64,000 nucleotides of DNA. Origin: Malacoraja senta. Taxonomy: Eukaryota. The DNA is taken from the NCBI GenBank assembly GCA_038087875.1, contig CM075995.1, positions 3,040,001-3,104,000 of the forward strand. The letters are read 5' to 3'. A model generated the notes under the pieces. That model did no database searches. It was not told the DNA's origin and was given only the letters and a program-made list of their open reading frames with translations. Numbering within the stretch: the first letter of the stretch is position 1; each line of letters starts with the position of its first letter. The position numbers and the translations under genes were made by a program. Of this stretch, positions 1-64,000 are shown one piece after another.

Positions 1-305
1 TCTGCCTGCTTCATTACCAATGTAATGATTTCATAGACTTTCATTTTGCATCATGTGCAGACACAACATGCAATGAGTGTGCAGTCTTTTAAATAAACCT
101 CCATCTCTTTGTGTACACATGCTATGTTTCAATACATTCCAAAGACATTACTTTAAAAAGAGGATGAGCAATTTATTTGAGTTGGGGTGCCAACCTTTCA
201 TGAGTAAATTCCAAGAGACATTGTCACATCATGTTCTATCATGAGTTATGTCAGATGCAATCACCCACATCATACAAGATGAAACCAAACAACTAGATGA
301 TCATG

Positions 306-885
306 TCCTCTGAGTTATTGCCATTCTGACACACTGAATTAAATCAAATCAAATCCAATGCTTTGCCTGAGCTGTCCAAATGCCATGTAAGAAATGGAAA
401 GGACCGCTAATTCTAACGTCATTTTAGTTTAGTTCAGTTTCGTTTAGTTTTGTTTAGTTTAGTTTAGAGATACAGCACGGAAACAGGCCCTTCGGCCCAC
501 CGAGTCCCTGCCTACCAGTGATCCCAGCAAATTAACACTATCCTACACACAGCATGGAAAATTTATATCTCTAGAAAACCAATTAACCTACAAACCTGTA
601 CGTCTTTGGAGTGTGAGAGGAAACCGAAGATCTCGGAGAAAACCCACGCAGGTCACGGGGAGAACGTACACACTCCGTAAAGACAGCACCCATAGTCGGG
701 ATCGAACCTGGGTCTCCAGCGCTGCAAGGCAGCAACCCTACCGCTGCGCCATCGTGCCGCCACCTCCTCTGACCTATTGCCATTCTGACACACTGAACTA
801 AATCAAATCAAACGCAAGGCTTTGCTTGTGCTGTCCAAGTGCCACATAAGAAATGGAAAGGGCCGCTAATTATAATGCAGCTATA
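306..885 (+). repeat. ~120-bp diverged direct repeat (~306-425 and ~765-885) flanking a SINE
   Basis: cctctga..tattgccattctgacacactgaa.taaatcaaatcaaa...taagaaatggaaagg.ccgctaatt occurs immediately left and right of the SINE at 426-762. Confidence 0.85.
426..762 (-). mobile_element. tRNA-derived V-SINE (HE1-like) with CR1-type tail
   Basis: Minus strand: ggcacgatggcgcagcgg (A box), ggttcgatccc (B box), V-domain cgttctccccgtgacctgcgtgggttttctcc, tail gggccgaagggcctgtttcc, (AAACT)n end. Confidence 0.9.
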
Positions 886-2417
886 GTTTAGTTTATTGGC
901 ACGTGTACTGAGGTATAATGGAAAGCTTTTTGTGGCGTGCTTTTCATTGCGTGCTAACTAGTCAGCAGAAAGGCTATACATGATTACAATTGAGCTGTCC
1001 ACAGTGTACAGGGAATAACATTTAGGGCAAGATAATGTTCGGTAACCTCCGATTAAAGGTGGTCCGAGGGGCTCCAATGAGGTAGATAGTAGCTCAGGAC
1101 CACTCTCTAGTTGTTGATGGGATGGTTCAGTTGCCTGTTCAGAGCTGGGAAGAAACTGTTCCTAAATCTGGAGGTGTATGTTTTCACATTTCTCTACCTC
1201 TTGCCTGATGGGAGAGGGGGAGAAGAGGGGGGTGAGCCTTGTCCTCGATTGTGCCGGTAGCCTCGCCGACGCAGCGTGAGGGTGTAAATGTAGTCAATGG
1301 AACGGAGATTGGTTTGTGTCATGGTCTGGACTGGATGCAGCCCGATAAAATGCATTCTACAACGCAGCTGTGGAAATAAATATGTGTGTAGGATAGTGTT
1401 AGTGTATGGGATGATTGCTGTTCGGCGCGGTCTCGGTGGGCCGAAGGGCCTGTTTCTGTGCTGTACCTCTGAAGTTTAAAGTAAAGAGACATGTATAGGA
1501 CAGGTTTAAAGGGAAATGGGCCAAACACAGGCAGGTGGGACCAGTGTAGCTGGGACATGTTGGTCGGCAAGTTGGGCCGAAGGGCCTGTTTCCACGCTGT
1601 ATGACTCTATGACTCTATGGTAATCACAAACTGCCATGATATTAATTATTTTCCAGAGTACTGTATCTTAAGTGATCTAAATTGATGGAAGATGTTCATT
1701 TTTTGCTTTTTGAAAGGGAACTTTCCCTGGCATTTCTCTGTAAGTCCAAGAGGATAAAATATAATTCAGCTATTGTGTAGAAAGGAGCTACAGATGTTGG
1801 TTTATACCAAAGATAGACACAAAGTGCTGGAGTAACTCAACGGCTCAGGCAGCATCTCTGGAGAAAAAGGTGATGCTTCAGTTCAGGACCCTTCCTCAGA
1901 CTGAAATTATCTATTTATATATAATTATATTTAATTGTCTGTAATCAAACTAATTATACTTATGAACAATAATAAACTGCAGGAACATATCTGCCATCAA
2001 AATATTTTTAAAAATCTTTGTTTTTCCAGCTCTTTATTTTATTAAATATTGCCCAGTCACGAACATAGAGGAACCTCAAAGAGTCCCAGTTAAGTCCTGT
2101 GAGCTGGTGTCAAAGTACATATGTTTGTGGAGTACAGGGCTGAGCATGAGAACTGCTTCTCATCTGGTTTACATTGGTTATATTTCCTGTGCGTAGGAAA
2201 GGAAATGTTCCAAATGTTTCCAGAATAGACAGCAGTAATATTCAGTGTGATATTCATATAATCTGTACAAAATGCCACATGGAATATGATTAGACTTCAG
2301 TTTCACCTACTTTTTTCAACTGTGTAAAAGTGTTCTAAGTGCTGTGAGTCCTCCCTGATAGCTCTTTTCTTATTGTACCTGCTCTATCTCTTCCTTTTTC
2401 TCTTTCTCCCTCTTTCC

Positions 2418-2720
2418 TAGTTTAATCTAGAGATACTGCGCAGAAACAGGCCCTTCGGCCCACCGAGTCTGCACTGACCAGCGATCCCCACACATTAACT
2501 ACACACACACACACACACAGTAGGGACAATTTACATTTATACCCAAGCCAATTGACCTACATACTTGTACGCCTTTGGAGTGTGGGAGGAAAACGGAGAT
2601 TCGCGGAGAAAGCCCCACGCAGGTTTCTCACGGGGAGAACGTACAAACTCCGTACAAACGACACCCGTAGTCGGGATCGAACCCGGGTCTCTGGCTCTGC
2701 AAGCGCTGTCAGGCAACCCT
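2418..2720 (-). mobile_element. V-SINE (HE1-like) copy
   Basis: Same B box, V-domain and CR1-type tail as 426-762; head truncated. Confidence 0.85.
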
Positions 2721-3174
2721 CTCCCTCTTGGTCTGTCTGCCTCCATCAGACTCCATCTGTTGACTCGATCTCTCTGTCTCTGTCTCTGTATCTCTCTTCA
2801 CCTATCTCTGTTTCTGATTCCTTTGTCTTCCTGTCTCATAATGAAACGGTGAAACATTTACATGTGTATCAAATAACCGATCTCTGTCTCCAGCTCTGTC
2901 TCTATCTTTTTGTTTCCTGTCTGACTTGCTACCGATGTGCTTCACACGGAACACAGTATGGGAGCACCGGGACACCCACCGGTCCTGGTGGACAGAAGAG
3001 GATCGATCACACAGTTGGGGCTGGTTGCAGAAAGCAGCAGCCAAAGTGGGGCCCCTATTTCTGGATTCAATGTCGCAAGAGCTTTAACCATGTGATTTGG
3101 ACAAACGGACAAAATGGGAGATTGAACTGTGTCCTCCTCAGTGGGTGGTTAAAGGACATCTATGTGTACTGAGA

Positions 3175-3680
3175 GAGTGGGTGTGTGTCTGTGTGGGTGC
3201 ATGTAGCGTTGTTTCAGGTGTATGCGTTGTGCGAGTGTGCTTCAGCGGGTTTGTGAGGGCATATGTGAGCATGGGTAAGTGTGTGTGTGTGTGTGAGAGA
3301 GTGAGTGGTGGGTGTGAGAATAGGTATGCATGTGTGTGTACCCATGGAGGTGGATTTTAGCATATGCGTGTGTGTATGTGTGTTTGTGAGACGGTATGGT
3401 GGGTGTGAAAATTTGTATGCATGTGTGTGAACCCATGGGTGGATTTGAGATAGTATGTGCGAGTATGTGTGTGTGCAGGTACATGTGTGCGTGAGCATGT
3501 TTGTGTGTGTGTATGTTTGTGTGTGCCTGTGGGCATGTGTGTGCGTGTGTGTATATGTGCGTGAGTGTGTGTGTTTTTGTGTGTGTGTGTGTGATTGTGC
3601 GTGCATGTTTGTATTTGTGAGTGTGTGTGTGTGTTTTTGTGTGTGCATGAGTGCACGTGTGTGTGAATGTGTGTGTGCGT
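3175..3680. repeat. Degenerate (TG)n microsatellite tract
   Basis: Imperfect GT dinucleotide run; source of the spurious His/Thr and Cys/Val ORFs. Confidence 0.95.
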
Positions 3681-4277
3681 TTTGGTCTCCCATTATCAGA
3701 AGGGTGCCCGTTCAAATAAACACAGATATGCTTGTGGCATTTAAGAGGCTTTTAGATAGGCACATGGAAGTTCAGGGAATAGAGTGGATCACGTCCAGGC
3801 AGATGAGATCAGGCACATACATATGGAGGGGAATGGATTTTGTGCAGGCAGATAAGAGTTGGTCTTGGCATCATGTTCGGCACAGATATTTTTGGGTCAA
3901 AAGACCTATTCTGGTGCTGTACTGTTTTATGTTCTATATGTAATAGAAGTTGTCATACTGACTCAAAAGATAATGCAAGCACCGTCGACAATTCACACCA
4001 ATTTAATCTTAGTTTAATCAGGATGCCGCAGATAGTTGATTTAATTACAAATTGCTACTTGAATACCCATGGCTTTGACACACCAGTTAAGGTTACCTTT
4101 GATTTAATAGAGATCTTTGAGATTAAGAAAGATTTTGTTAAAGTCAATAATGATGAATTGTCTCTAAGAGGCAAGACAATGGAACCAGGAGGTTGTCAAT
4201 GTAAAATGGCTGTGAAGTAAAATTAAGGACATGATTATTTGGACAAAGGATAGTTGAAATGTGATTTCCAATGAAAA

Positions 4278-4556
4278 ACCAAACGCAGGCAAGCCGATTG
4301 TTTTGCTGAACACCTCCGCTCAGACCGCCTAAACCTACCTGATCTCCCGGTTGCTCCCCCTCCCATTCCCACACTGACCTTTCTGTCCTGGGCCTCCTCC
4401 ATTGTCAGAGTGAGGCCCAGTGCAAATTGGAGGAACAGCACGTCATATTTCGCTTGGGTAGCTTACACCCCAGCGGTATGAACATTGACTTCTCTAACTT
4501 CAAGTAACCCTTGTTTTCCCTCTCGCTCCATCCCCTCCTCCTTCCCAGTTCTCCCA
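4278..4556 (+). mobile_element. Penelope-like element relic, GIY-YIG endonuclease C-terminal region
   Basis: Translates (broken) to TKRR..CFAEHLRS...SHSHTDLSVLGLLHCQSEAQCKLEEQHVIFRLGSLHPSGMNIDFSNFK*; near-identical to the GIY-YIG relic at 15517-16030. Confidence 0.8.
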
Positions 4557-4711
4557 CCTTCTTCACCCGGAGAGTTGTGAATCTGTGGAATTCTCTGCCA
4601 CAGAAGGCAGTGCAGGCCAATTCATTGGATGTTTTCAAGAAAGAGTTAGATTTAGATCTTAGGAATCAAGGGATATGGGGGAAAAGCAGGAACAGGGTAC
4701 TGATTTTAGAT

Positions 4712-4842
4712 CAGTCTGAAGAAGGGTTTCGGCCCGAAACGTTGCCTATTTCCTTCGCTCCATAGATGCTGCTGCACCCGCTGTGTTTCTCCAGCATTTT
4801 TGTGAACCTTCGATTTTCCAGCATCTGCAGTTCCTTCTTAAA
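4712..4842 (+). mobile_element. 131-bp Penelope-derived terminal module with hammerhead core, inserted into a CR1 3' fragment
   Basis: 14-bp TSD tactgattttagat at 4698-4711 and 4843-4856; CR1 sequence is continuous across the site. Confidence 0.85.
4716..4746 (+). ncRNA. Minimal type I hammerhead-ribozyme motif (related copies near 5138, 7811, 16524, and 20441-20470 on minus)
   Basis: CTGAAGA-a-GGGTT tc GGCCC-GAAAC-GTT: CUGANGA core, stem II, GAAA, palindromic AACGTT vestigial stem III. Confidence 0.7.
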
Positions 4843-5573
4843 TACTGATTTTAGATGATCAGCCATGATCATATTGAATGGCGGTGCTGGCTCGAAGGGC
4901 TGAATGGCCTACTCCTGCAGCAATTTTTCTATATTTCCTTGTTTTTCTATGTTTCTACCGGTCTTACTTTTTTTTAGTCTGAAGAAACCCTTCTTCAGTT
5001 TGAAGAAGGGTTTCGGCCCGAAATGTTGCCTATTTCCTTCGCTCCATAGATGCTGCTGCACCCGCTGAGTTTCTCCAGCATTTTTGTGTACCTTTACTTT
5101 TTTTAATCTCTGTACCGCCCACTCCCCTGACATCAGTCTGAAGAAGGGTCTCAATCCGAAACGTCACCCATTCCTTCTCTCAAGAGATGCTGCCTGTCCC
5201 GCTGAGTTACTCCATCATTTTGTGTCTATCTTTGAAATGTGATGTTCCCTGCCACAAACCCATTGCTAATGGAGAAACCTTTTTAAATGGAAAATTTGAT
5301 AGTTGCTTGAAAAAGATGTCGAGAACACAGATGGTTTGTATGAACTAGAAACTGACACCGATGGATCCAAATAGATGCCTCTTCCCCACAAATATTCTCA
5401 GTTCTTCTGACTAATCTGATGTGGATGCTGGCTGCCTTTATTGTGGCAGTGACTCCTGTAAATCCCTTCGATACTGGGGAGGTCAGTAGCTGTGCTGGAC
5501 TGGGCAGTGTTCACCACTTTTTGCAATCTGCTTAAATCCTGGGCAATCGAGTTGCTAAACCAGTCAATATGCA

Positions 5574-5835
5574 ATGGTAGAGCTGCTGCCTTCGACCCAA
5601 CAGAAATCTGGGTTCCATCCTGACCACGGGTTCTGTCGGTAACGGAGTTTGTATATTCTCCCTGTGACCGCGTGGGTTTTCCCTCGGTGCTCCGGTTTCC
5701 TGCCGCACTTCAAAGACATACAGGTTTGTAGGTTAATTGTAAATTGTCCCTAGTATGTGTAGGATGTTGCAAGTGTTCGGGGTGATCGCTTGTCGGAGCG
5801 GACTCGGTGGGCCTGTTCCCGGACTGTATTTCTGA
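5574..5835 (+). mobile_element. V-SINE (HE1-like) copy, diverged
   Basis: ggtagagctgctgcc..gggttccatcctgacc..V-domain..ggtgggcctgttcc. Confidence 0.8.
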
Positions 5836-5997
5836 ATCTCCAAATATTTATTGATTCATTTGTAAAGTAGTTTCTCAAGTAAAATCCACTAAGTTTAGGT
5901 GCTCTGTTCATTGTATGTCTTGAAAGGTCTACCATATTTTGATTTAGAATAGCAAACCTTCCTTCCAATACAGTTTGGATTACATTATTGAATAGGT

Positions 5998-6283
5998 GAC
6001 AGGTCCTTCAGCCCAACAACTCCACGCTGACCAGCGATCCCCGCACATTAACACTATCCTACACACACTGGGGACAATTTACACATACACCAAGCCAATT
6101 AAGCTACATACCTGAACGTTTTTGGAGTGTGAGAGGAAACCGAAGATCTCGGAGAAAACCCCCGCAGTCACGGGGAGGACGTGCAAACTCCGTATAGACA
6201 GCACCAGTAGTCGGGATCGAACCCGGGTCCTTGGCGCTGCAAACGCTGTAAGGCAGCAACCCTCCCGCTGCGCCACTGTGCCT
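5998..6283 (-). mobile_element. V-SINE (HE1-like) copy
   Basis: A/B boxes, V-domain and tail on minus strand. Confidence 0.85.
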
Positions 6284-7127
6284 TATCGCCCGATCATAAT
6301 CTATTCTTTGTGACTCCCCTCTCGGGATTGCATCTGGAAGCTGCCATGCTGTATGCTCAGGTTGCCATTGGTGACCTGCCATTACCATACATCATCATGA
6401 ATTTTTCACACGCATTACAAATTCAGGCCTTTGCTTCAAAAGTATTAAGCTGAACTATCCGTGAACTGAGCGTGGTAAGCAAGGGTCCATTACGTAGAAT
6501 CAGCCACTCAGTCCCTCGGGCCTCTTCTGCCGTTGAATCAAGTAAACAACTGATCTGAATATTTTTTACTGTTGTTGCTGCTTGTCTTTCTCCAGGCACC
6601 ACTTCAGCCCAGAAATGAATGCCAGGAACCATCAGCGTGCGCAGTCTTAGCTGGTAGATGTTAGAGAGTTAGATATAGCTCTTGGGGCTAACGGAATCGA
6701 GGGATATGGGGAGAGAGCAGGAACGGGGTACTGATTTTGGATGATCAGCCACGATCATATTGAATGGTAGTACTGGGCCGAAGGGCTTACTCCTACGCCT
6801 ATTTTCTATGTTCTATGTTTCTATGTTATCACCAGCTGTCTTGCAAAGCGACTTGGATTTAAATCCATCCCTGATTATTATAGTACATTGAACAAAGAAA
6901 AGTTCAGCACAGAAACAGGCCCTTTGGCATATATCTGTGCCTCTCATAATGTTATACTTCTATTGCTGTTATTATTACAACAATCACTGATAATCTTGGA
7001 GTCGTAGAGACATAGAGTGCTACAGCGTGGAAACACTCCCTTCAGCCCAATTTGCCCACACCGGCCGACATGTCCCAGCTACACTAGTCTCACCTGCCTG
7101 CATTTGGTCCATATCCCTCCAAACCAT

Positions 7128-7520
7128 ATCCCTCCCTCCAGATCTATCGAAGTCGCTGCCTCAAAAAGGCAGCCAACATCATCAGAGACCCCCACCATCC
7201 TGGCCACACACTCATTTCACCACTACCATCGGGAAGAAGGTACAGGAGCCTGAAAACTGTAACATCCAGGTTCAGGAACAGCTACTTCCCCACAGCCATC
7301 AGGCTATTAAACACGGCAACAAATAAGCTCTGAACTGCAACAGACTATTACTATTATTGCCCTATATTTGTTTAATTATTGTGCATGTGTATATATACAC
7401 ACTGAACATTTTTATTTTTTCTCCCGTTATGTACTATGTTTACATATTCTGTTGTGCTGCAGCAAGTAAGAATTTCATTGTCCTATCTGGGACATATGAC
7501 AATAAAACACTCTTCTTGAC
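7128..7520 (+). mobile_element. Rex1/Babar 3' fragment nested in a CR1 tail
   Basis: [56 protein letters not shown] plus 3'UTR ending gacaataaa; CR1 tail resumes at ctatccatgtacc. Confidence 0.85.
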
Positions 7521-8094
7521 TATCCATGTACCTGCCTAACTGTTCCTTAAATGTTGGGATCGTCCCAACCTCAACTACCTCCTCCGACAGCTTAATCCCA
7601 CCAACCTTTGTGTGAAAACGTTACCCCCTCACCTGTATCCACCTATCACCCCCCCCCCCCCCTCATCTGTATCCACCAATCACCCCCTTCACCTGTATCC
7701 ACCTCATCTGTATCCACCAATCACCCCCCTCACCGGTGTCCACCTATCACTCACCAGGCTTTGCACCACTTCCACCTCTTTCCCAGCTTTCTCCCCCCTA
7801 CTCCATCAATCTGAAGAAGGGACCCGCCCCGAAACGACGTCTGTCCATTCCCTCCACAGATGCTGCATGAGTGGCTGAGTTCCTCCAGCACTCCGTGCTT
7901 TGCTCAAGAATTGCAGCACCTACAGTTCCTTGCCTCCGCTTCACTGACTGTGCTTCCAATGCACTCTCACCGAGACACTGCTCCGGCACTGAGATGCTGC
8001 CGGTCATGTCGAATATTTCCCCCTCCCCTTCCTCGTTCCCCCCCCCCTGTTCCCCCCTCCCCCATCCCCCTCGTGCCTTTGTTTATTGCCACGT

Positions 8095-8415
8095 TAAGTT
8101 TAGTTTAATTTAGTTTAGAGAAGCAGCGTGGAAACAGGCCCTTCGGCCCACAGAGTCCGTGCCTACCAGAGATCCCTGCACACTCACATTACCCTAAACA
8201 CACCAGCGATAATTTACATTTATACCAAGCCAATTAACCTACAAACCTGTACGTCTTTGGAGTGTGAGAGGAAACCGGAGATCCCAAAGAAAACCCATGC
8301 AGGTTATGGGGAGAACGTACAAATACCGTACAGACAAGCACCCGTAGTCGGGGATCGAACTCGGGTCCCTGGCACTGTAAGGCAGCAACTCTACCGCTGT
8401 GCCACAGTGCCGCCC
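8095..8415 (-). mobile_element. V-SINE (HE1-like) copy
   Basis: Complete head, V-domain and (AAACT)n tail. Confidence 0.85.
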
Positions 8416-9014
8416 TGAACTAAAATAGTCTACACTAAAATAGTTGACTTTGGAAGAGGAAGGTTGAGGATCCACAAACCTGTTTTCATCGGCAGAGTCA
8501 AAAACTTAAAATACCTGGGCGTGCATATCTCTGAAGATCTGTCCTGGACTCAGCACGTTGATGCAATCATAAAGAAAGCCCATCAACGCCTGTACTTCCT
8601 TAGAAGATTGAGGAGTTTTGGTTTGTCAACAACTACTCCCTTGGACTTCCACAGGTGTACAGTCGAGACCACATCGACCGATTTTCTTCTGGGTGCCCCG
8701 CTTTCCTCCCACATCTCAAAGACTCCTCCTTGGGATTTGTATTTTCCCCCTAGTATGTGAGGGGTGGGTGAGAAAGTGGGATAACATAGATGTAGTGTGA
8801 ATGGGTGAACACAGAATGCTGGAGTAACGGGCCAGGCAGCATCTCTGGAGAGAAGGAATGGGTGACGTTTCGGATGGCCAAAACTAAACTAAACTGAACT
8901 AAACTAAACTGAACATCTGCAGGTCCTTCTTAAACATAAACTAAACTTAACCTACTCAAAAAATCTCAAGGTAATCCAGCATAGTATTATCAAAGAGTAT
9001 TTCACACCATACTA

Positions 9015-9154
9015 TTTCTTCTTCTTGCGTACGGCGTGCACAGCCTAAAGTTGTAGGACAACTTGTTCTATTTGATCTTATTTGATTGTGCACGCCGGGT
9101 TAATGCATTCGTCGAAATAGGGCGGACCACGTGAAGGTTGCAATCTCCCACCCC
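9015..9154 (-). mobile_element. 140-bp non-autonomous retroposon with ribozyme-like head and (AAG)n tail
   Basis: TSD accatacta (9006-9014) / accgtacta (9155-9163); minus-strand 3' end caagaagaagaaa; internal 10-bp stem ggcgtgcaca/tgtgcacgcc. Confidence 0.8.
9102..9154 (-). ncRNA. Minimal HDV-like self-cleaving ribozyme fold
   Basis: GGGGTGG(P1) GAG ATTGCA(P2) ACC(P3) TTCACGT(L3) GGT(P3') CCGCCCT(P1', G1.U wobble) A TTTCGA C GAA TGCATT(P2'); no P4; P1.1 position is A rather than G in this copy. Confidence 0.75.
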
Positions 9155-9416
9155 ACCGTACTACTAGAGGAGAGCAAATAGAATGAAATATGTGGTTACG
9201 AAGAAGCAACAAAAAGATTTTTAGACGGTTTTAAACATGGGCCAAGCAGCTGACAAGGCTGCTGGCAGTGCGATGAAAGGTAGGGTTGTGCAGGAAACCA
9301 ACTGGGTTGCAGGTAATGTCAAGTATCTCACACATCCAGCATACGAATAGCTTGCCGATATTTGCGAGCTACACTGTGACATAATCGAGAGGGCGTACTA
9401 CTGCAGAACACAATTG

Positions 9417-9740
9417 TTCAGTTTAGTTTAGTTTAGAGATACAACACTGAAACATGCCCTTCGACCCATCAAGTCTGCACCGACCAGCGATCCCCGCACA
9501 TTAACACTATCCTACACACACTTGGGACAATTTACTTTTTATTGTATACCAAGCCAATTAACCTACAAACTGTAAGGCTTTGGAGTGTAGGAGGAAAGCG
9601 GAGATCTCGGAGAAAGCCCACGGGTTCACGGGGAGAACGTAAGAACTCCGTACAGACAGCACCCGTAGTCGGCATCGATCCCAGGTCAATGCCGCTGCAA
9701 GCGCTGTAAGGCAGCAGCTCTACCGCTGCCCCACCGTGCC
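9417..9740 (-). mobile_element. V-SINE (HE1-like) copy
   Basis: Complete head, V-domain and tail. Confidence 0.85.
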
Positions 9741-10159
9741 TCCTAAACTCCCTACAATTCTATTTTACATTGTTTCCACAGCCTGCTGGATAAGGAACCT
9801 GAAATAAGGCAACTATATCTGCTGGGTGCCCCACGGTTGAACCTGACATGCATTAATCAGCAGTTACAACACTCTTTGGTGCTGTCCATTAAGTTGTCCC
9901 ACTGACTTTATTGTTAGCTCAGACTGCACTTTGAATGAACTTCCCAACCAGAAAATAAATCAGCGGCGGCTGTGCACCAAACAGCCAGAGGGAATCGTGA
10001 ACGTTCTCAGAGAGGTGAGACGGTAGAAGCAATCTGAAAACTCAAATGCACTTATCTCTGCAGGGCCCGCTGCTCATTTTGAAAGAAAACATTTCTCGAT
10101 GTGATAACCCTGTACAAATACTAAACATCACTCATTCTTCTTGGGACCGCTGGAGCATT

Positions 10160-11160
10160 CTTTTCATTCAGAAAGTTGTGAGTCTGTGGAATTCTCTTCC
10201 TCAGAGGGCCGGTGGAAGCCGGTGTTCTGGATACTTTCAAGGGAGAGTTAGATAGGGCTCTCAAAGATAGTGAAGTCAGGGGATATGGGGAGAAGGCAGG
10301 AACGGGGTACTGATTGGGGATGATCACATTGAATGGCGGTGCTGGCTCGATGGGCCAAATGGCCTACTCCTACACCTATCGTCTATTGTCAATTGTGTAT
10401 TGAATGGCCGTGCTGGCTCGAAGGGCTGAATGGCCTACTCCTGTACCTATTGTCTATTGTCTATTGTCTATTGTCCTATTCCTGAAACACACACAACAAA
10501 ATATTAAAAGAGAAAATAACTTGGATCAAGAACCAGAGAGCATAGGTTTAAGGTGAAGGGGGAGAAAGATTGCACAGGAACCTGAGGGGTATCCTTTTCA
10601 CACAAAGGGTGGTGGGTGTATGGAACCAGCTGCTGGAGGAGGTAGTTGAGGCAGTTACTATTGCACCATTGAAGAAGCAATTAGATGGGTATATGGAAAG
10701 GACAGGTTTAGAGGGATTTGGGCCAAATGCAGGCAAGTGGGACTAGTGCAGAATGAACATTGAATTGAATTAGACTTTATTAAGGAGTGGGCAAGTTGGG
10801 CTGAAGGGCCTGTTTGCACAATCTATGACTCTATGCCTTTATGACTCACACAGAACACCAGGTGTTTATTAACAGCAGAATACTTTTTGCTGATCAGAGT
10901 CATAGAGTGATACTGTCCTATCACTCCATGTACCTATCTAACTGCTTCTTAAACGTTGGGATAGTCCCAACCTCAACTATCTCCCCTGGCAGCTTGTTCC
11001 ATACACCCACCACCCTTTGTGTGAAAAAGTTACCCCTCAGATTCCTATTAATCCTTTCCCCTTCATCTTGAACCTATGTCCTCTGGTCCTCGATTCACCT
11101 ACTCTGGGGCAAGAGACTCTGTGCTACCTGATCTACTGCCCTCATGATCCTATACACCTC
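10160..11160. mobile_element. Cluster of CR1 3'-end fragments in both orientations
   Basis: FIQKVVSLWNSLPQ and FTQRVVGVWN motifs; tails (CTATTGT)n and (ATGACTCT)n. Confidence 0.8.
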
Positions 11161-11164
11161 TATA

Positions 11165-11915
11165 TACATACATAGATACATAGAAAATAGGTGCAGGAGT
11201 AGGCCATTCGGCCCTTCGAGCCTGCACCGCCATTCAATATGATCATGGCTGATCATCCAACTCAGTATCCCGTACCTGCCTTCTCTCCATACCCCCTGAT
11301 CCCTTTAGCCACAAGGGCCACATCTAACTCCCTCTTAAGTATAGCCAATGAACTGGCGTCAACTACCCTCTGTGGCAGAGAGTTCCAGAGATTCACCACT
11401 CTCTGTGTGAAAAAGTTTTTCCTCATCTCGGTCTTAAAGGATTTCCCCCTTATCCTTAAGCTGTGACCCCTTGTCCTGGACTTCCCCAACATCGGGAACA
11501 ATCTTCCTGCATCTAGCCTGTCCAACCCCATAAGAATTTTGTACGTTTCTATAAGATCCCCTCTCAATCTCCTAAATTCTAGCGAGTATAAGCCAAGTCT
11601 ATCCAGTCTTTCTTCATATGAAAGTCCTGACATCCCAGGAATCAGTCTGGTGAACCTTCTCTGCACTCCCTCTATGGCTATAATGTCCTTCCTCAGATTT
11701 GGAGACCAAAACTGTACGCAATACTCCAGGTGTGGTCTCACCAAGACCCTGTACAACTGCAGTAGAACCTCCCTGCTCCTATACTCAAATCCTCTTGCTA
11801 TGAAGGCCAACATACCATTTGCTTTCTTCACTGCCTGCTGCACCTGCATGCCTACTTTCAATGACTGGTGTACCATGACACCCAGGTCTCGCTGCACCTC
11901 CCCATTTCCTAATCG
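11165..11915 (-). mobile_element. 5'-truncated CR1 LINE with open ORF2 C-terminus (11262-11897)
   Basis: RDLGVMVHQSLK..LVRPHLEYCVQFWSP..RRLRGDLIETYKI..FFTQRVVNLWNSLP; 3' tail ttctatgtatctatg. Confidence 0.95.
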
Positions 11916-12057
11916 GCCACCTCATCCTCCTGGACACATAGACGATGTATTGGAGAAATGGTAGTCAATGTTCAAACAGCAATGTCCCACAAACAGCAAT
12001 GGGATAACGCCAAGACGGAGGGTCTTAATGATTGATGAATACATTTTATTCCTGCTC

Positions 12058-12134
12058 TTCAAGAACTCCGCCTCTGGATATGGACACCCCAAGCCAGTGC
12101 CGGTCCCAAGCCCAGACAAAGGAGGAAGGTTGGG
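12058..12134 (+). ncRNA. Twister ribozyme fold (P1-type with P3), partly decayed
   Basis: TTCAA(P1) GAA CTCC(P2) GCC [ctgg..ccag P3] G CCGG(P4) TCCCAAGC CCAG ACAAA GGAG(P2') GAAGG TTGGG(P1'); core matches the twister motif GCCGGUCCCAAGCCCGG. Confidence 0.75.
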
Positions 12135-12220
12135 CGTAGAGCTAGCACCCCTACCCCGTAAAACCCAAAACCAACTACGGAAACAGCAAGCATAAACGAT
12201 ACTGGAAACCGGCGTGAGAG
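12064..12220 (+). mobile_element. RTE-like LINE 5' leader fragment
   Basis: ggaggaaggttgggcgtagagctagcacccctaccccgtaaaacc resembles RTE-clade 5' leaders; no RTE ORF follows. Confidence 0.55.
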
Positions 12221-12796
12221 ATGGATCAACCACGATTGAATGGTGGAGTAGACTTGATGGGCCAAATGGCCTTATTCTGTTCTTATCACTTATGATCTTA
12301 TGATTAGACAAGAGTAGATACAGTTACCAGAGTAGGCGCCTATGGTGGTATGAAGGATGCTTGTCAGATCAGCACTGGAGGAACTCAACATGATAACGTG
12401 ACGCCCACAGAGACCTCGTGAGTAGCTGCTTCAGTAAATACTATCTCATCTTAAAGATCATGAGGGATGAAGCAGCGAGTTGGCGTAGATGGGGGCTATT
12501 TTCAGACTGGAATCTCACTGTGCCATATTCACATCAGCCATCAGATGAAAAGATATAGTTGATTTTCACACAAGGCTCAAAAGGAAAGTGAGTTTAATTT
12601 TTGTTTTAATTTAGAGATCCAGCGCTGTAACAGGCCCTACGGCCCAACGATTCCACGCCGACTGATTCAAAGATACTTTATTGTCACATGTACAGTGAAG
12701 TTCTTTGTTCTGCGCACAGCCCAGTAAATTCATACAGCAGACCTCACCGAGGCAGCGCACGAAAGAGTCCCCACGTTTCTGGTGCCGGCAAAGTTA

Positions 12797-13588
12797 AGGG
12801 CCTGTCCCACTTAGGCGATTTTTCAGCGGACTGCCGGCGATTGTCAAGTTCCCGGTACTCGCCTGAAAAAACGGGAACTGGAACGGCAACTGTCAGTGGA
12901 ACACGCACACACGCACACACACACACACACACACATCGCAAAGGCGGGGGCCAGGGAAAGCAGGGGAGCGCTGTCTGAAATTTACACAGTGCAAAGCCAA
13001 GGTGATACAGACACACACCGCGATGAACAGGAAGGTTAAGACTGCTAGCACAGTGTACGGTAAGTCCTTTAAAAGAGGGGGGGAGGGGAGAAGGGGGAGA
13101 GAGTAGGGGGGGAGAAGAAGTGGAGACACTTTCAAGAAGCCAGACAACTTTTAATAAGCCAGAGATACACAGCTGTGAAGTTCGGTGGGCATTTAACATT
13201 ACCGGTCGGTTTTCCTTGGTTCTGAAAACTTGTGCTTACACTTTTTTTCCCCAATGAGCCAATGAAAATGAACGGTCAGCAAAGGTGATTAACTAAAACT
13301 ACCTACGACTAGCTCGACTACCCATAACTACATGGCAACCCCACTACAACTGCACCTACGACTACAGGATTATTGATTTTCTCCATGGTGACCAATACTT
13401 GGTCGCAGAAAAATTTTCAACATGTTGAAAAATTTGCGCCGACCATACTGAATGCTGGAACTCCTCGCGACATTGAAGGAGACTCGCCAGAGACCACCAG
13501 CGAACATGTGGTGACCATGTGGCGATCGTGTGGCGAGTGCAGAGTCTCCTGCACTCGCCTGAAAAGTCGCCTAAGTGGGACAGGCCCT
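12797..13588. mobile_element. PIF/Harbinger-type non-autonomous element (MITE)
   Basis: TIR agggcctgtcccacttaggcga / tcgcctaagtgggacaggccct; flanks tta / tca; no transposase. Confidence 0.85.
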
Positions 13589-14679
13589 TCACAAAAAGTT
13601 CGTCGAACTTATCTGCGGCTCGCAGCGGCGAATCAGGTCTGCCGTCGCACGTGGCAGACCTCACCCCCCCCCACCCAGCGGGTCTCCCCCTCTGTTCCTT
13701 CCTGCTGTGTCCCCCCCCTCCATTCTCGGCAGCTCCCCAGCGGGTCACTCTTCCATTCTCGGCGGTCCCCTTGGTGGGACTCCCGTCTGTTTTTTGGTGC
13801 CCCGTTTGCCGGGTCCCTCTTCCATTCTCGGTGCCCCCCTCAACGGTACCTCCTCCATTCTCGGCGCACCCACATTGGGTCCCCCCGAGCGTCTTGGTGC
13901 CCCCAGACTGGGTCCCCTTCATTCTTGGCAGCCCCACTGCCACCAGGTCCTCCTTCATTCTTGTCAGGTCCCACATTACGATCTCGGCTGACCTGCTAAG
14001 TGATATTCACCCCTTCATTGGATGTCGACTGTGGTTGATTTTGTCGAACAGAACAAGCAAACAGCTGGCTGCTTGTGAAATGCGGATGGTTATCTGAGTA
14101 ACTGCATCTATCTTGCTCCCTGCAGGTGACACGTGTGGTATGTGCTTGCAGGATCTGGTGCAAACCAAACAGAACAGAGAAATAACCACCAGTTTAAAAA
14201 ATATATTGTCGAGGTATCTCGACTTACCACTTCTTCCCTTTATCTGTCGTAGGATGACATATCCCCTACAGTGAAGAAGACCTCTGGCAAAGATGACCAA
14301 AGGGGTCATAAAGACAGATGGTGTCTGATGAAAGACCCGCTCCAACCTGATCATACTCTCATTTCACACCAACCATCAGTAAAAAAGTACAGGAGTCTGA
14401 AAAACATGACCACCAGATTCAAACACAGCTTCTCCCCAACAAACTATTCTATTCAGCTCTTGACCACTACACAACACTAACCTCTGCAACTATAAACTTC
14501 TATGGACTATCTTTGGTTGCACAAAGGATGTTTGGCTTTGCACTCGCACTTAGTTATTAATATATTGATTATAAAAAAATATAATCATATGTATGGTGTC
14601 ATTGTAAATGACAGTAAAATTATTCTATATTATTTGTGTGTAATGCATTTCAGGGCCCGTTACGTTTCTGCAGGTCTTC

Positions 14680-14950
14680 TTACAGCGGCAGAGACCTAGG
14701 TTCGACCCTGACTACGGGTGCTGTCTGTACGGAGTTTGCAAGTTCTCCCCGTGACCTGTGTAGGTTTTCCCCGGCTGCTCCAGTTTCCTCCCACACTCCA
14801 AAGATGTACAAGTATGTAGTTAAATTGGCTTGGTATGAATGTAAATTGTCCCTAGTGTGAGTAGGATAGTGTTCATGTGCAGAGATCCGTGGTCGGTGCT
14901 GACCCAATGGGCTGAAGGGCCTGTTTCCGCGCTGTATCTCTAAACTAAAT
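14680..14950 (+). mobile_element. V-SINE (HE1-like) copy
   Basis: B box ggttcgaccc, V-domain, tail gtatctctaaactaaa. Confidence 0.85.
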
Positions 14951-15600
14951 CTTATTGTTCCATTGTACCTAATGACTATTAAACATTCTTGACTCCAGAC
15001 TACACGTCTTCTCATTTCTTCAGACTGCCGATACCTGTGAGATTTTGTAATTTCAAAAGTCCTCTGTGTTGTTTCTTTAATGTTCAAAGTGCGTAGCTCA
15101 CACCTGCCTGTTGTGAAATCCATTGTCCGATTCTCCCCATTTTCCCAAATGCTACCAACTGCACTGTTCACCATTCCATTTATAATTGTGCCATTAGTAA
15201 AACTTGACTTTCCAATCCATCAACTATGTTACTTATGAAAAAGGATGAACATCAACCAATAGGTAAGAGGACATTTCTTCCCATGTTGAAACAAGGAACT
15301 GCAGATGCTGGTTTATGAAAAAAGTACTGGAGTAACCTACCGGGTCAGGCGGAATCATTGGAGAAGTTTTGGGTCTCAAGAAGGGTCCTGACCCAAAACG
15401 TTGCCTTTCATGTTCTCCGGAGACACTACCTCATCCATTGAGTTACTCCAGCACTTTGTGTACTTTTATTTACTCCCCGGTTTTTGTTCAGTTACATTCA
15501 ATAAACAAATGTCTCCATGTACGGACTCCTATATATTGGCAAGACCAAGCGCAGGCTCAGCGATCGTTTCGCTGAACACCTCTGCTCAGTTCGTCTAAAC

Positions 15601-15836
15601 CAAGGTTTCCCAACCTGGGGTAAATTTACCCACAGGAGGCACATTTCTCCTACCCAGCGGGTAAATTTGTTGATTCTGGATTTGTTAAAAACAGTACTTT
15701 AAAATTTCCCCTTTGTCTGTTGCTTTATCATGGTAGAAGTGTAAACTCAAATACTGAACAAAACAGGGTGGGGGTAAATTTACTTTTGAAAGGTTGCCAG
15801 GGGGGTAAACGGGACGAAAAAGGTTGGGAACCCCTG
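15601..15836. mobile_element. hAT (Charlie-like) MITE
   Basis: 8-bp TSD gtctaaac (15593-15600, 15837-15844); TIR caaggtttcccaacct / aggttgggaacccctg. Confidence 0.9.
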
Positions 15837-16174
15837 GTCTAAACATACGTGATCTTGCGGTTGCTAAACACTTTAACTCCCCTTCCCATTCCCACACTGA
15901 CCTTTCTGTCCTGGGCCTCCTCCATTGTCAGAGTGAGGCCCAGCGCAAATTGGAGGAACAGCACCTCATATTTCGCTTGGGCAGCTTACACCCCAGCAGT
16001 ATGAACATTGACTTCTCTAACTTCAGGTAACCCTTGCTTTCCCTTTCTCTCCATCCCTATCCCTTCCCAGTTCTCCGAGCAGTCTGAATGTCCTTCATTT
16101 TATCTCTGTCTGTTTTGTTGTCAACTTCCCCTAGCTAACAATGGTCTATTCAACATTTTCCTTGATTTGCATCT

Positions 16175-16465
16175 TTAGTTTAGTTTGGAGATACAGCGTG
16201 GAAACAGGCCCTTCGGCCCACCGTGCCGTACCGACCAGCGATCCCCTACACAAACTAGGGGCAATTTAACATTTATACCAAGCCAATTAACCTACAAACC
16301 TGTACATCTTGGAATGTGGGAGAGTTGGAGGAAACCGAAGATCTCGGAGAAAGACCACGGGGAGAACGCACAAACGAACATACGGACAAGCACCCATAGG
16401 CGGGATCGAACCCAGGTCTCTGGCGCTGTAAGGCAGCAATTCTACCGCTGCACCACCATGCCACC
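16175..16465 (-). mobile_element. V-SINE nested in the Penelope 3'UTR
   Basis: Head, V-domain and (AAACT)n tail on minus strand. Confidence 0.85.
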
Positions 16466-17171
16466 CTCTTTTGATCTCTTACACTTCCTTATCTCTGTAA
16501 CTCCCTCTCACCTGACGCTCAGACTGAAGAAGGGTCTCGACCCGAATCGTCACCCACTCCTTCTATCCAGAGATGCTGCCCGTCCCGCTGAGTTCCTCCA
16601 GCATTTTGTGTCTATCTTCGGTGTAAACCACCATCTGTAGTCCCTTCCTGCACAAATTTTACAGATTGTTCCTTCATATTTTTTTCCCAAAGTACCTGCA
16701 TTTTCAATCCAATCTGTCCACTTTGGATTTGATAATTGTTTCCATACATCTCGATCCAAAACTTTTGTAAAAATTGTGGCCATTCTTTTTTCAGCTGTCA
16801 AAACGTTCTCCCAAACAGTTGAAGCTGCCGAGAGTATTTATGTGTGCCTTCCTTTCACTTTGCGATGTTACTTCAGCTTGCCAAGGTGGCAGGAGCTCAA
16901 AGGAAAAGGCATGGCTGGAAATCGGTGGAATTGATTGTTTTCATTGCAATTCAGGACCACTCCGCCATCTATTCTCCTCCACGCTTGTGTCAACAAAGTT
17001 GCTTCACATCTGGATCCAGTCACAAGTGGGGGTGAGGTTGAAGCTGATACATTAGTGTCATTAAAAGAGACATGTGGATATGTCGGGCCATGTGCTGCAG
17101 CACGGTCTTGGTATCATGTCCGGCTCAGACATTCGGGGCCGAAGGGCCTGTTCCTGTGATGTAATGTTCTA

Positions 17172-17626
17172 TGTCCGCACGGGTCGCCGTGCGGTAAGCT
17201 CCGGAGTACTGTGACCACCGACTCCAACATCCAAGGAGCTGTGGCTGTGGGCGTCCAGCCTGGGATCCGAGATTGCCAGAGTCGGAGCTCCACTCCCCGG
17301 TGCCGCGGTCTCCGGGGAGGGAGCGGCCGCTCCAGACATTCCAAGCCGCTGAGGAGTGTTCACCCGACGCCGGAGTTCCATCTTCCCGGCAAGAGGGCCT
17401 GAAAACATCTGACTGGCTGCGGAGGCCACAAATAGGCCCCTGTTGTGGGGGGACATTCATGATGAATTCTATAATGTGTTATGTCATTTTTATTTTATTT
17501 TTTATTTTTCTATGGATGTACGGAAACTTAATTATTTCTTCTATGTAAAGCACTTTTGTTTCAACGCGAGTTGATTTAAACGTGTTATATAAATATACCT
17601 GTAAATCACTTACTTACTTACTTACT
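17172..17626 (+). mobile_element. GC-rich non-autonomous retroposon with L2-type 3' end and (TTAC)n tail
   Basis: 3' tgtaaagcacttt...tatataaat..cacttacttacttac; sits inside a (TATGTTC)n CR1 tail. Confidence 0.55.
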
Positions 17627-17734
17627 ATGTTCTATGTTCTACATGAAAGAACCATAATGGATGGGGAAAGTGAGAAGCTTTCTGCATGATTTCAAATCCT
17701 TCTGGTACTATGACAGCATGGGGGCCAGTTCACA

Positions 17735-18200
17735 AGTTCACAAGTTATAGGAGTAGAATTAGGCCATTCGACCCATCGAGTCTACTCCGCCATTCAATCG
17801 TGGCTGATCTCTGCCTCCTGATCCCATTCTCCTGCCTTCTCACCATAACCATTGGCACCAGTTCCAATCAAGAATTTGTCCATCTCTGCCTTAAAATTAT
17901 CCACTGACTTGGCCTCCACAGCCCTGTGTGGCAATGAGTTCCACAGATTAACAACTCTCTGACTAAAGAAGTTCCACCTCACCACCTTTCTAAAAGAGCG
18001 CCCTTTAATTCTGAGGCTATGTCCTCTGGTCCCAGACTCTCCCACCAGTGGAAACATCCTTTCCACATCCACTCTATCTAATGCCTTTCATTATTCTGTA
18101 AGTTTCAATGAGGTCCCCCCCTCAACCTTCTAAACTCCAGCGAGTGGAGGCCCAGTGCCATCAAACGCTCATCATGTGCTAACCCACTCATTCCTGGAGT
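17735..18200 (-). mobile_element. CR1 3' fragment
   Basis: GLHSLEFRRLRG; FPLVGESGTRGHSLRIKG..FFSQRVVNLWNSLP. Confidence 0.9.
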
Positions 18201-18449
18201 CAACACCGAGTACAAAGTTGACCAGGGAGGGCCAGCACACCAGGAAGTGAATGGTAAAGGAGAAATAATGTTTGCAAAAACAATCAGTGGCAAAACACAA
18301 AGCGCTGGAAGACCACAACGGGTCAGGCAGCATCTGTGGAGGCAAATACACAGCCTCTACACAGGCTGTGTGGATAGATGACATTTGGGGTCGAGACCCA
18401 TCTACACACTAATTAGAGTAGGGTGGAGGGGGTGGAAGCTGGAAAGAAG

Positions 18450-18725
18450 ACTTTAGACTTTAGAGAAGCAGCGTGGAAACAGGTCCTTCTTCCCAATGAG
18501 TCCGCGCCGACCAGCGATCCCCGTACACTAGCACTATCCTACACACTAGGGACAATTTACAATTTTTACCTAAGTCAATTAACCTACAAACCTCTACGTC
18601 TTTGGAGTGTGGGAGGAAACCGGAGCACCCGGAGGAAACCCACACGGTCACGGGGAGAACGTACAAACTCCGTACAGACAGCACCCGTAGTCATGATCCA
18701 ATCCGAATCTTTGGAGCTGTAAGCA
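18450..18725 (-). mobile_element. V-SINE (HE1-like) copy, head truncated
   Basis: V-domain and tail on minus strand. Confidence 0.8.
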
Positions 18726-18997
18726 AGCTGTGCCCTACCACTCTGTGGAGGGTCAAAGCCTGGCAAGCAATTGAAGGATATAGGTAAAGGGGGTAGTTGA
18801 GTATCAGATTCTTGATTAGTACGGGTGTCAGAGGTTATGGGGAGAAGGCAGGAGAATGGGGTCAGCAGGGAGAGATAGATCAGTCATGATTGAATGGTGG
18901 AGTAGACTTGTTGGGCCGAATGGCCTAATTCTACTCCTATTCCTTGTGACCTAATGAGAGAGGTGGAGTAAGTGAGAGAGGCTAGAGATGAAAAGGA

Positions 18998-19052
18998 GAC
19001 CAGCTAGCTCAGTCGATAGAGCATGGGACTCTTAATCCCAGGGTCGTGGGTT
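18998..19052 (+). pseudogene. tRNA-Lys(CTT) 5' portion, truncated in the T-loop, retrocopied
   Basis: gaccagctagctcagtcgatagagcatgggactCTTaatcccagggtcgtgggtt matches vertebrate tRNA-Lys-CTT GCCCGGCTAGCTCAGTCGGTAGAGCATGGGACTCTTAATCCCAGGGTCGTGGGTTCG; anticodon at 19031-19033. Confidence 0.9.
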
Positions 19053-19642
19053 GAGTATAGAAGTTGGGAAGTCATGTTGCAGTTGTATTAGACATTGGTG
19101 AGTGCATTTAGAATATTATGTTCAGTTCTGGGCACCATGTTATAGGAAAGATATTGTCAAGCTTGAAAGGGTTCAGAAAATATTTACGAGGATGTTGCCA
19201 GGACTAGAGGGTGTGAGCTATAGGGAGAGGATGAGTAGGCTGGGTCTCTATTCCAGGGAGCGTAGGAGGATGAGGGGAGATCTTATAGAGGTAGACAAAA
19301 TCATGAGAGGAATAGATGGGGTAGATGTACAGAGTCTTTTACCCAGAGTAGGGGAATCAAGGACCAGAGGACATACATTCAAGGTGAAGGGGAAAAGATT
19401 TAATAGGAACCCGAGGGGTAACTTTTTCACACAGAGGGTGGTGGGTGTATGGAATAAGCTGCCAGAGGAGCTAGTTGAGGCTGGGATTATCCCATTGTTT
19501 ATGAAAGAGTTGGACAGGTACATGTATAGGACAGGTTTGGAGGGTTATGGACCAAGCGCAGGCAAGTGGGACTAGCGTATGTGGGCGAGTTGGGCCATAG
19601 GGCCTGTTTCCACACTGTATCACTGTATGACTCTACGACTCT
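19053..19642 (+). mobile_element. 5'-truncated CR1 fused directly to the tRNA-Lys head
   Basis: EYRSWEVMLQLY..HLEYYVQFWAP..FFTQRVVGVWN; tail gactctacgactct; TSD aggagac at 18994-19000 and 19643-19649. Confidence 0.9.
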
Positions 19643-20894
19643 AGGAGACAGGTAATGATAGAAGAGGATGTACAATGTAAAGCCAGTGACAGGAATATGG
19701 GCGGAAGGGGACAGTTGGGGGGTGGAAGGAGGGGCGATAAAAGGGAAGTGAAGGACTCAGGAATGGGGAATGGGGAATGAGCATTTGGAGGATGGGTTGG
19801 AGAAGGGTGTCTCGAGGAGCAGCAGGGTGGGAGATGGTGGTGGACAGGTATGTGCATCAGGGTGGAAGTGGAGAGGGGGGGTCACTCAGTGGAGCACATA
19901 ATGAGCAGCAAGATAGAGGGCTGGTACCTCCACAGCTATTTAAGTGGACATATAATATCCTTGCAATCATATGGTTGCATATTTTCTCCAGAGATGCTGC
20001 CTGACCACGATGAGTTACTCCAGTTTTTTCTCTGTCTTCGGTGTAAACCATACATCTACAGTTTCTCCCCCTACGCGCAGTGATCATGGTATATGATGAT
20101 CACCATTTTGCAAAAAAGGAAGGAGCCTAAAGTGATCATTCCAGCCAAGTACAAAGCAGCATTGACCCCATTCCCATGTTCAGGATCTTGATGATGGTGG
20201 CTTCTTGAGTAAGGACCCAGAGAATCATTGCATCTCCGGAATAAAGGAATACGTCAACTATTCCTTTTCTCCAGAGATGCTGCCTGACCCCCCCCTGAGT
20301 TACTCCACCATTTCGTGCCTATCTTTGGTGTAAACCAGCTTCTGCAGTTCCTTCCTGCACCTCCAGAGAATGGTTGATAGACACAAAAAGCTAGATCGAC
20401 TTAGCGAATCTGGCAGCAACTCCGGAGAAAAGGAAGAGGTGATGTTTCGGGTCGCGAGACCCTTCTTCAGTTAGTGCTCACAATTCTACCACATGGGTTT
20501 ATACAGCGCTTGCGACAGGGGAAAAGATTAAAATGGAAAGGAAACATAATTGTGGTTCATTCAATTTTGCTTTTATTTCCCTTCTCCCTCAGGGTGAAAT
20601 CTTATAGTTAGTTTTGTTTTAAATCCCTTGGTTGACAAGATTTACCCGAATTAGAAAGCACCGCTTTAAGGCGTAGGGGGTAAAGAGACGTGTGGGGCAA
20701 CTTTTTTTTACACAGAGGGTGGTGGGTGCTTGGAACGGCGCTGCCAGAGGTGGTGGTGGAAGCAGATACAATAGTGGTATTTAAGGGGCTTTTGGATAGA
20801 TACATGGACATGCAGGGAATGGAGGGAATATGGACCAAGTGCAGATTAAGTTTAAGAGCATCATGTTAGGAAAGATAGAAACACAGGAACAAAA

Positions 20895-21885
20895 ACAATA
20901 GACAATAGACAATAGGTGCAGGAGTAGGCCATTCGGCCCTTTGAGTCAGCACCGCCATTCAGTATGATCACAGCTGATCACCATAAATCAGTACCCCTTT
21001 CCTGCATTCTCCCCATATCCCTTGATTCCGTTAGCTCTCAGAATTATATCTAACTCTCTCTTGAAAACATCCAATGAATTGACCTCCACTGCCTTCTGTG
21101 GCAGAGAATTCCACAGATTCACAACTCTCTGGGTGAAAAGTTTTTTCCTCATCTAGTCCTAAATGGCCTACCCCTTATCCTTAAACTGTGACCACTGGTT
21201 CTGTACTCCCCCAACATCGGGAACATTTTTCCTGCATCTAGCCTGTCCCATCCCATAAGAATTTTATACGTTTCTATAAGATCCTGAGAAGATTACGGAG
21301 AGTCGGTATGTCAAAGAGGACTCTCTCGAACTTCTACAGGTGCACAGTAGAGAGCCTGCTGACCGGTTGCATCGTGGCTTGGTTCGGCAACTTGAGCGTC
21401 CAGGAGCGGAAAAGAATGCAGAAAGTTGTGACCACTGCCCAGTCCATCATCGGCTCTGACCTCCCCACCATCGAAGGGATCTATCGCAGTCGCTGCCTCA
21501 AAAAGGATGCCAGCATCATCAAGGAACCACACCATCCTGGCCACACACTCATCTCTCTGTTGCCATCAGGTAGAAGGTACAGGAGCTTGAAATCTGGAAC
21601 ATCCAGGTTCAAGAACATCTTCTTCCCCACAACCATCAGGCTATTAAACTCGCCATCAAACAAACTCTGAACTCCAACAGCCTATTGCACTTTATCTGTT
21701 TAATTTTGTATATATATGGTCTATGCTATATAGACACACTGAACTGTTCTGTATTCATGCTTACAATACTCTTGTGCTGCAGCAAAGCAAGAATGTCATT
21801 GTCCTATCTGGGACACATGACAATAAACTCTCTTGACTCTTGACTTGTCATCCTTCTAAATTCCAGTGAATATAAGCCCAGTCGA
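20895..21885. mobile_element. Minus-strand CR1 3' fragment interrupted by a plus-strand Rex1/Babar 3' fragment (~21285-21847)
   Basis: Rex ORF 21308-21670 ([29 protein letters not shown]); CR1 resumes at tcatccttctaaattccag. Confidence 0.85.
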
Positions 21886-22207
21886 GTGAACACTATGGGC
21901 TGAAGAGCCTGTTCCTGAGCTGTACTCTTCTTTAGTCCATGAAATGTTCTCAGCTGATTGAGAGGGTAATTATCCTGCCTCCAAGCGAGGGATATGGAGG
22001 GATATGGATCATGTATGGGCAGGTGAGATCAGTTTAGTTAGGTATCATGTTCGGCACAGAAATTTACAATTGTAATTATTCCAAGCCAATTGGCCTACAA
22101 AACCTATACATCTTTGAAGTTGTATAGTCGATGAAATGTTCACAGCTGATTCACTGGGTTGAGCCTCCAAGCATCTACCAGTCCCACTTGAGAAAGGCTG
22201 ATAGACA

Positions 22208-22522
22208 GGGTGGCCCGGTGGCGCAGCGGTGGAGTTGCTGTCTTACAGTGCTTGCAGTGCCGGAGACCTGGGTTCGAACCTGACTACGGGTGCTGTCTGT
22301 ACGGAGTTTGTACGTTGTCCCCGTGACCGTATGAATTTTCTCCGAGATCTTCGGTTTCCTCCCACACTCAAAACCTGTACAGGTTTGTAGGTTCATTGGC
22401 TTGGTACAAGTGTAAATTGTCCCCAGCGCGTGTAGGATAGTGTTAATGTGCAGGGATCGCTGGTCGGTGCAGACTCCGAAGGCCAAAAGGCCGGTTTCTG
22501 CGCTGTATCTGCAAACTAAACT
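22208..22522 (+). mobile_element. V-SINE (HE1-like) copy
   Basis: ggtggcgcagcgg, ggttcgaacc, V-domain, aaactaaactaa tail. Confidence 0.9.
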
Positions 22523-22756
22523 AAGCAGAATGAGTTACTGCACCACTGCTTGTTCTTTGAACTCACACATCATCCACGATTACAGAGATGAAATATAATA
22601 GTCAGCAACAGGATGTCGTAAAGGACCAGCCCTCTTTCTACCCTAGGGCCTTCCTTTTGGCCTTGAGTATCCTGATGTCATGGTAGATTTTCTTTCAACA
22701 CCGTGACTTGAAAGGGAGAATGAAAGACTATTTGTGATTTCTTTCTGCAGTTCCGC

Positions 22757-23180
22757 AGATGTTGTCAAGCTGGAAAGGCTACAGAGAAGATTTACGAGGA
22801 TGTTGCCAGGGCTGGAGGGTCTCAGCTGCAGGGAGAGGTTGAGTAGGCTGGACTCTATTCCTTGGAGTGCAGGAAATTGAGGGGTGAACTCACAGAGGTG
22901 TATAAAATTATGAGAGGAATAGATCATGTCCAGAGTAGGTGAATTGATGACCAGAGGACAGAGGAATCTGAGGGGTAACTTTTTCACACAAAGGCTGTTG
23001 GGTTTATGGAACAAGCTGCCAGAGGAGGTAGTTGAGGCAGGGACTATCCCAATGTGTAAGAAACAGTTAAACAGGTACGTGGATAGGACATGTTTGGAGG
23101 GATATGGACCAAATCTGGGCAGGTGGGACTAGTGTAGCTGGGACATGTTGGGCCGAAGGGCCTGTTTCCACGCTGTACCA
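22757..23180 (+). mobile_element. CR1 3' fragment
   Basis: NFFTQRLLGLWNKLPEEVVEAG..GYGPNLGRWD. Confidence 0.85.
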
Positions 23181-24649
23181 CTCTCTCTACATTATCGTCC
23201 ATATCTGTTGTTTCCCTCTCCTCCGACTCTCAGTCTGAAGGGCCTCAACCAGAAATGCCGCCCATTCCTTCTCTCCAGAGACGCTGCCTGCCCCGCTGAG
23301 TTACTCCAGCGCTTTGTGTCTATCTTCGGTTTAACCCAGCATTTGCAGTTCCTTCCTACAAAGTAAATAGTACATTTTTGTTCAATACCATAACTTGAAA
23401 GGCAGAATGGCAAGAAAATATTTTGGATTTCTCTCTGCAGTTTGAAGTCTTATTCAAGCAGGGAAATATGCGGATTTCATTGAATGTTTGACGTTCCGAA
23501 TTCGAGAGGCAGAAACAACTGACTGGACATTGCAGCATATTGGGAATCTGCCGTCAAAAGTGGAAAATACGCCTGGCTTCAAAACAAAATGCACGCATGA
23601 CATGGAGCCTGAGCTTCTTCAAAGGGACAATGTGCTTTGAAGCCTGCTATTTCTTGTCAGCTGTGTTGGAGGTGATCAACATATGCTAGACATCAGAGCG
23701 TTGGATTATTGTTCAGCTGCCTTCTACACATGCGCGAAGGATTAATGATTATAGGGAGGCACTATTGCCAGTTTTCATGAAAAAAACATTGATGCCATGA
23801 CTACTGTGTGTAGGGGGAGGGGGTGGGGTGGGGGAGGGGGGGAACTGCGAATGCTGGTTTACACCGAAGTCAGACACAAAAAAGGTCTAGTAACTCAGCC
23901 GGGACAGGCAACATCTCTGGAGAAAAGGAATAAGGTGACGTTTCGGCTCGAGACATTTCTCCAGACTCTCTGATGTTTCGGGTCGAGACCCTTCTTTTCG
24001 ACCCGAAACGTCGCCTATTCCTTTCCTCCCGGAGATGCTGCCTGACCCGCTGAGTTGCTCCAGCTTTTTGTGTCTACCGTGACTTGCGCGAGTCGCAGAG
24101 GTATTTACCAAGACTACAACACTGAGGCCATTATCACATCAACAAAGTCTGATGAGTGCAAAGATGGTGACTGTGTGCTTTGTGTCAGGGTCATGGTCAT
24201 TTGGATTAGTACAGGTTCCAGATGTTATGGGGAGAAGGCAGGAGAATGGGGTTAACAGGGAGAGATAGATCAGCCATGATTGAATGGTGGGGTAGACTTG
24301 ATGGTCCGAATGGCCTAATTCTGCTCCATCACATGTGACCTTATGATGGTCATACATTGCGGAATCATTGCTGGCTTCACCTTGCACTAAACCTTATTCC
24401 CATGTCATGTAAATGGCTCGATTACAATCATTTATTGTATTTCTGCTGGCGGGATGGCATGCAACAGAGGCTTTTCACTGTACCTCGGAGCACGTGACAG
24501 TAAACTAAACTGAACAGGTCCTTCGGCCCAACTCGAGTATGCTCACCAACATGCCCTGTCTAAGCTGGTCCAATTCTGTACTTTAATGTTACCGCTACAC
24601 AAAACTTAGGTAGATGATGTGGAAGAAGTTTGAATATGCGTGCCAACAT

Positions 24650-26915
24650 GAATAGATGAATGAATGAATGAATGAATGAATGAATAAGTTTATTGGCCAA
24701 GTATTCACATACAAGGAATTTGCCTTGGTGCTTCGCCCGCAAGTGACAACATGACATACAGTGACAGTTAGGAATGACACATCAAACATTAAACATTAAT
24801 AATAAAACATTATCGATTAAACATGTGAATTAAATAAAATACCAGAGCAAAAGGAGGCTACAGATTTTTGGTTATTGAGTAGAGCTACTACTCTCGGAAA
24901 AAAGCTGTTTTTATGTCTGGCTTTAACATCATAAAATTATGGAGTCAGGCAGCCCAGAAGCAGGGCCTTCAACCTAACTTTCCCACACCGACCAAGATAC
25001 CCCATCTGCACTGGTTCAACCTGCCTGCATTTGGTCCATATTCCTCTATACCTTTCCTATCCATGTACCTGTCCAAATATTTTTTAAATGCTGTTATACG
25101 TAGTACCTGCCTCAACTCCCTCCTCTGGCAGATGGTTCCAGATACACACACCACCCTCTGAGTTGCCCGTCAGGATTCTATCATGTCTTTTCTTTCTCAT
25201 CTTCGACCTTTGCCCCCTTGTTCTTAATTCCCCTTCCCTGGGAAAAAAGAATCTGTGCATTCACCACCACAATTCGATGGAAAAGTTCCAACGGGCGATT
25301 TGAAGGAATGCAGGAGAACAAACCCGATACATAATGTTTACATGGGGCTAACAATAATCAAATAAGAATTGAGTTCAAATGAAGTTCATAAGTTCATAAG
25401 TGATAGTAGGATAAGGCCCATTCTCCTGCCTTCTCCCCATAACTGACACCTGTACTAATCAACAATCTATCTATCTCTGCCTTAAAAATATCCACAGCCT
25501 TCTGTGGCAACGAATTCCACAAATTCACCACCCTCTGACTAAGGACATTTCTCCTCATCTTCCCAAAAGAATGTCCATTAATTCTGAGGCAATGTCCTCT
25601 AGTCCTAGACTCTCCCACTCATGGAAACATCCTCTCCACACCACTCTATCCAAGCCTTGCACTATTCTGTATGTTTCAATGAGATTCCCCCCCCCCCACC
25701 CCCCATTCTTCTGCACTCCAGCGAGTACAGGCCCAGTGCCGACAAATGCTCATCATAGGTTAATGCTACTCATTCCTGGGATCATTCTTGTAAACCTTTA
25801 TGAACATTCAAAACCAATGAGGATATTGCCAGGACTAGAGGGTATGAGTTATAGGGAGAGGTAGAGTAGGCTGGGACTGGAAGCGCAGGAGGATGAAGGT
25901 GATCTTATAGATGTATATAAAATCATGAGACGAATAGATTGGGTAGATGCACAGAATCCCTTACCCAGAGTAGGGGAATCGAGGTCCAGAGGACATAGGT
26001 TCAATGTTTAAATGGAAAAGATTTAATAGGAATCTGAGGGGTAACTTTTTCACACGAAGGGTGGTGGGTGTGTGGAACAAGCTGCCAGAGTAGGTAGTTG
26101 AGGCAGGGACTATCCCAACGATTAAGAAAGAGTTAGACAGGTACATAGATATTACAAGTTTGAAGGGATAGGGACCAAGTGCAGGCAGGTGGGACTAGTG
26201 TAGCTGGGACATGTTGGCCGGTGTGGGCAAGTTGAACCGAAGGGCCTGTTTCCACACTGTATCACTCTGTGACTCTGTGACTCTATAACCAAATCACTGA
26301 GGCTCGATTTAGTGTAACAGCCAGTCTGCCAAGCATTTATTAGCTTCTCAGTACACATGCATGGCCTTCTACCATGAAAGGAATTGTTAATAATCTCCTT
26401 CTATCTCATCATCAGCCAACTTCTAACATTCAAAGAAAACCACACACAAAATTAGAGAGTTGCTGTAATAACTGCATGACATAACTCTTTAAAGGTTTCC
26501 TGTGTTATGCTGGCAGGGATAAAGAAAAATGATTTTTTTGTGTATTCCCATGCAACAGACTGTTGGATTAGAAACCAATATATCCTCATGTGAGGAACAG
26601 ATCGGGTAGAGTCTTTTACCCAGAGTAGGGGAATCGAGGACCAGAGGACATAGGTTCAAGGTGAAGGGGAAAAGATTTAATAGGAATCCGAGGGGTAACT
26701 TTTTCGCTGTTTGGAACAAGCTTCCAAGAGGAGGTAGTTGAGGCTGGGACTATCCCATCGTTTAAGAAATAGTTGGACAGGTACATGGATAGGAGAGTTT
26801 GGAGGGTTTTGGACCAAGCGCAGGCAAGTGGGACTAGGGTAGCTGGGACATTGTTAGCCGGTGTGGGCGAGTTGGGCTGAAGGGCCTGTTTCCACACTGC
26901 ATTATTCTATGACTC
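24650..26915. mobile_element. Cluster of decayed CR1 and Rex-type 3' fragments
   Basis: (GAAT)n-tailed Rex-like end 24650-24922 (-); CR1 ends at ~24945-25250 (-), 25395-25800 (-), 25815-26285 (+), 26600-26915 (+). Confidence 0.75.
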
Positions 26916-27349
26916 TGTCCTATCTTTGCTGGAGATTTGCTGGAGATCTTTCCCTGATTTATTCTTCTTACTGATATCCGAACACTGGCAGAATTCTTGG
27001 CAAATGCTGACTACTGATATGGTCAGCGCTGCGTTATATATTTTTTTATTTTCCCACATTGTTGACATTTTTGCCATTCCCTTGGAAATTGAACATATTG
27101 AAAACAGGTGGACCCTTTTCCTGCAACTTTAACTTTGTTTGCAAATCGTCACAGGATACCTTTCACCGTTCAGTCTCTCGAGTCCTTGCTCAATCATTGG
27201 CAAAACTTCCCAATCCCTCTCACTCACCTGAACCTTCTGCACAGCCTTGGTGCATTTCTCCTCAAGTAATTATGCCACTCCATTTTGAAATATGCTGTTG
27301 AATCTACTTCTGCAACCATTTCATGAATCGTAGTATAATTAATACAAAA

Positions 27350-27620
27350 GCGGCACGGTGGCGCAGCGGTAGAGTTGCTGCCTTACAGCACTTCCAGCGT
27401 CAGAGATAAGAGTTCGATCCCGACTATGGGAGCTTGTCCGTTCTCCCCGTGACCTCGTGGGTTTTCTCTGAGATCTTTGGATTCCTCCCACTCTCCCAAG
27501 ACATACAGGTTTATAGGTAAATTGGTTTGGTTTAAGTGTAAATTGTCCCCAGTGTGTGTAGGATAGTGTTAATGTGCAGGGATCGCTGGTCGGTGCGGAT
27601 TTGGTGGGCTCCAAACTAAA
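27350..27620 (+). mobile_element. V-SINE (HE1-like) copy
   Basis: gcggcacggtggcgcagcggtagagttgctgcc head and V-domain. Confidence 0.85.
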
Positions 27621-28062
27621 AAAAAGCTAAAGAGTCATGAGTTTATTATGTCCTTACATATACATGCACACATATACTGTGTCAGTTTATTGTCATGTGT
27701 AACTAGGTACAGTGAAAAGCTTTTGTTGCGTGCAAACAAGTCAGTGAAAATACAATACATGATTACAATCGAGCCATTTACAGTGTATAGAGAGCGGATA
27801 AAGGGAATAACGTTTAGTGCATGGTAAAGCCAGCAAAGTCCGGTCAACAATAGTCTAATCACCAATGAGGTAGATAGTAGCTCAGGACTGCTCTCTAGTT
27901 GTGGTAGGATGATTTAGTTGCCTGATAACATGGAAGAAACTATCCCTGAATCTGGTGGTGTGCATTTTCATACTTCTCTACACTTTGCCTGATGGGACAA
28001 TGGGAGAAGAGGGAGTATCCACGGTGCGAATGGTCCTTGATATATTTACACACACTCATATA

Positions 28063-29476
28063 TCTATATTACTAAAAGTCTGATCTTGACCATTTCCTGT
28101 TGTTCTGTTGATGGATTTAGAAAAAACGCTGCCACTTAAGGCTGTGATTTTTGGCCATCTTACTCAGAGTCCCCCTCCGCTGCGCAGGAGAAGAAGATGT
28201 TTCCCATCGATGAAAAATAAAAGAGTTATTAATGTTTACAAAACGTTGAGATTCTCTCGCCTGAAGGCCACACCCCTTCCGGAGGGACTATAAAACCCAG
28301 AAGCGTTGAGTGCCCCAGTCAGTCTCTGCAAGATGGGGGAGCGAGAGGGTCACGTCTCTCAGTCTGAGCTGTGAATAACACTGAACACATGTCTACTAAA
28401 CTGTGAATGGTTTTACTGACCTGTCAGCGCCCTTAATGTGGTTTGAAAATGTAGTTTGGAAATGCTAAAGCTGTGTTGCCTTTGGTTTGGAAATGCTAAA
28501 GCTGTGTTGCCTTTGGTTTGGAAATGCTAAAGCTGTGTTGCCTTTGGTTTGGAAATGCTAAAGCTGTGTTGCCTTTGGTTTGGAAATGCTAAAGCTGTGT
28601 TGCCTTTGGTTTGGAAATGCTAAAGCTGTGTTGCCTAATTAAAGTTGCCTTGTCAAATTAAAGTTGCCTTGTCGAATTAAAGTTGCCTTGCCTAATTAAA
28701 GTTGCCTTGCCTAATTAAAGTTGCCTTGCCTTCTATATAATTAAAAGTCTAATCTTGACCACTTCCTGTTTGCGCTTTATATTGATTTTAGAAAAAATGA
28801 TACCACATACAGCTGTGATTTTTGGCCATCATACTCAGAGTCCCTCTCCGCTCATCAAGTGCTGAGGATTCTTCCCATCGATGAAAAATAAAAGTTATTA
28901 GTGTTTCAAAAATGTTGAGATTCTCTGTCCTGTCAATCACGCCATGAAGGCCGCGCCCCTTTTGGTGGGAGGCGAGAGGGACTATAAAACCCAGAAATGT
29001 AGGCGTGGCTCAGTCTCTGCAAGATGGAGTAGGGAGAGGTCACGACTCGCTGTCTTTAGTGGCCTTGCACCCTGCTTGAAATGGTATGAAACTGCACTTG
29101 TATCTAGTGGCCTTGCACCCTGCTTGAAGTGATAAGAAACTGCACTTGATTTTGGTGGCCCCGCACCCTGCTTGAAATGGAATTTCAAGGAATAGCCGTG
29201 AGTAAACTGCCAGCCCACCAGCCGTGAGTGAGTGAGCTGCCAGCACAACAGGCTTGAGTGACTGAACCGCCAGCCCAAGAATCCATTTGGCCCACAATAT
29301 CCATACTAGCCCTCCGGAAACCAGTCCCTTCAACCCACAACACCCATACTAGCGCTCCAGAAAGCCCCTCCCCCCCCGGGCCACAAATATTGGAATTGGT
29401 GGAGAGGTGGAATATTGTATTGGGGGACCAGCCCTCCCTTGAGAACATGGGACCCAACGGGTCCCACTTAGTCTAG
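28063..29476 (+). mobile_element. Non-autonomous Helitron with a duplicated 5' module
   Basis: A|TC start (tctatattactaaaagtc), second 5' start at ~28732, 3' hairpin tgggaccc-aac-gggtccca (29448-29466), then CTAG|T. Confidence 0.9.
28454..28730 (+). repeat. Internal minisatellites of Helitron 1 (31-bp and 19-bp units)
   Basis: tttggtttggaaatgctaaagctgtgttgcc about x6, then taattaaagttgccttgcc about x5. Confidence 0.9.
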
Positions 29477-29583
29477 TATATATATATAACTGTGATTATT
29501 ACTTTCACAGACATTCTCAGTATTGTGTAGACGCACACACACACACATGTACATGCACACACATACATTTGTATATATATATA

Positions 29584-31144
29584 CTAGACTAAGTGGGACC
29601 CGTTGGGTCCCAGCATCACACGGGACGGCTGGTCACCCAATGCAATATTCCACCTCTCCACCAATTCCAATATTGCTGGCCAGTGGGGGGAAGGGGGGGG
29701 GGAGGCTTTCTCTTGCGCTAGTATGGGTGTTGTGGGCCTAAGGTACTGTTTTCCAGAGGGCTAGTATAGACATTGTGGGCCGAATGGATTCTTGGGCTGG
29801 CAGCCAACTGTTGCAACGATTTTAAAAGCCAAGCCAAGGCCACAATTTGGCAGCAGCCACTCGACAACCAAAATCCATTTTGTGAACACAAACTTTTTAA
29901 AAGGCGAGGCAAACAATTGGGCAGCAGCCACCCGACAACCAAAATTCATTTTGTAAACAAACTTTTTAAAAAGGCGAGGCAAACTATTGGGCTGCAGCCA
30001 CCTGACAACCAAAATTCATTTTGTGAAAACAAACTTTTAAAAAAGACGTGGAAAACAATTGGGCAGCAGACACCCGACAACCAAAATTCATTTTGTAAAC
30101 ACAAACTTTTTAAAAAGGCGAGGCAAACAATTGGGCAGCAGCCACCCGACAACCAAAATTCATTTTGTGAACACAAACTTTTTAAAAAGGCGAGGCAAAC
30201 AATTGGGCAGCATCCACCCGACAACCAAAATTCATTTTGTGAACAGAAACTTTTTTAAAAAAGGCGAGGCAAACAATTGGGCAGCAGCCACCCGACAACC
30301 AAAATTCATTTTGTGAACACAAACTTTTTAAAAAGGCGAGGCAAACAATTGGGCAGCAGCCACCTGACAACCAAAATTCATTTTGGGAACACAAACTTTT
30401 TAAAAAGGCGAGGCAAACAATTGGGCAGCAGCCACCTGACAACCAAAATTCATTTTGTGAACACAAACTTTAAAAAAAAAGGCGTGGCAAACAATTGGGC
30501 AGCAGCCACCTGACAACCAAAATTCATTTTGTGAACACAAACTTTTTAAAAGGCGAGGCAAACAATTTGGCAGCAGCCACCTGACAACCAAAATTCATTT
30601 AGTGAACACAAACTTTAAAAAAAGGCGAGGCAAACAATTGGGCAGCAGCCACCTGATAACCAAAATTCATTTTGTGAACACAAACTTTTTAAAAAGGCGA
30701 GGCAAACAATTGGGCAGCAGCCACCTGACAACCAAAATTCATTTTGTGAACACAAACTTTTTAAAAGGCGAGGCAAACAATTTGGCAACAGCCGCATCGA
30801 GGGGATTCACCGTGGAGTAGGCGTTCAGTGTTATTCACAGCTCAGAGAGCCGTGACCCTCTCGCTTCCTGGGTCTGGCAGAGACTGAGTAAGGCATTACA
30901 CTTCCGGGTTTTATAGTCCCTCCCCCTGCCGCCAGCGGGGGCACCAGAGAGAATGACGATTAAAAAAACCCCATTAATTTCTCTCTGATTTTTCATCGAT
31001 GGGAAAAATCCTCCAGTCCCGGAAGGCGGAGGGGGGCTCTGAGCGAGGTGGCCAAAAATGACGGCCGTAGGTGGCGGTTTTCTCTCGGAAATCGCAGCAC
31101 CAGTGAGTCAAAAGCGGTCAAGATCAGACTTTTAGTAATATAGA
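29584..31144 (-). mobile_element. Non-autonomous Helitron, related family, opposite strand
   Basis: Minus-strand A|TCTATATTACTAAAAGTC start at 31144; same hairpin and CTAG|T end at 29584. Confidence 0.9.
29849..30790. repeat. 72-bp minisatellite, about 13 copies, inside Helitron 2
   Basis: Unit ggcagcagccacccgacaaccaaaattcattttgtgaacacaaactttttaaaaaggcgaggcaaacaattg. Confidence 0.95.
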
Positions 31145-31764
31145 TATTTGTAGATGTGTGTGTCTACACAATACTGAGAGTGTCTGTCACAGGTCATGCT
31201 TTGCATTAAAGCCTGACAAGTCTCAGCAGACAACTGTTAAGAATACATACCTTAAAGGAACTCAGTTATTTCCTGCTGTTTTTAACTTTGACCTGGAAGC
31301 AACCTGGAGAGATTGAGTTAGCGCGGAGTGGTGCACGCATCCACCAATCCACAGGAACTTCCAACATTAGCCTGAGAAAGATCTTTGAATTTATTTCAGA
31401 ACTGTGTGTTGGTTTAGTATCATGATATTAGGAAATTCCATGTAGTTTGTTAACACTTTGTTGTATGTGCAACTAACATTATTAAATTCAACAGGGGAGG
31501 GGAGGGGAGGGGAGGGGAGGGGTGGGGGAAGACTCTATTCCTTGGAGTGCAGGAGGTTGAGGGGTGAACTCATAGAGGTGTGTAAAATCATGAGAGGAAT
31601 AGTTCTTGCCCAGAGTAGGTGAATTGACGACCAGAGGAAAGGGGTTTAAGGTGGTGGAAAAGATTGAATAGGAACCCGAGGGGAAATTTTTTTACACAAA
31701 GTTTAACGAGCTGCCAGAGGTGGTAGTTGAGGCAGGTTCTATCAGTACGTTTAAAAAACATTTA

Positions 31765-32482
31765 AGAGCCTGTCCCACTGCAGCGACCTAATTTGCGATT
31801 TTGGAAGAGTTTGCCCTCGACTCATACTCGCAGCATGGTCGACACAAGGTCCTAGGAGGTCCTAGGAGGTCTTTGTAACTCTCCTTCATACTCGAGAGTA
31901 GTCCCCACGAACTCGAGGCCTCAGCTCGGTCGCGGCGTATTTTTCAACATGCTGAAAAATGCCCGCGATTAAAAAAAGATCGCCATGGAAAAAATCGATA
32001 TATTTTTTCTCGTAGGTTTAGTCGAGGTACGTCGTAATGCTATCGTAGGTAATCAAAGGCAATCGAAGGTAGTCGAAGGTAAAGCTCGTTGAGAAAAAAA
32101 AGGTAAGTAAACCGACCGGTAATGTTAAATGCCCGCTAAACTTTATTAAAAGTTGGCTGGCTTCTTAAAAGTGTCTCCACTCCTTCTCCCCCATCTCCCC
32201 CCATCTCCCCCCATCTCTCCCCATCTCTCCCCTTCTCTCCCCTTCTCTCCCCTTCTCTCCCCTTCTCTCCCCTTCTCTCCCCTTCTCTTCCCTTCTCTCC
32301 CCTTCTCTCCCCTTCCCTCCCCTTCCCTCCCCTTCCCTCCCCCTCTCTCTCCCCTTCTCTCCGATTCTCTCCCCTCCCCCCCCGCTCTCTAAAGAACTTA
32401 CCATAACTGTGTCAGCCGTCTTTTACCTTCCTGTTCATCGTGGGTGTGAATTTCAGGCAGTGCTTCCTCGCTTTCCCTGGCC

Positions 32483-32547
<65 letters not shown>

Positions 32548-32576
32548 GTGTGCGTGTGTGTGCGTGTGTGTGCGTG

Positions 32577-32608
<32 letters not shown>

Positions 32609-32764
32609 GGGGTGGGTGGGTGGGTGCGCGCGTGCGCAGACGGTCGATCCGGCTCGCTGTTTCATCGCCGACGGTCGATCCAGTTCGAGGTTTTTCAGGC
32701 GAGTGCCTTCGAGCTTGAAGGTCGAAGACAGTCGCTGAAAAGTCGCGTTAGTGGGACAGGCCCA
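31765..32764. mobile_element. PIF/Harbinger-type MITE inserted in a CR1 3' fragment (31530-32905)
   Basis: TTA TSD (31762-64, 32765-67); TIR agagcctgtcccact / agtgggacaggccca; interior shares blocks with 12797-13588 in reverse orientation. Confidence 0.9.
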
Positions 32765-33197
32765 TTAGACAGGTACATAGATAGGACAGTTTTACAGGGA
32801 TATGGACCAAACACAGGCAGGTGGGACGAGTGTAGATGGTGATTGTGAGTAGGCATGGGAAGTTGGGCTGAAGGACCTGTTTCCATGCTGTATGACTCTA
32901 TGACACTAGGTATTAGTTAATGTTAAACAGCTTATTTAAAGCTGGTTTGCCGTGGTGATTTTTCACATAGCAGGCAGGACGTTACATGACAAGACGTTGT
33001 TTGATCATGTGTATAGAAAATGTTTTCCAATGCTGGAGAGAACTTCACCTTTGGACGTGGATTGTAAGTGATTGCCAGGGCTATGAACAGTGATGACTCT
33101 CTTAAATTATCTGTTGCTAGGAGTCCAGAGCAGCAAAACATATATGAGAACTTTGCTTAGAGTGGTGAAGCATCGGAATAGGATCTTCAGCCCCTTC

Positions 33198-36100
33198 TCA
33201 AGTTCAAGTGAGTTTATTGTCATGTGTCATCGGACAATGAAATTCTTGCTTTGCTTCAGCACAACAGAACATAGAAGGCATTGACTACAAAACAGATCAG
33301 TGTGTCCATATATCATTATATAAATATATACACACATGAATAAATAAACTGATAAAGTGCAAATAACACATAATGGGCTATTAATGTTCATAGTTTTGTC
33401 CGAGCCAAGTTTAATAGCCTGATGGCTGTGGGGAAGTAGATATTCCTGAACCTGTTCATTGCAGTCTTCAGGCTCCTGTACCTTCTACCTGAAGGTAGCA
33501 GGGAGATGAGTGTGTGGCCAGGATGGTGTGGGTCCTTGATGATACTGCCAGCCTTTTTGAGGCAGCGACTGCGATAGATCCCCTTGATGGAAGGGAGGTT
33601 AGAGCCGATGATGGACTGGACAGTGTTTACTACTCTTTGTAGTCTTTTCCTCTCCAGGGCGCTCAAGTTGCCGAACCAAGCCACGATGCAACCGGTCAGC
33701 ATGCTCTCTACTGTGCACGTGTAGAAGTTAGAGAGAGTCCTCCTTGACAAACCGACTCTCCGTAATCTTCTCAGGAAGTAGAGGCGCTGATGTGCTTTCT
33801 TAATAGTAGCATCAGTGTTCTCGGACCAGGAAAGATCTTCAGAGATGTGCACGCCCAGGAATTTAAAGCTCTTGACCCTTTCAACCATCGACCCATTGAT
33901 ATAAACGGGACTGTGGGTCCCCAACCTACTCCTTCCAAAGTCCACAATCAGTTCCTTGGTTTTGCTGGTGTTGAGGGCCAGGTTATTGTGCTGGCACCAT
34001 ATGGACAGTTGCTCGATCTCTCTTCTGTATTCTGACTTATCCCCATCAGTGATACGACCCACAACAGTGGTGTCGTCAGCGAACTTGATGATCGAGTTCG
34101 CACTATGGCTGGCTATGCAGTCATGATTATAGAGTGAGTACAGCAGGGGACTGAGCACGCAGCCTTGAGGTGCTCCCGTGCTGATTGTTATCGAGGCTGA
34201 CACATTTCCACCAATACGAACAGACTGTGGTCTGAGAATGAGGAAGCCGAGGATCCAATTGCAGAGGGATGCGCAGAGACCCAGTTCTGCGAGTTTGGTA
34301 ACCAGCTTGGAGGGGATGATTGTATTAAATGCCGAGCTGTAATCGATGAATAACAGCCTGGCATATGAGTTTTTGTTGTCCAAGTGGTCCAGAGCGGAGT
34401 GGAGGGCCAGCGAGATCGCATCCACCATTGATCTGTTGTGGCGGTAAGCGAACTGCAGTGGGTCCAGGTTCTTGTCGAGGTAGGAGTTGATGTGCACCAT
34501 AATCAACCTCTCAAAGCACTTCATCACCACAGGCGTTAGTGCCACAGGTCGATAGTCATTGAGGCACGTCACCTTACTCTTCTTGGGCACTGGTATAATT
34601 GCTGCCCTTTTGAAGCAGGTGGGAACCTCAGACCTCAGAAGTGAGAGGTTGAAAATGTCCGTAAAACTCCAGCCAGTTGGTCGCACAGGTTTTTATAACG
34701 CGACCAGGTATACCATCAGGTCCAGGCGCTTTTCGAGGGTTCACTCCTCTGAAGGATTTCCTGACGTCGGCCTCTGTGACTGAGACTGAAATACCATCAC
34801 AGCGAATGGGAGCTCGGGAAGGCACATCGGTGTTCTCCCTATCAAAGCGTGCGTAAAACTCATTGAGCTCATCAGGGAGTGATGTTTCGCCGACATTCGA
34901 GCTGCCTCCCGATTTTACCTTGTAGGAGGTGATTGCATTCAGGCCCTGCCACAGCTGCCGAACATCTGTCTCTTCCTCCAGTTTGGAGCAGAAGTCCCTT
35001 TTGGCCTTTTTGATGGCCTTACCAAGGTCGCATCTGGACTTCTTGTAGACCACTGTATCATCAGACATGAATGACCGGTGTCTGGTCTTCAGAAGAGTGC
35101 GGATCTCAAAGTTCATCCAAGGTTTGGGAAATACTCGGAAGGTTTTTGTAGGGATGCAGTCCTCCACACATTTCTTAATGAAGTCTGTAACGACTGTGGC
35201 GTATTCGTTCAAGTCCGTTGCCGAGTCCTTGAACATTGCCCAGTCTACAGACTCCAAACAGTCCTGGAGTTGTTCCTCTGCCCCCCCCCCCACTCCCGAC
35301 CAGTTCTGCACTGTCCTCACCTCTGGGGGTGCGCTCTTTAATTGCTGCCTGTAGGCAGGAAGAAGCAGCACCGTGGTATGGTCAGATTTACCGAAGTGAG
35401 GGCGAGGGATAGAGCGGTAGGCATTCTTGATGGTGGTGCAGCAGTGGTAGAGGGTGTTTGGTCCTCTGGTGCAGCAGGAGACATGTTGGTGGAAGTTAGG
35501 GAGTGATTTCTTTAGGTTTGCCTTATTGAAGTCCCCAGCAATGGTGGTAAATGCCTCGGGGTAAGACGTCTGGTGTTTGTTGACCACAGCGTGCAGCTCC
35601 TCCAGTGCCAGACGGACGTCTGCCTGCGGTGGGATGTAGACCGCGGTCAGGATGATGAAGGTGAATTCCCTCGGAAAGTAGAAGGGACGACACTTCACCG
35701 CCAGATGTTCGAGGTGTGGAGAGCACGAGTTGGACAGGACTGCCACGTCTGAGCACCACGCAGAGTTGACCATGAGGCAGACGCCTCTTCCTCTCCCTTT
35801 CCCAGATGCCAGTGTACGGTCTATACGGTGGATGGAGAACCCTTCAGGCTGGACCGCTGAGTCTGGGGAGCTGAGGGTGAGCCATGTCTCGGTAAAACAG
35901 AACACAGAGCATTCCCTCAGCTCCCTTTGATAAAGCAGTCTTGCCCTTAAGTCCTCCACTTTATTTTCAAGGGACTGTACGTTGGCCAGTAGGATAGTAG
36001 GGAGAGGGGGCCGAAGTCCCCTGCGCTTCAGTCTGACCTGAAGTCCTGCCCGCCGGCCACGTTTCCGGACACAATGGAGGCTTCCCCTTTGTTTCCAGGC

Positions 36101-36522
36101 GCTGAGTCTACTGTACCTGCTGTTTCTGCGGACCTGCGCTGGAACAGGGATTCCTTTCAAGACGGCAGCTCCAGCTCCGTAACGAACGGGGGTACATTCA
36201 AAGTCGGCAGCTCCAGCTTCATTGTTCCTGGAGGATCCAGCTCGTCAGCTCTGGAGGTCATCCCGTGGTTTCAAGGTGCCGTACCTGGGTTCCTCAGTCG
36301 GGTCGGGTGTTTCACAGCCAGCATGGGAAAGTTTAAAGTCCGGGGCTCCCGCAGCTGCGGGAGATGGTGAAATTGCGAGAGCCTTGAGGTGCTCAAGCAG
36401 CTTGTCTGAAATGGCACCGTTTTCTGCCGTTTTCCTGATCCAGGTGAGTTGATTGAAGTTGTATCTAAGTCTTTTAGGGTCTGGTCCTCCACAAACGTCG
36501 CCGCAGGCAGGCGCCATCTTGA
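33198..36522 (-). mobile_element. Near full-length Rex1/Babar non-LTR retrotransposon
   Basis: 5' aagatggcg start; AP endonuclease (LANVQSL, FTETWL, AGDFN, SDH) then RT ([24 protein letters not shown]); 3'UTR ending gacaataaactcacttgaacttgag. Confidence 0.95.
33388..36160 (-). pseudogene. Rex1/Babar endonuclease-reverse transcriptase ORF, frameshifted near 34680
   Basis: Overlapping ORFs 34628-36160 (APE domain) and 33388-34686 (RT domain). Confidence 0.9.
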
Positions 36523-36737
36523 GAGGGTACAAGATACTTTATCTATGCTGAGCAAGATAGCCTACCTAAGCTCGTCTCATTTGCCCATATACAGCTACAC
36601 CTTTCCTATCCAAGCACCTGACCAAATGTCTTTCACATGTTGTTATTGTATCTGCCTCAACTACCTTCTCTGGCAGCTCAATCCATACGCTCACCACCCT
36701 CTGTGTGAAAAAGTTGCACCTTAGGGTACTGTTCATC

Positions 36738-36975
36738 GGGCGCCACAGTAATGCAGCAGCGGAGCTGATCTTTCACAGCGCCAGTGACCCGGGCTCGATC
36801 CTGACTGCGGGTGTTGTCTGTGCGGACTATGTACGTTCTCCCCATGACCACATGGGTTTTCTCCGGGTGCTCCGGTTTCCTTCCACAGTCCAAAGATCTG
36901 CAGGTTTGTAGGTTGATTGGAATCTGTATATTGACCCTGGTGTGCAGGATGTGAAAGTGGAATAACATGGAACTA
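36738..36975 (+). mobile_element. V-SINE variant
   Basis: gacccgggctcgatcctgact, V-domain gggttttctccgggtgctccggtttcc. Confidence 0.8.
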
Positions 36976-37478
36976 GTCATAGAGTCGTACAGTGTGGAAA
37001 CAGGCCCTTCGGCCCAAGTTGCGCAGACCAACCAACATGCCCCATCTACACTAGTCCCACCTGTCTAAGTTTGGTCCCTCTAAACCTGTTCTATCCATGT
37101 ACCTGTCTAAATGTTTTGTAAGCGTTGTGATAGTACCAGCCTCAACTACCTCCTCTGGCAGCTTGTTCCATACACCTACGACTCTTTATATAAAATAAGT
37201 TACCTCTTGGTTTCTTATTATGTCTTTTCCCCTTTGCCTTAAACCAATGTCCTCTGGTTTTCAACTCCCATACTCCCTGCATTTACCAAATCCTCTGACG
37301 TTCCGGAGAGAATGTTCCAAGTCTATCCAACCTTGCCTTGTAGCTGAGACACAGTAATCCAGTCAGCGTTCAGGCAAACCTCCTCTGCACCCTCTCCAAA
37401 GCCTCCATCTACATCTGTCTTGTAATGGGGTCGGCAGAATGCCCACAATACTTCCAATATAGCCTAACTGAAGTCTTA

Positions 37479-37990
37479 AATGCCTGTCTCACGAGTCTGC
37501 GGTCATTGGCGGCGAAACAGGAACTGTCTACCGCTCCTGGGCCGCCAGAGACCGCAGGCTCAGTCAAACGCACAATTCCGGGGCCGTGCAGCGTTGTTCC
37601 CAACACCGCACGGTGCTAAAAAAAACCCAACACTGTCCAAAAATATGTTCCTACTGCACAGCCGCCGCCAGTGAGGCACGAGTGTGGCACGGTCACCGCC
37701 ACAGCCGCCGCCAGTGAGGCATGAGTGCGGCACGGTCACCGCCACAGCCGCCGCCAATGAGGCACGAGCGCCGTGAGCCGAACCTGCACCGCCACAGCCG
37801 GCGACAGTGAGGTACGTGTGCGGCACGGCCGCCGCCACAGCCCCGCGATCCGAAAGACGTCATCAGCCGAAACCGCAAGCTCGTGGAACCGGACGTACTT
37901 GGCCCCCGCACAGCATCCGTGCGGCGCTCTCGTGGTTGCCGTGCGGTCCCCTCTTCCGGCGAACGACCGCAAACCCGTGGGACAGAGCTT
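37479..37990. mobile_element. GC-rich PIF/Harbinger-type MITE in a CR1 fragment (duplicate at 58771-59302)
   Basis: TTA TSD; TIR ctgtctcacgagtctgcggtc / gaccgcaaacccgtgggacag; internal gccgccgccagtgaggcacgag repeats. Confidence 0.85.
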
Positions 37991-38754
37991 TTACAGAGCT
38001 TCTTCATGGCTTCCGATCATATTGTTATTTTATCGTAATGCAATCATATTGTAATTTTACAACAATTTGGTGTCATTGACAGGATCTAACCAACATGTGG
38101 AAGGGAAAAGATCAGACTTCACGAGAAGCAGAGGGAGAGGGAGAAAATATAAATATTGGCTGCGCCACTGCGTCTTGTTGCCCAGTTATTGATACAAAAT
38201 TGAGTTGCTTGAAGAGTGTAATTGGAATATAGTAAACACTGGGACGAAGCTACTCAATGCATTTACGGATTGCTTCATGGAAGTGGACCTTTCGGTAATA
38301 AAGTCAGAGAAACATTCAGCATGAAACAGGCCCATTAGTCCAACTAGTCCATACCAACCAAGATGCCCCACCCCCACCCCACTAAGTTAGTCCCATTTGT
38401 ATGCATTTGGCCCATATCCCTCTAAAGCTTTCCTATCCAAGTACCTGTCCAAATATCTTTTAAATGTTGTTATTGTACCTGAAATAATTGCCTATTCTGG
38501 CAGCTCTTTCTAGATACCTATCACTCTCAGTGTGGAAAGTAATCATGAGGAAGGTGTAACTCAAGTTGCTTGGCTATTACTTTCTGCAGTTCAGGGGTTA
38601 TGAAAAGAAAAAGATGCATTAAAAGCTGAAATTCAGGTATGGGTGGAGGAAAAGAAAATATTCAGCGGCATATTTCCACTGTTGCTTTAGCAGAGACAGA
38701 ACAATCTGTCCATAGAGTGCAGAAAAAGGTGGAGGATAAAATGTCTAACTCGGC

Positions 38755-38971
38755 TTCAGAGTTCAGAGATACAGCGCGGAAATAGGCTCTTCGGCCCACC
38801 AAGACTGCAACAACTAACAATCATCCCATACACCAACACTATCGTACACAATACGGACAGTTTGCAATTTTATTGAAGCCAATTAACCTATAAACCTGTA
38901 CGTCTTTGGAGTGTGGGAGGAAACCGGAGCACCTGGAGAAAACCCGAAGGAGAACGTACAAACTCTGTACA
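38755..38971 (-). mobile_element. V-SINE 3' half (its 5' half is at 44678-44758)
   Basis: Breaks at caaactctgtaca and resumes as ctctgtacagacggcacccgtag at 44678. Confidence 0.85.
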
Positions 38972-39592
38972 TATAACCATATAACCATATAACCATATAA
39001 CAATTACAGCATGGAAACAGGCCATCTCGACCCTTCAAGTCCATGCCGAACACTATTTCTCCCCTAGTCCCATATACCCATCCAATCTATTTTTAAATTA
39101 TAAAATCGAACCTGCCTCCACCACTTCCACTGGAGGCTCATTCCACACAGCTACCACTCTCTGAGTAAAGAAGTTCCCCCTAATGTTACCCCTAAACTTC
39201 TGTCCCTTAATTCTCAAGTCATGTCCTCTTGTTTGAATCTTCCCTACTCTCAGTGGGAAAAGCTTATCCACGTCAACTCTGTCTATCCCTCTCATCATTT
39301 TAAAGACCTCTATCAAGTCCCCCCTTAACCTTCTGCGCTCCAAAGAATAAAGACCTAACTTGTTCAGCCTTTCTCTGTAACTTAGTTGCTGAAACCCAGG
39401 CAACATTCTAGTAAATCTCCTCTGTACTCTCTCTATTTTGTTGACATCCTTCCTATAATTAGGCGACCAAAATTGTACTCCATACTCCAGAATTGGCCTC
39501 ACCAATGCCATGTACAATTTTAACATTACATCCCAACTTCTATATTCAATGCTCTGATTTATAAAGGCCAGCACACCAAAAGCTTTCTTTAT
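38972..39592 (-). mobile_element. 5'-truncated CR1, same subfamily as 40421-44677
   Basis: ORF 39098-39595 KKAFGVLAFINQSIEYRSWD..; (GGTTATAT)n tail. Confidence 0.95.
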
Positions 39593-39594
39593 CA

Positions 39595-39644
39595 TGCGCA
39601 GCGCAGACAGGAAGTGGTCAAGATGAGACTTTTAGTTATATAGA
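39595..39644 (-). mobile_element. Helitron 5'-end stub
   Basis: Minus strand tctatataactaaaagtctcatcttgaccacttcctgt matches the Helitron starts at 28063, 28732 and 31144. Confidence 0.8.
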
Positions 39645-39649
39645 TATAC

Positions 39650-39692
39650 AGATGCACATATACACAAACTCAAAAACAAATGATAGTAGTGC

Positions 39693-39756
<64 letters not shown>

Positions 39757-40265
39757 GTCTATTGTAGTTTAGAGCTTATTTGAGGTTGTAATGTTTAATA
39801 GCCTGAAGGCTGCAGGGAAGAAGCTGTTCCTGAACCTGGACGTTACAGTCTTCAGGCTCCTGTGCCTTTTTCCCGATGGGAGTGGTGAAATGTGTGTGTG
39901 GCCAGGATGGTGTGGGTCTCTGATGATGTTGGCTGCCTTTTTGAGGCAACGACTCCGATAAATCCCTTCGATGATGCGGAGGTCAGAGCCGGTGATGGAC
40001 TGGGCAGTGTTCACAACTTTTTCCAGTCCTGGACATACAAGTTGCCGAACCAGGCCATGATATGCTCTCTATGGTACTCCTGTAGAATGTTCAAGAGAAT
40101 CCTCTCTGACATACCGAATCTCCGTAATCTTCTCAGGAAGTAGAGGCGTTGATGTGCTTTATTTTTAATTGCATCAGTGTGCTGGGTCCAGGAAAGATCT
40201 TTGGAAATATGCACGCCCAGGAATTTGAAGTTTTTGACTCTCTCCACCCCGTTGATATAAACAGG
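39650..40265 (-). mobile_element. Rex1/Babar 3' fragment containing (TAA)n
   Basis: [30 protein letters not shown]. Confidence 0.9.
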
Positions 40266-40522
40266 ACAAAAACAGGATCATTACATAAAGCTACAGTTTA
40301 GTTTAGTTCAGATTATTGTCACGTGTAGCAAGGTACAGTGAAAAGCTTTTGTTGCCTGCTATCCAGTCTGCGGAAAGACAATGCATGATTACAATCAAGC
40401 CATGTATCATAGACACATGATATAACCATATAACCATTATAGCACGGAAACAGGCCATCTCGGCCCTTCAAGTCCATGCCGAACACTTTTTATATTTTTC
40501 CCTTCTTTCTTCTTACTTCCCC

Positions 40523-43330
40523 CTAGTCCCATCTACCTGCACTCAGACCATAACCCTCCATTCCTTTCCCATCCATATACCCATCCAATCTATTTTTAAA
40601 GGATAAAATCGAACCTGCCTCCACCACTTCCACTGGAAGCTCATTCCACACAGCTACCACTCTCTGAGTAAAGAAGTTCCCCCTAATGTTACCCCTAAAC
40701 TTCTGTCCCTTAATTCTCAAGTCATGTCCCCTTGTTTGAATCTTCCCTACTCTCAATGGGAAAAGCTTATCCACGTCAACTCTGTCTAACCCGCTCATCA
40801 TTTTAAAGACCTCTATCAAGTCCCCCCTTAACCTTCTGCGCTTCAAAGAATAAAGACCTAACTTGTTCAGCCTTTCTCTGTAACTTAGTTGCTGAAACCC
40901 AGGCAACATTCTAGTAAATCTCCTCTGTACTCTCTCTATTTTGTTGACATCCTTCCTATAATTAGGCGGCCAAAATTGTACTCCATACTCCAGAATTGGC
41001 CTCACCAATGCCTTGTACAATTTTAACATTACATCCCAACTTCTATATTCAATGCTCTGATTTATAAAGGCCAGCACACCAAAAGCTTTCTTTACCACCC
41101 TATCTACATGAGATTCCACCTTCAGGGAACTATGCACAGTTATTCCTAGATCCCTCTGTTCAACTGCATTCCTCAATTCGCTACCATTTACCATGTACGT
41201 CCTATTTTGATTTGTCCTGCCAAGATGTAGCACCTCACATTTATCAGCATTAAACTCCATCTGCCATCTTTCAGCCCACTCTTCCAAATGGCCTAAATCT
41301 CTCTGTAGACTTTGAAAATCTACTTCATTATCCACAACACCACCTATCTTAGTATCATCTGCATACTTACTAATCCAATTTTCCACACCATCATCCAGAT
41401 CATTGATGTACATGACAAACAACAGTGGACCCAACACAGACCCCTGAGGCACCCCACTAGTCACCGGCCTCCAACCTGACAAACAGCCATCCACCATTAC
41501 TCTCTGGCATCTCCCATTCAGCCACTGTTGAATCCATCTTGCTACTCCACCATTAATACCCAACAATTTAATCTTCTTAACCAACCTTCCATGAAGAACC
41601 TTGTCAAAGGCCTTACTGAAGTCCATATAGACAACATCTACTGCTTTACCCTCATCAATTTCCCTAGTAACCTCTTCGAAAAATTCAAGAAGATTTGTCA
41701 AACATGACCTTCCAGGCACAAATCCATGTTGACTGTTCTTAATCAGACCCTGTTTATCCAGATGCTTATATATATTATCCCTAAGTATCCTTTCCATTAA
41801 TTTGCCCACCACTGACATCAAACTAACAGGTCTATAATTGCTAGGTTTACTCTTAGAACTCTTTTTAAACAATGGAACAACATGCGCAGTACGCCAATCC
41901 TCCGGCACTATTCCCATTTCTAATGACATTTGAAATATTTCTGTCATAGCCCCTGCTATTTCTACACAAACTTCCCTCAATGTCCTAGGGAATATCCTGT
42001 CAGGACCTGGAGACTTATCCATTTTCATATTTTTCAAAAGTGTCCACACTTCCTCTTCTTTGAATCTCATAGTTTCCATTGCTACTCTGCTCATTTCCCT
42101 TACCTCACATAATTAAATATCCTTCTCCTTGGTGAATACCAAAGAAAAGAAATTGTTCAATATCTCCCCCATCTCTTTTGGCTCTGCAGATAGCAGTCCA
42201 CCCTGACTCTCTAATGGACCAATTTTATTCCTTGTTATCCTTTTGCTATTAATATAGCTGTAGAAACCCTTTGGGTTTACTTTCACCTTACATGCCAAAG
42301 CAACCTCATATCTTCTTTTAGCTTTTCTAATTTCTTTCTTAAGATTCTTTTTACATTCTTTATACTCCTGCAGCACCTCATTTACTCCATGCTGCCTATA
42401 ATTATTGTAGATCTCTCTCTTTTTCCGAACCGTGTCCAATTTCCCGTGAAAACCATGGCTCTTTCCAATTTTTACTATTTCCTTTCAACCGAACAGGGAC
42501 ATAAAGATTCTGTACTCTTAAAATTTCACCTTTAAATGTCCTCCATTTCTCTTCTACATCCTTCCCATAAAACAACATGTCCCAATTCACTCCTTTTAAA
42601 TCCTTTCGCATCTCCTCAAAGTTAGCCAGTCAAAAATCTCAACCTTAGGTCGAGTTCTGACCCTCTCCATAATTATATTGAAACTAATGGTATTGTGATC
42701 AATGGACCCAAAGTGCTCCCCAACGCATACCTCAGCCACCTGCCCTGTCTCATTTCCTAACAGGAGGTCCAGCACTGCCCCTTCTCTTGTAGGTACCTCT
42801 ATGTATTGCTGCAAAAAACTATCCTGCCCACATTTTACAAACTCCAAACCATCCAGCCCTTTTACAGAATGTGTTTCCCAGTCTATGTGTGGAAAATTGA
42901 AATCTCCCACAATCACTACCTTGTGCTTACTACTAATATCTGCTATCTCCTTACATATTTGCTCTTCCAATTCTCGCTCTCCATTAGGCGGTCTATAATA
43001 CAACCTATTAGTGTTGCTACCCCTTTCCCATTTCTCAGTTCCACCCAAATAGCCTCCCTAGACGAGCCCTCTAATCTATCCTGCCAAAGCACTGCTGTAA
43101 TATCTTCCTTGACAAGCAATGCAACACCCCCACCTCTTGCCCCTCCAATTCTATCACCCCTGAAGCAACGAAATCCTGGAATATTTAGTTTCCACTCACA
43201 GCCCTCCTGCAACCATGTTTCACTGATCGCCACAACATCATACTTCCAGGTGTCAATCCTGGCTCTAAGCTCATCCACCTCTCTTACAGTGCTCCTAGCA
43301 TTTAAATATACACATTTAAGAAACCCACCA
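40523..43330 (-). pseudogene. CR1 ORF2 (APE endonuclease + RT); frameshifts and a stop in the N-terminal half, 523-aa RT part open
   Basis: YLNARS, ISETWL, VGDFNFP, DHN; RT: QHGF, DFSKAFDKV, GVPQGSVLGP, KYADD. Confidence 0.95.
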
Positions 43331-43463
43331 CCACTTATTCTCTGTTTATTATCTTTTTCTTCTTTCTCCCCTACATTTTGGGTCCGAGTGCTTCCCTTCT
43401 CTGCCTCCTGCCTCACACCCTGACTACTAGCTTTCCCTATTCGAGTCCCTCCCCTCAACCGTT

Positions 43464-44391
43464 CTAGTTTAAAGTCTCCCCAGTTGCCTTTGCAAATCTC
43501 CCCGCCAGGATATTGGTCCCCCTCGGGTTCAAGTGCAACCCGTCCTTTTTGTACAGGTCACACCTTCCCCAAAAGAGGTCCCAATGATCCAGAAACTGGA
43601 ATCCCTGCCCACTGCACCAGTCCCTCAGCCACGCATTTATCCTCCACCTCATTCCATTCCTACTCTCACTGTCTCGTGGCACAGGCAGTAATCCTGAGAT
43701 TGTTATTTTTTTGGTCCTTCTCCTTAACTCTCCTCCCATCTCCCTAAATTCTCCTTTCAGGACCTCTTCTCTCTTTCTACCTATGTCATTGGTACCTATA
43801 TGTACCATGACCTCAGGCTCCTCTCCCTCCGATTTCAGGATATCTTGGACGCGTTCAGACACCTCCCTGACCCTGGCACCAGGGAGGCAAACTACCATCC
43901 GGGTCTCCTGACTGCATCCACAGAATCGCCTATCTGACCCCCTAACCATAGAGTCCCCTATTACTATTGCCCTCCTCTTCTTTTCCCTACCCTTCTGAGC
44001 AACAGGGCCGGTCTCTGTGCCGGAGGCCCGGCCGCTGTCGCTACCCGCAGGAAGGCTGTCCCCCCCAACAGTACTCAAACATGAGTACTTATTTTCAAGG
44101 TGTACAGCCACCGGGGGTACTCACTAGTCCTTGCCTCTGCCCCTTGCCCTTCCTAACCGTGACCCACTTGTCCGCCTCCCGTGGTCTTGGAGTGACCACC
44201 TCCCTATAACTCCTTTCTATAACCTCCTCACTCTCCCTGATCAGACAGAGGTCATCGAGCTGTTGCTCCAGGTTCCTAACACGGTCCCTTAGGAGCCCCA
44301 TCTGGACACAGATGTGGACGTCTGGAGGGGTATCAGACTCCATGACCTCCCACATCTGACATCCAGAACAGTAAACTGCCCTGGCCCTCAT
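43464..44391 (-). pseudogene. CR1 ORF1: Cys-rich N-terminus, coiled coil and SGNH/GDSL esterase; frameshift near 44100
   Basis: CSGCQMWE; VIGDSMVR, VHIGTND, DGLHLN esterase blocks. Confidence 0.9.
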
Positions 44392-44919
44392 TCTCCCCTT
44401 CTGTACCTGGGATAATATACAAAGCCTTACCCTGGATTCAATACAAAGCCTTACCCTGGGTACAAGCCAATCAGCGGCTTCCCCTAGTCCGTTTCCACAA
44501 ATCAGTGGCTTCCTCAAGCCCACTTATTTTGAAGTGTGAACTGCGGATGGAACGTTGCAGAGTTTGGTTCCTCCTCCCTCTGTAACGGCTCCTGGGCCTC
44601 TGCTGAAACAAGCCCCGTGATGGGTTTTTGAACCTACCGCCCGGACGTCGCTCCTCCCTCTGTAACGGCTCCTGGGCCTCTGTACAGACGGCACCCGTAG
44701 TTAGGATTGAGCCCGGGTCGTAAGGCAGCGACTCTACTGCTGCCCCACCGTGGCGCCCCACAGCTTTGATAGTTACTGTTATATTAATGAATAAAATATC
44801 TCTGAGATGCAGGATGTGAGCATTAAATCCATCATTGATAAAAGACTGGGATCCTGACATTTGGGCCTTTACTGAAGATGAGAGAATGGACGGAAATGGA
44901 GGAAGAAGCAAATGGCACA

Positions 44920-45755
44920 GAGTCATAGAGACATAGAGTCATAGAGTGATATAGTGTGGAAACAGGCCATTTGGCCCATATCCCTCCAAACCTATCCTAT
45001 TCATTTACCTGTCTGCATTTGGCCCATATCCCTCCAAACCTGTCCTATCCATTTAACTGCCCGCGTTTGGTCCATATCCCTACAAACCTGTCCTATCCAT
45101 GTACCTGTCTAACTGTTTCTTAAATGTTGGGATAGTCCCAGCCTCAACTACCTCCTCTGGCAGCTTATTCCATACACCTGCCACCCTTTGTGTGAAAAAG
45201 ATACCCTTCAGATTCCTATTAAATCGTTTCTCATTCACCTTAAATTTATGCCTCTGGTCCTCGATTCACCTACTGTGCATCTACCCGATCTATTCCTCTC
45301 ATCATTTTATGCACCTCCATAAGATCACCCCTCATCCTCCAGCGCGCCAAGGAATAGAGTCCCACTCTCAACCTCTCCCTGTAGCTCAGACCCTCTAGTC
45401 CTGGCAACATCCTCGTAAATCTTCTCTGTACTCTTTCCAGCTTGACAACATCTTTCCTATAACATGGTGCCCAGAACTGAACACAATACTCTAGATGCGG
45501 CATTACCAACGTCCTATACAACTGCAACATGATCTCCCAACTTCAATACTCAAGACTAATGAAGGCCAATATATCAAAAGCCTTTTTGCCCACCCTATCA
45601 ACCTGCACCTACACCTTCAAGGAACCATGCACCTGCACTCCTAGATCCCTCTGCTCTACAACACTCTCCAGAGCTCTACCATTCACCGTGTACGTCCTGC
45701 CCTTGTTAGACTTCCCAAAATGCAACAACGCACATTTCTCTGTCTTAAATTCCAA
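44920..45755 (-). mobile_element. CR1 3' fragment with a ~48-bp local triplication in its tail region
   Basis: HLEYCVQFWAP..; catttggcccatatccctccaaacctgtcctatccat x3 at ~44968-45110. Confidence 0.85.
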
Positions 45756-46195
45756 TCTCCTGATTCAGTCTCAAAGTCAATACTCTTGACTTTTGCTTGT
45801 TGGCATCCTGTTCATTGGCATAAATGTCGACATTAATGGGATTTATAAGACAAAGGACGGATGAGGCCTACAGTGGCACGGAATGGCAGAGCAGCGGTAG
45901 AGTACATCGACACATCGCTTGGCTCTGACCCAATGTCGCCGCCGGGACGATGGGCCTTGATGGCCAAGTTAAGACTCTAGACTTTTAGACTTTAGAAATA
46001 CAACAGAGGAGGACGACTGAATTTTGGAGCCTTCCCTCACAGTGGGGAAACTTTGATCCCGCTGTGTGGGGATGTCTGTGTTAAAAACTATCATGTTCTG
46101 TGCTCTTTATTATTCGTATGGCTGTATGGTGACCACACATTTCACTGTACCAATTGGTACATGTGACAAATAAATGTATCTTGTATCTTGTATCT

Positions 46196-46478
46196 TGTAC
46201 AGTGCAGAAACAGGCCCTTCGGCCCACCAAGTCCATGCCGACCAGTGATCACCTGTACACCAAACCTATCCTACACACTAGCGACAATTTACAATTTGCC
46301 AAAGTCAATTAACCTCTAAACGTGAACATCTTTGGATTGTGTGATGAAACCAGTGCACCTGGAGAAAACCCACGCGGTCACGGGAAGAATGGGCAAACTC
46401 TGTACCTCTAGTCAGGATTGAACCCGGGTCTCTGGCATTGTAAGGCAGCAACTTTGCTGCTGCGCCACTGTCCCGCCC
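46196..46478 (-). mobile_element. V-SINE (HE1-like) copy
   Basis: Head, V-domain and tail on minus strand. Confidence 0.8.
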
Positions 46479-47052
46479 CAACATTCCCAACAACTCTTAG
46501 CATTTAAGAAGTATTCGGACTTGAAAGGTACAGGAAGACGACTAAAATGTTGCAATTCTTCTGCAGAGGCTCAGTGTAGTCTACTGTCTTGCACTCTTAT
46601 ACTTGGTATTATTGTGCCTAGATTATAGCAGGATTGTCACTGAACTGTATGCGGAAAGATAACTTCACGGTACTTGCATACACTTGACACTAAAGTACCA
46701 TCGATGCATTGCAGTTCAACCCTTAATAGTTAACAAATCTAAAGTAATGGCAGGATAACAGTCACAGCAGTGTTGGGTAGTCTGTGATTATTCCCAGACA
46801 GAGCTGCAGGATATAGTAAAACACAATAAACAACTATAACGGGAAACCTTAGGGGCGTGCTCAACACCGCTCTGGGACCAAGCAGCGGATGCTATCTAGC
46901 TTGCTAATCAGGAGCGGCGGAGGTTAGACACAAAGCGCTGGAGTAACTCAGTGAGTCAGGCAGCATCTCTGGAGAAAAAAAATGGATGATGTTTCGGGAC
47001 CCTTCATTAGGAGTTTTCTCCGTAGAGCCCGTGATCACTAAGATCTTGCGGG

Positions 47053-47053
<1 letters not shown>

Positions 47054-47117
<64 letters not shown>

Positions 47118-47212
47118 AAGCAGTTAGACAGGTATATGGATAAGACAGGTTTGGAGGGATATGGTCCAAATTCTGGCAGGTGGGACGAGTGTAGCTGGGA
47201 CATGTTGGCCGG

Positions 47213-47244
<32 letters not shown>

Positions 47245-47245
47245 T
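47054..47245. repeat. (TA)n tracts flanking a ~100-bp CR1 fragment
   Basis: (TA)n 47054-47114, then KKQLDRYMDKTGLEGYGP-coding piece, then (TA)n. Confidence 0.9.
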
Positions 47246-48564
47246 GTCAGTGTAAATTATAGTGGCTGGTGTTACAGAGAGATATCCTGATCTCATGGAG
47301 TGGGAGTGAGAATGTGCCCCCTTATATTAGTGATGCAGCAGTGCGAACTATACCATGGCATATGGTAACCCACGTGGGGATTTATAGGCAGCAGTTTCAG
47401 CAGCCAAAGGAGTAGTTCTTTTTTCAGCTATAGGGAGAGGTTGGGCAGGCAAGGACGTTATTCCTTGGAATTAACATTAAGATGGACATTAAATTAGCCC
47501 ATCTTCATGTTATTGGCAGTGTCCTCGATAATAAATTCTGATGCAAAAAATGAATTAAACATATCTACCATTCCTTTCCTGTTATTAATTTAGAAGCCTT
47601 GCTCTCTCAAGGTCCTTTATATGCTTTGAAAAGGAGTGGGTTAGTTGAGTTTTGTTTATTGTTGAGCTTTTGTTGCGTGTTAACCAGTCAGCAGAAAGAC
47701 AATACATGATTACAATCGAGCCATTCACAGTGTACAGATACACGATAGATGGAACAATGTGAATAATATCCAGTGCAAGAAAAGCCAGTAAAGTTCAGTT
47801 CAATTCAGTTCAGTTCAGTTAATTGTCACGTGTACTGAGGCACAGTGAAAAGCTTTTGTTGCGTGATAACCAGTCAGCAGAAAGGCAATACATGATTACA
47901 ATCGATCCATTTACAGTGTATAGACAGTGTATATAAGGGAATAACGTTTAGTGCAAGGTAAAGGCAGCAAAGTCCGATCAAAGATAGTCCGAGGGTCTCC
48001 AATGAGGTCGATGGTAGTTCAGCACTGCTCTCTAGTTGCTGTTAGGAAGGTTCAGTTGCCTGATAACAGCTGGGAAGAAACTGCCCTTGAGTCTGGAAGT
48101 GTGCGTTTTCACATTTCTAAACCTTTTACCCGATGGGAGAGGGGAGAATCCTATACTTAAACACATTAGCCCAGCGTGTTCGGGGGATAGAAACCAGAGC
48201 TGAGTAATTTTGCTTCGTGACAGGATTGTGCTATTTTAGATATGGGCTTGGTTTGAAGATGATGCGCACCAGCAGAATGATGGAAATTTTATGTCAAGGT
48301 AATAATGACATCTATATTTCAGCTCTGTAGTTAAATTATTACAGCAATAAAAACCATTTAGCATGCACTTAAATGAATGCAGAATGCACGATTTAAAAAA
48401 AAAAAAAGCTGGTTTAACAAAAATAGTTGTCATTCTTTCATCCTTCCCTGATTTCTGGCCAGTGATTAATATGTGTGGTTGTGTTGTGTTGGGTGCAGCA
48501 ATCGTTAGTCCACCACATGAACTTTCACAGGGCTGTGTAACGAGTGCAATACACAGAATGTGCG

Positions 48565-49075
48565 TAGAACATAGAATAGTACAGCACAGGAGCGGGCCCT
48601 TCGGCCCACAGTGTTTGTGCCGCGCGTGATGCCTAGTTAAACTGATCTCATCTGCTTGTACACGATCCGTATCCCTCTATTCCCTGCACTTCCATGTGTC
48701 TATCTAAAAGCCTCTTAAATGCCACTCTCATATCTCCCTCCACCACCACCCCTGGCATTACGTTCCAGGCCCCGACCACTCTCTGCGTAAAGAAACTTAC
48801 CACGCATATCTCCATTAAACCTTCCCCCTCTCACCTTATAGCTATGCCCTCTAGCATTGTCCATTTCCAACCTGGGGAAAAGGTTCTGACTGTCTACCTT
48901 ATCTACTGTATGCCTCTCATAATTTTATATATTTCTATCAGGTCTCCGTCCACCTCCGACGTTCCAGAGAAAACATTCCAAGTCTATCCAACGTCTCCCT
49001 TTAGCTGAAACCCACGAATCCAGGCAACATTCTGGTAAAACTCGTCTGTACCTTCTCCAAAGCCTACACATATTT
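48565..49075 (-). mobile_element. Old CR1 3' fragment
   Basis: Decayed RT C-terminal coding sequence and gggccgaagggcc tail on minus strand. Confidence 0.75.
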
Positions 49076-50827
49076 CTTACAATACAATACAATAGTACTT
49101 TATCAGTCAAGTATGTTTTGCAACGTACAAGGAATTTCATTTGCCAAGTCAGTCTTTTCATACAAATGAAAAGCAACGGAACACACAAAACACATTTTAA
49201 CATGAACATCCACTGCAGTGACTCCTCCACATTCCTCACTGTGATGGAAGGCCAAAAAAAGTCAATCTCTTCGCTTCTTTGTTCTCCTGCGGTTGGGGGC
49301 CTCGAGCCTTCCATTGACGGGACCATCTTTACGCCCATAGCCGATGGCATTGGGGCTCACCGCGTCGGGGCAATCAGCTTCTGCATCGGGATGTCAGTTG
49401 CCTCGTGCCGGCGATCTGCGGGTCGGAGCTGGTCGAACCTCTGCGTCGTTGAGGCTTGTAACCAGACCTGCACGCAATACGCCAAATACTGCAAATACTC
49501 CAAAACTGCGGCCTAACCAAAATCCTTTGGATGTGCTTCATGACTTCCTGTATCTTTGTTTTGGTTGCTTATCTAATATTCTTTAATTAGAAGCATTAGT
49601 GCACAAACTTATTTAGTAAATAGCATCGTTTTTCAGGGCTCCGTCTTGACAATTGGGATCAGTGTATTAGCGTTGCAGATTCTGGAGGAGGGGAGAATCC
49701 ATTTGCTCTGTTTATACCAAGAATACTAGATTGCAGTAATTTGGTATGAGTATAGATTTGATCGATTGCTTTACTGTTAATTATGTTGGTGTCTGCCCAT
49801 TTTCGGCGTGGAATAAGAAAGCAGCAACAATACACTGAGTGAAAGGAGTAGCAGATTCTCGCTTGAGGAGGTTACCGGGGCTGTCATATTGGAGAGATAT
49901 ATTAAATAGCAAGCTATGGGGGAGGATTGTTCTACACCTCATCACACTGCAAGCCGAGGAGATTTTCACAGCGGTGAGCTGCAAGGCAGTTCAAAGAAAT
50001 ATTAAGAGATCCGAGGAACTGCCGATGCTAGTCTGCACAAAAAAAGACACAAATTGCTGGTGTAACTCAACGGGTCAGGAGGCATCTGTGGAGAGTTCAG
50101 TATGGAGTTGGCTGTACGGAGTTTGTACATTCTCCCTGTGGTTTTCCCCGGGTGCTCCGATTTCCTCCCACATTCCAAAGACGTGCAGGTTTGTAGGTTA
50201 ATCGGTTTCGGTAAAATTGTAAACTATTCCTAGTGTGTAGGACAGTGCTAATGTACGGGGTGATCGCTGGTCGGCACGGACTCACTGGCCGAAGGACCTG
50301 TTCCCGCGCTGCGAACTAAAGTAAACACTCTGTTTTGAGGTACAGACACTGGAAAAAGTACAGTGTTTATTACATTTCCTGTCAGGGTGAGAGCAATAGT
50401 TCTCCCACGCCTTTGACAGCTCCACTCTCCCTTCAGCAGCCGACCTTGTTCTCCCATTCACTAATCTCTCAATGTCAAGCAAGGTGATCTGATCTGACTA
50501 CTGTTTTGTCACTGAGCAGGCTGGCTTTGACCTTGGATTGGCGGGTTTAATATCACCACTGAAATGTCCAAGATATGAGACGATGAAGCCAGGTCACAGT
50601 AAAATGATCACGCTGACATCACCATTTTGCAATGTGCAACCACTGCCATTTTGATGCAAGCTCACTTGGCTCTCTCTTGCGGACCAGTTAAACTTCCACT
50701 GATTTGCGGTTAGTTTAGTTTAGTTTAATTTAGAGATGCAGCGCAGAAACAGGCCCTTTGGCCCACCTAGTCCGTGCCAACCAGCGATCCCCGCAATCTT
50801 ATACTATCCTACACACACTAGGGACAA

Positions 50828-53255
50828 TTTTACTTCGGAGTCACGTGAGTGACTACGTGAAGAAGCCCGCCAGCCCGCATGCGTGTCATTACGTCTAACG
50901 CATGGCGCACGACTGGCTGGCAGGCGCGTCGCTCCTCCAGCGGTAAGTTTCAAAATCCTGCAGGTAAGTTTTCTAACTTAATTTCAGGTTGTGCTTTTTC
51001 CTTGCAGGAAGCTCTTTTACAGAGTTCCTGCTGGATGACATTCCGGGGTCGAAACCCGGCTACGGAGACCGCGGAGAATCCCGGCTCCGTGGGGAAACCC
51101 GGCTCGGGGAAACCCGGCTAGGGAGATCACGGGCAATCCCGGCTCCGCGGGGAAACCTGGCTCGGGGAAACCCGGCTACGGAGACCGCGGGGAATCCAGG
51201 CTCCGCGGGGAGGCCCGGCTCGGGGAAACCCGGCTACGGAGACCGCGGGAGTGCGGGCAGCCTGCGGCGGTCGGATTCGCTACCCAAGTCGCTGACAGGG
51301 TGGTCAGCGACTCCAGACTCCGGCAGCCCCGAGAGGCTGTGCAGCCGAACGGAGTCCGAGAGGCCTGGACTGGGACAAGTCAGGCCAGGAGGGTTCCCCT
51401 CCATGGGTACGTCCTCGGACGTTTACCCAGGTGGAGCATGGATGCGTCAGCAGGGCGTTCATCCCACTGAGGTGATGCTCCACCCTGATATGGTCTGTGG
51501 AATGGGGCCATTTCAGCGCAAGTCTCGTCGGGGACCTGCAACAGCACCTGTTTCAGGGCTGCTTACAAATCTCCCTCTCTGTGGAAGGGAGTGCGAGGGG
51601 TCAGTGTGTGACTGACTCCAAACTGGGAAGTATGTCCGTGAAACATACTGGAGTACATGCGTGAGGTTCAAGAATTGTCTGTCATGGCATCAAGGGTTGC
51701 TATATCCTCGCAAACGGAGGTGCCGCTGCAAGAAGAGTTGGTTTCCAGCCTATGGCAGAAAACCCGGGGGGGGGCAGGGTTTCCCCTCACATTACAAGCT
51801 TGGTAAGCATCAGTGACCTCACGTCACGTCATTACAGGAACATACACCTGTAAATTGTGCATTCCTGAAGGTGCCGGCAGTGAACAGCGCTATCTGTGGA
51901 GACTATGCATGGCGAGGCCAGCAATTTCCAGCCGCCGAATCTTCTCCTTGGAGAAGACCTAGCCAAACAGGTAAAAAACCTGGATGAGGAAGCAAAGCTG
52001 TCGGACTAATCAAGGTACCAGCGACGAGCAAAGCTTCACCGTTTTGGTGACAAACACCCCTACGCCTCCATCGGCAGTAAGCGGTTCACTGAAGCTGGTG
52101 GCAGCTTGAAAGCTGATTCTCTGGGCAGAGGTCTTCAGGCCTAGGCCCAAGCCGGCCCTCATGGAAAATGTGCAATCCACGCACCCCAGCAGTCCTACCC
52201 TCCAAATCAAGGACGGGAATAGAACCCACATCAGGGGCCTTTGGGCTTACCGTAAGACCACCGGTAACCATGCAGGTACGTGGGTCTGGTTCTTTCCGAC
52301 ACATTGGTTGTGTGGATCAGTTACAAGTTGGTGAGATTACACTTGTTTTGAATGAAAGGCATTGGATAACATCAGATTCGTTTATACTGCACAGTATACA
52401 ATGTTTCCAAATTGAATTCAATTCATTGCTACCCACACAGCATACGCCAAACCGGACATTGTCCATTCACAACAGGAAGGTTTGGATGTACAAGCTGAAA
52501 ATCAAAAGTTATATACAAAAGGGGTAATTGAGAAGTCGAGTCTTGAACCAATTTGTTTATAATATATTTTGACTCGACTTAACTCGTTTTGTGCAGTATA
52601 GACATTTCAAAATGGGAAACTTTGTTACTGCCAAACGACTGGTTTCCATAGGGTGTTATATGGCATGCATCGATCTCAAAGATGCACACTATCTCGGTAC
52701 CCTTTCGCTGGGATCACCTGAGATATTTGAAATTTAGCTGGATGGGGCAACTGTGGCAGTTTAAAGCATTGCCTTTTGTGTACCTTCGATTTTCCAGCAT
52801 CTGCAGTTCCTTCTTTAACACTAAAGCATTGCCTAATGGGTTAACTTCAGCCCAGATTATTTACCAAATTATTGAAGCCAGTACTTGGGCTACTTCGAGC
52901 TCAAAATCATATTGTTATGGCATATTTGGATGATATCCTAATCATAAGGAAAACCCTGGAGTTGGCTAAATTAGCTGTTTCAGCCACTAAACACATGTTT
53001 GAGAGATTGTGGTTCTCATCCATCCAGTTAAATCAAAGTTGATACCATCCAGAATTATTGAGTATTTGGGATTTACCATTAACTCTATTTTACATGTCTG
53101 TGACTCTGCCTTGGGGCAAGAGATTAGAATTAATAGAAGCCTGTAACAATCTCGTTGTTATGGAGCAACCTTCTATTCGACAATTAACCAGAGTAATTGG
53201 CAAATTAGTGGCTGCTTTCCAGCTGCACAGCTTGGGTCTTTGCATTATCAGAATG
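50828..53255 (+). mobile_element. Decayed DIRS-like (tyrosine-recombinase) retrotransposon, 5' part; interrupts a SINE
   Basis: Starts ttttacttcggagtcacgtgagtgactacgtgaag; gag-like PVNCAFLKVPAVN; RT remnants IDLKDA, WQFKALP.NGLTSA, FTKLLKPV..MAYLDDILI (YLDD 52923-52934), IEYLGF; the YR domain is not seen in the window. Confidence 0.8.
52775..52821 (+). mobile_element. 47-bp insertion of the Penelope-module 3' end into the DIRS RT
   Basis: 13-bp TSD taaagcattgcct (52762-52774, 52822-52834); insert matches ~4799-4842. Confidence 0.9.
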
Positions 53256-53259
53256 AGCA

Positions 53260-54239
53260 AAGGAGCAAGCAAGCAGTTAAATTACAATCTGATTAGTACA
53301 ATCCGTATTTGGAAACAAATAAAACAAAATTTAAAATTAAGAAACTTATCACTTTTATTACCTATAGTCAATAACCCTTCGTTTAGTCCTTCTATTATAG
53401 ATAAAGCTTATACACAATGGGATAGACTAGGAATTAAAACGCTTGGTGACTTGTATGAAACTGGAAAATTACTTTCATTTCAACAATTACAAATAAAATA
53501 TAAACTCGGAAATAATCAATATTTTAAATACTTTCAAATATGCGACTATTTGAAAAAATATACAAAAGATCATCATAATAACCCAGCAGATGTACTGGAC
53601 GAGGCAATGCAGATAAAAGCGGAATCAGCAAACTTAATATCATATTTGTACAATATTATCTTAAATGCACAAATACCATCTACGGAGGGTATCAGAAGAG
53701 ACTGGGAACAAGAGTTAGCTATTAAAATTTCAAAGGAAAGTTGGAATGAATACTTATTAAAAGTGCATAAATGCTCGATTAATGTAAGACACACTTTAAT
53801 ACAATTTAAAATTTTACATAGATTATATTATTCGAAAACTAAAATTCATAAAATTTTCCCAAACGTATCATCTATTTGTGATAAATGTCAATCCCAAGAA
53901 GCAACTATAGCGCACTCATTTGTCTTCTGTACAAAAATTCAAAAATTTTGGAATTAAATTTTTGAAATCTTTACAAAGTTATTTAAAACAAGACTGATAC
54001 CCAAAGCAGAATGGATTATCTTCGGAATAACGGAAGATGATCCAGAACTAAATGTGTTTCAAAAGAAATTAATGGATTATGGGTTAATAACTGGAAAAAA
54101 GCTAATTCTAAAATTTTGGAAGAAGGCTCCAATACCAACTATAAATATGTGGATTTCAAATATGTTTGAAACATTACACCTTGAAGAGATAAGACTCCTC
54201 CTAGCAGGTAAACCAGATCACTTCCACCTGACGTGGTCT
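53260..54239 (+). mobile_element. L1-clade LINE ORF2 C-terminal fragment, running into the gap
   Basis: WDRLGIKTLGDLY..FKYFQI..QFKILHRLYYS..CDKCQSQEATIAHSFVFC (CCHC zinc knuckle); abrupt shift to AT-rich sequence. Confidence 0.85.
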
Positions 54240-54439
54240 NNNNNNNNNNNNNNNNNNNNNNNNNNNNNNNNNNNNNNNNNNNNNNNNNNNNNNNNNNNNN
54301 NNNNNNNNNNNNNNNNNNNNNNNNNNNNNNNNNNNNNNNNNNNNNNNNNNNNNNNNNNNNNNNNNNNNNNNNNNNNNNNNNNNNNNNNNNNNNNNNNNNN
54401 NNNNNNNNNNNNNNNNNNNNNNNNNNNNNNNNNNNNNNN
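54240..54439. other. Assembly gap (200 N)
   Basis: Run of N. Confidence 1.
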
Positions 54440-57400
54440 GGAGTCCAGAGCAGCAAAACATATATGAGAACTTTGCTTAGAGTGTGAAGCATCGAAATAG
54501 GATTCTTCAAGCCCCTTCTCAATTTCAAGTGAGTTTATTGTCATGTGTCATAGGACAATTTAAATTCTTGCTTTGCTTCAGCAAACAGAACATAGAAGGC
54601 ATTGACTACAAAACAGATCAGTGTGTCCATATATCATTATATAAATATATACACACATGAATAAATAAACTGATCAAGTGCAAATAACACATAATGGGCT
54701 ATTAATGTTCATAGTTAGTCCAAGCCAAGTTAATAGCCTGATGGCTGTGGGGAAGTAGCTATTCCTGAACCTGGTCGTTGCAGTCTTCAGGCTCCTGTAC
54801 CTTCTACCTGAAGGTAGCAGGGAGATGAGTGTGTGGCCAGATGGTGTGGGTCCTTGATGATACTGCCAGCCTTTTTGAGGCAGCGACTGCAATAGATCCC
54901 CTCGATGGAAGGGAGGTCAGAGCCGATGATGGACTGGGCAGTGTTTACTACTCTTTGTAGACTTTTCCTCTCCAGGCGCTCAAGATGCCGAACCAAGCCA
55001 CGATGCAACCGGGTCAGCATGCTCTCTACTGTGCACCTGTAGAAGTTAGAGAGAGTCCTCCTGGACAAACCGACTCTCCGTAATCTTCTCAGGAAGTAGA
55101 GGCGCTGATGTGCTTTCTTAATAGTAGCATCACGTGTTCTCGGACCAGGAAAGATCTTCAGAGATGTGCACGCCCAGGAAATATTAAAAGCTCTTGACCC
55201 TTTCAACCATCGACCCATTGATATAAACGGGACGGTGGGTCCTCAACCTACTCCTTCCAAAGTCTGCAATCAGTTCCTTGGTTTTGCTGGTGTTGAGGGC
55301 CAGGTTATTGTGCTGGCACCATATGGACAGTTGCTCGATCTCTCTTCTGTACTCTGACTTATCCCCATCAGTGATACGTCCCACCAACAGTGGTGTCGTC
55401 AGCACTATGTCCGGCTACGCAGTCATGAGTATAGAGTGAGTACAGCAGGGGCTGAGCACGCAGCCTTGAGGTGCTCCCGTGCTGATTGTTATCAAGGCTG
55501 ACATATTTCCACCAATACGAACAGACTGTGGTCTGAGAGTGAGGAAGTCGAGGATCCAATTGCAGAGGGATGCGCAGAGACCCAGTTCTGCGAGTTTGGT
55601 AACCAGCTTGGGAGGGGATGATTGTATAAATGCCAAGCTGTAATCGATGAATAACAGCCTGGCATATGAGTTTTTGTTGTCCAAGTGTCCAGAACGGAGT
55701 GGAGGGCCAGCGAGATCGCATCCACCGTTGATATGTTGTGGCGGTAAGCGAACTGCAGTGGGTCCAGGTTTTTGTCGAGGTAGGTGTTGATTTGCACTAT
55801 GATCAACCTCTCAAGCACTTCATCACCACAGGCGTTAGTGCCACAGGTCGATAGTCATTGAGGCACGTCACCTTGCTCTTCTTGGGCACTGGTATGATTG
55901 ATGCCTTTTGAAGCAGGTTGGGAACCTCAGACCTCAGAAGTGAGAGGTTGAAATGTCCGTAAAAACTCCAGCCAGTTGGTCGAACAGGTTTTAGAACACG
56001 ACCAGGTATACCATCAGGTCCAGGCACTTTTCGAGGGTTCACTCCTCTGAAGGATTTCCTGACGTCGGCCTCTGTGACTGAGACTAAACATACCATCACA
56101 GCGAATGGGAGCTCAGGAAAGGCACATCGGTGTTCTCCCTATCAAAAGCGTGCGTAAAACTCATTGAGCTCATCAGGGAGTGATGTTTCGCCGACATTCA
56201 AGCTGCCTCCTGATTTTGCCTTGTAGGAGGCGATTGCATTCTGGCCCCGCCACAGCTGCCGAACATCTGTCTCATCCTCCAGTTTGGAGCAGGTCCCTTT
56301 TGGCCTTTTTGATGGCCTTACCAGGGTCATATCTGGACTTCTTGTAGACCACTGTATCATCAGACATGAATGCCCAGTGTCTGGTCTTCAGAAGAGTGCG
56401 GATATCAAAGTTCATCCAAGTTTCTGATTGGGAAACACTCGGAAGGTTTTTGTAGGGATGCAGTCCTCCACACATTCTTCTTAATGAAGTCTGTAAACGA
56501 CTGTGGCATATTCGTTCAAGTCTGTTGCCGAGTCCTTGAACATTGCCCAGTCTACAGACTCCAAACAGTCATGTAGTTGTTCCTCTGCCCCACCCCCCCC
56601 CCCACCCCCGACCAGCTCTGCACTGTCCTCACCTCTGGGGGTGCGCTCTTTAATTGCTGCCTGTAGGCAGGAAGAAGCAGCACCGTGGTATGGTCGGATT
56701 TACCGAAGTGAGGCGGAGGGATAGAGCGATAGGCATCCTTGATGGTGGTGTAGCAGTGATCGAGGTGTTTGGTCCTCTGGTGCAGCTAGGAGACATGTTG
56801 GTGGAAGTTAGGGAGTGATTTCTTTAGGTTTGCCTTATTGAAGTCCCCAGCAATGGTGGTAAATGCCTCGGGGTAAGACGTCTGGTGTTTGTTGACCACA
56901 GCGTGCAGCTCCTCCAGTGCCAGACGGACGTCTGCCTGGTGTGGGATGTAGGCCGCGGTCAGGATGACGAAGGTGAATTCCCTCGGAAAGTAGAAGGGAC
57001 GACACTTCACCGCCAGATGTTCGAGGTGTGGAGAGCACGAGTTGGACAGGACTGCCACGTCTGAGCACCACGCAGTTGACCATGGCAGGCAACGCCCCCT
57101 CCTCTCCCTTTCCCAGATGCCAGTGTACGGTCTATACGGTGGATGGGAGAAGCCCTTCAGGCTGGACCGCTGAGTCTGGGGAGCTGAGGGTGAGCCATGT
57201 CTCGGTAAAACAGAACACAGAGCATTCCCTCAGCTCCCTTTGATAAAGCAGCCTTAAGTCCTCCACTTTATTTTCAAGGGACTATACGTTGGCCAGTAGG
57301 ATAGTAGGGAGAGGGGGCCGAAGTCCCCCGCGCTTCAGTCTGACCTGAAGTCCTGCCCACCGGCACGTTTCCGGACACAATGGAGCTTCCCTTTGTTTCC

Positions 57401-60400
57401 AGGTGCTGAGTCTACTGTACCTGCTGTTTTCTGCGGACCTGCGCTGGAACAGGGATTCCTTTCAAGACGGCAGCTCAGCTCCGTAACGAACGGGGGTACA
57501 TTCAAAGTCGGCAGCTCCAGCTTCATTGTTCTGGAGGATCCAGCTCGTCGGCTCTGGAGGTCCTCCCGTGGTTTCAAGGTGCCGTACCTGGGTTCCTCAA
57601 TCGGGAGCACAGCAGGTGGGAACGTTTAAAGTCCGGGGCTCCCGCAGCTGCGGGAGAATCGTGAAATTGCGAGAGCCTTGAGGTGCTCAAGCAGCTTGTC
57701 TGCAACGGCGCCGTTTCTGCCGTTTTCCTGATCCAGGTGAGTTGATTGAAGTTGTATCTAAGTCTTTTAGGGGTCTGGTTCTCCACAAACGTCGCCGCAG
57801 GCAGGCGCCATCTTGAGAGGGTACAAGATATTTATCTATCTGAGCAAGAATAGCCTACCTAAGCTCGTCTCATTTGCCCATATACAGCTACACCTTTCGT
57901 ATCCAAGCACCTGACCAAATATCTTTCACATGTTGTATTGTATCTGCCTCAACTACCTTCTCTGGCAGCTCAATCCATACGCTCACCACCCTCTGTGTGA
58001 AAAAGTTGCACCTTAGGGTACTGTTCATCGGGCGCCACAGTAAATGCAGCAGCGGAGCTGATCTTTCACAGCGCCAGTGACCCGGGCTCGATCTGACTAC
58101 GGGTGTTGTCTGTGCGGACTATGTACGTTCTCCCCATGACCACATGGGTTTTCTCCGGGTGCTCCCGTTCCTTCCACAGTCAAAGATCTGCAGGTTTGTA
58201 CGTTGATTGGAATCTGTATATTGACCCTGGTGTGCAGGATGTGAAAGTGGAATAACATGGAACTAGTCATAGAGTTGTACAGTGTGGAAACAGGCCCTTC
58301 GGCCCAAGTTGCGCAGACCAACCAACATGCCCCATCTACACTAGTCCCACCTGTCTACGTTTGGTCCCTCTAAACCTGTTCTATCCATGTACCTGTCTAA
58401 ATGTTTTGTAAGCGTTGTGATAGTACCAGCCTCAACTACCTCCTCTGGCAGCTTGTTCCATACACCTACGACTCTTTATATAAAAAAAGTTACCTCTTGG
58501 TTTCTTATTAATGTCTTTTCCCCTTTGCCTTAAACCAATGTCCTCTGGTTTTCGACTCCCATACTCCCTGCATTTACCAATCCTCTGACGTTCCGGAGAG
58601 AATGTTCCAAGTCTATCCAACCTTGCCTTGTAGCTGAGACACAGTAATCCAGTCAGCCGTTCAGGCAAACCTCCTCTGCACCCTCTCCAAAGCCCTCCAT
58701 CTACATCTGTCTTGTAATGGGGTCGGCAGAATGCCCACAATACTTCCTATATAGCCTAACTGAAGTCTTAAAGGCCTGTCTCACGAGTCTGCGGTCATTG
58801 GCGGCGAAACAGGAACTGTCTACCGCTCCTGGGCCGCCAGAGACCGCGGGCTCGGTCAAACGCACAATTCCGGGGCCGTGCAGCGTTGTTCCCAACACCG
58901 CACGGTGCTAAAAAAAAACAACACTGTCCAAAAATATGTTCCTACTGCACAGCCCGCCGCCAGTGAGGCACGAGTGCGGCACGGTCACTGCCACAGCCGC
59001 CGCCAGTGAGGCATGAGTGCGGCACGGTCACCGCCACAGCCGCCGCCCAATGAGGCACGAGCGCCGTGAGTCAAACCTGCACCGCCACAGCCGCCGACAG
59101 TGGGGTACCTGTGCGGCACGGCCGCCGCCACAGCCCCGCGATCCGAAAGACGTCATCAGCCGAAACCGCAAGCTCGTGGAACCGGACGTACTTAGCCCCC
59201 CGCACAGCATCCGTGCGGCGTTCTCGTGGTTGCCGTGCGGTCCCCTCTTCCGGCGACGCCGCGCTTCACCGCCAACGACCGCAAACCCGTGGGACAGAGC
59301 TTTTACAGAGCTTCTTCACGGCTTCCGATCATATTGTTATTTTATCGTAATGCAATCATATTGTAATTTTACAACAATTTGGTGTCATTGACAGGATCTA
59401 ACCAACATGTGGAAGGAAAAAGATCAGACTTCACGAGAAGCAGAGGGAGAGGGAGAAAATATAAATATTGGCTGCGCCACTGTGTCTTGTTGCCCAGTTA
59501 TTGATACAAATTGAGTTGCTTGAAGAGTGGAATTGCAATATAGTAAACACTGGGATGAAACTAAATGCATTTACGGATTGCTTCATGGAAGTGGACCTTT
59601 CGGTAATAAAGTCAGAGAAACATTCAGCATGAAACAGGCCCATTAGTCCAACTAGTCCATACCAACCAAGATGCCCCCCCCACCCCACTAAGTTAGTCCC
59701 ATTTGTATGCATTTGGCCCATATCCCTCTAAAGCTTTCCTATCCAAGTACCTGTCCAAATATATTTTAAATGTTGTTATTGTACCTGAAATAATTGCCTA
59801 TTCTGGCAGCTCTTTCTAGATACCTATCACTCTCAGTGTGGAAAGTAATCACGAGGAAGGTGTAACTCAAGTTGCTTGGCTATTACTTTCTGCAGTTCAG
59901 GGGTTATGAAAAGAAAAAGATGCATTAAAAGCTGAAATTCAGGTATGGGTGGAGGAAAAGAAAATATTCAGCGGCATATTTCCACTGTTGCTTTAGCAGA
60001 GACAGAACAATCTGTCCATAGAGTGCAGAAAAAGGTGGAGGATAAAATGTCTAACTCGGCTTCAGAGTTCAGAGATACAGCGTGGAAATAGGCTCTTCGG
60101 CCCACCAAGACTGCAACAACTAACAATCATCCCATACACCAACACTATCGTACACAATACGGACAGTTTGCAATTTTATTGAAGCCAATTAACCTATAAA
60201 CCTGTACGTCTTTGGAGTGTGGGAGGAAACCGGAGCACCTGGAGAAAACCCGAGGGAGAACGTAGAAACTCTGTACATATAACCATATAACCATATAACC
60301 ATATAACAATTACAGCATGGAAACAGGCCATCTCGACCCTTCAAGTCCATGCCGAACACTATTTATCCCCTAGTCCCATCTACCTGCACTCAGACCATAA

Positions 60401-61038
60401 CCCTCCATTCCTTTCTCGTCCATATACCCATCCAATCTATTTTTAAATTATAAAATCGAACCTGCCTCCACCACTTCCACTGGAGGCTCATTCCACACAG
60501 CTACCACTCTCTGAGTAAAGAAGTTCCCCCTAATGTTACCCCTAAACTTCTGTCCCTTAATTCTCAAGTCATGTCCTCTTGTTTGAATCTTCCCTACTCT
60601 CAATGGGAAAAGCTTATCCACGTCAACTCTGTCTATCCCTCTCATCATTTTAAAGACCTCTATCAAGTCCCCCCTTAACCTTCTGCGCTCCAAAGAATAA
60701 AGACCTAACTTGTTCAGCCTTTCTCTGTAACTTAGTTGCTGAAACCCAGGCAACATTCTCGTAAATCTCCTCTGTACTCTCTCTATTTTGTTGACATCCT
60801 TCCTATAATTAGGCGACCAAAATTGTACTCCATACTCCAGAATTGGCCTCACCAATGCCTTGTACAATTTTAACATTACATCCCAACTTCTATACTCAAT
60901 GCTCTGATTTATAAAGGCCAGCACACCAAAACTTTCTTTATGCGCAGCGCAGACAGGAAGTGGTCAAGATGAGACTTTTAGTTATATAGATATACAGATG
61001 CACATATACACATACTCAAAAACAAATGATAGTAGTGC

Positions 61039-61117
<79 letters not shown>

Positions 61118-64000
61118 GTCTATTGTAGTTTAGAGCTTATTTGAGGTTGTAATGTTTAATAGCCTGAAGGCTGCAGGGAAGAAGCTGTTCCTGAACCTGG
61201 ACGTTACAGTCTTCAGGTTCCTGTGCCTTCTTCCCGATGGGAGTGGTGAAATGTGTGTGTGGCCAGGATGGTGTAGGTCTCTGATGATGTTGCCTGCCTT
61301 TTTGAGGCAACGACTCCGATAAATCCCTTCGATGATGCGGAGGTCAGAGCCGGTGATGGACCGGGCAGTGTTCACAACTTTTTCCAGTCCTGGACATTCA
61401 AGTTGCCGAACCAGGCCATGATATGCTCTCTATGGTACTCCTGTAGAATGTTCAAGAGAATCCTCTCTGACATACCGAATCTCCGTAATCTTCTCAGGAA
61501 GTAGAGGCGTTGATGTGCTTTATTTTTAATTGCATCAGTGTGCTGGGTCCAGGAAAGATCTTTGGAAATATGCACGCCCAGGAATTTGAAGTTTTTGACT
61601 GTCTCCACCCCGTTGATATAAACAGGACAAAAACAGGATCATTACATAAAGCTACAGTTTAGTTTAGTTCAGATTATTGTCACGTGTAGCAAGGTACAGT
61701 GAAAAGCTTTTGTTGCCTGCTATCCAGTCTGCGGAAAGACAATGCATGATTACAATCAAGCCATGTATCATAGACACATGATATAACCATATAACCATTA
61801 TAGCACGGAAACAGGCCATCTCGGCCCTTCAAGTCCGTGCCGAACACTTTTTATATTTTTCCCTTCTTTCTTCTTACTTCCCCCTAGTCCCATCTACCTG
61901 CACTCAGACCATAACCCTCCATTCCTTTCCCATCCATATACCCATCCAATCTATTTTTAAAGGATAAAATCGAACCTGCCTCCACCACTTCCACTGGAAG
62001 CTCATTCCACACAGCTACCACTTTCTGAGTAAAGAAGTTCCCCCTAATGTTACCCCTAAACTTCTGTCCCTTAATTCTCAAGTCATGTCCCCTTGTTTGA
62101 ATCTTCCCTACTCTCAATGGGAAAAGCTTATCCACGTCAACTCTGTCTAACCTGCTCATCATTTTAAAGACCTCTATCAAGTCCCCCCTTAACCTTCTGC
62201 GCTCCAAAGAATAAAGACCTAACTTGTTCAACCTTTCTCTGTAACTTAGTTGCTGAAACCCAGGCAACATTCTAGTAAATCTCCTCTGTACACTCTCTAT
62301 TTTGTTGACATCCTTCCTATAATTAGGCGGCCAAAATTGTACTCCATACTCCAGAATTGGCCTCACCAATGCCTTGTACAATTTTAACATTACATCCCAA
62401 CTTCTATATTCAATGCTCTGATTTATAAAGGCCAGCACACCAAAAGCTTTCTTTACCACCCTATCTACATGAGATTCCACCTTCAGGGAACTATGCACAG
62501 TTATTCCTAGATCCCTCTGTTCAACTGCATTCCTCAATTCGCTACCATTTACCATGTACGTCCTATTTTGATTTGTCCTGCCAAGATGTAGCTCCTCACA
62601 TTTATCAGCATTTAACTCCATCTGCCATCTTTCAGCCCACTCTTCCAAATGGCCTAAATCTCTCTGTAGACTTTGAAAATCTACTTCATTATCGACAACA
62701 CCACCTATCTTAGTATCATCTGCATACTTACTAATCCAATTTTCCACACCATCATCCAGATCATTGATGTACATGACAAACAACAGTGGACCCAACACAG
62801 ACCCCTGAGGCACCCCACTAGTCACCGGCCTCCAACCTGACAAACAGCCATCCACCATTACTCTCTGGCATCTCCCATTCAGCCACTGTTGAATCCATCT
62901 TGCTACTCCACCATTAATACCCAACAATTTAATCTTCTTAACCAACCTTCCATGAGGAACCTTGTCAAAGGCCTTACTGAAGTCCATATAGACAACATCT
63001 ACTGCTTTACCCTCATCAATTTCCCTAGTAACCTCTTCGAAAAATTCAAGAAGATTAGTCAAACATGACCTTCCAGGCACAAATCCATGTTGACTGTTCT
63101 TAATCAGACCCTGTTTATCCAGATGCTTATATATATTATCCCTAAGTATCCTTTCCATTAATTTGCCCACCACTGACGTCAAACTAACAGGTCTATAATT
63201 GCTAGGTTTACTCTTAGAACTCTTTTTAAACAATGGAACTACATGCGCAGTACGCCAATCCTCCGGCACTATTCCCATTTCTAATGACATTTGAAATATT
63301 TCTGTCATAGCCCCTGCTATTTCTACAGTAACTTCCCTCAATGTCCTAGGGAATATCCTGTCAGGACCTGGAGACTTATCCATTTTCATATTTTTCAAAA
63401 GTGTCCACACTTCCTCTTCTTTGAATCTCATAGTTTCCATAGCTACTCTGCTCATTTCCCTTACCTCACATAATTAAATATCCTTCTCCTTGGTGAATAC
63501 CGAAGAAAAGAAATTGTTCAATATCTCCCCCATCTCTTTTGGCTCTGCAGATAGCTGTCCACCCTGACTCTCTAATGGACCAATTGTATTCCTTGTTATC
63601 CTTTTGCTATTAATATAGCTGTAGAAACCCTTTGGGTTTACTTTCACCTTACATGCCAAAGCAACCTCATATCTTCTTTTAGCTTTTCTAATTTCTTTCT
63701 TAAGATTCTTTTTACATTCTTTATACTCCTGCAGCACCTTATTTACTCCATGCTGCCTATAATTATTGTAGATCTCTCTCTTTTTCCGAACCGTGTCCAA
63801 TTTCCCGTGAAAACCATGGCTCTTTCCAATTTTTACTATTTCCTTTCAACCGAACAGGGACATAAAGATTCTGTACTCTTAAAATTTCACCTTTAAATGT
63901 CCTCCATTTCTCTTCTACATCCTTCCCATAAAACAACATGTCCCAATTCACTCCTTTTAAATCCTTTCGCATCTCCTCAAAGTTAGCCAGTCAAAAATCT
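54440..64000 (+). repeat. Second copy of 33120-42639 (Rex1/Babar, SINEs, MITE, short CR1, Helitron stub, CR1 ORF2)
   Basis: Colinear, high identity, same nested insertions and the same CR1 frameshifts; offset about 21.3 kb. Confidence 0.97.
61884..63455 (-). pseudogene. CR1 ORF2 RT part, duplicate copy
   Basis: 523-aa ORF nearly identical to 40523-42094. Confidence 0.95.

What the first reader, a model, noticed from the sequence alone, without database searches (positions are those of the whole stretch)
9015..9154. Ribozyme-headed SINE-like element: 140-bp retroposon starting exactly at G1 of a minimal HDV-like ribozyme
Seen (minus strand): GGGGTGG-GAG-ATTGCA-ACC-TTCACGT-GGT-CCGCCCT-A-TTTCGA-C-GAA-TGCATT. 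This folds as P1 (7 bp with a G1.U wobble), P2, P3 with a UYCNCGY-type L3, no P4, and a C75-equivalent (9111) followed by GAA. It is followed by a 10-bp stem, an inner AAGTTGT/ACAACTT hairpin and an (AAG)n tail. The unit is bounded by a 9-bp TSD (one mismatch) that abuts G1, and I see no tRNA-type Pol III head. Known: HDV-like ribozymes cleave just 5' of G1 and define the 5' ends of R2, L1Tc and some RTE elements; P4-less minimal forms exist. Inference: a non-autonomous family that frees itself from read-through transcripts by self-cleavage instead of using a promoter, and borrows a LINE RT (the AAG tail hints at the RTE clade). I do not know of a description of this family in cartilaginous fish but cannot search. 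This copy has A where the P1.1 G is expected (9118) and one P2 mismatch, so it may be inactive.
Basis: partly seen in the sequence, partly recalled or inferred. Interest (0 to 1): 0.9.

Follow-up and report, generated by a model that had tools for sequence, protein, structure and literature searches.

The report
Self-cutting mini-retroposon of a Vingi LINE
This is one of thousands of copies of a 141-base jumping element made of the two ends of a Vingi-type retrotransposon, and it starts with a predicted self-cutting RNA of the hepatitis-delta type that other Vingi elements share and that closely resembles the mammalian CPEB3 ribozyme, hinting at where that ribozyme came from.

Summary
Confirmed. 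The stretch is one copy of a 141-nt family (8,695 and 8,458 genome matches for its 5' and 3' parts; controls 0). Of 30 copies picked by the 3' part alone, 29 start within 3 nt of G1, and target duplications abut G1. The partner is not RTE but a decayed 3.1-kb Vingi-type LINE (endonuclease + RT, no RNase H) sharing the head and last 46 nt. So this is a bipartite internally deleted element, a known kind (R2 SIDE, NARTc). The HDV-like fold covaries across Vingi-type heads (12 of 18 pairs, 8 selected sequences); cleavage itself is untested. Not found in the papers searched: a ribozyme in Vingi, and a P4-less ribozyme in a vertebrate retroposon. Side result: the Rfam CPEB3 model hits 51 places in this genome, three of six fetched heading a second Vingi-type ORF, and gharial Vingi-2_Gav matches the CPEB3 consensus at 52 of 54 positions. 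The scan noted similar architectures on other DNA (fungal, RTE), but not this sequence.

The parts
9155..9163 (-). Left target-site duplication (9 bp), abutting G1
   Evidence: Sequence; family TSDs of 7-16 bp in 68 of 77 copies
9102..9154 (-). P4-less HDV-like ribozyme fold: P1 9154-9148/9125-9119, P2 9145-9139/9107-9102, P3 9138-9136/9128-9126, L3 9135-9129, P1.1 position 9118 (A here, G in the family), 7-nt J1/4 linker 9118-9112, catalytic-position C 9111, J4/2 9111-9108. This copy is probably inactive
   Evidence: covariation across Vingi-type heads
9079..9154 (-). Part derived from the first ~78 nt of the LINE 5' UTR
   Evidence: 88% identity to L121:43-111; older copies 96-99%
9087..9097 (-). 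5' arm of the end stem (lies in the LINE 5' UTR)
9062..9078 (-). Junction spacer, apparently a slipped repeat of the A-rich end of the 5' UTR piece
   Evidence: Inference from comparing copies with L121
9015..9061 (-). Part derived from the LINE 3' end: last codons of the ORF, stop codon at 9047-9045, 18-nt 3' UTR with the 3' arm of the end stem (9042-9032), and (AAG)n tail 9026-9015
   Evidence: 96% over 46 nt to LINE copy L117; 18 LINE 3' ends
9048..9064 (-). Inner 7-bp hairpin; complete only in the younger short copies, not in the LINE
9006..9014 (-). Right target-site duplication (one mismatch to the left copy)

Best explanation
A bipartite, ORF-less, non-autonomous derivative of a Vingi-type LINE: the first ~78 nt and last ~46 nt of a 3.1-kb element (shown). 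It was copied by target-primed reverse transcription using the LINE's endonuclease/RT, which recognises the shared 3' end and (AAG)n tail (inferred from shared ends and 7-16 bp TSDs). Its head is a minimal (P4-less) HDV-like ribozyme inherited from the LINE (fold shown by covariation; catalysis inferred). When a host or upstream transcript runs through a copy, the head cuts just 5' of G1 and releases an RNA with an exact, uncapped 5' end, which is why nearly all copies start at G1 with no leader (inferred). A stem pairing the 5' UTR with the 3' UTR probably holds the two RNA ends together (suggestive).
For: 5' and 3' patterns give nearly equal counts, 8,695 and 8,458. 29 of 30 copies chosen by the 3' part start at nt 1-3. 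In 4 of 4 sequencing runs under four organism labels, loose ends are listed at G1 +/-1 with near-random flank consensus. A near full-length LINE, L121, starts with the same head from nt 9, then ATG, APE (PF14529, 35 bits) and RT (PF00078, 91 bits), with no RNase H hit. None of the 120 homologues listed carries PF00075. Fold: over 8 heads from 6 families, 95.8% of cells pair, 12 of 18 pairs change on both sides, 0-1 of 500 shuffles reach these values, slid controls pair 38-46%; the catalytic C and the P1.1 C-G pair are invariant. A strict descriptor gave 1 hit in 322 kb of metagenome loci (both strands), directly before a Vingi-type ORF, and 0 in 644 kb of shuffles. Subfamily changes fall where the fold tolerates them (P1 U.G to U-A, J1/2, second base of J4/2). 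No untemplated G at -1 in 69 copies; an extra G would be expected from capped templates (recalled; weak).
Against: No cleavage or RNA-end data: only contigs were available. A 141-nt RNA is rarely truncated anyway, and a promoter starting at G1 would give the same ends. The head itself stays below every Rfam gathering score. The 8 heads in the covariation count were chosen because they fold; my fitting script placed 5 decayed metagenome copies poorly (P1 3-6 of 7, or wrong register) and they were left out, as was L186 (P1 6/7, P2 6/7). L122, L125 and L126, Vingi-like loci with upstream room, gave no fold in the relaxed scan. Clade assignment rests on features, not on a tree with named Vingi proteins. 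No intact LINE ORF was seen in this assembly (longest open frame 406 aa among 150 scored hits).
Confidence: 0.8

Rival explanations
1. Same element, but the head works mainly (or also) as an internal Pol II promoter that starts transcription at G1, like Pr77 of L1Tc/NARTc; cleavage is secondary.
For: In the sister clade Ingi/L1Tc the same 77 nt are both promoter and ribozyme (PMC4035085 passages; PMC8256844 passages). Copy ends cannot tell a start site from a cut site.
Against: What is conserved across families is pairing and the catalytic-position C, not primary sequence. 0 of 69 copies carry an untemplated G at -1. A dual role remains fully compatible with the data.
Confidence: 0.12
2. The fold is kept as a compact 5' cap-like or protein-binding structure, but loss of P4 left it catalytically weak or dead.
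For: R2 ribozyme folds protect 5' ends (PMC13708176 passage). Some well-folded trypanosome SIDER heads did not cleave (PMC4035085 passage). The 7-nt linker could pair G37 with the catalytic C around a UUCG loop (seen in the sequence).
Against: A second family in this genome (L206) has the same 54-nt P4-less layout and 7-nt linker with different helices and keeps the C. P4-less ribozymes are an established active class (PMC10879173). A precise end at G1 still needs a cause.
Confidence: 0.07
3. One reading: a SINE-like family that borrows an RTE-clade RT.
For: An RTE-type (DUF6451) family with an AAG tail exists in this genome.
Against: The 12 DUF6451 loci fetched share nothing with the element beyond the AAG repeat, whereas the Vingi-type LINE shares both ends.
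Confidence: 0.01

Closest known systems
Bipartite ORF-absent non-autonomous LINEs, incl. Vingi-1_EE derivatives (Kojima 2018, PMC5786205: first part of text, section 23, passages and supplement passages read)
   Same: Only the 5' and 3' ends of a LINE, no RNA-gene head; Vingi is one of four clades listed as producing them.
   Different: [quoted passage not shown] The original Vingi paper (PMC3002237) was not held.
R2 SIDEs and R2/R1 hybrid SIDEs of Drosophila (PMC3414825: abstract and passages read)
   Same: 5' HDV-like ribozyme plus LINE 3' end; released from a co-transcript by self-cleavage (shown in vitro there).
   Different: rDNA-specific and low-copy; this family is dispersed, about 10^4 copies, 141 nt, and depends on an APE-type LINE.
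NARTc, RIME, NARTco and SIDERs of trypanosomatids (PMC4035085: passages read)
   Same: Short derivatives of Ingi-clade LINEs headed by an HDV-like ribozyme; Ingi is the sister clade of Vingi.
   Different: Protist elements; their ribozyme has a P4 and doubles as a promoter; the terms Vingi and vertebrate do not occur in that paper.
Minimal HDV-like and theta ribozymes (PMC10879173: passages and section 7 read)
   Same: No P4; catalytic C first in J4/2; short J1/2.
   Different: About 99% were in tailed phages, many next to tRNAs; the paper calls the origin and function of minimal forms undetermined. Here one heads a vertebrate retroposon.
Mammalian CPEB3 ribozyme (Rfam RF00622)
   Same: Same topology and the same L3 as this head; other Vingi-type heads in this genome score 44-64 bits on the model.
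   Different: Single intronic locus with a P4. This family's own head differs in P1-P3 sequence and was not reported by that model.

Membership tests
HDV-like ribozyme | Nested double pseudoknot: 7-bp P1 opening with a G1 wobble or pair, P2, 3-bp P3 with L3, P1.1 | tested here: met
   All helices complete in common copies; covariation in P1, P2 and P3 across 8 selected heads. Not met by the window copy itself.
HDV-like ribozyme | Catalytic C first in J4/2, followed by N-A | tested here: met
   C in 74 of 77 copies, A46 in 76 of 77; C invariant in 8 of 8 heads.
HDV-like ribozyme | Reaches the gathering score of an Rfam HDV-type family | tested here: not met
   Window copy: 16.9 bits against 44. 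Rfam models do not score pseudoknots (recalled).
HDV-like ribozyme | Self-cleavage 5' of G1, lost in the C-to-U mutant | not testable with these tools
   Needs an in vitro assay.
Theta ribozyme | Cleavage site at the 3' end of a phage tRNA | tested here: not met
   Upstream flanks of the copies are unrelated to each other; no tRNA scan was run on them.
Bipartite non-autonomous LINE (SIDE) | Made of the 5' and 3' ends of an autonomous LINE, no ORF | tested here: met
   Maps to L121:43-114 and to the last 46 nt of L117.
Bipartite non-autonomous LINE (SIDE) | Many independent insertions with TSDs and the LINE's tail | tested here: met
SINE in the strict sense | tRNA/7SL/5S-derived head with Pol III boxes | tested here: not met
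   No A or B box by simple patterns; no Rfam RNA-gene hit; the head is LINE-derived.
Vingi clade (partner LINE) | Compact single ORF with APE endonuclease and RT | tested here: met
   (this copy is frameshifted); closest intact relative P0001, 1019 aa, 72%. Definition from PMC13708176 passage.
Vingi clade (partner LINE) | No RNase H domain (unlike Ingi) | tested here: met
   No PF00075 in four ORF pieces or in 120 listed homologues.
Vingi clade (partner LINE) | RT groups with named Vingi elements in a tree | not testable with these tools
   No named Vingi protein was available. Indirect support: 3.1-kb length and the same L3 and fold as the Vingi-2_Gav 5' end printed.
RTE-dependent element | Shares its 3' end with an RTE-type LINE | tested here: not met
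   12 DUF6451 loci share only the AAG repeat; L121 pieces have no DUF6451 hit.

The most novel reading that the evidence does not exclude
Vingi LINEs as a clade begin with an HDV-like ribozyme. In this genome at least two families have shed P4, giving minimal ribozymes a vertebrate home and a job, with some 3,000 copies still predicted intact (11 of 29 sampled, scaled to about 8,500). The mammalian CPEB3 ribozyme is a domesticated Vingi 5' head: near-identity in helices that are free to vary (52 of 54 positions with Vingi-2_Gav) means descent, not convergence. In addition, Vingi RNAs pair their 5' and 3' UTRs, which would explain both the internally deleted offspring and the truncated copies that carry an inverted head.
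Probability: 0.5. Interest if true: 0.85.

Novelty: new variant of a known kind. Interest (0 to 1): 0.68.

Why it matters
It adds a clade to the list of ribozyme-headed LINEs and shows a P4-less ribozyme fold spreading to about 10^4 places in a vertebrate genome, where intact copies lying sense in introns could cut host pre-mRNAs. It makes two open questions testable: the origin and role of minimal HDV-like ribozymes, and the origin of the mammalian CPEB3 ribozyme. Vingi proteins and UTRs are in use for gene writing, with about 25% truncated inserts reported (PMC13708176 passages); a 141-nt natural template shows the minimal cis elements, and a self-cleaving head and an end-to-end stem would bear on template design.

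Tried and rejected
RTE partner: PF20049 search and 12 loci gave no shared 3' sequence. Rfam at gathering level on the window: nothing. Rfam E-value scan of L136, L186, L169, L122, L121: only sub-threshold hits. Relatives in viral contigs: none. Solved structures: only L1, R2 and group II RTs. The protein atlas gave unnamed RT-associated clusters. L122: a stem near the ORF start looked like P2 but I could not complete the fold by eye. End-to-end pairing in this genome's LINE is not exceptional by energy (35 of 287 and 40 of 288 body windows as stable). The earlier-findings look-up by sequence and by 'Vingi CPEB3' found nothing. Papers not held: PMC3002237, PMC3308841, PMC3159031, PMC3256349; these and Repbase/Dfam could already hold part of what I call unreported.

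Full report
Observation. Taken alone it is weak: no Rfam family reaches its gathering score in the window, the best E-value match is HDV-F-prausnitzii at 16.9 bits, E 1.4, exactly over 9154-9101, and the fold z-score is -2.13. The assembly is 1.94 Gb.

The family. A DNA search gave 809 candidates; the 40 scored were full length at 95-97%, besides the window copy itself. Because that selects for full length, I counted the ends separately with 30-nt patterns and up to 2 mismatches: 8,695 matches for the 5' end and 8,458 for the 3' part, 0 for reversed controls. The assembly holds some duplicated segments: of 90 loci, 6 were the same place fetched twice and 4 were duplicates. Of the first 30 exact 3'-pattern matches on contig C1, 21 align from nt 1, 7 from nt 2, 1 from nt 3 and 1 from nt 20; none shares upstream sequence. 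Of 30 picked by the 5' pattern, 28 run to the AAG tail and 2 are interrupted. Among 77 unique complete copies (3 incomplete ones dropped), 68 have a 7-16 bp TSD, against 2 of 200 flank-swapped controls. The target base before G1 is T in 42 of 77 (background 28%), mostly templated by the target; no copy of 69 with an anchored TSD has an untemplated G there. Runs under 8 organism labels hold at least half of the sampled words; in the 4 runs laid, loose ends are listed at G1 +/-1 with flank agreement of 0.34-0.45, near random. Both predicted repairs hold: G at the P1.1 position in 71 of 77 and a 7-bp P2. The common 54-nt head occurs 425 times without a change; 11 of 29 copies picked by the 3' part keep every helix and the catalytic-position C, while the window copy does not.

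The partner. RTE-type families (DUF6451; the link to RTE is recalled) exist, one with an AAG tail, but 12 loci share nothing else with the element. A pattern that kept the 3' end and excluded the short element's upstream bases gave 51 matches; the 18 fetched are LINE 3' ends whose ORF closes with a cysteine/histidine motif and a stop 18 nt before the tail. Crossing 100 listed LINE-type 5' motifs (218 in all) with 150 C-terminal hits gave one same-strand pair 3.1 kb apart. That locus, L121, begins with the same head (first 7-8 nt missing in this copy, 3' end also damaged), has a 5' UTR of about 106 nt and a frameshifted single ORF with APE and RT and no RNase H hit. Its homologues are mostly ~1,000-aa APE+RT proteins on 3.1-3.5 kb contigs; none of 120 listed carries RNase H. 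These are the features given for Vingi (PMC13708176, passages). The short element is LINE nt 1-~78, a short slipped repeat, and the last ~46 nt. I could not build a tree with named Vingi proteins. No intact ORF was seen, so the partner may be extinct in this genome.

Is the fold real? Within the family, subfamily changes are tolerated ones: a P1 wobble becomes a Watson-Crick pair, J1/2 and the second base of J4/2 vary. Outside it, 77 metagenome loci of relatives were fetched. A strict descriptor found 1 hit in 322 kb, directly before the ORF of L136, and none in 644 kb of shuffles. Of 17 loci with room upstream, L136, L186 and L196 show a good fold with a P4, five or six decayed copies of the L196 family show parts of it, and the rest, including L122, L125 and L126, show none. 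An alignment of 8 heads chosen for folding (two from this family, four from other families of this genome, two from metagenomes) has 95.8% of cells paired, 12 of 18 pairs changed on both sides, all 7 in P2, with 0-1 of 500 shuffles as high and slid controls at 38-46%; the C-G of P1.1 and the catalytic C never vary. Selection of the rows inflates these figures, but the position just before the ORF was not selected for. Cleavage is inferred, not shown.

Mechanism. Shown: LINE-derived ends, TSDs, exact start at G1, conserved fold. Inferred: a transcript reading through a copy is cut 5' of G1; the released RNA is bound at its 3' end by the Vingi protein and inserted by target-primed reverse transcription. 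The main rival is an internal promoter, alone or together with cleavage, as in L1Tc/NARTc (PMC4035085, passages). Suggestive: the 10-11 bp stem joins a 5' UTR arm to a 3' UTR arm, so in the LINE it would span 3 kb. Younger short copies repair an A.C mismatch in it and extend it. A distant family has a 10-bp exact complement at the same two places with different sequence (L169, L158: 0 of 256 and 0 of 307 body windows reach it; L176 best by energy; L171 weaker), but these are one family, and in this genome's LINE the 8-bp match is reached by 4 of 288 windows and is not exceptional by energy. Also, 2 of 12 truncated LINE copies with a visible 5' junction carry the head inverted, and 5 more such pairs appeared in the cross above against 1 full-length copy; in the 5 examined the inverted piece runs back to about nt 3-10 and never past G1, and is joined to the last 250-550 nt. 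This resembles twin priming (recalled) but always uses the far 5' end, which fits an RNA whose ends are held together.

A side result. [quoted passage not shown] By eye it is a complete HDV-like fold with a P4, and it matches the Rfam consensus of the mammalian CPEB3 ribozyme (printed) at 52 of 54 positions outside the P4 interior; the passages I read do not remark on this. Searching this genome with RF00622 gave 51 matches among 59 scored, 39 over the gathering score, on many contigs, and 0 of 14 control genomes. Of 6 fetched, L202-L204 are the 5' end of a second LINE whose ORF start matches the Vingi-type profile (probability 97, E 1e-10), L207 resembles CPEB3 even in P4, L205 has another P4, and L206 is a second P4-less head of the same 54-nt length. 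Since P1 and P2 vary freely among Vingi-type heads, near-identity points to descent of the CPEB3 ribozyme from a Vingi head (inference; direction argued from many mobile copies against one host locus). Traces of Vingi exist in the human genome (PMC5753468, passages).

What is known. Ribozyme plus LINE 3' end is the described design of R2 SIDEs (PMC3414825, abstract and passages) and NARTc/SIDER. Internally deleted Vingi derivatives are known, but Vingi is absent from the 2018 list of ribozyme-bearing clades (PMC5786205, section 23; PMC4494074, passages). Minimal ribozymes were about 99% phage-borne, with origin and function called undetermined (PMC10879173). Searches: Vingi + ribozyme gave 6 papers, of which I read passages in the 3 relevant ones and none links the two; CPEB3 + ribozyme + Vingi gave 0; HDV-like ribozyme + Ingi + vertebrate gave 0; the 20 cartilaginous-fish papers listed have no Vingi mention. 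PMC8233481 has none of six terms on origin or transposons; passages of PMC10919898, PMC8256844 and a 2026 preprint give no source element for CPEB3; PMC7761336 suggests domestication in general terms only. The key primary papers (Kojima 2011, Ruminski 2011, Webb 2009), patents and Repbase/Dfam could not be seen, so the family may already have a name and the ribozyme link may be in print.

Verdict. A real, well-delimited element; a new variant of a known kind. Interest 0.68, carried by the Vingi ribozyme, the P4-less form at high copy number, and the CPEB3 lead.

Noticed in passing
L202, L203, L204 (G000:C21:8958106, C1:217550485, C2:157111914): 5' ends of a second Vingi-type LINE family headed by a ribozyme that scores 61-64 bits on the mammalian CPEB3 model, followed about 30 nt later by an APE start.
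   Followed up: partly
L207:200-278 (-): Decayed copy closest to the CPEB3 consensus including P4, and similar to the body of SINE2-1_AMi printed; its family was not traced.
   Followed up: no
L206:171-224 (-): Second P4-less head, 54 nt, 7-nt linker, different helices; about 30 of the 51 RF00622 matches are 59-65 nt long and may be this family.
   Followed up: partly
L110, L112, L199, L200, L201: Truncated LINE copies with the first 70-180 nt inverted and joined to the last 250-550 nt.
   Followed up: partly
L169, L171, L176, L158, L196: A distant Vingi-type family with complementary 5' and 3' UTR arms and a P4-bearing head.
   Followed up: partly
L084, L085: A variant short element keeping about 10 nt more of the LINE 5' UTR, i.e. 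another deletion breakpoint; two near-identical loci 2 kb apart.
   Followed up: no
L091-L102: At least three RTE-type families in this genome, with AAG or TAAG tails; their 5' ends were not examined.
   Followed up: no
window 33391-36244 (-), 39101-44120 (-), 53043-54464 (+), 61887-63473 (-): Long open frames that look like RT or endonuclease pieces of other retroelements (likeness recalled, not scanned). The two 529-aa frames start with the same 90 residues bar one. No host exon was identified.
   Followed up: no
Protein P0001 (unnamed ENA contig, 3,344 bases): Intact 1,019-aa relative, 72% identical to the decayed L121 frame, far closer than the next hits at about 45%; its DNA could not be fetched.
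   Followed up: no

Follow-up and report, generated by a model that had tools for sequence, protein, structure and literature searches.

A truncated copy of an RTE-type retrotransposon starting at a predicted twister ribozyme in the skate Malacoraja senta

The window analysed here is a stretch of 64,000 nucleotides from the genome of Malacoraja senta. The 162 bases at 12064-12225 very probably represent the 5' terminus of an old LINE of the RTE clade which is present in few copies and the copies of which start at the predicted cut of a twister ribozyme that likely freed the element RNA from host read-through transcripts; this copy was later truncated and is probably nearly inactive. It is the only piece of the RTE element found in the window. 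Its identity with the majority sequence of the family is 93.8% over 12065-12225, and this divergence of about 6% is similar to that of the other copies.

Results

The twister core of the window copy

The covariance search with the Rfam twister-P1 model (RF03160), which had been suggested as a check in the initial annotation, gave a significant match at 12059-12133 covering model positions 1-68 of 68 with 58.5 bits (E 5.2e-12 with 2.5 kb searched, 1.3e-10 with the whole window searched). The score is lower than the Rfam gathering score of 67.2 bits, as are the other scores of the family; the copies have decayed and are devoid of their own 5' P1 strand. No further twister copy was detected in the window by covariance scans or by scans for the L4 motif, which occurs once. 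The minimum free energy fold of 12057-12135 does not adopt the twister shape and is no better than the folds of shuffled sequences (z = +1.33). This result is uninformative since the twister is a double pseudoknot, and the support comes therefore from the covariance model and from the family.

The strands of P2, the L4 loop, the P3 hairpin and the CCGG/CCAG pairing of P4, which had been read from the sequence in the initial annotation, were each recovered at their place, and the possible P1 (TTCAA/TTGGG) is present in register around G^AA with five of five pairs (Table 1). The catalytic A 12064 and the L1 3'-strand G 12125 are both present. Pseudoknot T2 is intact, and T1 contains a C-A mismatch (12107/12127). 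The core has changed at 12078 (P3), 12114 (P4) and 12127 (T1), with CpG-type decay among these changes. Position 12114 is an A; CCGG is kept at this place in 12 of the 31 family copies examined, while CCAG is common to five. The occurrence of GAAGG where GAGGG was expected was also borne out: GAGGG is found in 19 of the 31 copies, and GAAGG in the window copy only.

Table 1. Features of the twister-headed RTE copy and its CR1-type tail (positions of the window)
Feature	Position	Strand	Basis
Host flank giving the 5' P1 strand and the G at -1, outside the element	12058-12063	+	flank single-copy; flanks of other copies unrelated
P1 5' strand TTCAA, host side	12058-12062	+	
G preceding AA	12063	+	
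Type-P1 twister core including P3, beginning at the predicted cleavage-site A	12064-12134	+	RF03160, family comparison, published mutant matrix
AA at the predicted cut site	12064-12065	+	
P2	12066-12069/12121-12124	+	
T2 (GC)	12070-12071 with 12110-12111	+	
P3 stem	12074-12077/12094-12097	+	
P4	12100-12103/12112-12115	+	
L4	12104-12111	+	
GAAGG	12125-12129	+	
TTGGG, 3' strand of P1	12130-12134	+	
Predicted hairpin directly 3' of the ribozyme, overlapping the 3' P1 strand, followed by an A-rich run	12128-12165	+	single-sequence folds
Rest of the RTE 5' leader	12135-12225	+	majority comparison and ORF position
10-base microhomology, fusion point	12216-12225	+	9 of 10 identical; comparison of the window with 13 CR1-tail rows and the RTE majority
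3' tail (79 bases) of a CR1-type LINE of high copy number, with short TTATGA-type repeats at its end	12226-12304	+	

Family copies start at the predicted cleavage site

A search of the genome (1.94 billion bases) with 12040-12240 as query revealed 38 matches, most of which begin at query positions 24-28, corresponding to 12063-12067 of the window. Together with near-full-length RTE copies in the same genome, these at least 38 5'-end matches show that the element had been wrongly described as an orphan. Thirty-one copies were examined (30 returned loci and one from the genomic Rfam search), seven weaker matches being outside this set. Five of them are cut further in, and 26 reach P2. The homology had been proposed to begin at the AA of 12064, and indeed 16 of these 26 5'-complete copies begin with AA behind flanks that are unrelated between copies; among the ten that do not, four start with another base followed by A.

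In the Rfam search of the genome, 61 candidates were scored. All 22 twister matches, the best of which has 63.1 bits, fall on copies of this RTE family, and no other twister family was found among the candidates scored. By our criteria, a fully intact core is present in one of the 31 copies (L002). As no genomic match passes the gathering score and a single core is intact, ribozyme activity is proposed for the ancestor.

A shared start does not necessarily involve a ribozyme. The twister-like sequence could be a conserved 5' RNA structure serving protein binding or translation, with a promoter defining the start, and internal promoters do give shared 5' ends in other LINEs. However, the start falls exactly on the end of the twister product, and the family majority keeps every catalytic and pseudoknot position. 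Furthermore, cleavage of near-identical cores from Schistosoma has been shown both in vitro and in yeast (PMC8501958). The promoter explanation is considered highly improbable.

A duplicate of the first bases of the element was found just upstream of five of 25 copies (score of at least 10), compared with 0.13% of random flank windows. The duplicated stretch covers the first 10-20 bases in L002, L009, L012, L016 and L025, and in L002 it separates the target-site duplication from the AA. These duplicates may stem from renewed annealing by the reverse transcriptase where its template physically ends.

The autonomous-type element and its deleted derivatives

Eight longer stretches were fetched in order to read the full element. 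Long copies measure about 3.2 kb and display one ORF, coding for an endonuclease followed by a reverse transcriptase (Exo_endo_phos, E 2e-5, just over the cut-off; RVT_1, E 7e-15), no ORF1 and a short tandem 3' tail. The expectation that an RTE ORF follows the twister was thus confirmed in the form of a single APE-RT ORF. None of the eight long loci contains an intact ORF: the longest stop-free stretch has 303 codons, and one frameshift remains in the majority sequence. The best protein relatives are single-ORF proteins of about 1000 amino acids with 52-64% identity, the named ones being from amphioxus, tunicate ('CFDP2-like', a label which we take to denote an RTE-derived domain), electric eel and nematodes. 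In the endonuclease tree, which holds no named RTE reference such as Perere-3 or BovB, the skate element is grouped with the amphioxus, tunicate, electric eel and nematode proteins (99/99). On the basis of its architecture and its named neighbours, it probably belongs to the RTE clade.

First-look candidates amounted to at least 38 for the 5' end, at least 65 for the RT region and at least 571 for the 3' end, which is the usual 5'-truncation gradient. Target-site duplications were recognised by eye in four of the 14 copies with a 3' end, that of L015 directly adjoining the AA, and no clear one was seen in the remaining ten.

Internally deleted copies, in which both the 5' and the 3' ends are present, make up 11 of 30 loci (L002, L022, L013, L014, L015, L030, L007, L017, L008, L025 and L029) and display eight distinct junctions. 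Three of the junctions are each present in two unlinked copies, which indicates that some of the deleted derivatives have transposed again. They form small families and not one amplified SINE. Six of the 11 are joined at nearly one point, some 100 bases from the 3' end, which points to either a minimal 3' signal or a hotspot of switching. The initial annotation had left the choice between a relic of a twister-capped RTE and a derived non-autonomous family; the autonomous-type element and internally deleted derivatives both exist in the genome. The near-identical loci L023 and L024 (segmental duplicate) contain a copy that is 5'-truncated as well as internally deleted and has received another insert at the junction. 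About 3 kb from one RTE copy, an open ORF for a GPR139-like receptor was noticed (L034:499-1428, minus strand). It belongs to a large chondrichthyan expansion, and the named rows among its best 120 matches are all from shark, ray or skate.

Truncation of the window copy and its joint to a CR1-type tail

The leader behind the core, estimated earlier at about 90 bp, comprises 91 bases and reaches 12225, five positions past the previously assigned end at 12220. In the long copies, the first in-frame ATG lies about 17 bases beyond this end, and no coding sequence is kept. As proposed, an unrelated CR1 tail follows. The CR1 label of this tail is an assumption, based in part on relatives of the tail which follow RT ORFs inside the window. 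A search with the tail gave at least 1970 first-look candidates, 40 of which were scored at 90-95%.

The joint between RTE leader and CR1 tail is crossed by the window copy alone. The other 37 matches extend at most four bases past it, and among all 38 no second copy with the same joint, as an amplified ribozyme-CR1 chimeric family would give, was met. The window copy does not have the RTE 3' end of the bipartite form either. No target-site duplication adjoining the RTE-CR1 unit was detected, the longest shared word having six bases and lying 30 bases away. A paralogous empty site was not found, since the sequences upstream of the unit and beyond 12310 are both single-copy. The window copy is a truncated relic that occurs once.

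Such a unit could have been formed in one step, if the CR1 machinery had started copying a CR1 tail and then, within the microhomology, continued on a twister-cleaved RTE RNA as its new template, so producing 12064-12304 as a chimeric retrocopy with a ribozyme head and a CR1 tail. Both parts lie on the same strand, the unit begins at the cleavage A and ends at the CR1 3' end, the joint matches in nine of ten bases, and no further RTE sequence is present in either flank; template switching has moreover been proposed as a route to chimeric retroposons (PMC7245038). On the other hand, the missing target-site duplication and the failure of the unit to multiply speak against such a chimera, and with the high density of CR1 tails here, an RTE copy beside a CR1 copy, followed by deletion, is easily obtained. 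A one-step origin is regarded as fairly unlikely, and at the joint itself a deletion is considered more probable than a template switch, the data being compatible with both.

P1, flank and likely activity of the window copy

The flank at 11922-12063 is single-copy in the genome, and every other copy has a different flank, in agreement with the suggestion that the 5' strand of P1 is supplied by flanking DNA. Five of five P1 pairs are given by 3.3% of random flank positions, and a perfect P1 is present in two of the 16 AA copies. Selection for P1-forming flanks was not seen among the family copies (mean of 2.8 of 5 pairs versus 2.5 by chance, p=0.19). The perfect P1 of the window copy, coming from host DNA, is compatible with chance. 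The G in front of the AA, which had been noted as a departure from the usual U^AA, is present but does not constitute a defect: the base at this position is G in seven of the 16 AA copies, T in four, C in four and A in one, and G*AA is reported to cleave (PMC8501958).

The changes at 12114 and 12127 are equivalent to G34A and G47A of the rice twister Osa-1-4 (Kobori and Yokobayashi, 2016, PMC5113685), the L4 and L1 of which map one to one onto the skate sequence (Osa-1-4 positions 20-35 and 45-49). In the published matrix, the relative activity of G34A is 0.86, that of G47A 0.51 and that of the double mutant 0.13, where the lowest activity class of the scan starts at 0.20. The value of 0.13 reads identically from both matrix rows, and the expected rescues by C21U and C27U confirm the columns; it is an end-point measured on another scaffold, without P3 and with a different base at -1, whereas the window twister has a P3 and a G at -1. 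In natural twisters, pseudoknot defects are described as hurting more than stem defects, with a broad tolerance overall (PMC11662667). Taking these data together with the two substitutions, the window copy is probably nearly inactive as a ribozyme.

The opposite reading would be that the host has kept an active ribozyme which cuts a host transcript, with selection for the perfect P1. The complete P1, the intact catalytic A and G, the third-best Rfam score among the 22 genomic matches and the presence of the insertion in three other organisms (see below) would fit such a role, and single P4 or pseudoknot defects often leave activity (PMC11662667). The divergence from the majority is nevertheless similar to that of the other copies, the changes in P3, P4 and T1 include CpG-type decay, the equivalent double mutant retains little activity, perfect P1 stems arise at 3.3% of flank positions and in two of the 16 AA copies, and the hairpin described below is predicted to outcompete P1. 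Finally, the search of the ORFs identified no host gene in the window. A host function is judged to be extremely improbable.

A predicted hairpin behind the ribozyme

Single-sequence folds predict a hairpin directly downstream of the core (Table 1). In the window copy it is predicted to be about 5 kcal/mol more stable than P1 and to capture part of the 3' P1 strand. A hairpin followed by an A-rich run is predicted 3' of the ribozyme in each family folded. In a poor alignment of 21 rows with the hairpin set by hand, 46% of the cells were paired, and a slid control gave an equal value. An alignment of ten rows produced six hairpin pairs, three of them with two-sided changes, at -1.96 kcal/mol. 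Covariation for this hairpin across families is weak and only suggestive.

The insertion in other organisms

In three of four sequencing runs, which are labelled as three other organisms, there are contigs that extend from the unique flank into the ribozyme with roughly 90-94% identity. This implies that the insertion predates the split of these organisms. The fourth run gave no bridging contig. Among the contigs listed for the four runs, none crosses the RTE-CR1 joint and none joins 12063 to 12305, repeats being known to break such contigs. No RNA dataset is among those listed as containing this sequence.

Other elements in the window

A segment of about 9.5 kb occurs twice, at 33120-42639 and 54440-64000 (95.5% identity over 6.0 kb and 98.6% over 3.6 kb), each copy containing an RT ORF of 529 codons. 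A near-full-length CR1-type LINE lies at 40523-44938 (minus strand), with an RT ORF (RVT_1, E 6e-35) and, upstream of it, part of an ORF coding for a GDSL esterase domain. Another LINE at 33388-36244 (minus strand) shows an RVT_1 match and then an ALKBH8_N match, in ORFs of 434 and 538 codons lying in different frames. A minisatellite at 29842-30793 consists of 13 copies of a 72-base unit with 92% matches. The inverted-repeat elements at 29430-29630 and 47046-47123, with weak scores for miRNA models, are probably MITE-like palindromes, and a truncated tRNA-like piece at 18998-19053 (28.8 bits, just below the cut-off) is probably a SINE head or a tRNA pseudogene.

Relation to known systems

The closest known system is Perere-3, an RTE-clade element of Schistosoma mansoni which carries T-variant twisters at its 5' end (Liu et al., 2021, PMC8501958) and in which the target-site duplication gives rise to P1. 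Both are type-P1 twisters with P3 and share the same P2, T2, P4, L4, GAGGG and UUGG strand. In both, the copies start with AA, the 5' P1 strand is given by the flank or the target-site duplication, and a single APE-RT ORF is followed by a short tandem 3' repeat. The skate family differs by its P3 sequence, its cartilaginous fish host, its low copy number and its decay, with no intact ORF in its long loci, as well as by internally deleted derivatives which keep the ribozyme; the window copy differs in being truncated and CR1-tailed. In the available text of that study, the ribozyme is tied to an element in Schistosoma only. Its supplement lists T-variants as bare sequences for catfish, piranha, arowana, seahorse, cyprinid, cichlid, poeciliid and snake, and some of the bony-fish and snake sequences display the same start and downstream bases as the skate family. 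A term search of the same supplement gave no occurrence of Callorhinchus or Rhincodon. The literature search revealed no report of a twister-capped RTE in cartilaginous fish; a survey of more than 1000 species including fishes (PMC11662667) may hold such sequences.

Bipartite non-autonomous RTE LINEs, in which an internal deletion leaves the 5' and 3' ends, have been described (Kojima, 2018, PMC5786205; Kojima, 2020, PMC7245038), and the retention of their 5' end has been linked to 5' ribozymes, the HDV-like ones being cited (PMC5786205). The 11 deleted skate loci resemble these elements, with a twister instead of an HDV-like ribozyme, and the window copy departs from them by its CR1 tail in place of the RTE 3' end. 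The HDV-like ribozymes found 5'-terminally in R2, RTE and further LINEs (cited in PMC6765202 and PMC5786205) have the same role, i.e. freeing the element from a host co-transcript, and belong to a different ribozyme class.

Metagenomes were searched with an exact core pattern taken from the skate family, which gave at least 120 loci in a redundant set; the pattern fixes the first bases of the 3' P1 strand, the U/G make-up of which is therefore not informative there. A downstream stretch of 400 bases or more was present in 36 loci, of which 13 showed a same-strand match to an RTE-type protein and 23 showed none. The metagenome RTE proteins placed in a tree are 24-40% identical to the skate family and fall on several long branches, without a named reference. 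As the same core precedes RTE-type proteins in such divergent loci, the twister cap appears not to be special to the skate family. In four metagenome contigs (L081, L119, L121 and L126), assigned to divergent RTE-type lineages, an intact twister core is followed by open ORFs of 1003-1052 codons.

A wider interpretation would combine a clade-wide RTE twister cap, from plants to cartilaginous fish and fit for any host DNA, with a one-step CR1 chimera as the seed of a ribozyme-headed SINE. The 3' P1 strand would then consist of U and G only, each pairing with two partners, and the conserved hairpin would take over this strand after the cut. As a whole, this combination is clearly unlikely.

Proposed mechanism

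The preferred reading remains that of a ribozyme-headed RTE element with a later truncation. By analogy with Perere-3, a copy would be transcribed from a host promoter. The twister would then cut 5' of the AA, whichever base precedes it and with P1 being optional, as demonstrated in vitro for the near-identical Schistosoma cores. The cleaved RNA would be reverse-transcribed up to its end, cleavage and copying to the cut end being extrapolated from Perere-3, and new copies would start with AA behind arbitrary DNA, which is the footprint found in the genome; some of them repeat a short stretch of their first bases in front. Host DNA supplies the 5' P1 strand by chance, as it does in the window copy. 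Internal deletions have led to derivatives with both ends, some of which have transposed again. In the window copy, the CR1 tail would have been joined to the leader via the microhomology of ten bases. The simplest route would be a deletion during the CR1 insertion or microhomology-mediated repair at a later time, with loss of the RTE body and of the target-site duplication. Neutral decay would finally have affected P4 and pseudoknot T1.

Significance

The window locus itself is a probably dead fragment which adds no new principle, and both the architecture and vertebrate twisters have been published before. With the skate family, the one demonstrated role of a twister, the freeing of RTE retrotransposon RNA, would be extended to vertebrate elements whose individual copies show the ribozyme together with the RTE ORF and the 3' tail. 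This likely explains the bare twister sequences listed in fish genomes, as well as the exact 5' end kept by RTE derivatives.

Follow-up and report, generated by a model that had tools for sequence, protein, structure and literature searches.

How does a SINE begin? Families in which a tRNA head sits on a CR1 tail are thought to start as a single chimera between a tRNA and a LINE, and this founder stage is mostly deduced from finished families. In Malacoraja senta, a stretch of 64,000 nucleotides of contig CM075995.1 (the whole of the DNA that was analysed, hereafter the window) holds a locus at which the greater part of a tRNA-Lys(CTT), in sense orientation, runs directly into the 3'-terminal 592 bp of a CR1 LINE. 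Did the two parts arrive together and, if they did, how were they joined, and could the product ever have moved again? The reading that we prefer, with a probability of roughly 0.6, is that of a single chimeric retrocopy: the CR1 RT would have left its own RNA for a mature tRNA, which it entered at the T-loop, and the product is predicted to have lacked mobility from the outset. To us the locus looks like a failed founder with two readable reasons for its failure; one locus proves little, the class of tRNA/LINE chimeras is already known, and this is a well-formed additional example of it. In the literature searched, which left most subscription papers and Repbase outside, we found no cartilaginous fish for which a single-locus tRNA/CR1 chimera is described. 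The features of the locus, in window coordinates, are the following.

18958..18993 (no strand): left flank, purine-rich on the plus strand (0.86 over 18958-18999)
18994..19000 (+): 5' copy of the TSD, AGGAGAC, whose final three bases are aligned by Rfam to tRNA nt 1-3
18998..19052 (+): 5' three-quarters of a tRNA-Lys(CTT), from nt 1-4 to nt 53-55, with the D arm, the anticodon arm, the variable loop and the 5' strand of the T stem
19051..19052 (+): junction, a 2-nt overlap between tRNA nt 54-55 and native CR1 sequence
19051..19575 (+): C-terminal part of CR1 ORF2, from beyond the RT domain
19337-19340 (+): run of four T (T4) inside the CR1 part
19423..19427 (+): run of five T (T5), native to the CR1 family, a predicted Pol III terminator
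19576..19642 (+): CR1 3' UTR, with a deletion, a hairpin and a tail of 8-bp units
19643..19649 (+): 3' copy of the TSD, AGGAGAC, whose initial A also extends the tail unit
19650..19870 (no strand): right flank, purine-rich on the plus strand (0.75)

The two parts and their junction

The head is matched by the Rfam model RF00005 at 18998-19053 (+) with 28.8 bits, marginally below the gathering score of 29, the E value being 0.0055 for 5 kb and 0.07 for the whole window. All 4 pairs of its D stem and all 5 of its anticodon stem are intact, the invariant G19 is altered, and the putative Lys identity rests on the anticodon, CTT; we take the head to be close to vertebrate tRNA-Lys-CTT. When 18998 is counted as nt 1, the head ends at nt 53-55 (19050-19052), with T54 and T55 at 19051-19052. 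A B box requires C56 and the bases after it, and the one in the head stops after T55, everything from C56 onward being missing. ARAGORN found no complete tRNA at the locus, and the candidate reading of a whole tRNA gene was rejected on this negative result and on the missing partner of the T stem; that partner, the 3' part of the tRNA, was found neither in 19643-20000 nor in 18700-18997. The first-pass annotation, made from the letters alone, had likewise seen no tRNA 3' end beyond the CR1 tail, and its account of about 55 nt of tRNA-Lys-CTT, starting at the mature 5' end or at most 3 nt inside it and broken in the T-loop with damage to the B box, agrees with these results. Since the head begins at nt 1-4 with no visible leader, its template was presumably an RNA rather than a tRNA gene.

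The tail part would belong to a LINE of the CR1 clade, to judge from its ORF2 homology and from a tandem tail of 8-bp units instead of poly(A). It carries 175 codons of ORF2, in which one stop and one frameshift within the first ~17 codons are followed by 157 open codons up to the native stop. This piece matches at 69% the protein P0002, which has Exo_endo_phos and RVT_1 domains; its best named eukaryotic relative is a Leucoraja erinacea protein (78% over 73% of the query), ray and shark matches come next, and no Pfam family was found for the C-terminal piece. The 3' UTR shows a ~19-nt deletion relative to sister copies and a small 6-bp hairpin, the latter in common with the tail of a resident SINE, which is tRNA-headed and present in at least 14 copies in the window (e.g. 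at 8092-8417 and 18444-18731). There follow ~2.6 copies of the 8-bp unit, ending at 19642; the tail unit of amniote CR1 given in an excerpt of PMC5729268 differs from this unit by one base, and a poly-A tail is described as the mark of Zenon (PMC13343379, in part). The 3' UTR folds no better than its shuffled versions (z +1.09; 176 of 200 shuffles fold as well). A second CR1 subfamily, with 64% protein identity to the CR1 of the chimera, lies at 40523-42112 (-) and 43464-44120 (-), with 529 open codons that include RVT_1 and with a GDSL-esterase frame upstream of the RT frame, as canonical CR1s are also said to have in an excerpt of PMC13343379. Nested 3' pieces of this second subfamily, at 39.5 kb and 60.9 kb, have one common 5' junction.

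Where exactly do the tRNA and the CR1 meet? Homology to other CR1 copies of the window begins precisely at 19051 in five copies, four of which sit in a duplicated segment and are non-independent; the earlier claim of a tRNA joined to a 5'-truncated CR1 is thereby borne out. The native CR1 base preceding 19051 is an A within an Ile codon, and Ile is also present in the Leucoraja protein. Because of this upstream Ile codon, the exact overlap between tRNA and CR1 comes down to the two T bases at 19051-19052, and these in turn place the tRNA break after nt 53, 54 or 55. The longer microhomology TTGAG proposed in the first-pass annotation does not survive: five shared nucleotides would require a gap, and native CR1 accounts for all bases from 19051. 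An overlap of two bases often arises by chance and does not distinguish a template switch from RNA ligation or from a later deletion, although, taken together with a break in a loop, it slightly favours the switch.

One enclosing duplication

The tRNA piece and the CR1 piece very probably came in as one insertion. This reading is based on the 7-bp repeat that encloses both of them, on an inner junction without a duplication (the best match at the tRNA/CR1 border is 3 nt), on the absent tRNA 3' end and on flanks that are purine-rich on both sides. How much weight can a repeat of seven bases bear? AGGAGAC occurs seven times in the window, against 8.1 expected, and as a 7-mer alone it is not rare. 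A match of at least 7 at both ends, with 72 offset pairs permitted, arose by chance in 43 of 8000 random, 105 of 8000 purine-rich and 166 of 8000 shuffled partners (0.5-2.1%), null A having taken in a few draws from the locus itself, with slight inflation. The duplication is thus short and its significance moderate, and the previously claimed enclosure of the whole by aggagac, at 18994-19000 and 19643-19649, holds at that level of chance.

The flanks have purine fractions of 0.86 and 0.71-0.75, compared with 0.52 for the tRNA part, and a fraction of 0.80 is attained by 29 of the 9103 42-mers of the window; the left and right flanks are likely the same purine tract, split by the insertion. A search of the window for a paralogous empty site, run with one flank at a time, returned only low-complexity purine-rich matches. 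The ages of the two parts are compatible: the CR1 part differs from the majority of its sisters at 36 of 420 sites (8.6%, the sisters themselves ranging from 6.8 to 11.5%), and the tRNA head has one changed site among the 28 that can be checked (P = 0.29 at the CR1 rate, at low power).

Only one of six sister CR1 copies has a TSD of at least 6 bp, and as this one measures 6 bp, a TSD of 7 bp falls within the range. None of the six resident SINE copies that could be scored (two of eight were unscorable) has a TSD of that length, and the boundaries assigned to the sister CR1 and SINE copies may be off. Most elements of this CR1 machinery show no visible duplication.

Routes to the junction and their rivals

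In the reading that we prefer, the CR1 endonuclease would have nicked the purine-rich tract, and the tail would have primed the cDNA there. After ~590 nt of CR1 RNA, the end of the cDNA may have paired with tRNA nt 54-55 through the two bases that tRNA and CR1 share, at a site in the loop just 5' of A58. The RT would then have copied through to the 5' end of the tRNA, and the second strand would have been joined, with the 7-bp duplication left behind. No mobile RNA would be predicted from Pol III, given a B box without C56 onward and a T5 run ~215 nt before the tail. Given the later deletions in the CR1 part, the junction could itself be of secondary origin. As for the first-pass annotation, which had ascribed the structure to one insertion by template switching, the single insertion finds support in the sole enclosing repeat and the missing inner duplication, while the switch is not established, the two shared bases being indecisive.

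One close parallel is human. Among 21 human tRNA/L1 chimeras, 16 have the tRNA in antisense and five in sense, one of these with an LTR in between (PMC13174262 supplement 3); 20 of the 21 start at nt 4 or earlier, and none ends at nt 53-55 (PMC13174262). What they have in common with the present locus is a 5' tRNA fragment from nt 1-4, a truncated LINE and one TSD, at rare single loci (bioRxiv 10.1101/2025.02.02.635956, in part; PMC13174262); what differs is the LINE, L1 there and CR1 here, and the TSD, 9-19 bp there and 7 bp here. Measured against the human set, the locus is atypical in its sense orientation and in its break at nt 53-55. Two Tyr and one Arg make up the sense half-tRNA heads of the human chimeras, which stop at nt 35-38; the near-full-length human heads are all Glu (PMC13174262). 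The three half heads suggest ligation of 5' exons. The intron cut site of a tRNA lies around nt 35-38, and Tyr and Arg are intron-bearing isotypes. A second parallel is provided by U6, of which chimeras with L2 and RTE, with TSDs of 1-9 bp, and one uncertain U6/CR1 case in turkey are described in an excerpt of PMC4476161. There, too, a small RNA stands in sense before a truncated LINE, and the TSDs with L2-type tails are short (1-9 bp); the head of the present chimera differs in being a 3'-truncated tRNA.

A head that starts at the mature 5' end and lies in sense fits either a cDNA that switched onto a tRNA or an RNA that had been ligated, a dichotomy stated in part of the authors' response file of PMC13174262. 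Could the RNAs have been joined beforehand, with e.g. RtcB linking a tRNA cut in its T-loop (nt 1-54) to a CR1 RNA that had been cut as well, and the chimera then being retrotransposed whole? This route, with which the sense orientation is consistent, is in our view unlikely. The piece that it calls for, nt 1-54, is the one left upon release of the 22-nt tRF-3b, whose A58 at position 4 implies a start at nt 55 (PMC9021294, in part), to be compared with the break seen here after nt 53, 54 or 55, and three of the five sense human tRNA/L1 chimeras carry Tyr or Arg halves that stop at nt 35-38. In human U6/L1 chimeras, U6 is joined to L1 RNA by RtcB, and the authors suggest a like route for small RNAs cut by endonucleases; that ligation uses the natural cyclic phosphate of U6, however, and a mature tRNA is without one (PMC6789731, in part). 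Cyclic phosphates are moreover not established at the ends left by T-loop cleavage, the enzyme for which awaits identification in the excerpt of PMC9021294, and, as a weaker point, ligation would have no need of an overlap, yet two bases do overlap. Perhaps, instead, the chimera was born with a complete tRNA head, its B box intact, and with a longer CR1, and the present junction was cut out later by a deletion between the two shared bases. Deletions of 2 to ~35 nt are indeed frequent in the CR1 part of the chimera and in its sister copies, one of which has lost bases immediately before the CR1 position equivalent to the junction. This history is nonetheless improbable: it needs an extra event, it would presumably need an RT reading through m1A58 or a tRNA that was unmodified, and the T5 run would still terminate the Pol III transcript.

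A tailless tRNA retrocopy might also have been joined by an unrelated CR1 insertion beside or inside it, the 7-bp repeat then being due to chance or to one of the two events. Loop-truncated tailless tRNA copies are common according to part of PMC5322556, 62% of the 64-kb window is covered by repeats (as judged by self-comparison), and the lack of visible duplications at most sister CR1 copies makes the missing inner duplication weak evidence. A tailless copy, on the other hand, should have its 3'-terminal bases in common with its target (PMC5322556, in part), whereas the 7-mer is unlike the tRNA break; the CR1 would have had to land exactly between the end of the tRNA and the tRNA's own duplication; the tRNA 3' remainder was not found beyond the CR1 tail; and tailless copies are described as products of therian L1. 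We regard two events as quite unlikely. Tailless tRNA retropseudogenes as such (PMC5322556, in part) resemble the head in being 5'-complete tRNAs truncated in a loop and differ in that here a LINE tail follows and the duplication and the break lack complementarity; this identity was rejected, as 592 bp of CR1 intervene before the TSD and the best terminal match is 3 nt. Is the chimera, finally, a member of an undescribed SINE-like family of low copy number, in which a long CR1 tail follows a Lys head, akin to the tortoise Pol III/SINE? SINEs built from a tRNA-Lys head and a CR1 tail are known (a table row of PMC3747384), and SINEU families spread despite internal oligo-T (PMC4494074, in part). 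Set against this are the cut B box and the native internal T5, a head matched once in 64 kb, where the resident SINE has at least 14 copies, tRNA stems that are still perfect and a tail with 175 ORF2 codons, and we consider such a family very improbable.

Under switch and ligation alike, the RT avoids m1A58, a position at which some RTs stall (PMC9021294, in part). Might tRNA modification, then, be a bottleneck in the birth of SINEs? The idea, which we offer as a doubtful lead, is that a LINE RT takes a modified tRNA only from 5' of m1A58, most heads losing the B box. Its corollary, at the same low odds, is that whole promoters would come only from tRNAs low in m1A58 (Glu, Asp) or from unmodified precursors, and that only short T5-free CR1 tails would be fully transcribed. 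Glu and Asp tRNAs are reported to be low in m1A58 (PMC9021294, in part), and human tRNA/L1 heads pass nt 59 in three of five Glu cases versus none of 16 others (Fisher P = 0.0075, post hoc); with Asp added to Glu the count is three of six (P = 0.015), and among the eight heads that extend beyond nt 40/the anticodon loop P rises to 0.14, the test mixing orientations and taking its end points from RepeatMasker. Among finished families, PittSINE (Asp) would fit an m1A58 limit, and TguSINE1 (Ile) and the tortoise SINE (Lys) would not, unless they came from precursors. CR1-group elements make up 22-34% of shark and ray genomes (PMC13343379, in part), and elasmobranch tRNA/CR1 junctions could serve to separate switching from ligation and to test tRNA modification as a limit on the founding of SINEs.

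Mobility, SINE relatives and other features of the window

With its B box cut and a T5 run before its tail, the chimera is predicted to have been dead on arrival and never mobile. The first-pass annotation had come to the same expectation from the B box, overlooking the internal T5. This run is present in all six close CR1 copies, the chimera included; three copies further removed have 4, 7 and 1 T in its place; among 14 resident SINE copies, none has a T5 or longer and ten have a T4. Since the T5 is native, even a repaired promoter is predicted to yield RNA without the tail that the CR1 RT recognises. Pol III transcripts end at oligo-T, and SINEU families nevertheless spread by another route (PMC4494074, in part). 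A search of the 64 kb with the tRNA head, at up to three mismatches, returned one match only, and the chimera is probably a single copy.

Does the chimera qualify as a SINE at all? It shares its 3' tail with a LINE, as a SINE2 does, and it has neither a promoter with A and B boxes nor a terminator-free body. It does display a direct join, a LINE 3' end with its tail and a single enclosing TSD without an inner one. Two defining features of a SINE are thus absent, and the three named features of small-RNA/LINE chimeric retrocopies are present. The founder proposed for PittSINE in an excerpt of PMC5729268 is likewise a tRNA-CR1 chimera that arose by template switching and is flanked by a TSD. TguSINE1 and PittSINE (PMC5729268, in part) and the tortoise Pol III/SINE (PMC3747384, in part) all resemble the locus in carrying a tRNA head on a CR1 tail, the tortoise head being a tRNA-Lys as well. 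They differ from it in that they are multi-copy and have both promoter boxes, as opposed to a cut B box and one copy known here, and in that the tail here, in comparison with theirs as described in those excerpts, is 592 bp long, includes coding sequence and contains a T5.

The resident SINE has its 3' end in common with the CR1 family of the chimera, so that a tRNA-headed passenger is probably moved by this CR1 machinery. The SINE is distinguished from the chimera by another, diverged head in which the B box is complete, by a central body, by a short tail and by the lack of a T5. A derivation of the chimera's head from the resident SINE was rejected, as the head matches none of the SINE copies. 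We presume the resident SINE to be HE1-like, i.e. a V-SINE, a label based on a table row of PMC3747384 rather than on sequence comparison.

Several further features of the window were recorded. Two open frames of 434 and 538 codons at 33388-36244 (-), the first with RVT_1 and ALKBH8_N, represent a further non-LTR family. A segmental duplication of ~9.5 kb links 33120-42639 with 54440-64000 at 95.5-98.6% identity; its second copy, at 54440, abuts a gap of 200 N at 54240-54439 and may be an assembly duplicate. A long inverted repeat around a (TA)n tract at 29430-29630, which Rfam scores as plant miRNA hairpins, is probably a MITE-like element. A Twister-P1 ribozyme-like match at 12059-12133 (+) (58.5 bits, E 1.3e-10, below the gathering score of 67.2) is perhaps the 5' end of a decayed retroelement.

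Follow-up and report, generated by a model that had tools for sequence, protein, structure and literature searches.

The question raised by this locus is whether a LINE that depends on its own 3' end can nevertheless carry along the DNA that lies downstream of it. In a window of 64,000 nucleotides from Malacoraja senta, a 5.7-kb block splits one V-SINE, and all parts of this block lie on the minus strand. It contains a long and a short CR1, each with a tail, and a stretch of other repeats in between, here called the cargo. For L1, 3' transduction is textbook knowledge. In CR1-dominated genomes, retrocopies are scarce, which is usually put down to the dependence of CR1 on its own 3' end (PMC5470649, citing Suh 2015). 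An earlier sequence-only reading of this DNA had started from the premise that such stringent LINEs do not transduce, which is too strong, since PMC7265360 reports 3' transduction in assays with the insect LINEs R1Bm and R7Ag. Judging from the sequence, we suggest with a rough probability of 0.55 that the block arrived in a single CR1 retrotransposition, the read-through RNA likely being primed at the second CR1 tail.

The split SINE and its target site

The 3' part of the split element (38754..38971, minus strand) differs by 18% from the in-window majority, and alignment to the in-window copies places the 5' part of the same SINE at 44678..44759, also on the minus strand. It is a tRNA SINE which we take to be a V-SINE, a label that goes back in part to a table in PMC3747384; within the 64-kb window, no tRNA or Rfam match was obtained. 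The sequence-only reading had the SINE break and resume at one and the same motif, and this is what we find: CTCTGTACA is present at 38963-38971 and again at 44678-44686, and the match extends no further. The last 2 nt of the left copy also fit the CR1 tail unit, and the first 5 nt of the right copy also fit the CR1 monomer.

When compared with 14 other in-window copies, the two halves rejoin with exactly this 9-nt overlap, and the join is otherwise free of gaps and duplications. The worry that the halves might stem from different subfamilies is not borne out. The split SINE combines T at the 5' diagnostic site with a TGC-type 3' site and its halves are concordant: among the 13 other in-window copies having both diagnostic sites, the TGC type occurs in five out of six with T at the 5' site and in none of the seven with C. 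A single target site is observed. Its duplication is really 2-9 bp long, as CTCTG also ends the CR1 monomer and the tail unit starts with the final CA, and is most simply taken to be 4 bp. This core falls inside the peak of 3-5 bp given for L2/CR1 in PMC4245944. Together with a 2-nt microhomology at the tail and a 5-nt microhomology at the 5' end, the 4-bp core makes the outer junctions resemble CR1 priming, which counts for read-through. The pair AAGCTG and AAGCCG possibly represents a duplication around the SINE itself and is too short to count.

Two CR1 tails and the cargo between them

The long CR1 is near full length and decayed (40420..44682, minus strand), with tail and hairpin at about 40420-40480, RT at 40526-42112, endonuclease at 42599-43557 and esterase ORF1 at 43467-44523. 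The sequence-only reading had called it full-length, which holds insofar as every domain is there; the ORFs, however, are split into six pieces, and the 5' end lies inside the second monomer of a 5' UTR in which an 80-bp unit occurs 1.4 times (44571-44602 equals 44651-44682). Broken ORFs mean that the element either decayed later or was moved in trans, and this counts against read-through. The broken frames of ORF2 match PF14529, PF03372 and PF00078 (E 5.9e-35), i.e., an apurinic endonuclease and an RT, and the esterase-type ORF1 matches PF13472 (E 5.3e-14) and PDB 4c1b_A (E 3.5e-28). Over 53% of the query, the RT shows 90% identity to a Leucoraja erinacea protein, and its homologues among the matches listed are skate, ray, bird and turtle RTs, none with a family name. 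With an endonuclease and RT in ORF2, an esterase ORF1 and a 3' hairpin with 8-mer tail, the element carries features of the CR1 clade. A 3' hairpin followed by an 8-mer microsatellite is given as a CR1 feature in PMC8665684, and ORF1 is described as absent from chondrichthyan L2s in PMC13343379. A 26-bp stretch of the 3' UTR is missing from the relatives' loose ends among those listed.

The short, 5'-truncated CR1 (38972..39594, minus strand) ends in a hairpin and four CATATAAC tail units (38970-39001), and has a 44-bp deletion at 39074 compared with the second copy of the block described below. It differs from the long CR1 by 2.2% (97.8% identity) over a shared stretch of about 620 bp, and the two form direct repeats that bound the cargo. 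Their 14 fixed differences are scattered across this stretch, which neither read-through nor a model at the DNA level forbids; in a mosaic comparison of the two CR1 ends, only 2 listed sites fall within it. Both ends are predicted to fold into the same stem-loop with a GAGAU loop (z -1.7 to -2.35, which is modest), and loop recognition is required by related L2 proteins according to PMC4176376. Set against relatives among skates and rays, both CR1s have a similar private load, with 3 and 2 coding changes common to both copies, which would fit a movement soon after both had inserted.

The cargo consists of 0.83 kb of older repeats without a gene; no element is present as two halves, and the other halves are missing. 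It comprises a 5' stub of about 56 nt from a Helitron-like non-autonomous element (39597..39652, minus strand; 92-93% identical to 5' ends at 28056, 28731 and 31147), whose remainder is absent from the block. This is followed by a Rex1-like LINE fragment (39653..40262, minus strand; 77-89% identical to in-window paralogs) with ORF end, 3' UTR and (AAT)21 at 39693-39756, by a 32-nt spacer (40263..40294), whose only paralog in the window is the duplicate copy, and by the 3' end with tail, ~125 nt, of a second LINE (40295..40422, minus strand; 78-88% identical to longer in-window copies), which is presumably Rex-like. The Rex1-like fragment is cut by the Helitron, its own 3' terminus and tail being missing here, and 39653-39692 was put in its UTR by eye only. 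The Rex-like LINE is cut at the long CR1 tail with 3-6 nt of microhomology, as expected if the long CR1 had once inserted into it; its 5' part is absent and is not found at the 5' end of the long CR1 either.

All minus-strand pieces listed by the sequence-only reading (long CR1, LINE end, Rex-like piece, Helitron stub and short CR1) are thus recovered, and the parts it considered missing from the Helitron and from the repeat at ~40295-40420 are found nowhere in the window. These cut ends are observed, and as the pieces are cut off and not nested, they most likely come from another locus. Identity to in-window paralogs is 77-93% for the pieces of the cargo, compared to 97.8% between the two CR1s, which counts for read-through. 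Such paralogs overstate the age of the cargo because closer family members may exist elsewhere, a point that counts against read-through. The transcribed strand of the cargo also contains AATAAA (40163) and ATTAAA (40169, 39799), poly(A)-like signals that could have ended an RNA before the second tail and likewise count against read-through.

A second copy of the block and the search for a donor

A second copy of 33120-42639, missed by the sequence-only reading, is located at 54440..64000 on the plus strand, behind a gap of 200 N (54240-54439). From 60269 on, it comprises the SINE 3' part, the short CR1, the cargo and a 2.2-kb portion of the long CR1, and it repeats the SINE-tail, CR1-Helitron and Rex-tail junctions; as it stops before the 5' junction, the latter is seen once only. 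According to self-alignment, it is ~1% divergent inside the block and has indels of its own. This copy is a probable false duplication beside the gap. It was rejected as a donor, since it shares with the first copy the 3' part of the SINE and, to the left, 5.6 kb of flanking sequence.

The cargo occurs at no other place in the 64-kb window. In a comparison of 39760-40440 with sequencing runs, 20 out of 23 listed rows (8 organisms) hold part of it, with word shares of 0.39-0.45 and none reaching 0.5; these are probably family-wide words and evidence for neither side. Contigs of four of the 23 runs were aligned to 39760-44910 at 90%, and CR1 copies overwhelmed the result (beyond those listed, 7174 loose ends, 558 joints and 312,247 pieces), so that the lack of a contig piece spanning a cargo junction or the SINE junction among those listed proves nothing. 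One contig of a related organism matches 44725-44910 and ends 38 nt before the SINE junction. Metagenomes yielded 0 matches to a 22-nt spacer pattern and 69 pattern matches to the CR1 C-terminus, 0 of them confirmed. In two related runs, the ORF1 start is covered at 2-4% of the depth of the 3' peak, which is a rough ratio; the 5' end is rarely reached, and this counts against read-through.

Possible origins of the block and known systems

For read-through primed at a second tail, we infer a donor locus where the Rex-like LINE had received the long CR1 and where, 0.83 kb downstream of it, the Helitron had received a short CR1 from that family. A transcript from the long CR1 would have passed its own tail, the CR1 protein would have bound the predicted downstream hairpin, and target-primed reverse transcription would have brought all three, the short CR1, the cargo and the long CR1, into the SINE. 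The block exhibits two features of 3' transduction, one target duplication around element and flank, and a flank that ends in a second tail of four units with hairpin. The location of all pieces on one strand also counts for read-through. The sequence-only reading had proposed this origin, and the observed anatomy supports it as to the one target site, the one SINE subfamily, the cut cargo and the intact hairpin and tail of the second CR1; it is weakened in that neither a donor nor an empty site was seen in the window, the runs and the metagenomes compared, and in that copying at the DNA level predicts the same structure.

Such copying is the main rival and leaves a structure identical to that of read-through, but we consider it unlikely. 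The long CR1 alone would have entered the SINE first, and the cargo would later have been copied in between CR1 homologies without an RNA step. A break within the 3'-terminal 620 bp of this CR1 would have been repaired from a distant locus, with two CR1 3' ends flanking the 0.83-kb cargo, or would have recombined with a circle excised there. The earlier, normal insertion accounts for the outer junctions, the cargo lies between direct repeats of about 620 bp that are 97.8% identical, read-through past poly(A)-like signals is not needed, and repeat-bounded duplicative transposition with two template switches has been described for Alu (bioRxiv 10.1101/2025.07.09.663898). Two switches would, however, be required on a 2% divergent ectopic template, and in a genome whose CR1 family is very large and was active recently, retrotransposition probably far outnumbers such repairs.

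Less probable still is a template jump. Here, the CR1 enzyme would have been primed on a host RNA ending in the short CR1, copied the cargo, stopped in the Rex-like piece and then switched to another RNA, that of a full-length CR1, at its 3' end. This is in agreement with the 3-6 nt microhomology at the inner junction and with template-switch chimeras of stringent LINEs such as U6-L2 in platypus and anole (PMC4476161), and would likewise move non-CR1 DNA by tail priming. Yet it needs two RNAs, with the non-CR1 one used first, while the described chimeras copy the LINE RNA first, and the jump has to land exactly on an intact tail.

A stepwise origin in place is very improbable: two CR1 insertions into two SINE copies, with large target deletions, would have left their remnants side by side. 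Target-site truncations exist for these LINEs (PMC4245944) and copies of SINEs, Rex-like elements and Helitrons are crowded here, but the overlap of two independent breaks would have to lie within 9 nt in a SINE of 300 nt (about 3%), in the same subfamily and strand, and both deletions would have to remove exactly the missing halves. An assembly path jumping between CR1 copies of two loci is just as hard to believe. The gap and the probable false duplication adjoin the region and none of the public runs listed contains half of the cargo words, but the second copy, with its own divergence and indels, shares the SINE-tail, CR1-Helitron and Rex-tail junctions. Simple nested insertion was rejected since none of the cargo elements has both of its halves here, and Helitron capture as the sole Helitron end is an internal 5' stub.

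Read-through primed at a second tail would keep the stringency of CR1 and yet allow the duplication of up to kilobases of flank. As a tentative generalisation, young CR1 3' ends may act for CR1 as a downstream poly(A) does for L1, rendering DNA from an expressed CR1 up to the next same-strand tail movable. If so, flanks and exons would be shuffled recurrently, and so far unrecognised, by a stringent LINE in CR1-dense genomes, i.e., those of skates, sharks and perhaps turtles and crocodilians, and this locus would be a first natural example. The event carried only old repeats, and thus the locus has no evident function; its value is that of a template for a genome-wide search, and the two-tail structure is a precise signature, suited to counting in any long-read assembly.

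In the literature searched, no two-tail case was found for CR1. A CR1-clade LINE of cartilaginous fish is HER1, with the HE1 V-SINE as its partner (PMC3747384). The long CR1 shares the esterase ORF1, the endonuclease-RT ORF2, the 3' hairpin and the 8-mer tail with it, but is decayed and has the extra 26-bp stretch in its 3' UTR. Duplicative transposition at Alu elements also yields a copied segment with homologous repeats at both ends, as found here at both cargo ends, but comprises tens of kb in primate segmental duplications instead of 0.83 kb between CR1 3' ends. In U6-L2 chimeras, a stringent LINE likewise co-inserts foreign RNA with one target duplication, but the foreign RNA is located at the 5' end and not internally between two tails. 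R1Bm and R7Ag resemble our case as LINEs dependent on their own 3' UTR that are able to carry read-through sequence; they are, however, site-specific insect elements studied in plasmid assays, where priming took place downstream of the element and the tail had no second copy. The layout is shared with partnered 3' transduction by L1 (Moran 1999, Goodier 2000, Pickeral 2000, cited in PMC5470649 and PMC7265360), with a long element, its own tail, downstream flank, a second tail and one target duplication. L1 primes on any poly(A), whereas the second site here would consist of a complete CR1 3' end, hairpin and 8-mer repeat included. With a CR1 3' end as the priming site, the cargo must, unlike that of L1, end in another CR1.

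The split SINE and its target site

The window consists of repeat-dense vertebrate DNA, and the observed anatomy within it is confirmed and well bounded. In the element's sense, and on the minus strand throughout, the order is SINE 5' part, long CR1, cargo, short CR1 and SINE 3' part. Both 38963-38971 and 44678-44686 read CTCTGTACA, a nine-mer, and the repeat goes no further on either side. Aligned as separate rows against the other in-window copies, the SINE halves overlap by exactly the nine bases of CTCTGTACA, which bears out the earlier sequence-only reading that the SINE breaks at and resumes from ctctgtaca. For the SINE counts, 14 of 23 retrieved rows were kept, those in which the relevant SINE region is truly represented. 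Two diagnostic sites divide 13 in-window copies into two types (5/6 vs 0/7); halves from different subfamilies had been named as a point against the proposed transduction, and by these sites the type is identical left and right of the block. The A of TGTACAGAG is found in just one of 14 other SINE copies.

A 9-bp target repeat is present insofar as the nine-mer stands at both ends, but the CR1 ends share some of its bases. The first 32 bases of the 80-bp monomer of the CR1 5' UTR are repeated at 44651-44682, with CTCTG as their last bases; at the other end, the tail unit CATATAAC begins at 38970. Five bases are therefore common with the CR1 5' end and two with the tail. The target duplication proper would thus be 2 to 9 bp and, most simply, 4 bp. 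Since target duplications of L2 and CR1 are reported to peak at 3-5 bp (PMC4245944), the outer junctions look like those of an ordinary CR1 insertion.

The two CR1 copies and the cargo between them

The long CR1 (44682-40420, minus strand) carries an esterase ORF1, an endonuclease and an RT in six broken frames and has its own tail; it is near-full-length, where it had first been described as full-length. Over 53% of the query, its RT shares 90% identity with a protein of Leucoraja erinacea; identity to a Mobula hypostoma protein is 83%. On this basis a skate is the most likely host. CR1-type RTs labelled Klebsiella pneumoniae or Proteus mirabilis (64-69% identity to this element, contigs under 1.7 kb) are probably vertebrate contamination of bacterial records. 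The 5' UTR (44571-44682) holds the 80-bp monomer in 1.4 copies, with a 24-bp tandem at 44406-44460; the monomer seems to be a feature of the CR1 family, because one related organism's sequencing run has this region at high depth.

The short CR1 (39594-38972, minus strand) has its own tail, as had been noticed, with four tail units and a stem-loop. A stem-loop with a GAGAU loop is predicted with the same fold in all four CR1 ends (z -1.7 to -2.35). The 3' ends of the long and short CR1 differ in 14 of 631 columns, identically in both block copies, and by a 26-bp indel. Compared with five relatives, including skate and ray, private amino-acid changes number three in the long CR1 and one in the short CR1, which also has a stop; all are common to both block copies. 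The two represent independent insertions from a single young family and have decayed to about the same degree.

The cargo starts directly after the long CR1 tail with the 3'-terminal 125 nt of another, second LINE (minus strand), joined with 3-6 nt of tail microhomology; paralogs of this LINE run on past the point where the piece is cut. A 32-nt spacer leads to a Rex1-like fragment (minus strand, 77-89% identity to in-window paralogs), followed by a 56-nt Helitron-like 5' stub (minus strand), which matches element starts at 28056, 28731 and 31147. The Rex labels of the cargo pieces are our assumption; Pfam returned PF09004 alone. These Helitron-like elements start with TC and end with a hairpin and CTAG. 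Neither the Helitron body nor the 5' portion of the second LINE is present here, as claimed before, and the Rex-like element lacks its 3' terminus as well. The cargo carried is inert.

A long Rex1-like LINE copy at 33204-36500 (minus strand) is a paralog of the cargo fragment. Two opposed, non-autonomous Helitron-like elements occupy 28056-31147, their 3' ends about 100 bp apart and each with a hairpin plus CTAG (near 29450-29480 and 29585-29610). One of them has a second, internal 5' end (28731) together with arrays of 31-bp and 19-bp units; in the other, a 72-bp unit is repeated 13 times as a minisatellite.

The second copy and the search for a donor

Positions 33120-42639 are repeated at 54440-64000, immediately behind a 200-N gap, over at least 9.5 kb and with 96% overall identity. 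Divergence is about 1% within the block and 3-4% near the gap, where small indels are numerous. Probably the assembler retained the other haplotype as this second copy; a tandem duplication is possible. Three junctions of the block, inner and left, are seen again there; as a donor of the cargo it was rejected, because it repeats the same SINE 3' part and left flank. Ahead of the gap lies a GC-rich element (~50840-53260) that contains a tandem array of 58-bp units and, near 52700-53250, short stretches resembling RT. It may be a DIRS-type element, and an AT-rich 3' piece of L1/Tx1-like character (~53290-54239) interrupts it.

In public sequencing runs, 39-45% of the cargo words were present in 20 of the 23 rows listed, and at least half in none listed. 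Contigs of four of these runs aligned to the locus mostly through the CR1 family, among the matches listed. One 239-nt contig from a relative covers 44725-44910, from which it differs by 6 substitutions and two insertions, and ends short of the SINE junction; some of the SINE 5' half, with right flank, thus exists in a relative. Two metagenome scans for a donor gave no confirmed match.

Origin of the block and known systems

None of the cargo pieces is nested in a CR1. CR1 junctions cut them at both ends, and they look older than the CR1s, which makes it most likely that the cargo was brought in from another locus. The likeliest mechanism, unproven and with a probability of about 0.55, is that of the sequence-only reading: a transcript of the long CR1 would read through its own tail into the downstream flank, reverse transcription would be primed at the second tail (hairpin and 8-mer tail of the short CR1), and the block would be inserted in one step. 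This explains everything in one step with known chemistry only, since recognition relies on a cognate stem-loop (PMC4176376) and the short CR1 retains a predicted one. The poly(A)-like hexamers present in the cargo and the rarity of complete CR1 copies count against it; that the upstream CR1 is nearly full-length favours neither model, as both put such copies at a few percent of the family. Our preference follows from priors, namely a very large and recently active CR1 family, and not from a discriminating result. DNA repair or recombination between the ~620-bp CR1 homologies, starting from a plain CR1 insertion, would yield the same product, and repeat-bounded copying has been described for Alu (bioRxiv 10.1101/2025.07.09.663898); we regard this route as unlikely, though a genuine competitor. 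A template jump between two RNAs (PMC4476161) is more doubtful still. For stepwise insertion in place, two deletions would be needed and the SINE would have to break twice within 9 nt (~3%, by position alone), which again argues for cargo from elsewhere.

The scarcity of retrocopies in birds is attributed to the stringency of CR1 (PMC5470649, citing Suh 2015). Such stringency is no absolute bar to transduction: 3' transduction is reported for R7Ag and R1Bm, and none for SART1Bm, in PMC7265360. The word 'transduction' is missing from the main text of two CR1 surveys (PMC8665684, PMC13343379), and the listed titles and abstracts held no CR1 two-tail transduction (CR1, tail, cargo, CR1 3' end, tail), with most subscription journals outside this coverage; such silence is weak evidence of novelty. 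In structure, the block equals a partnered L1 3' transduction, except that a CR1 end here replaces the second poly(A) of L1.
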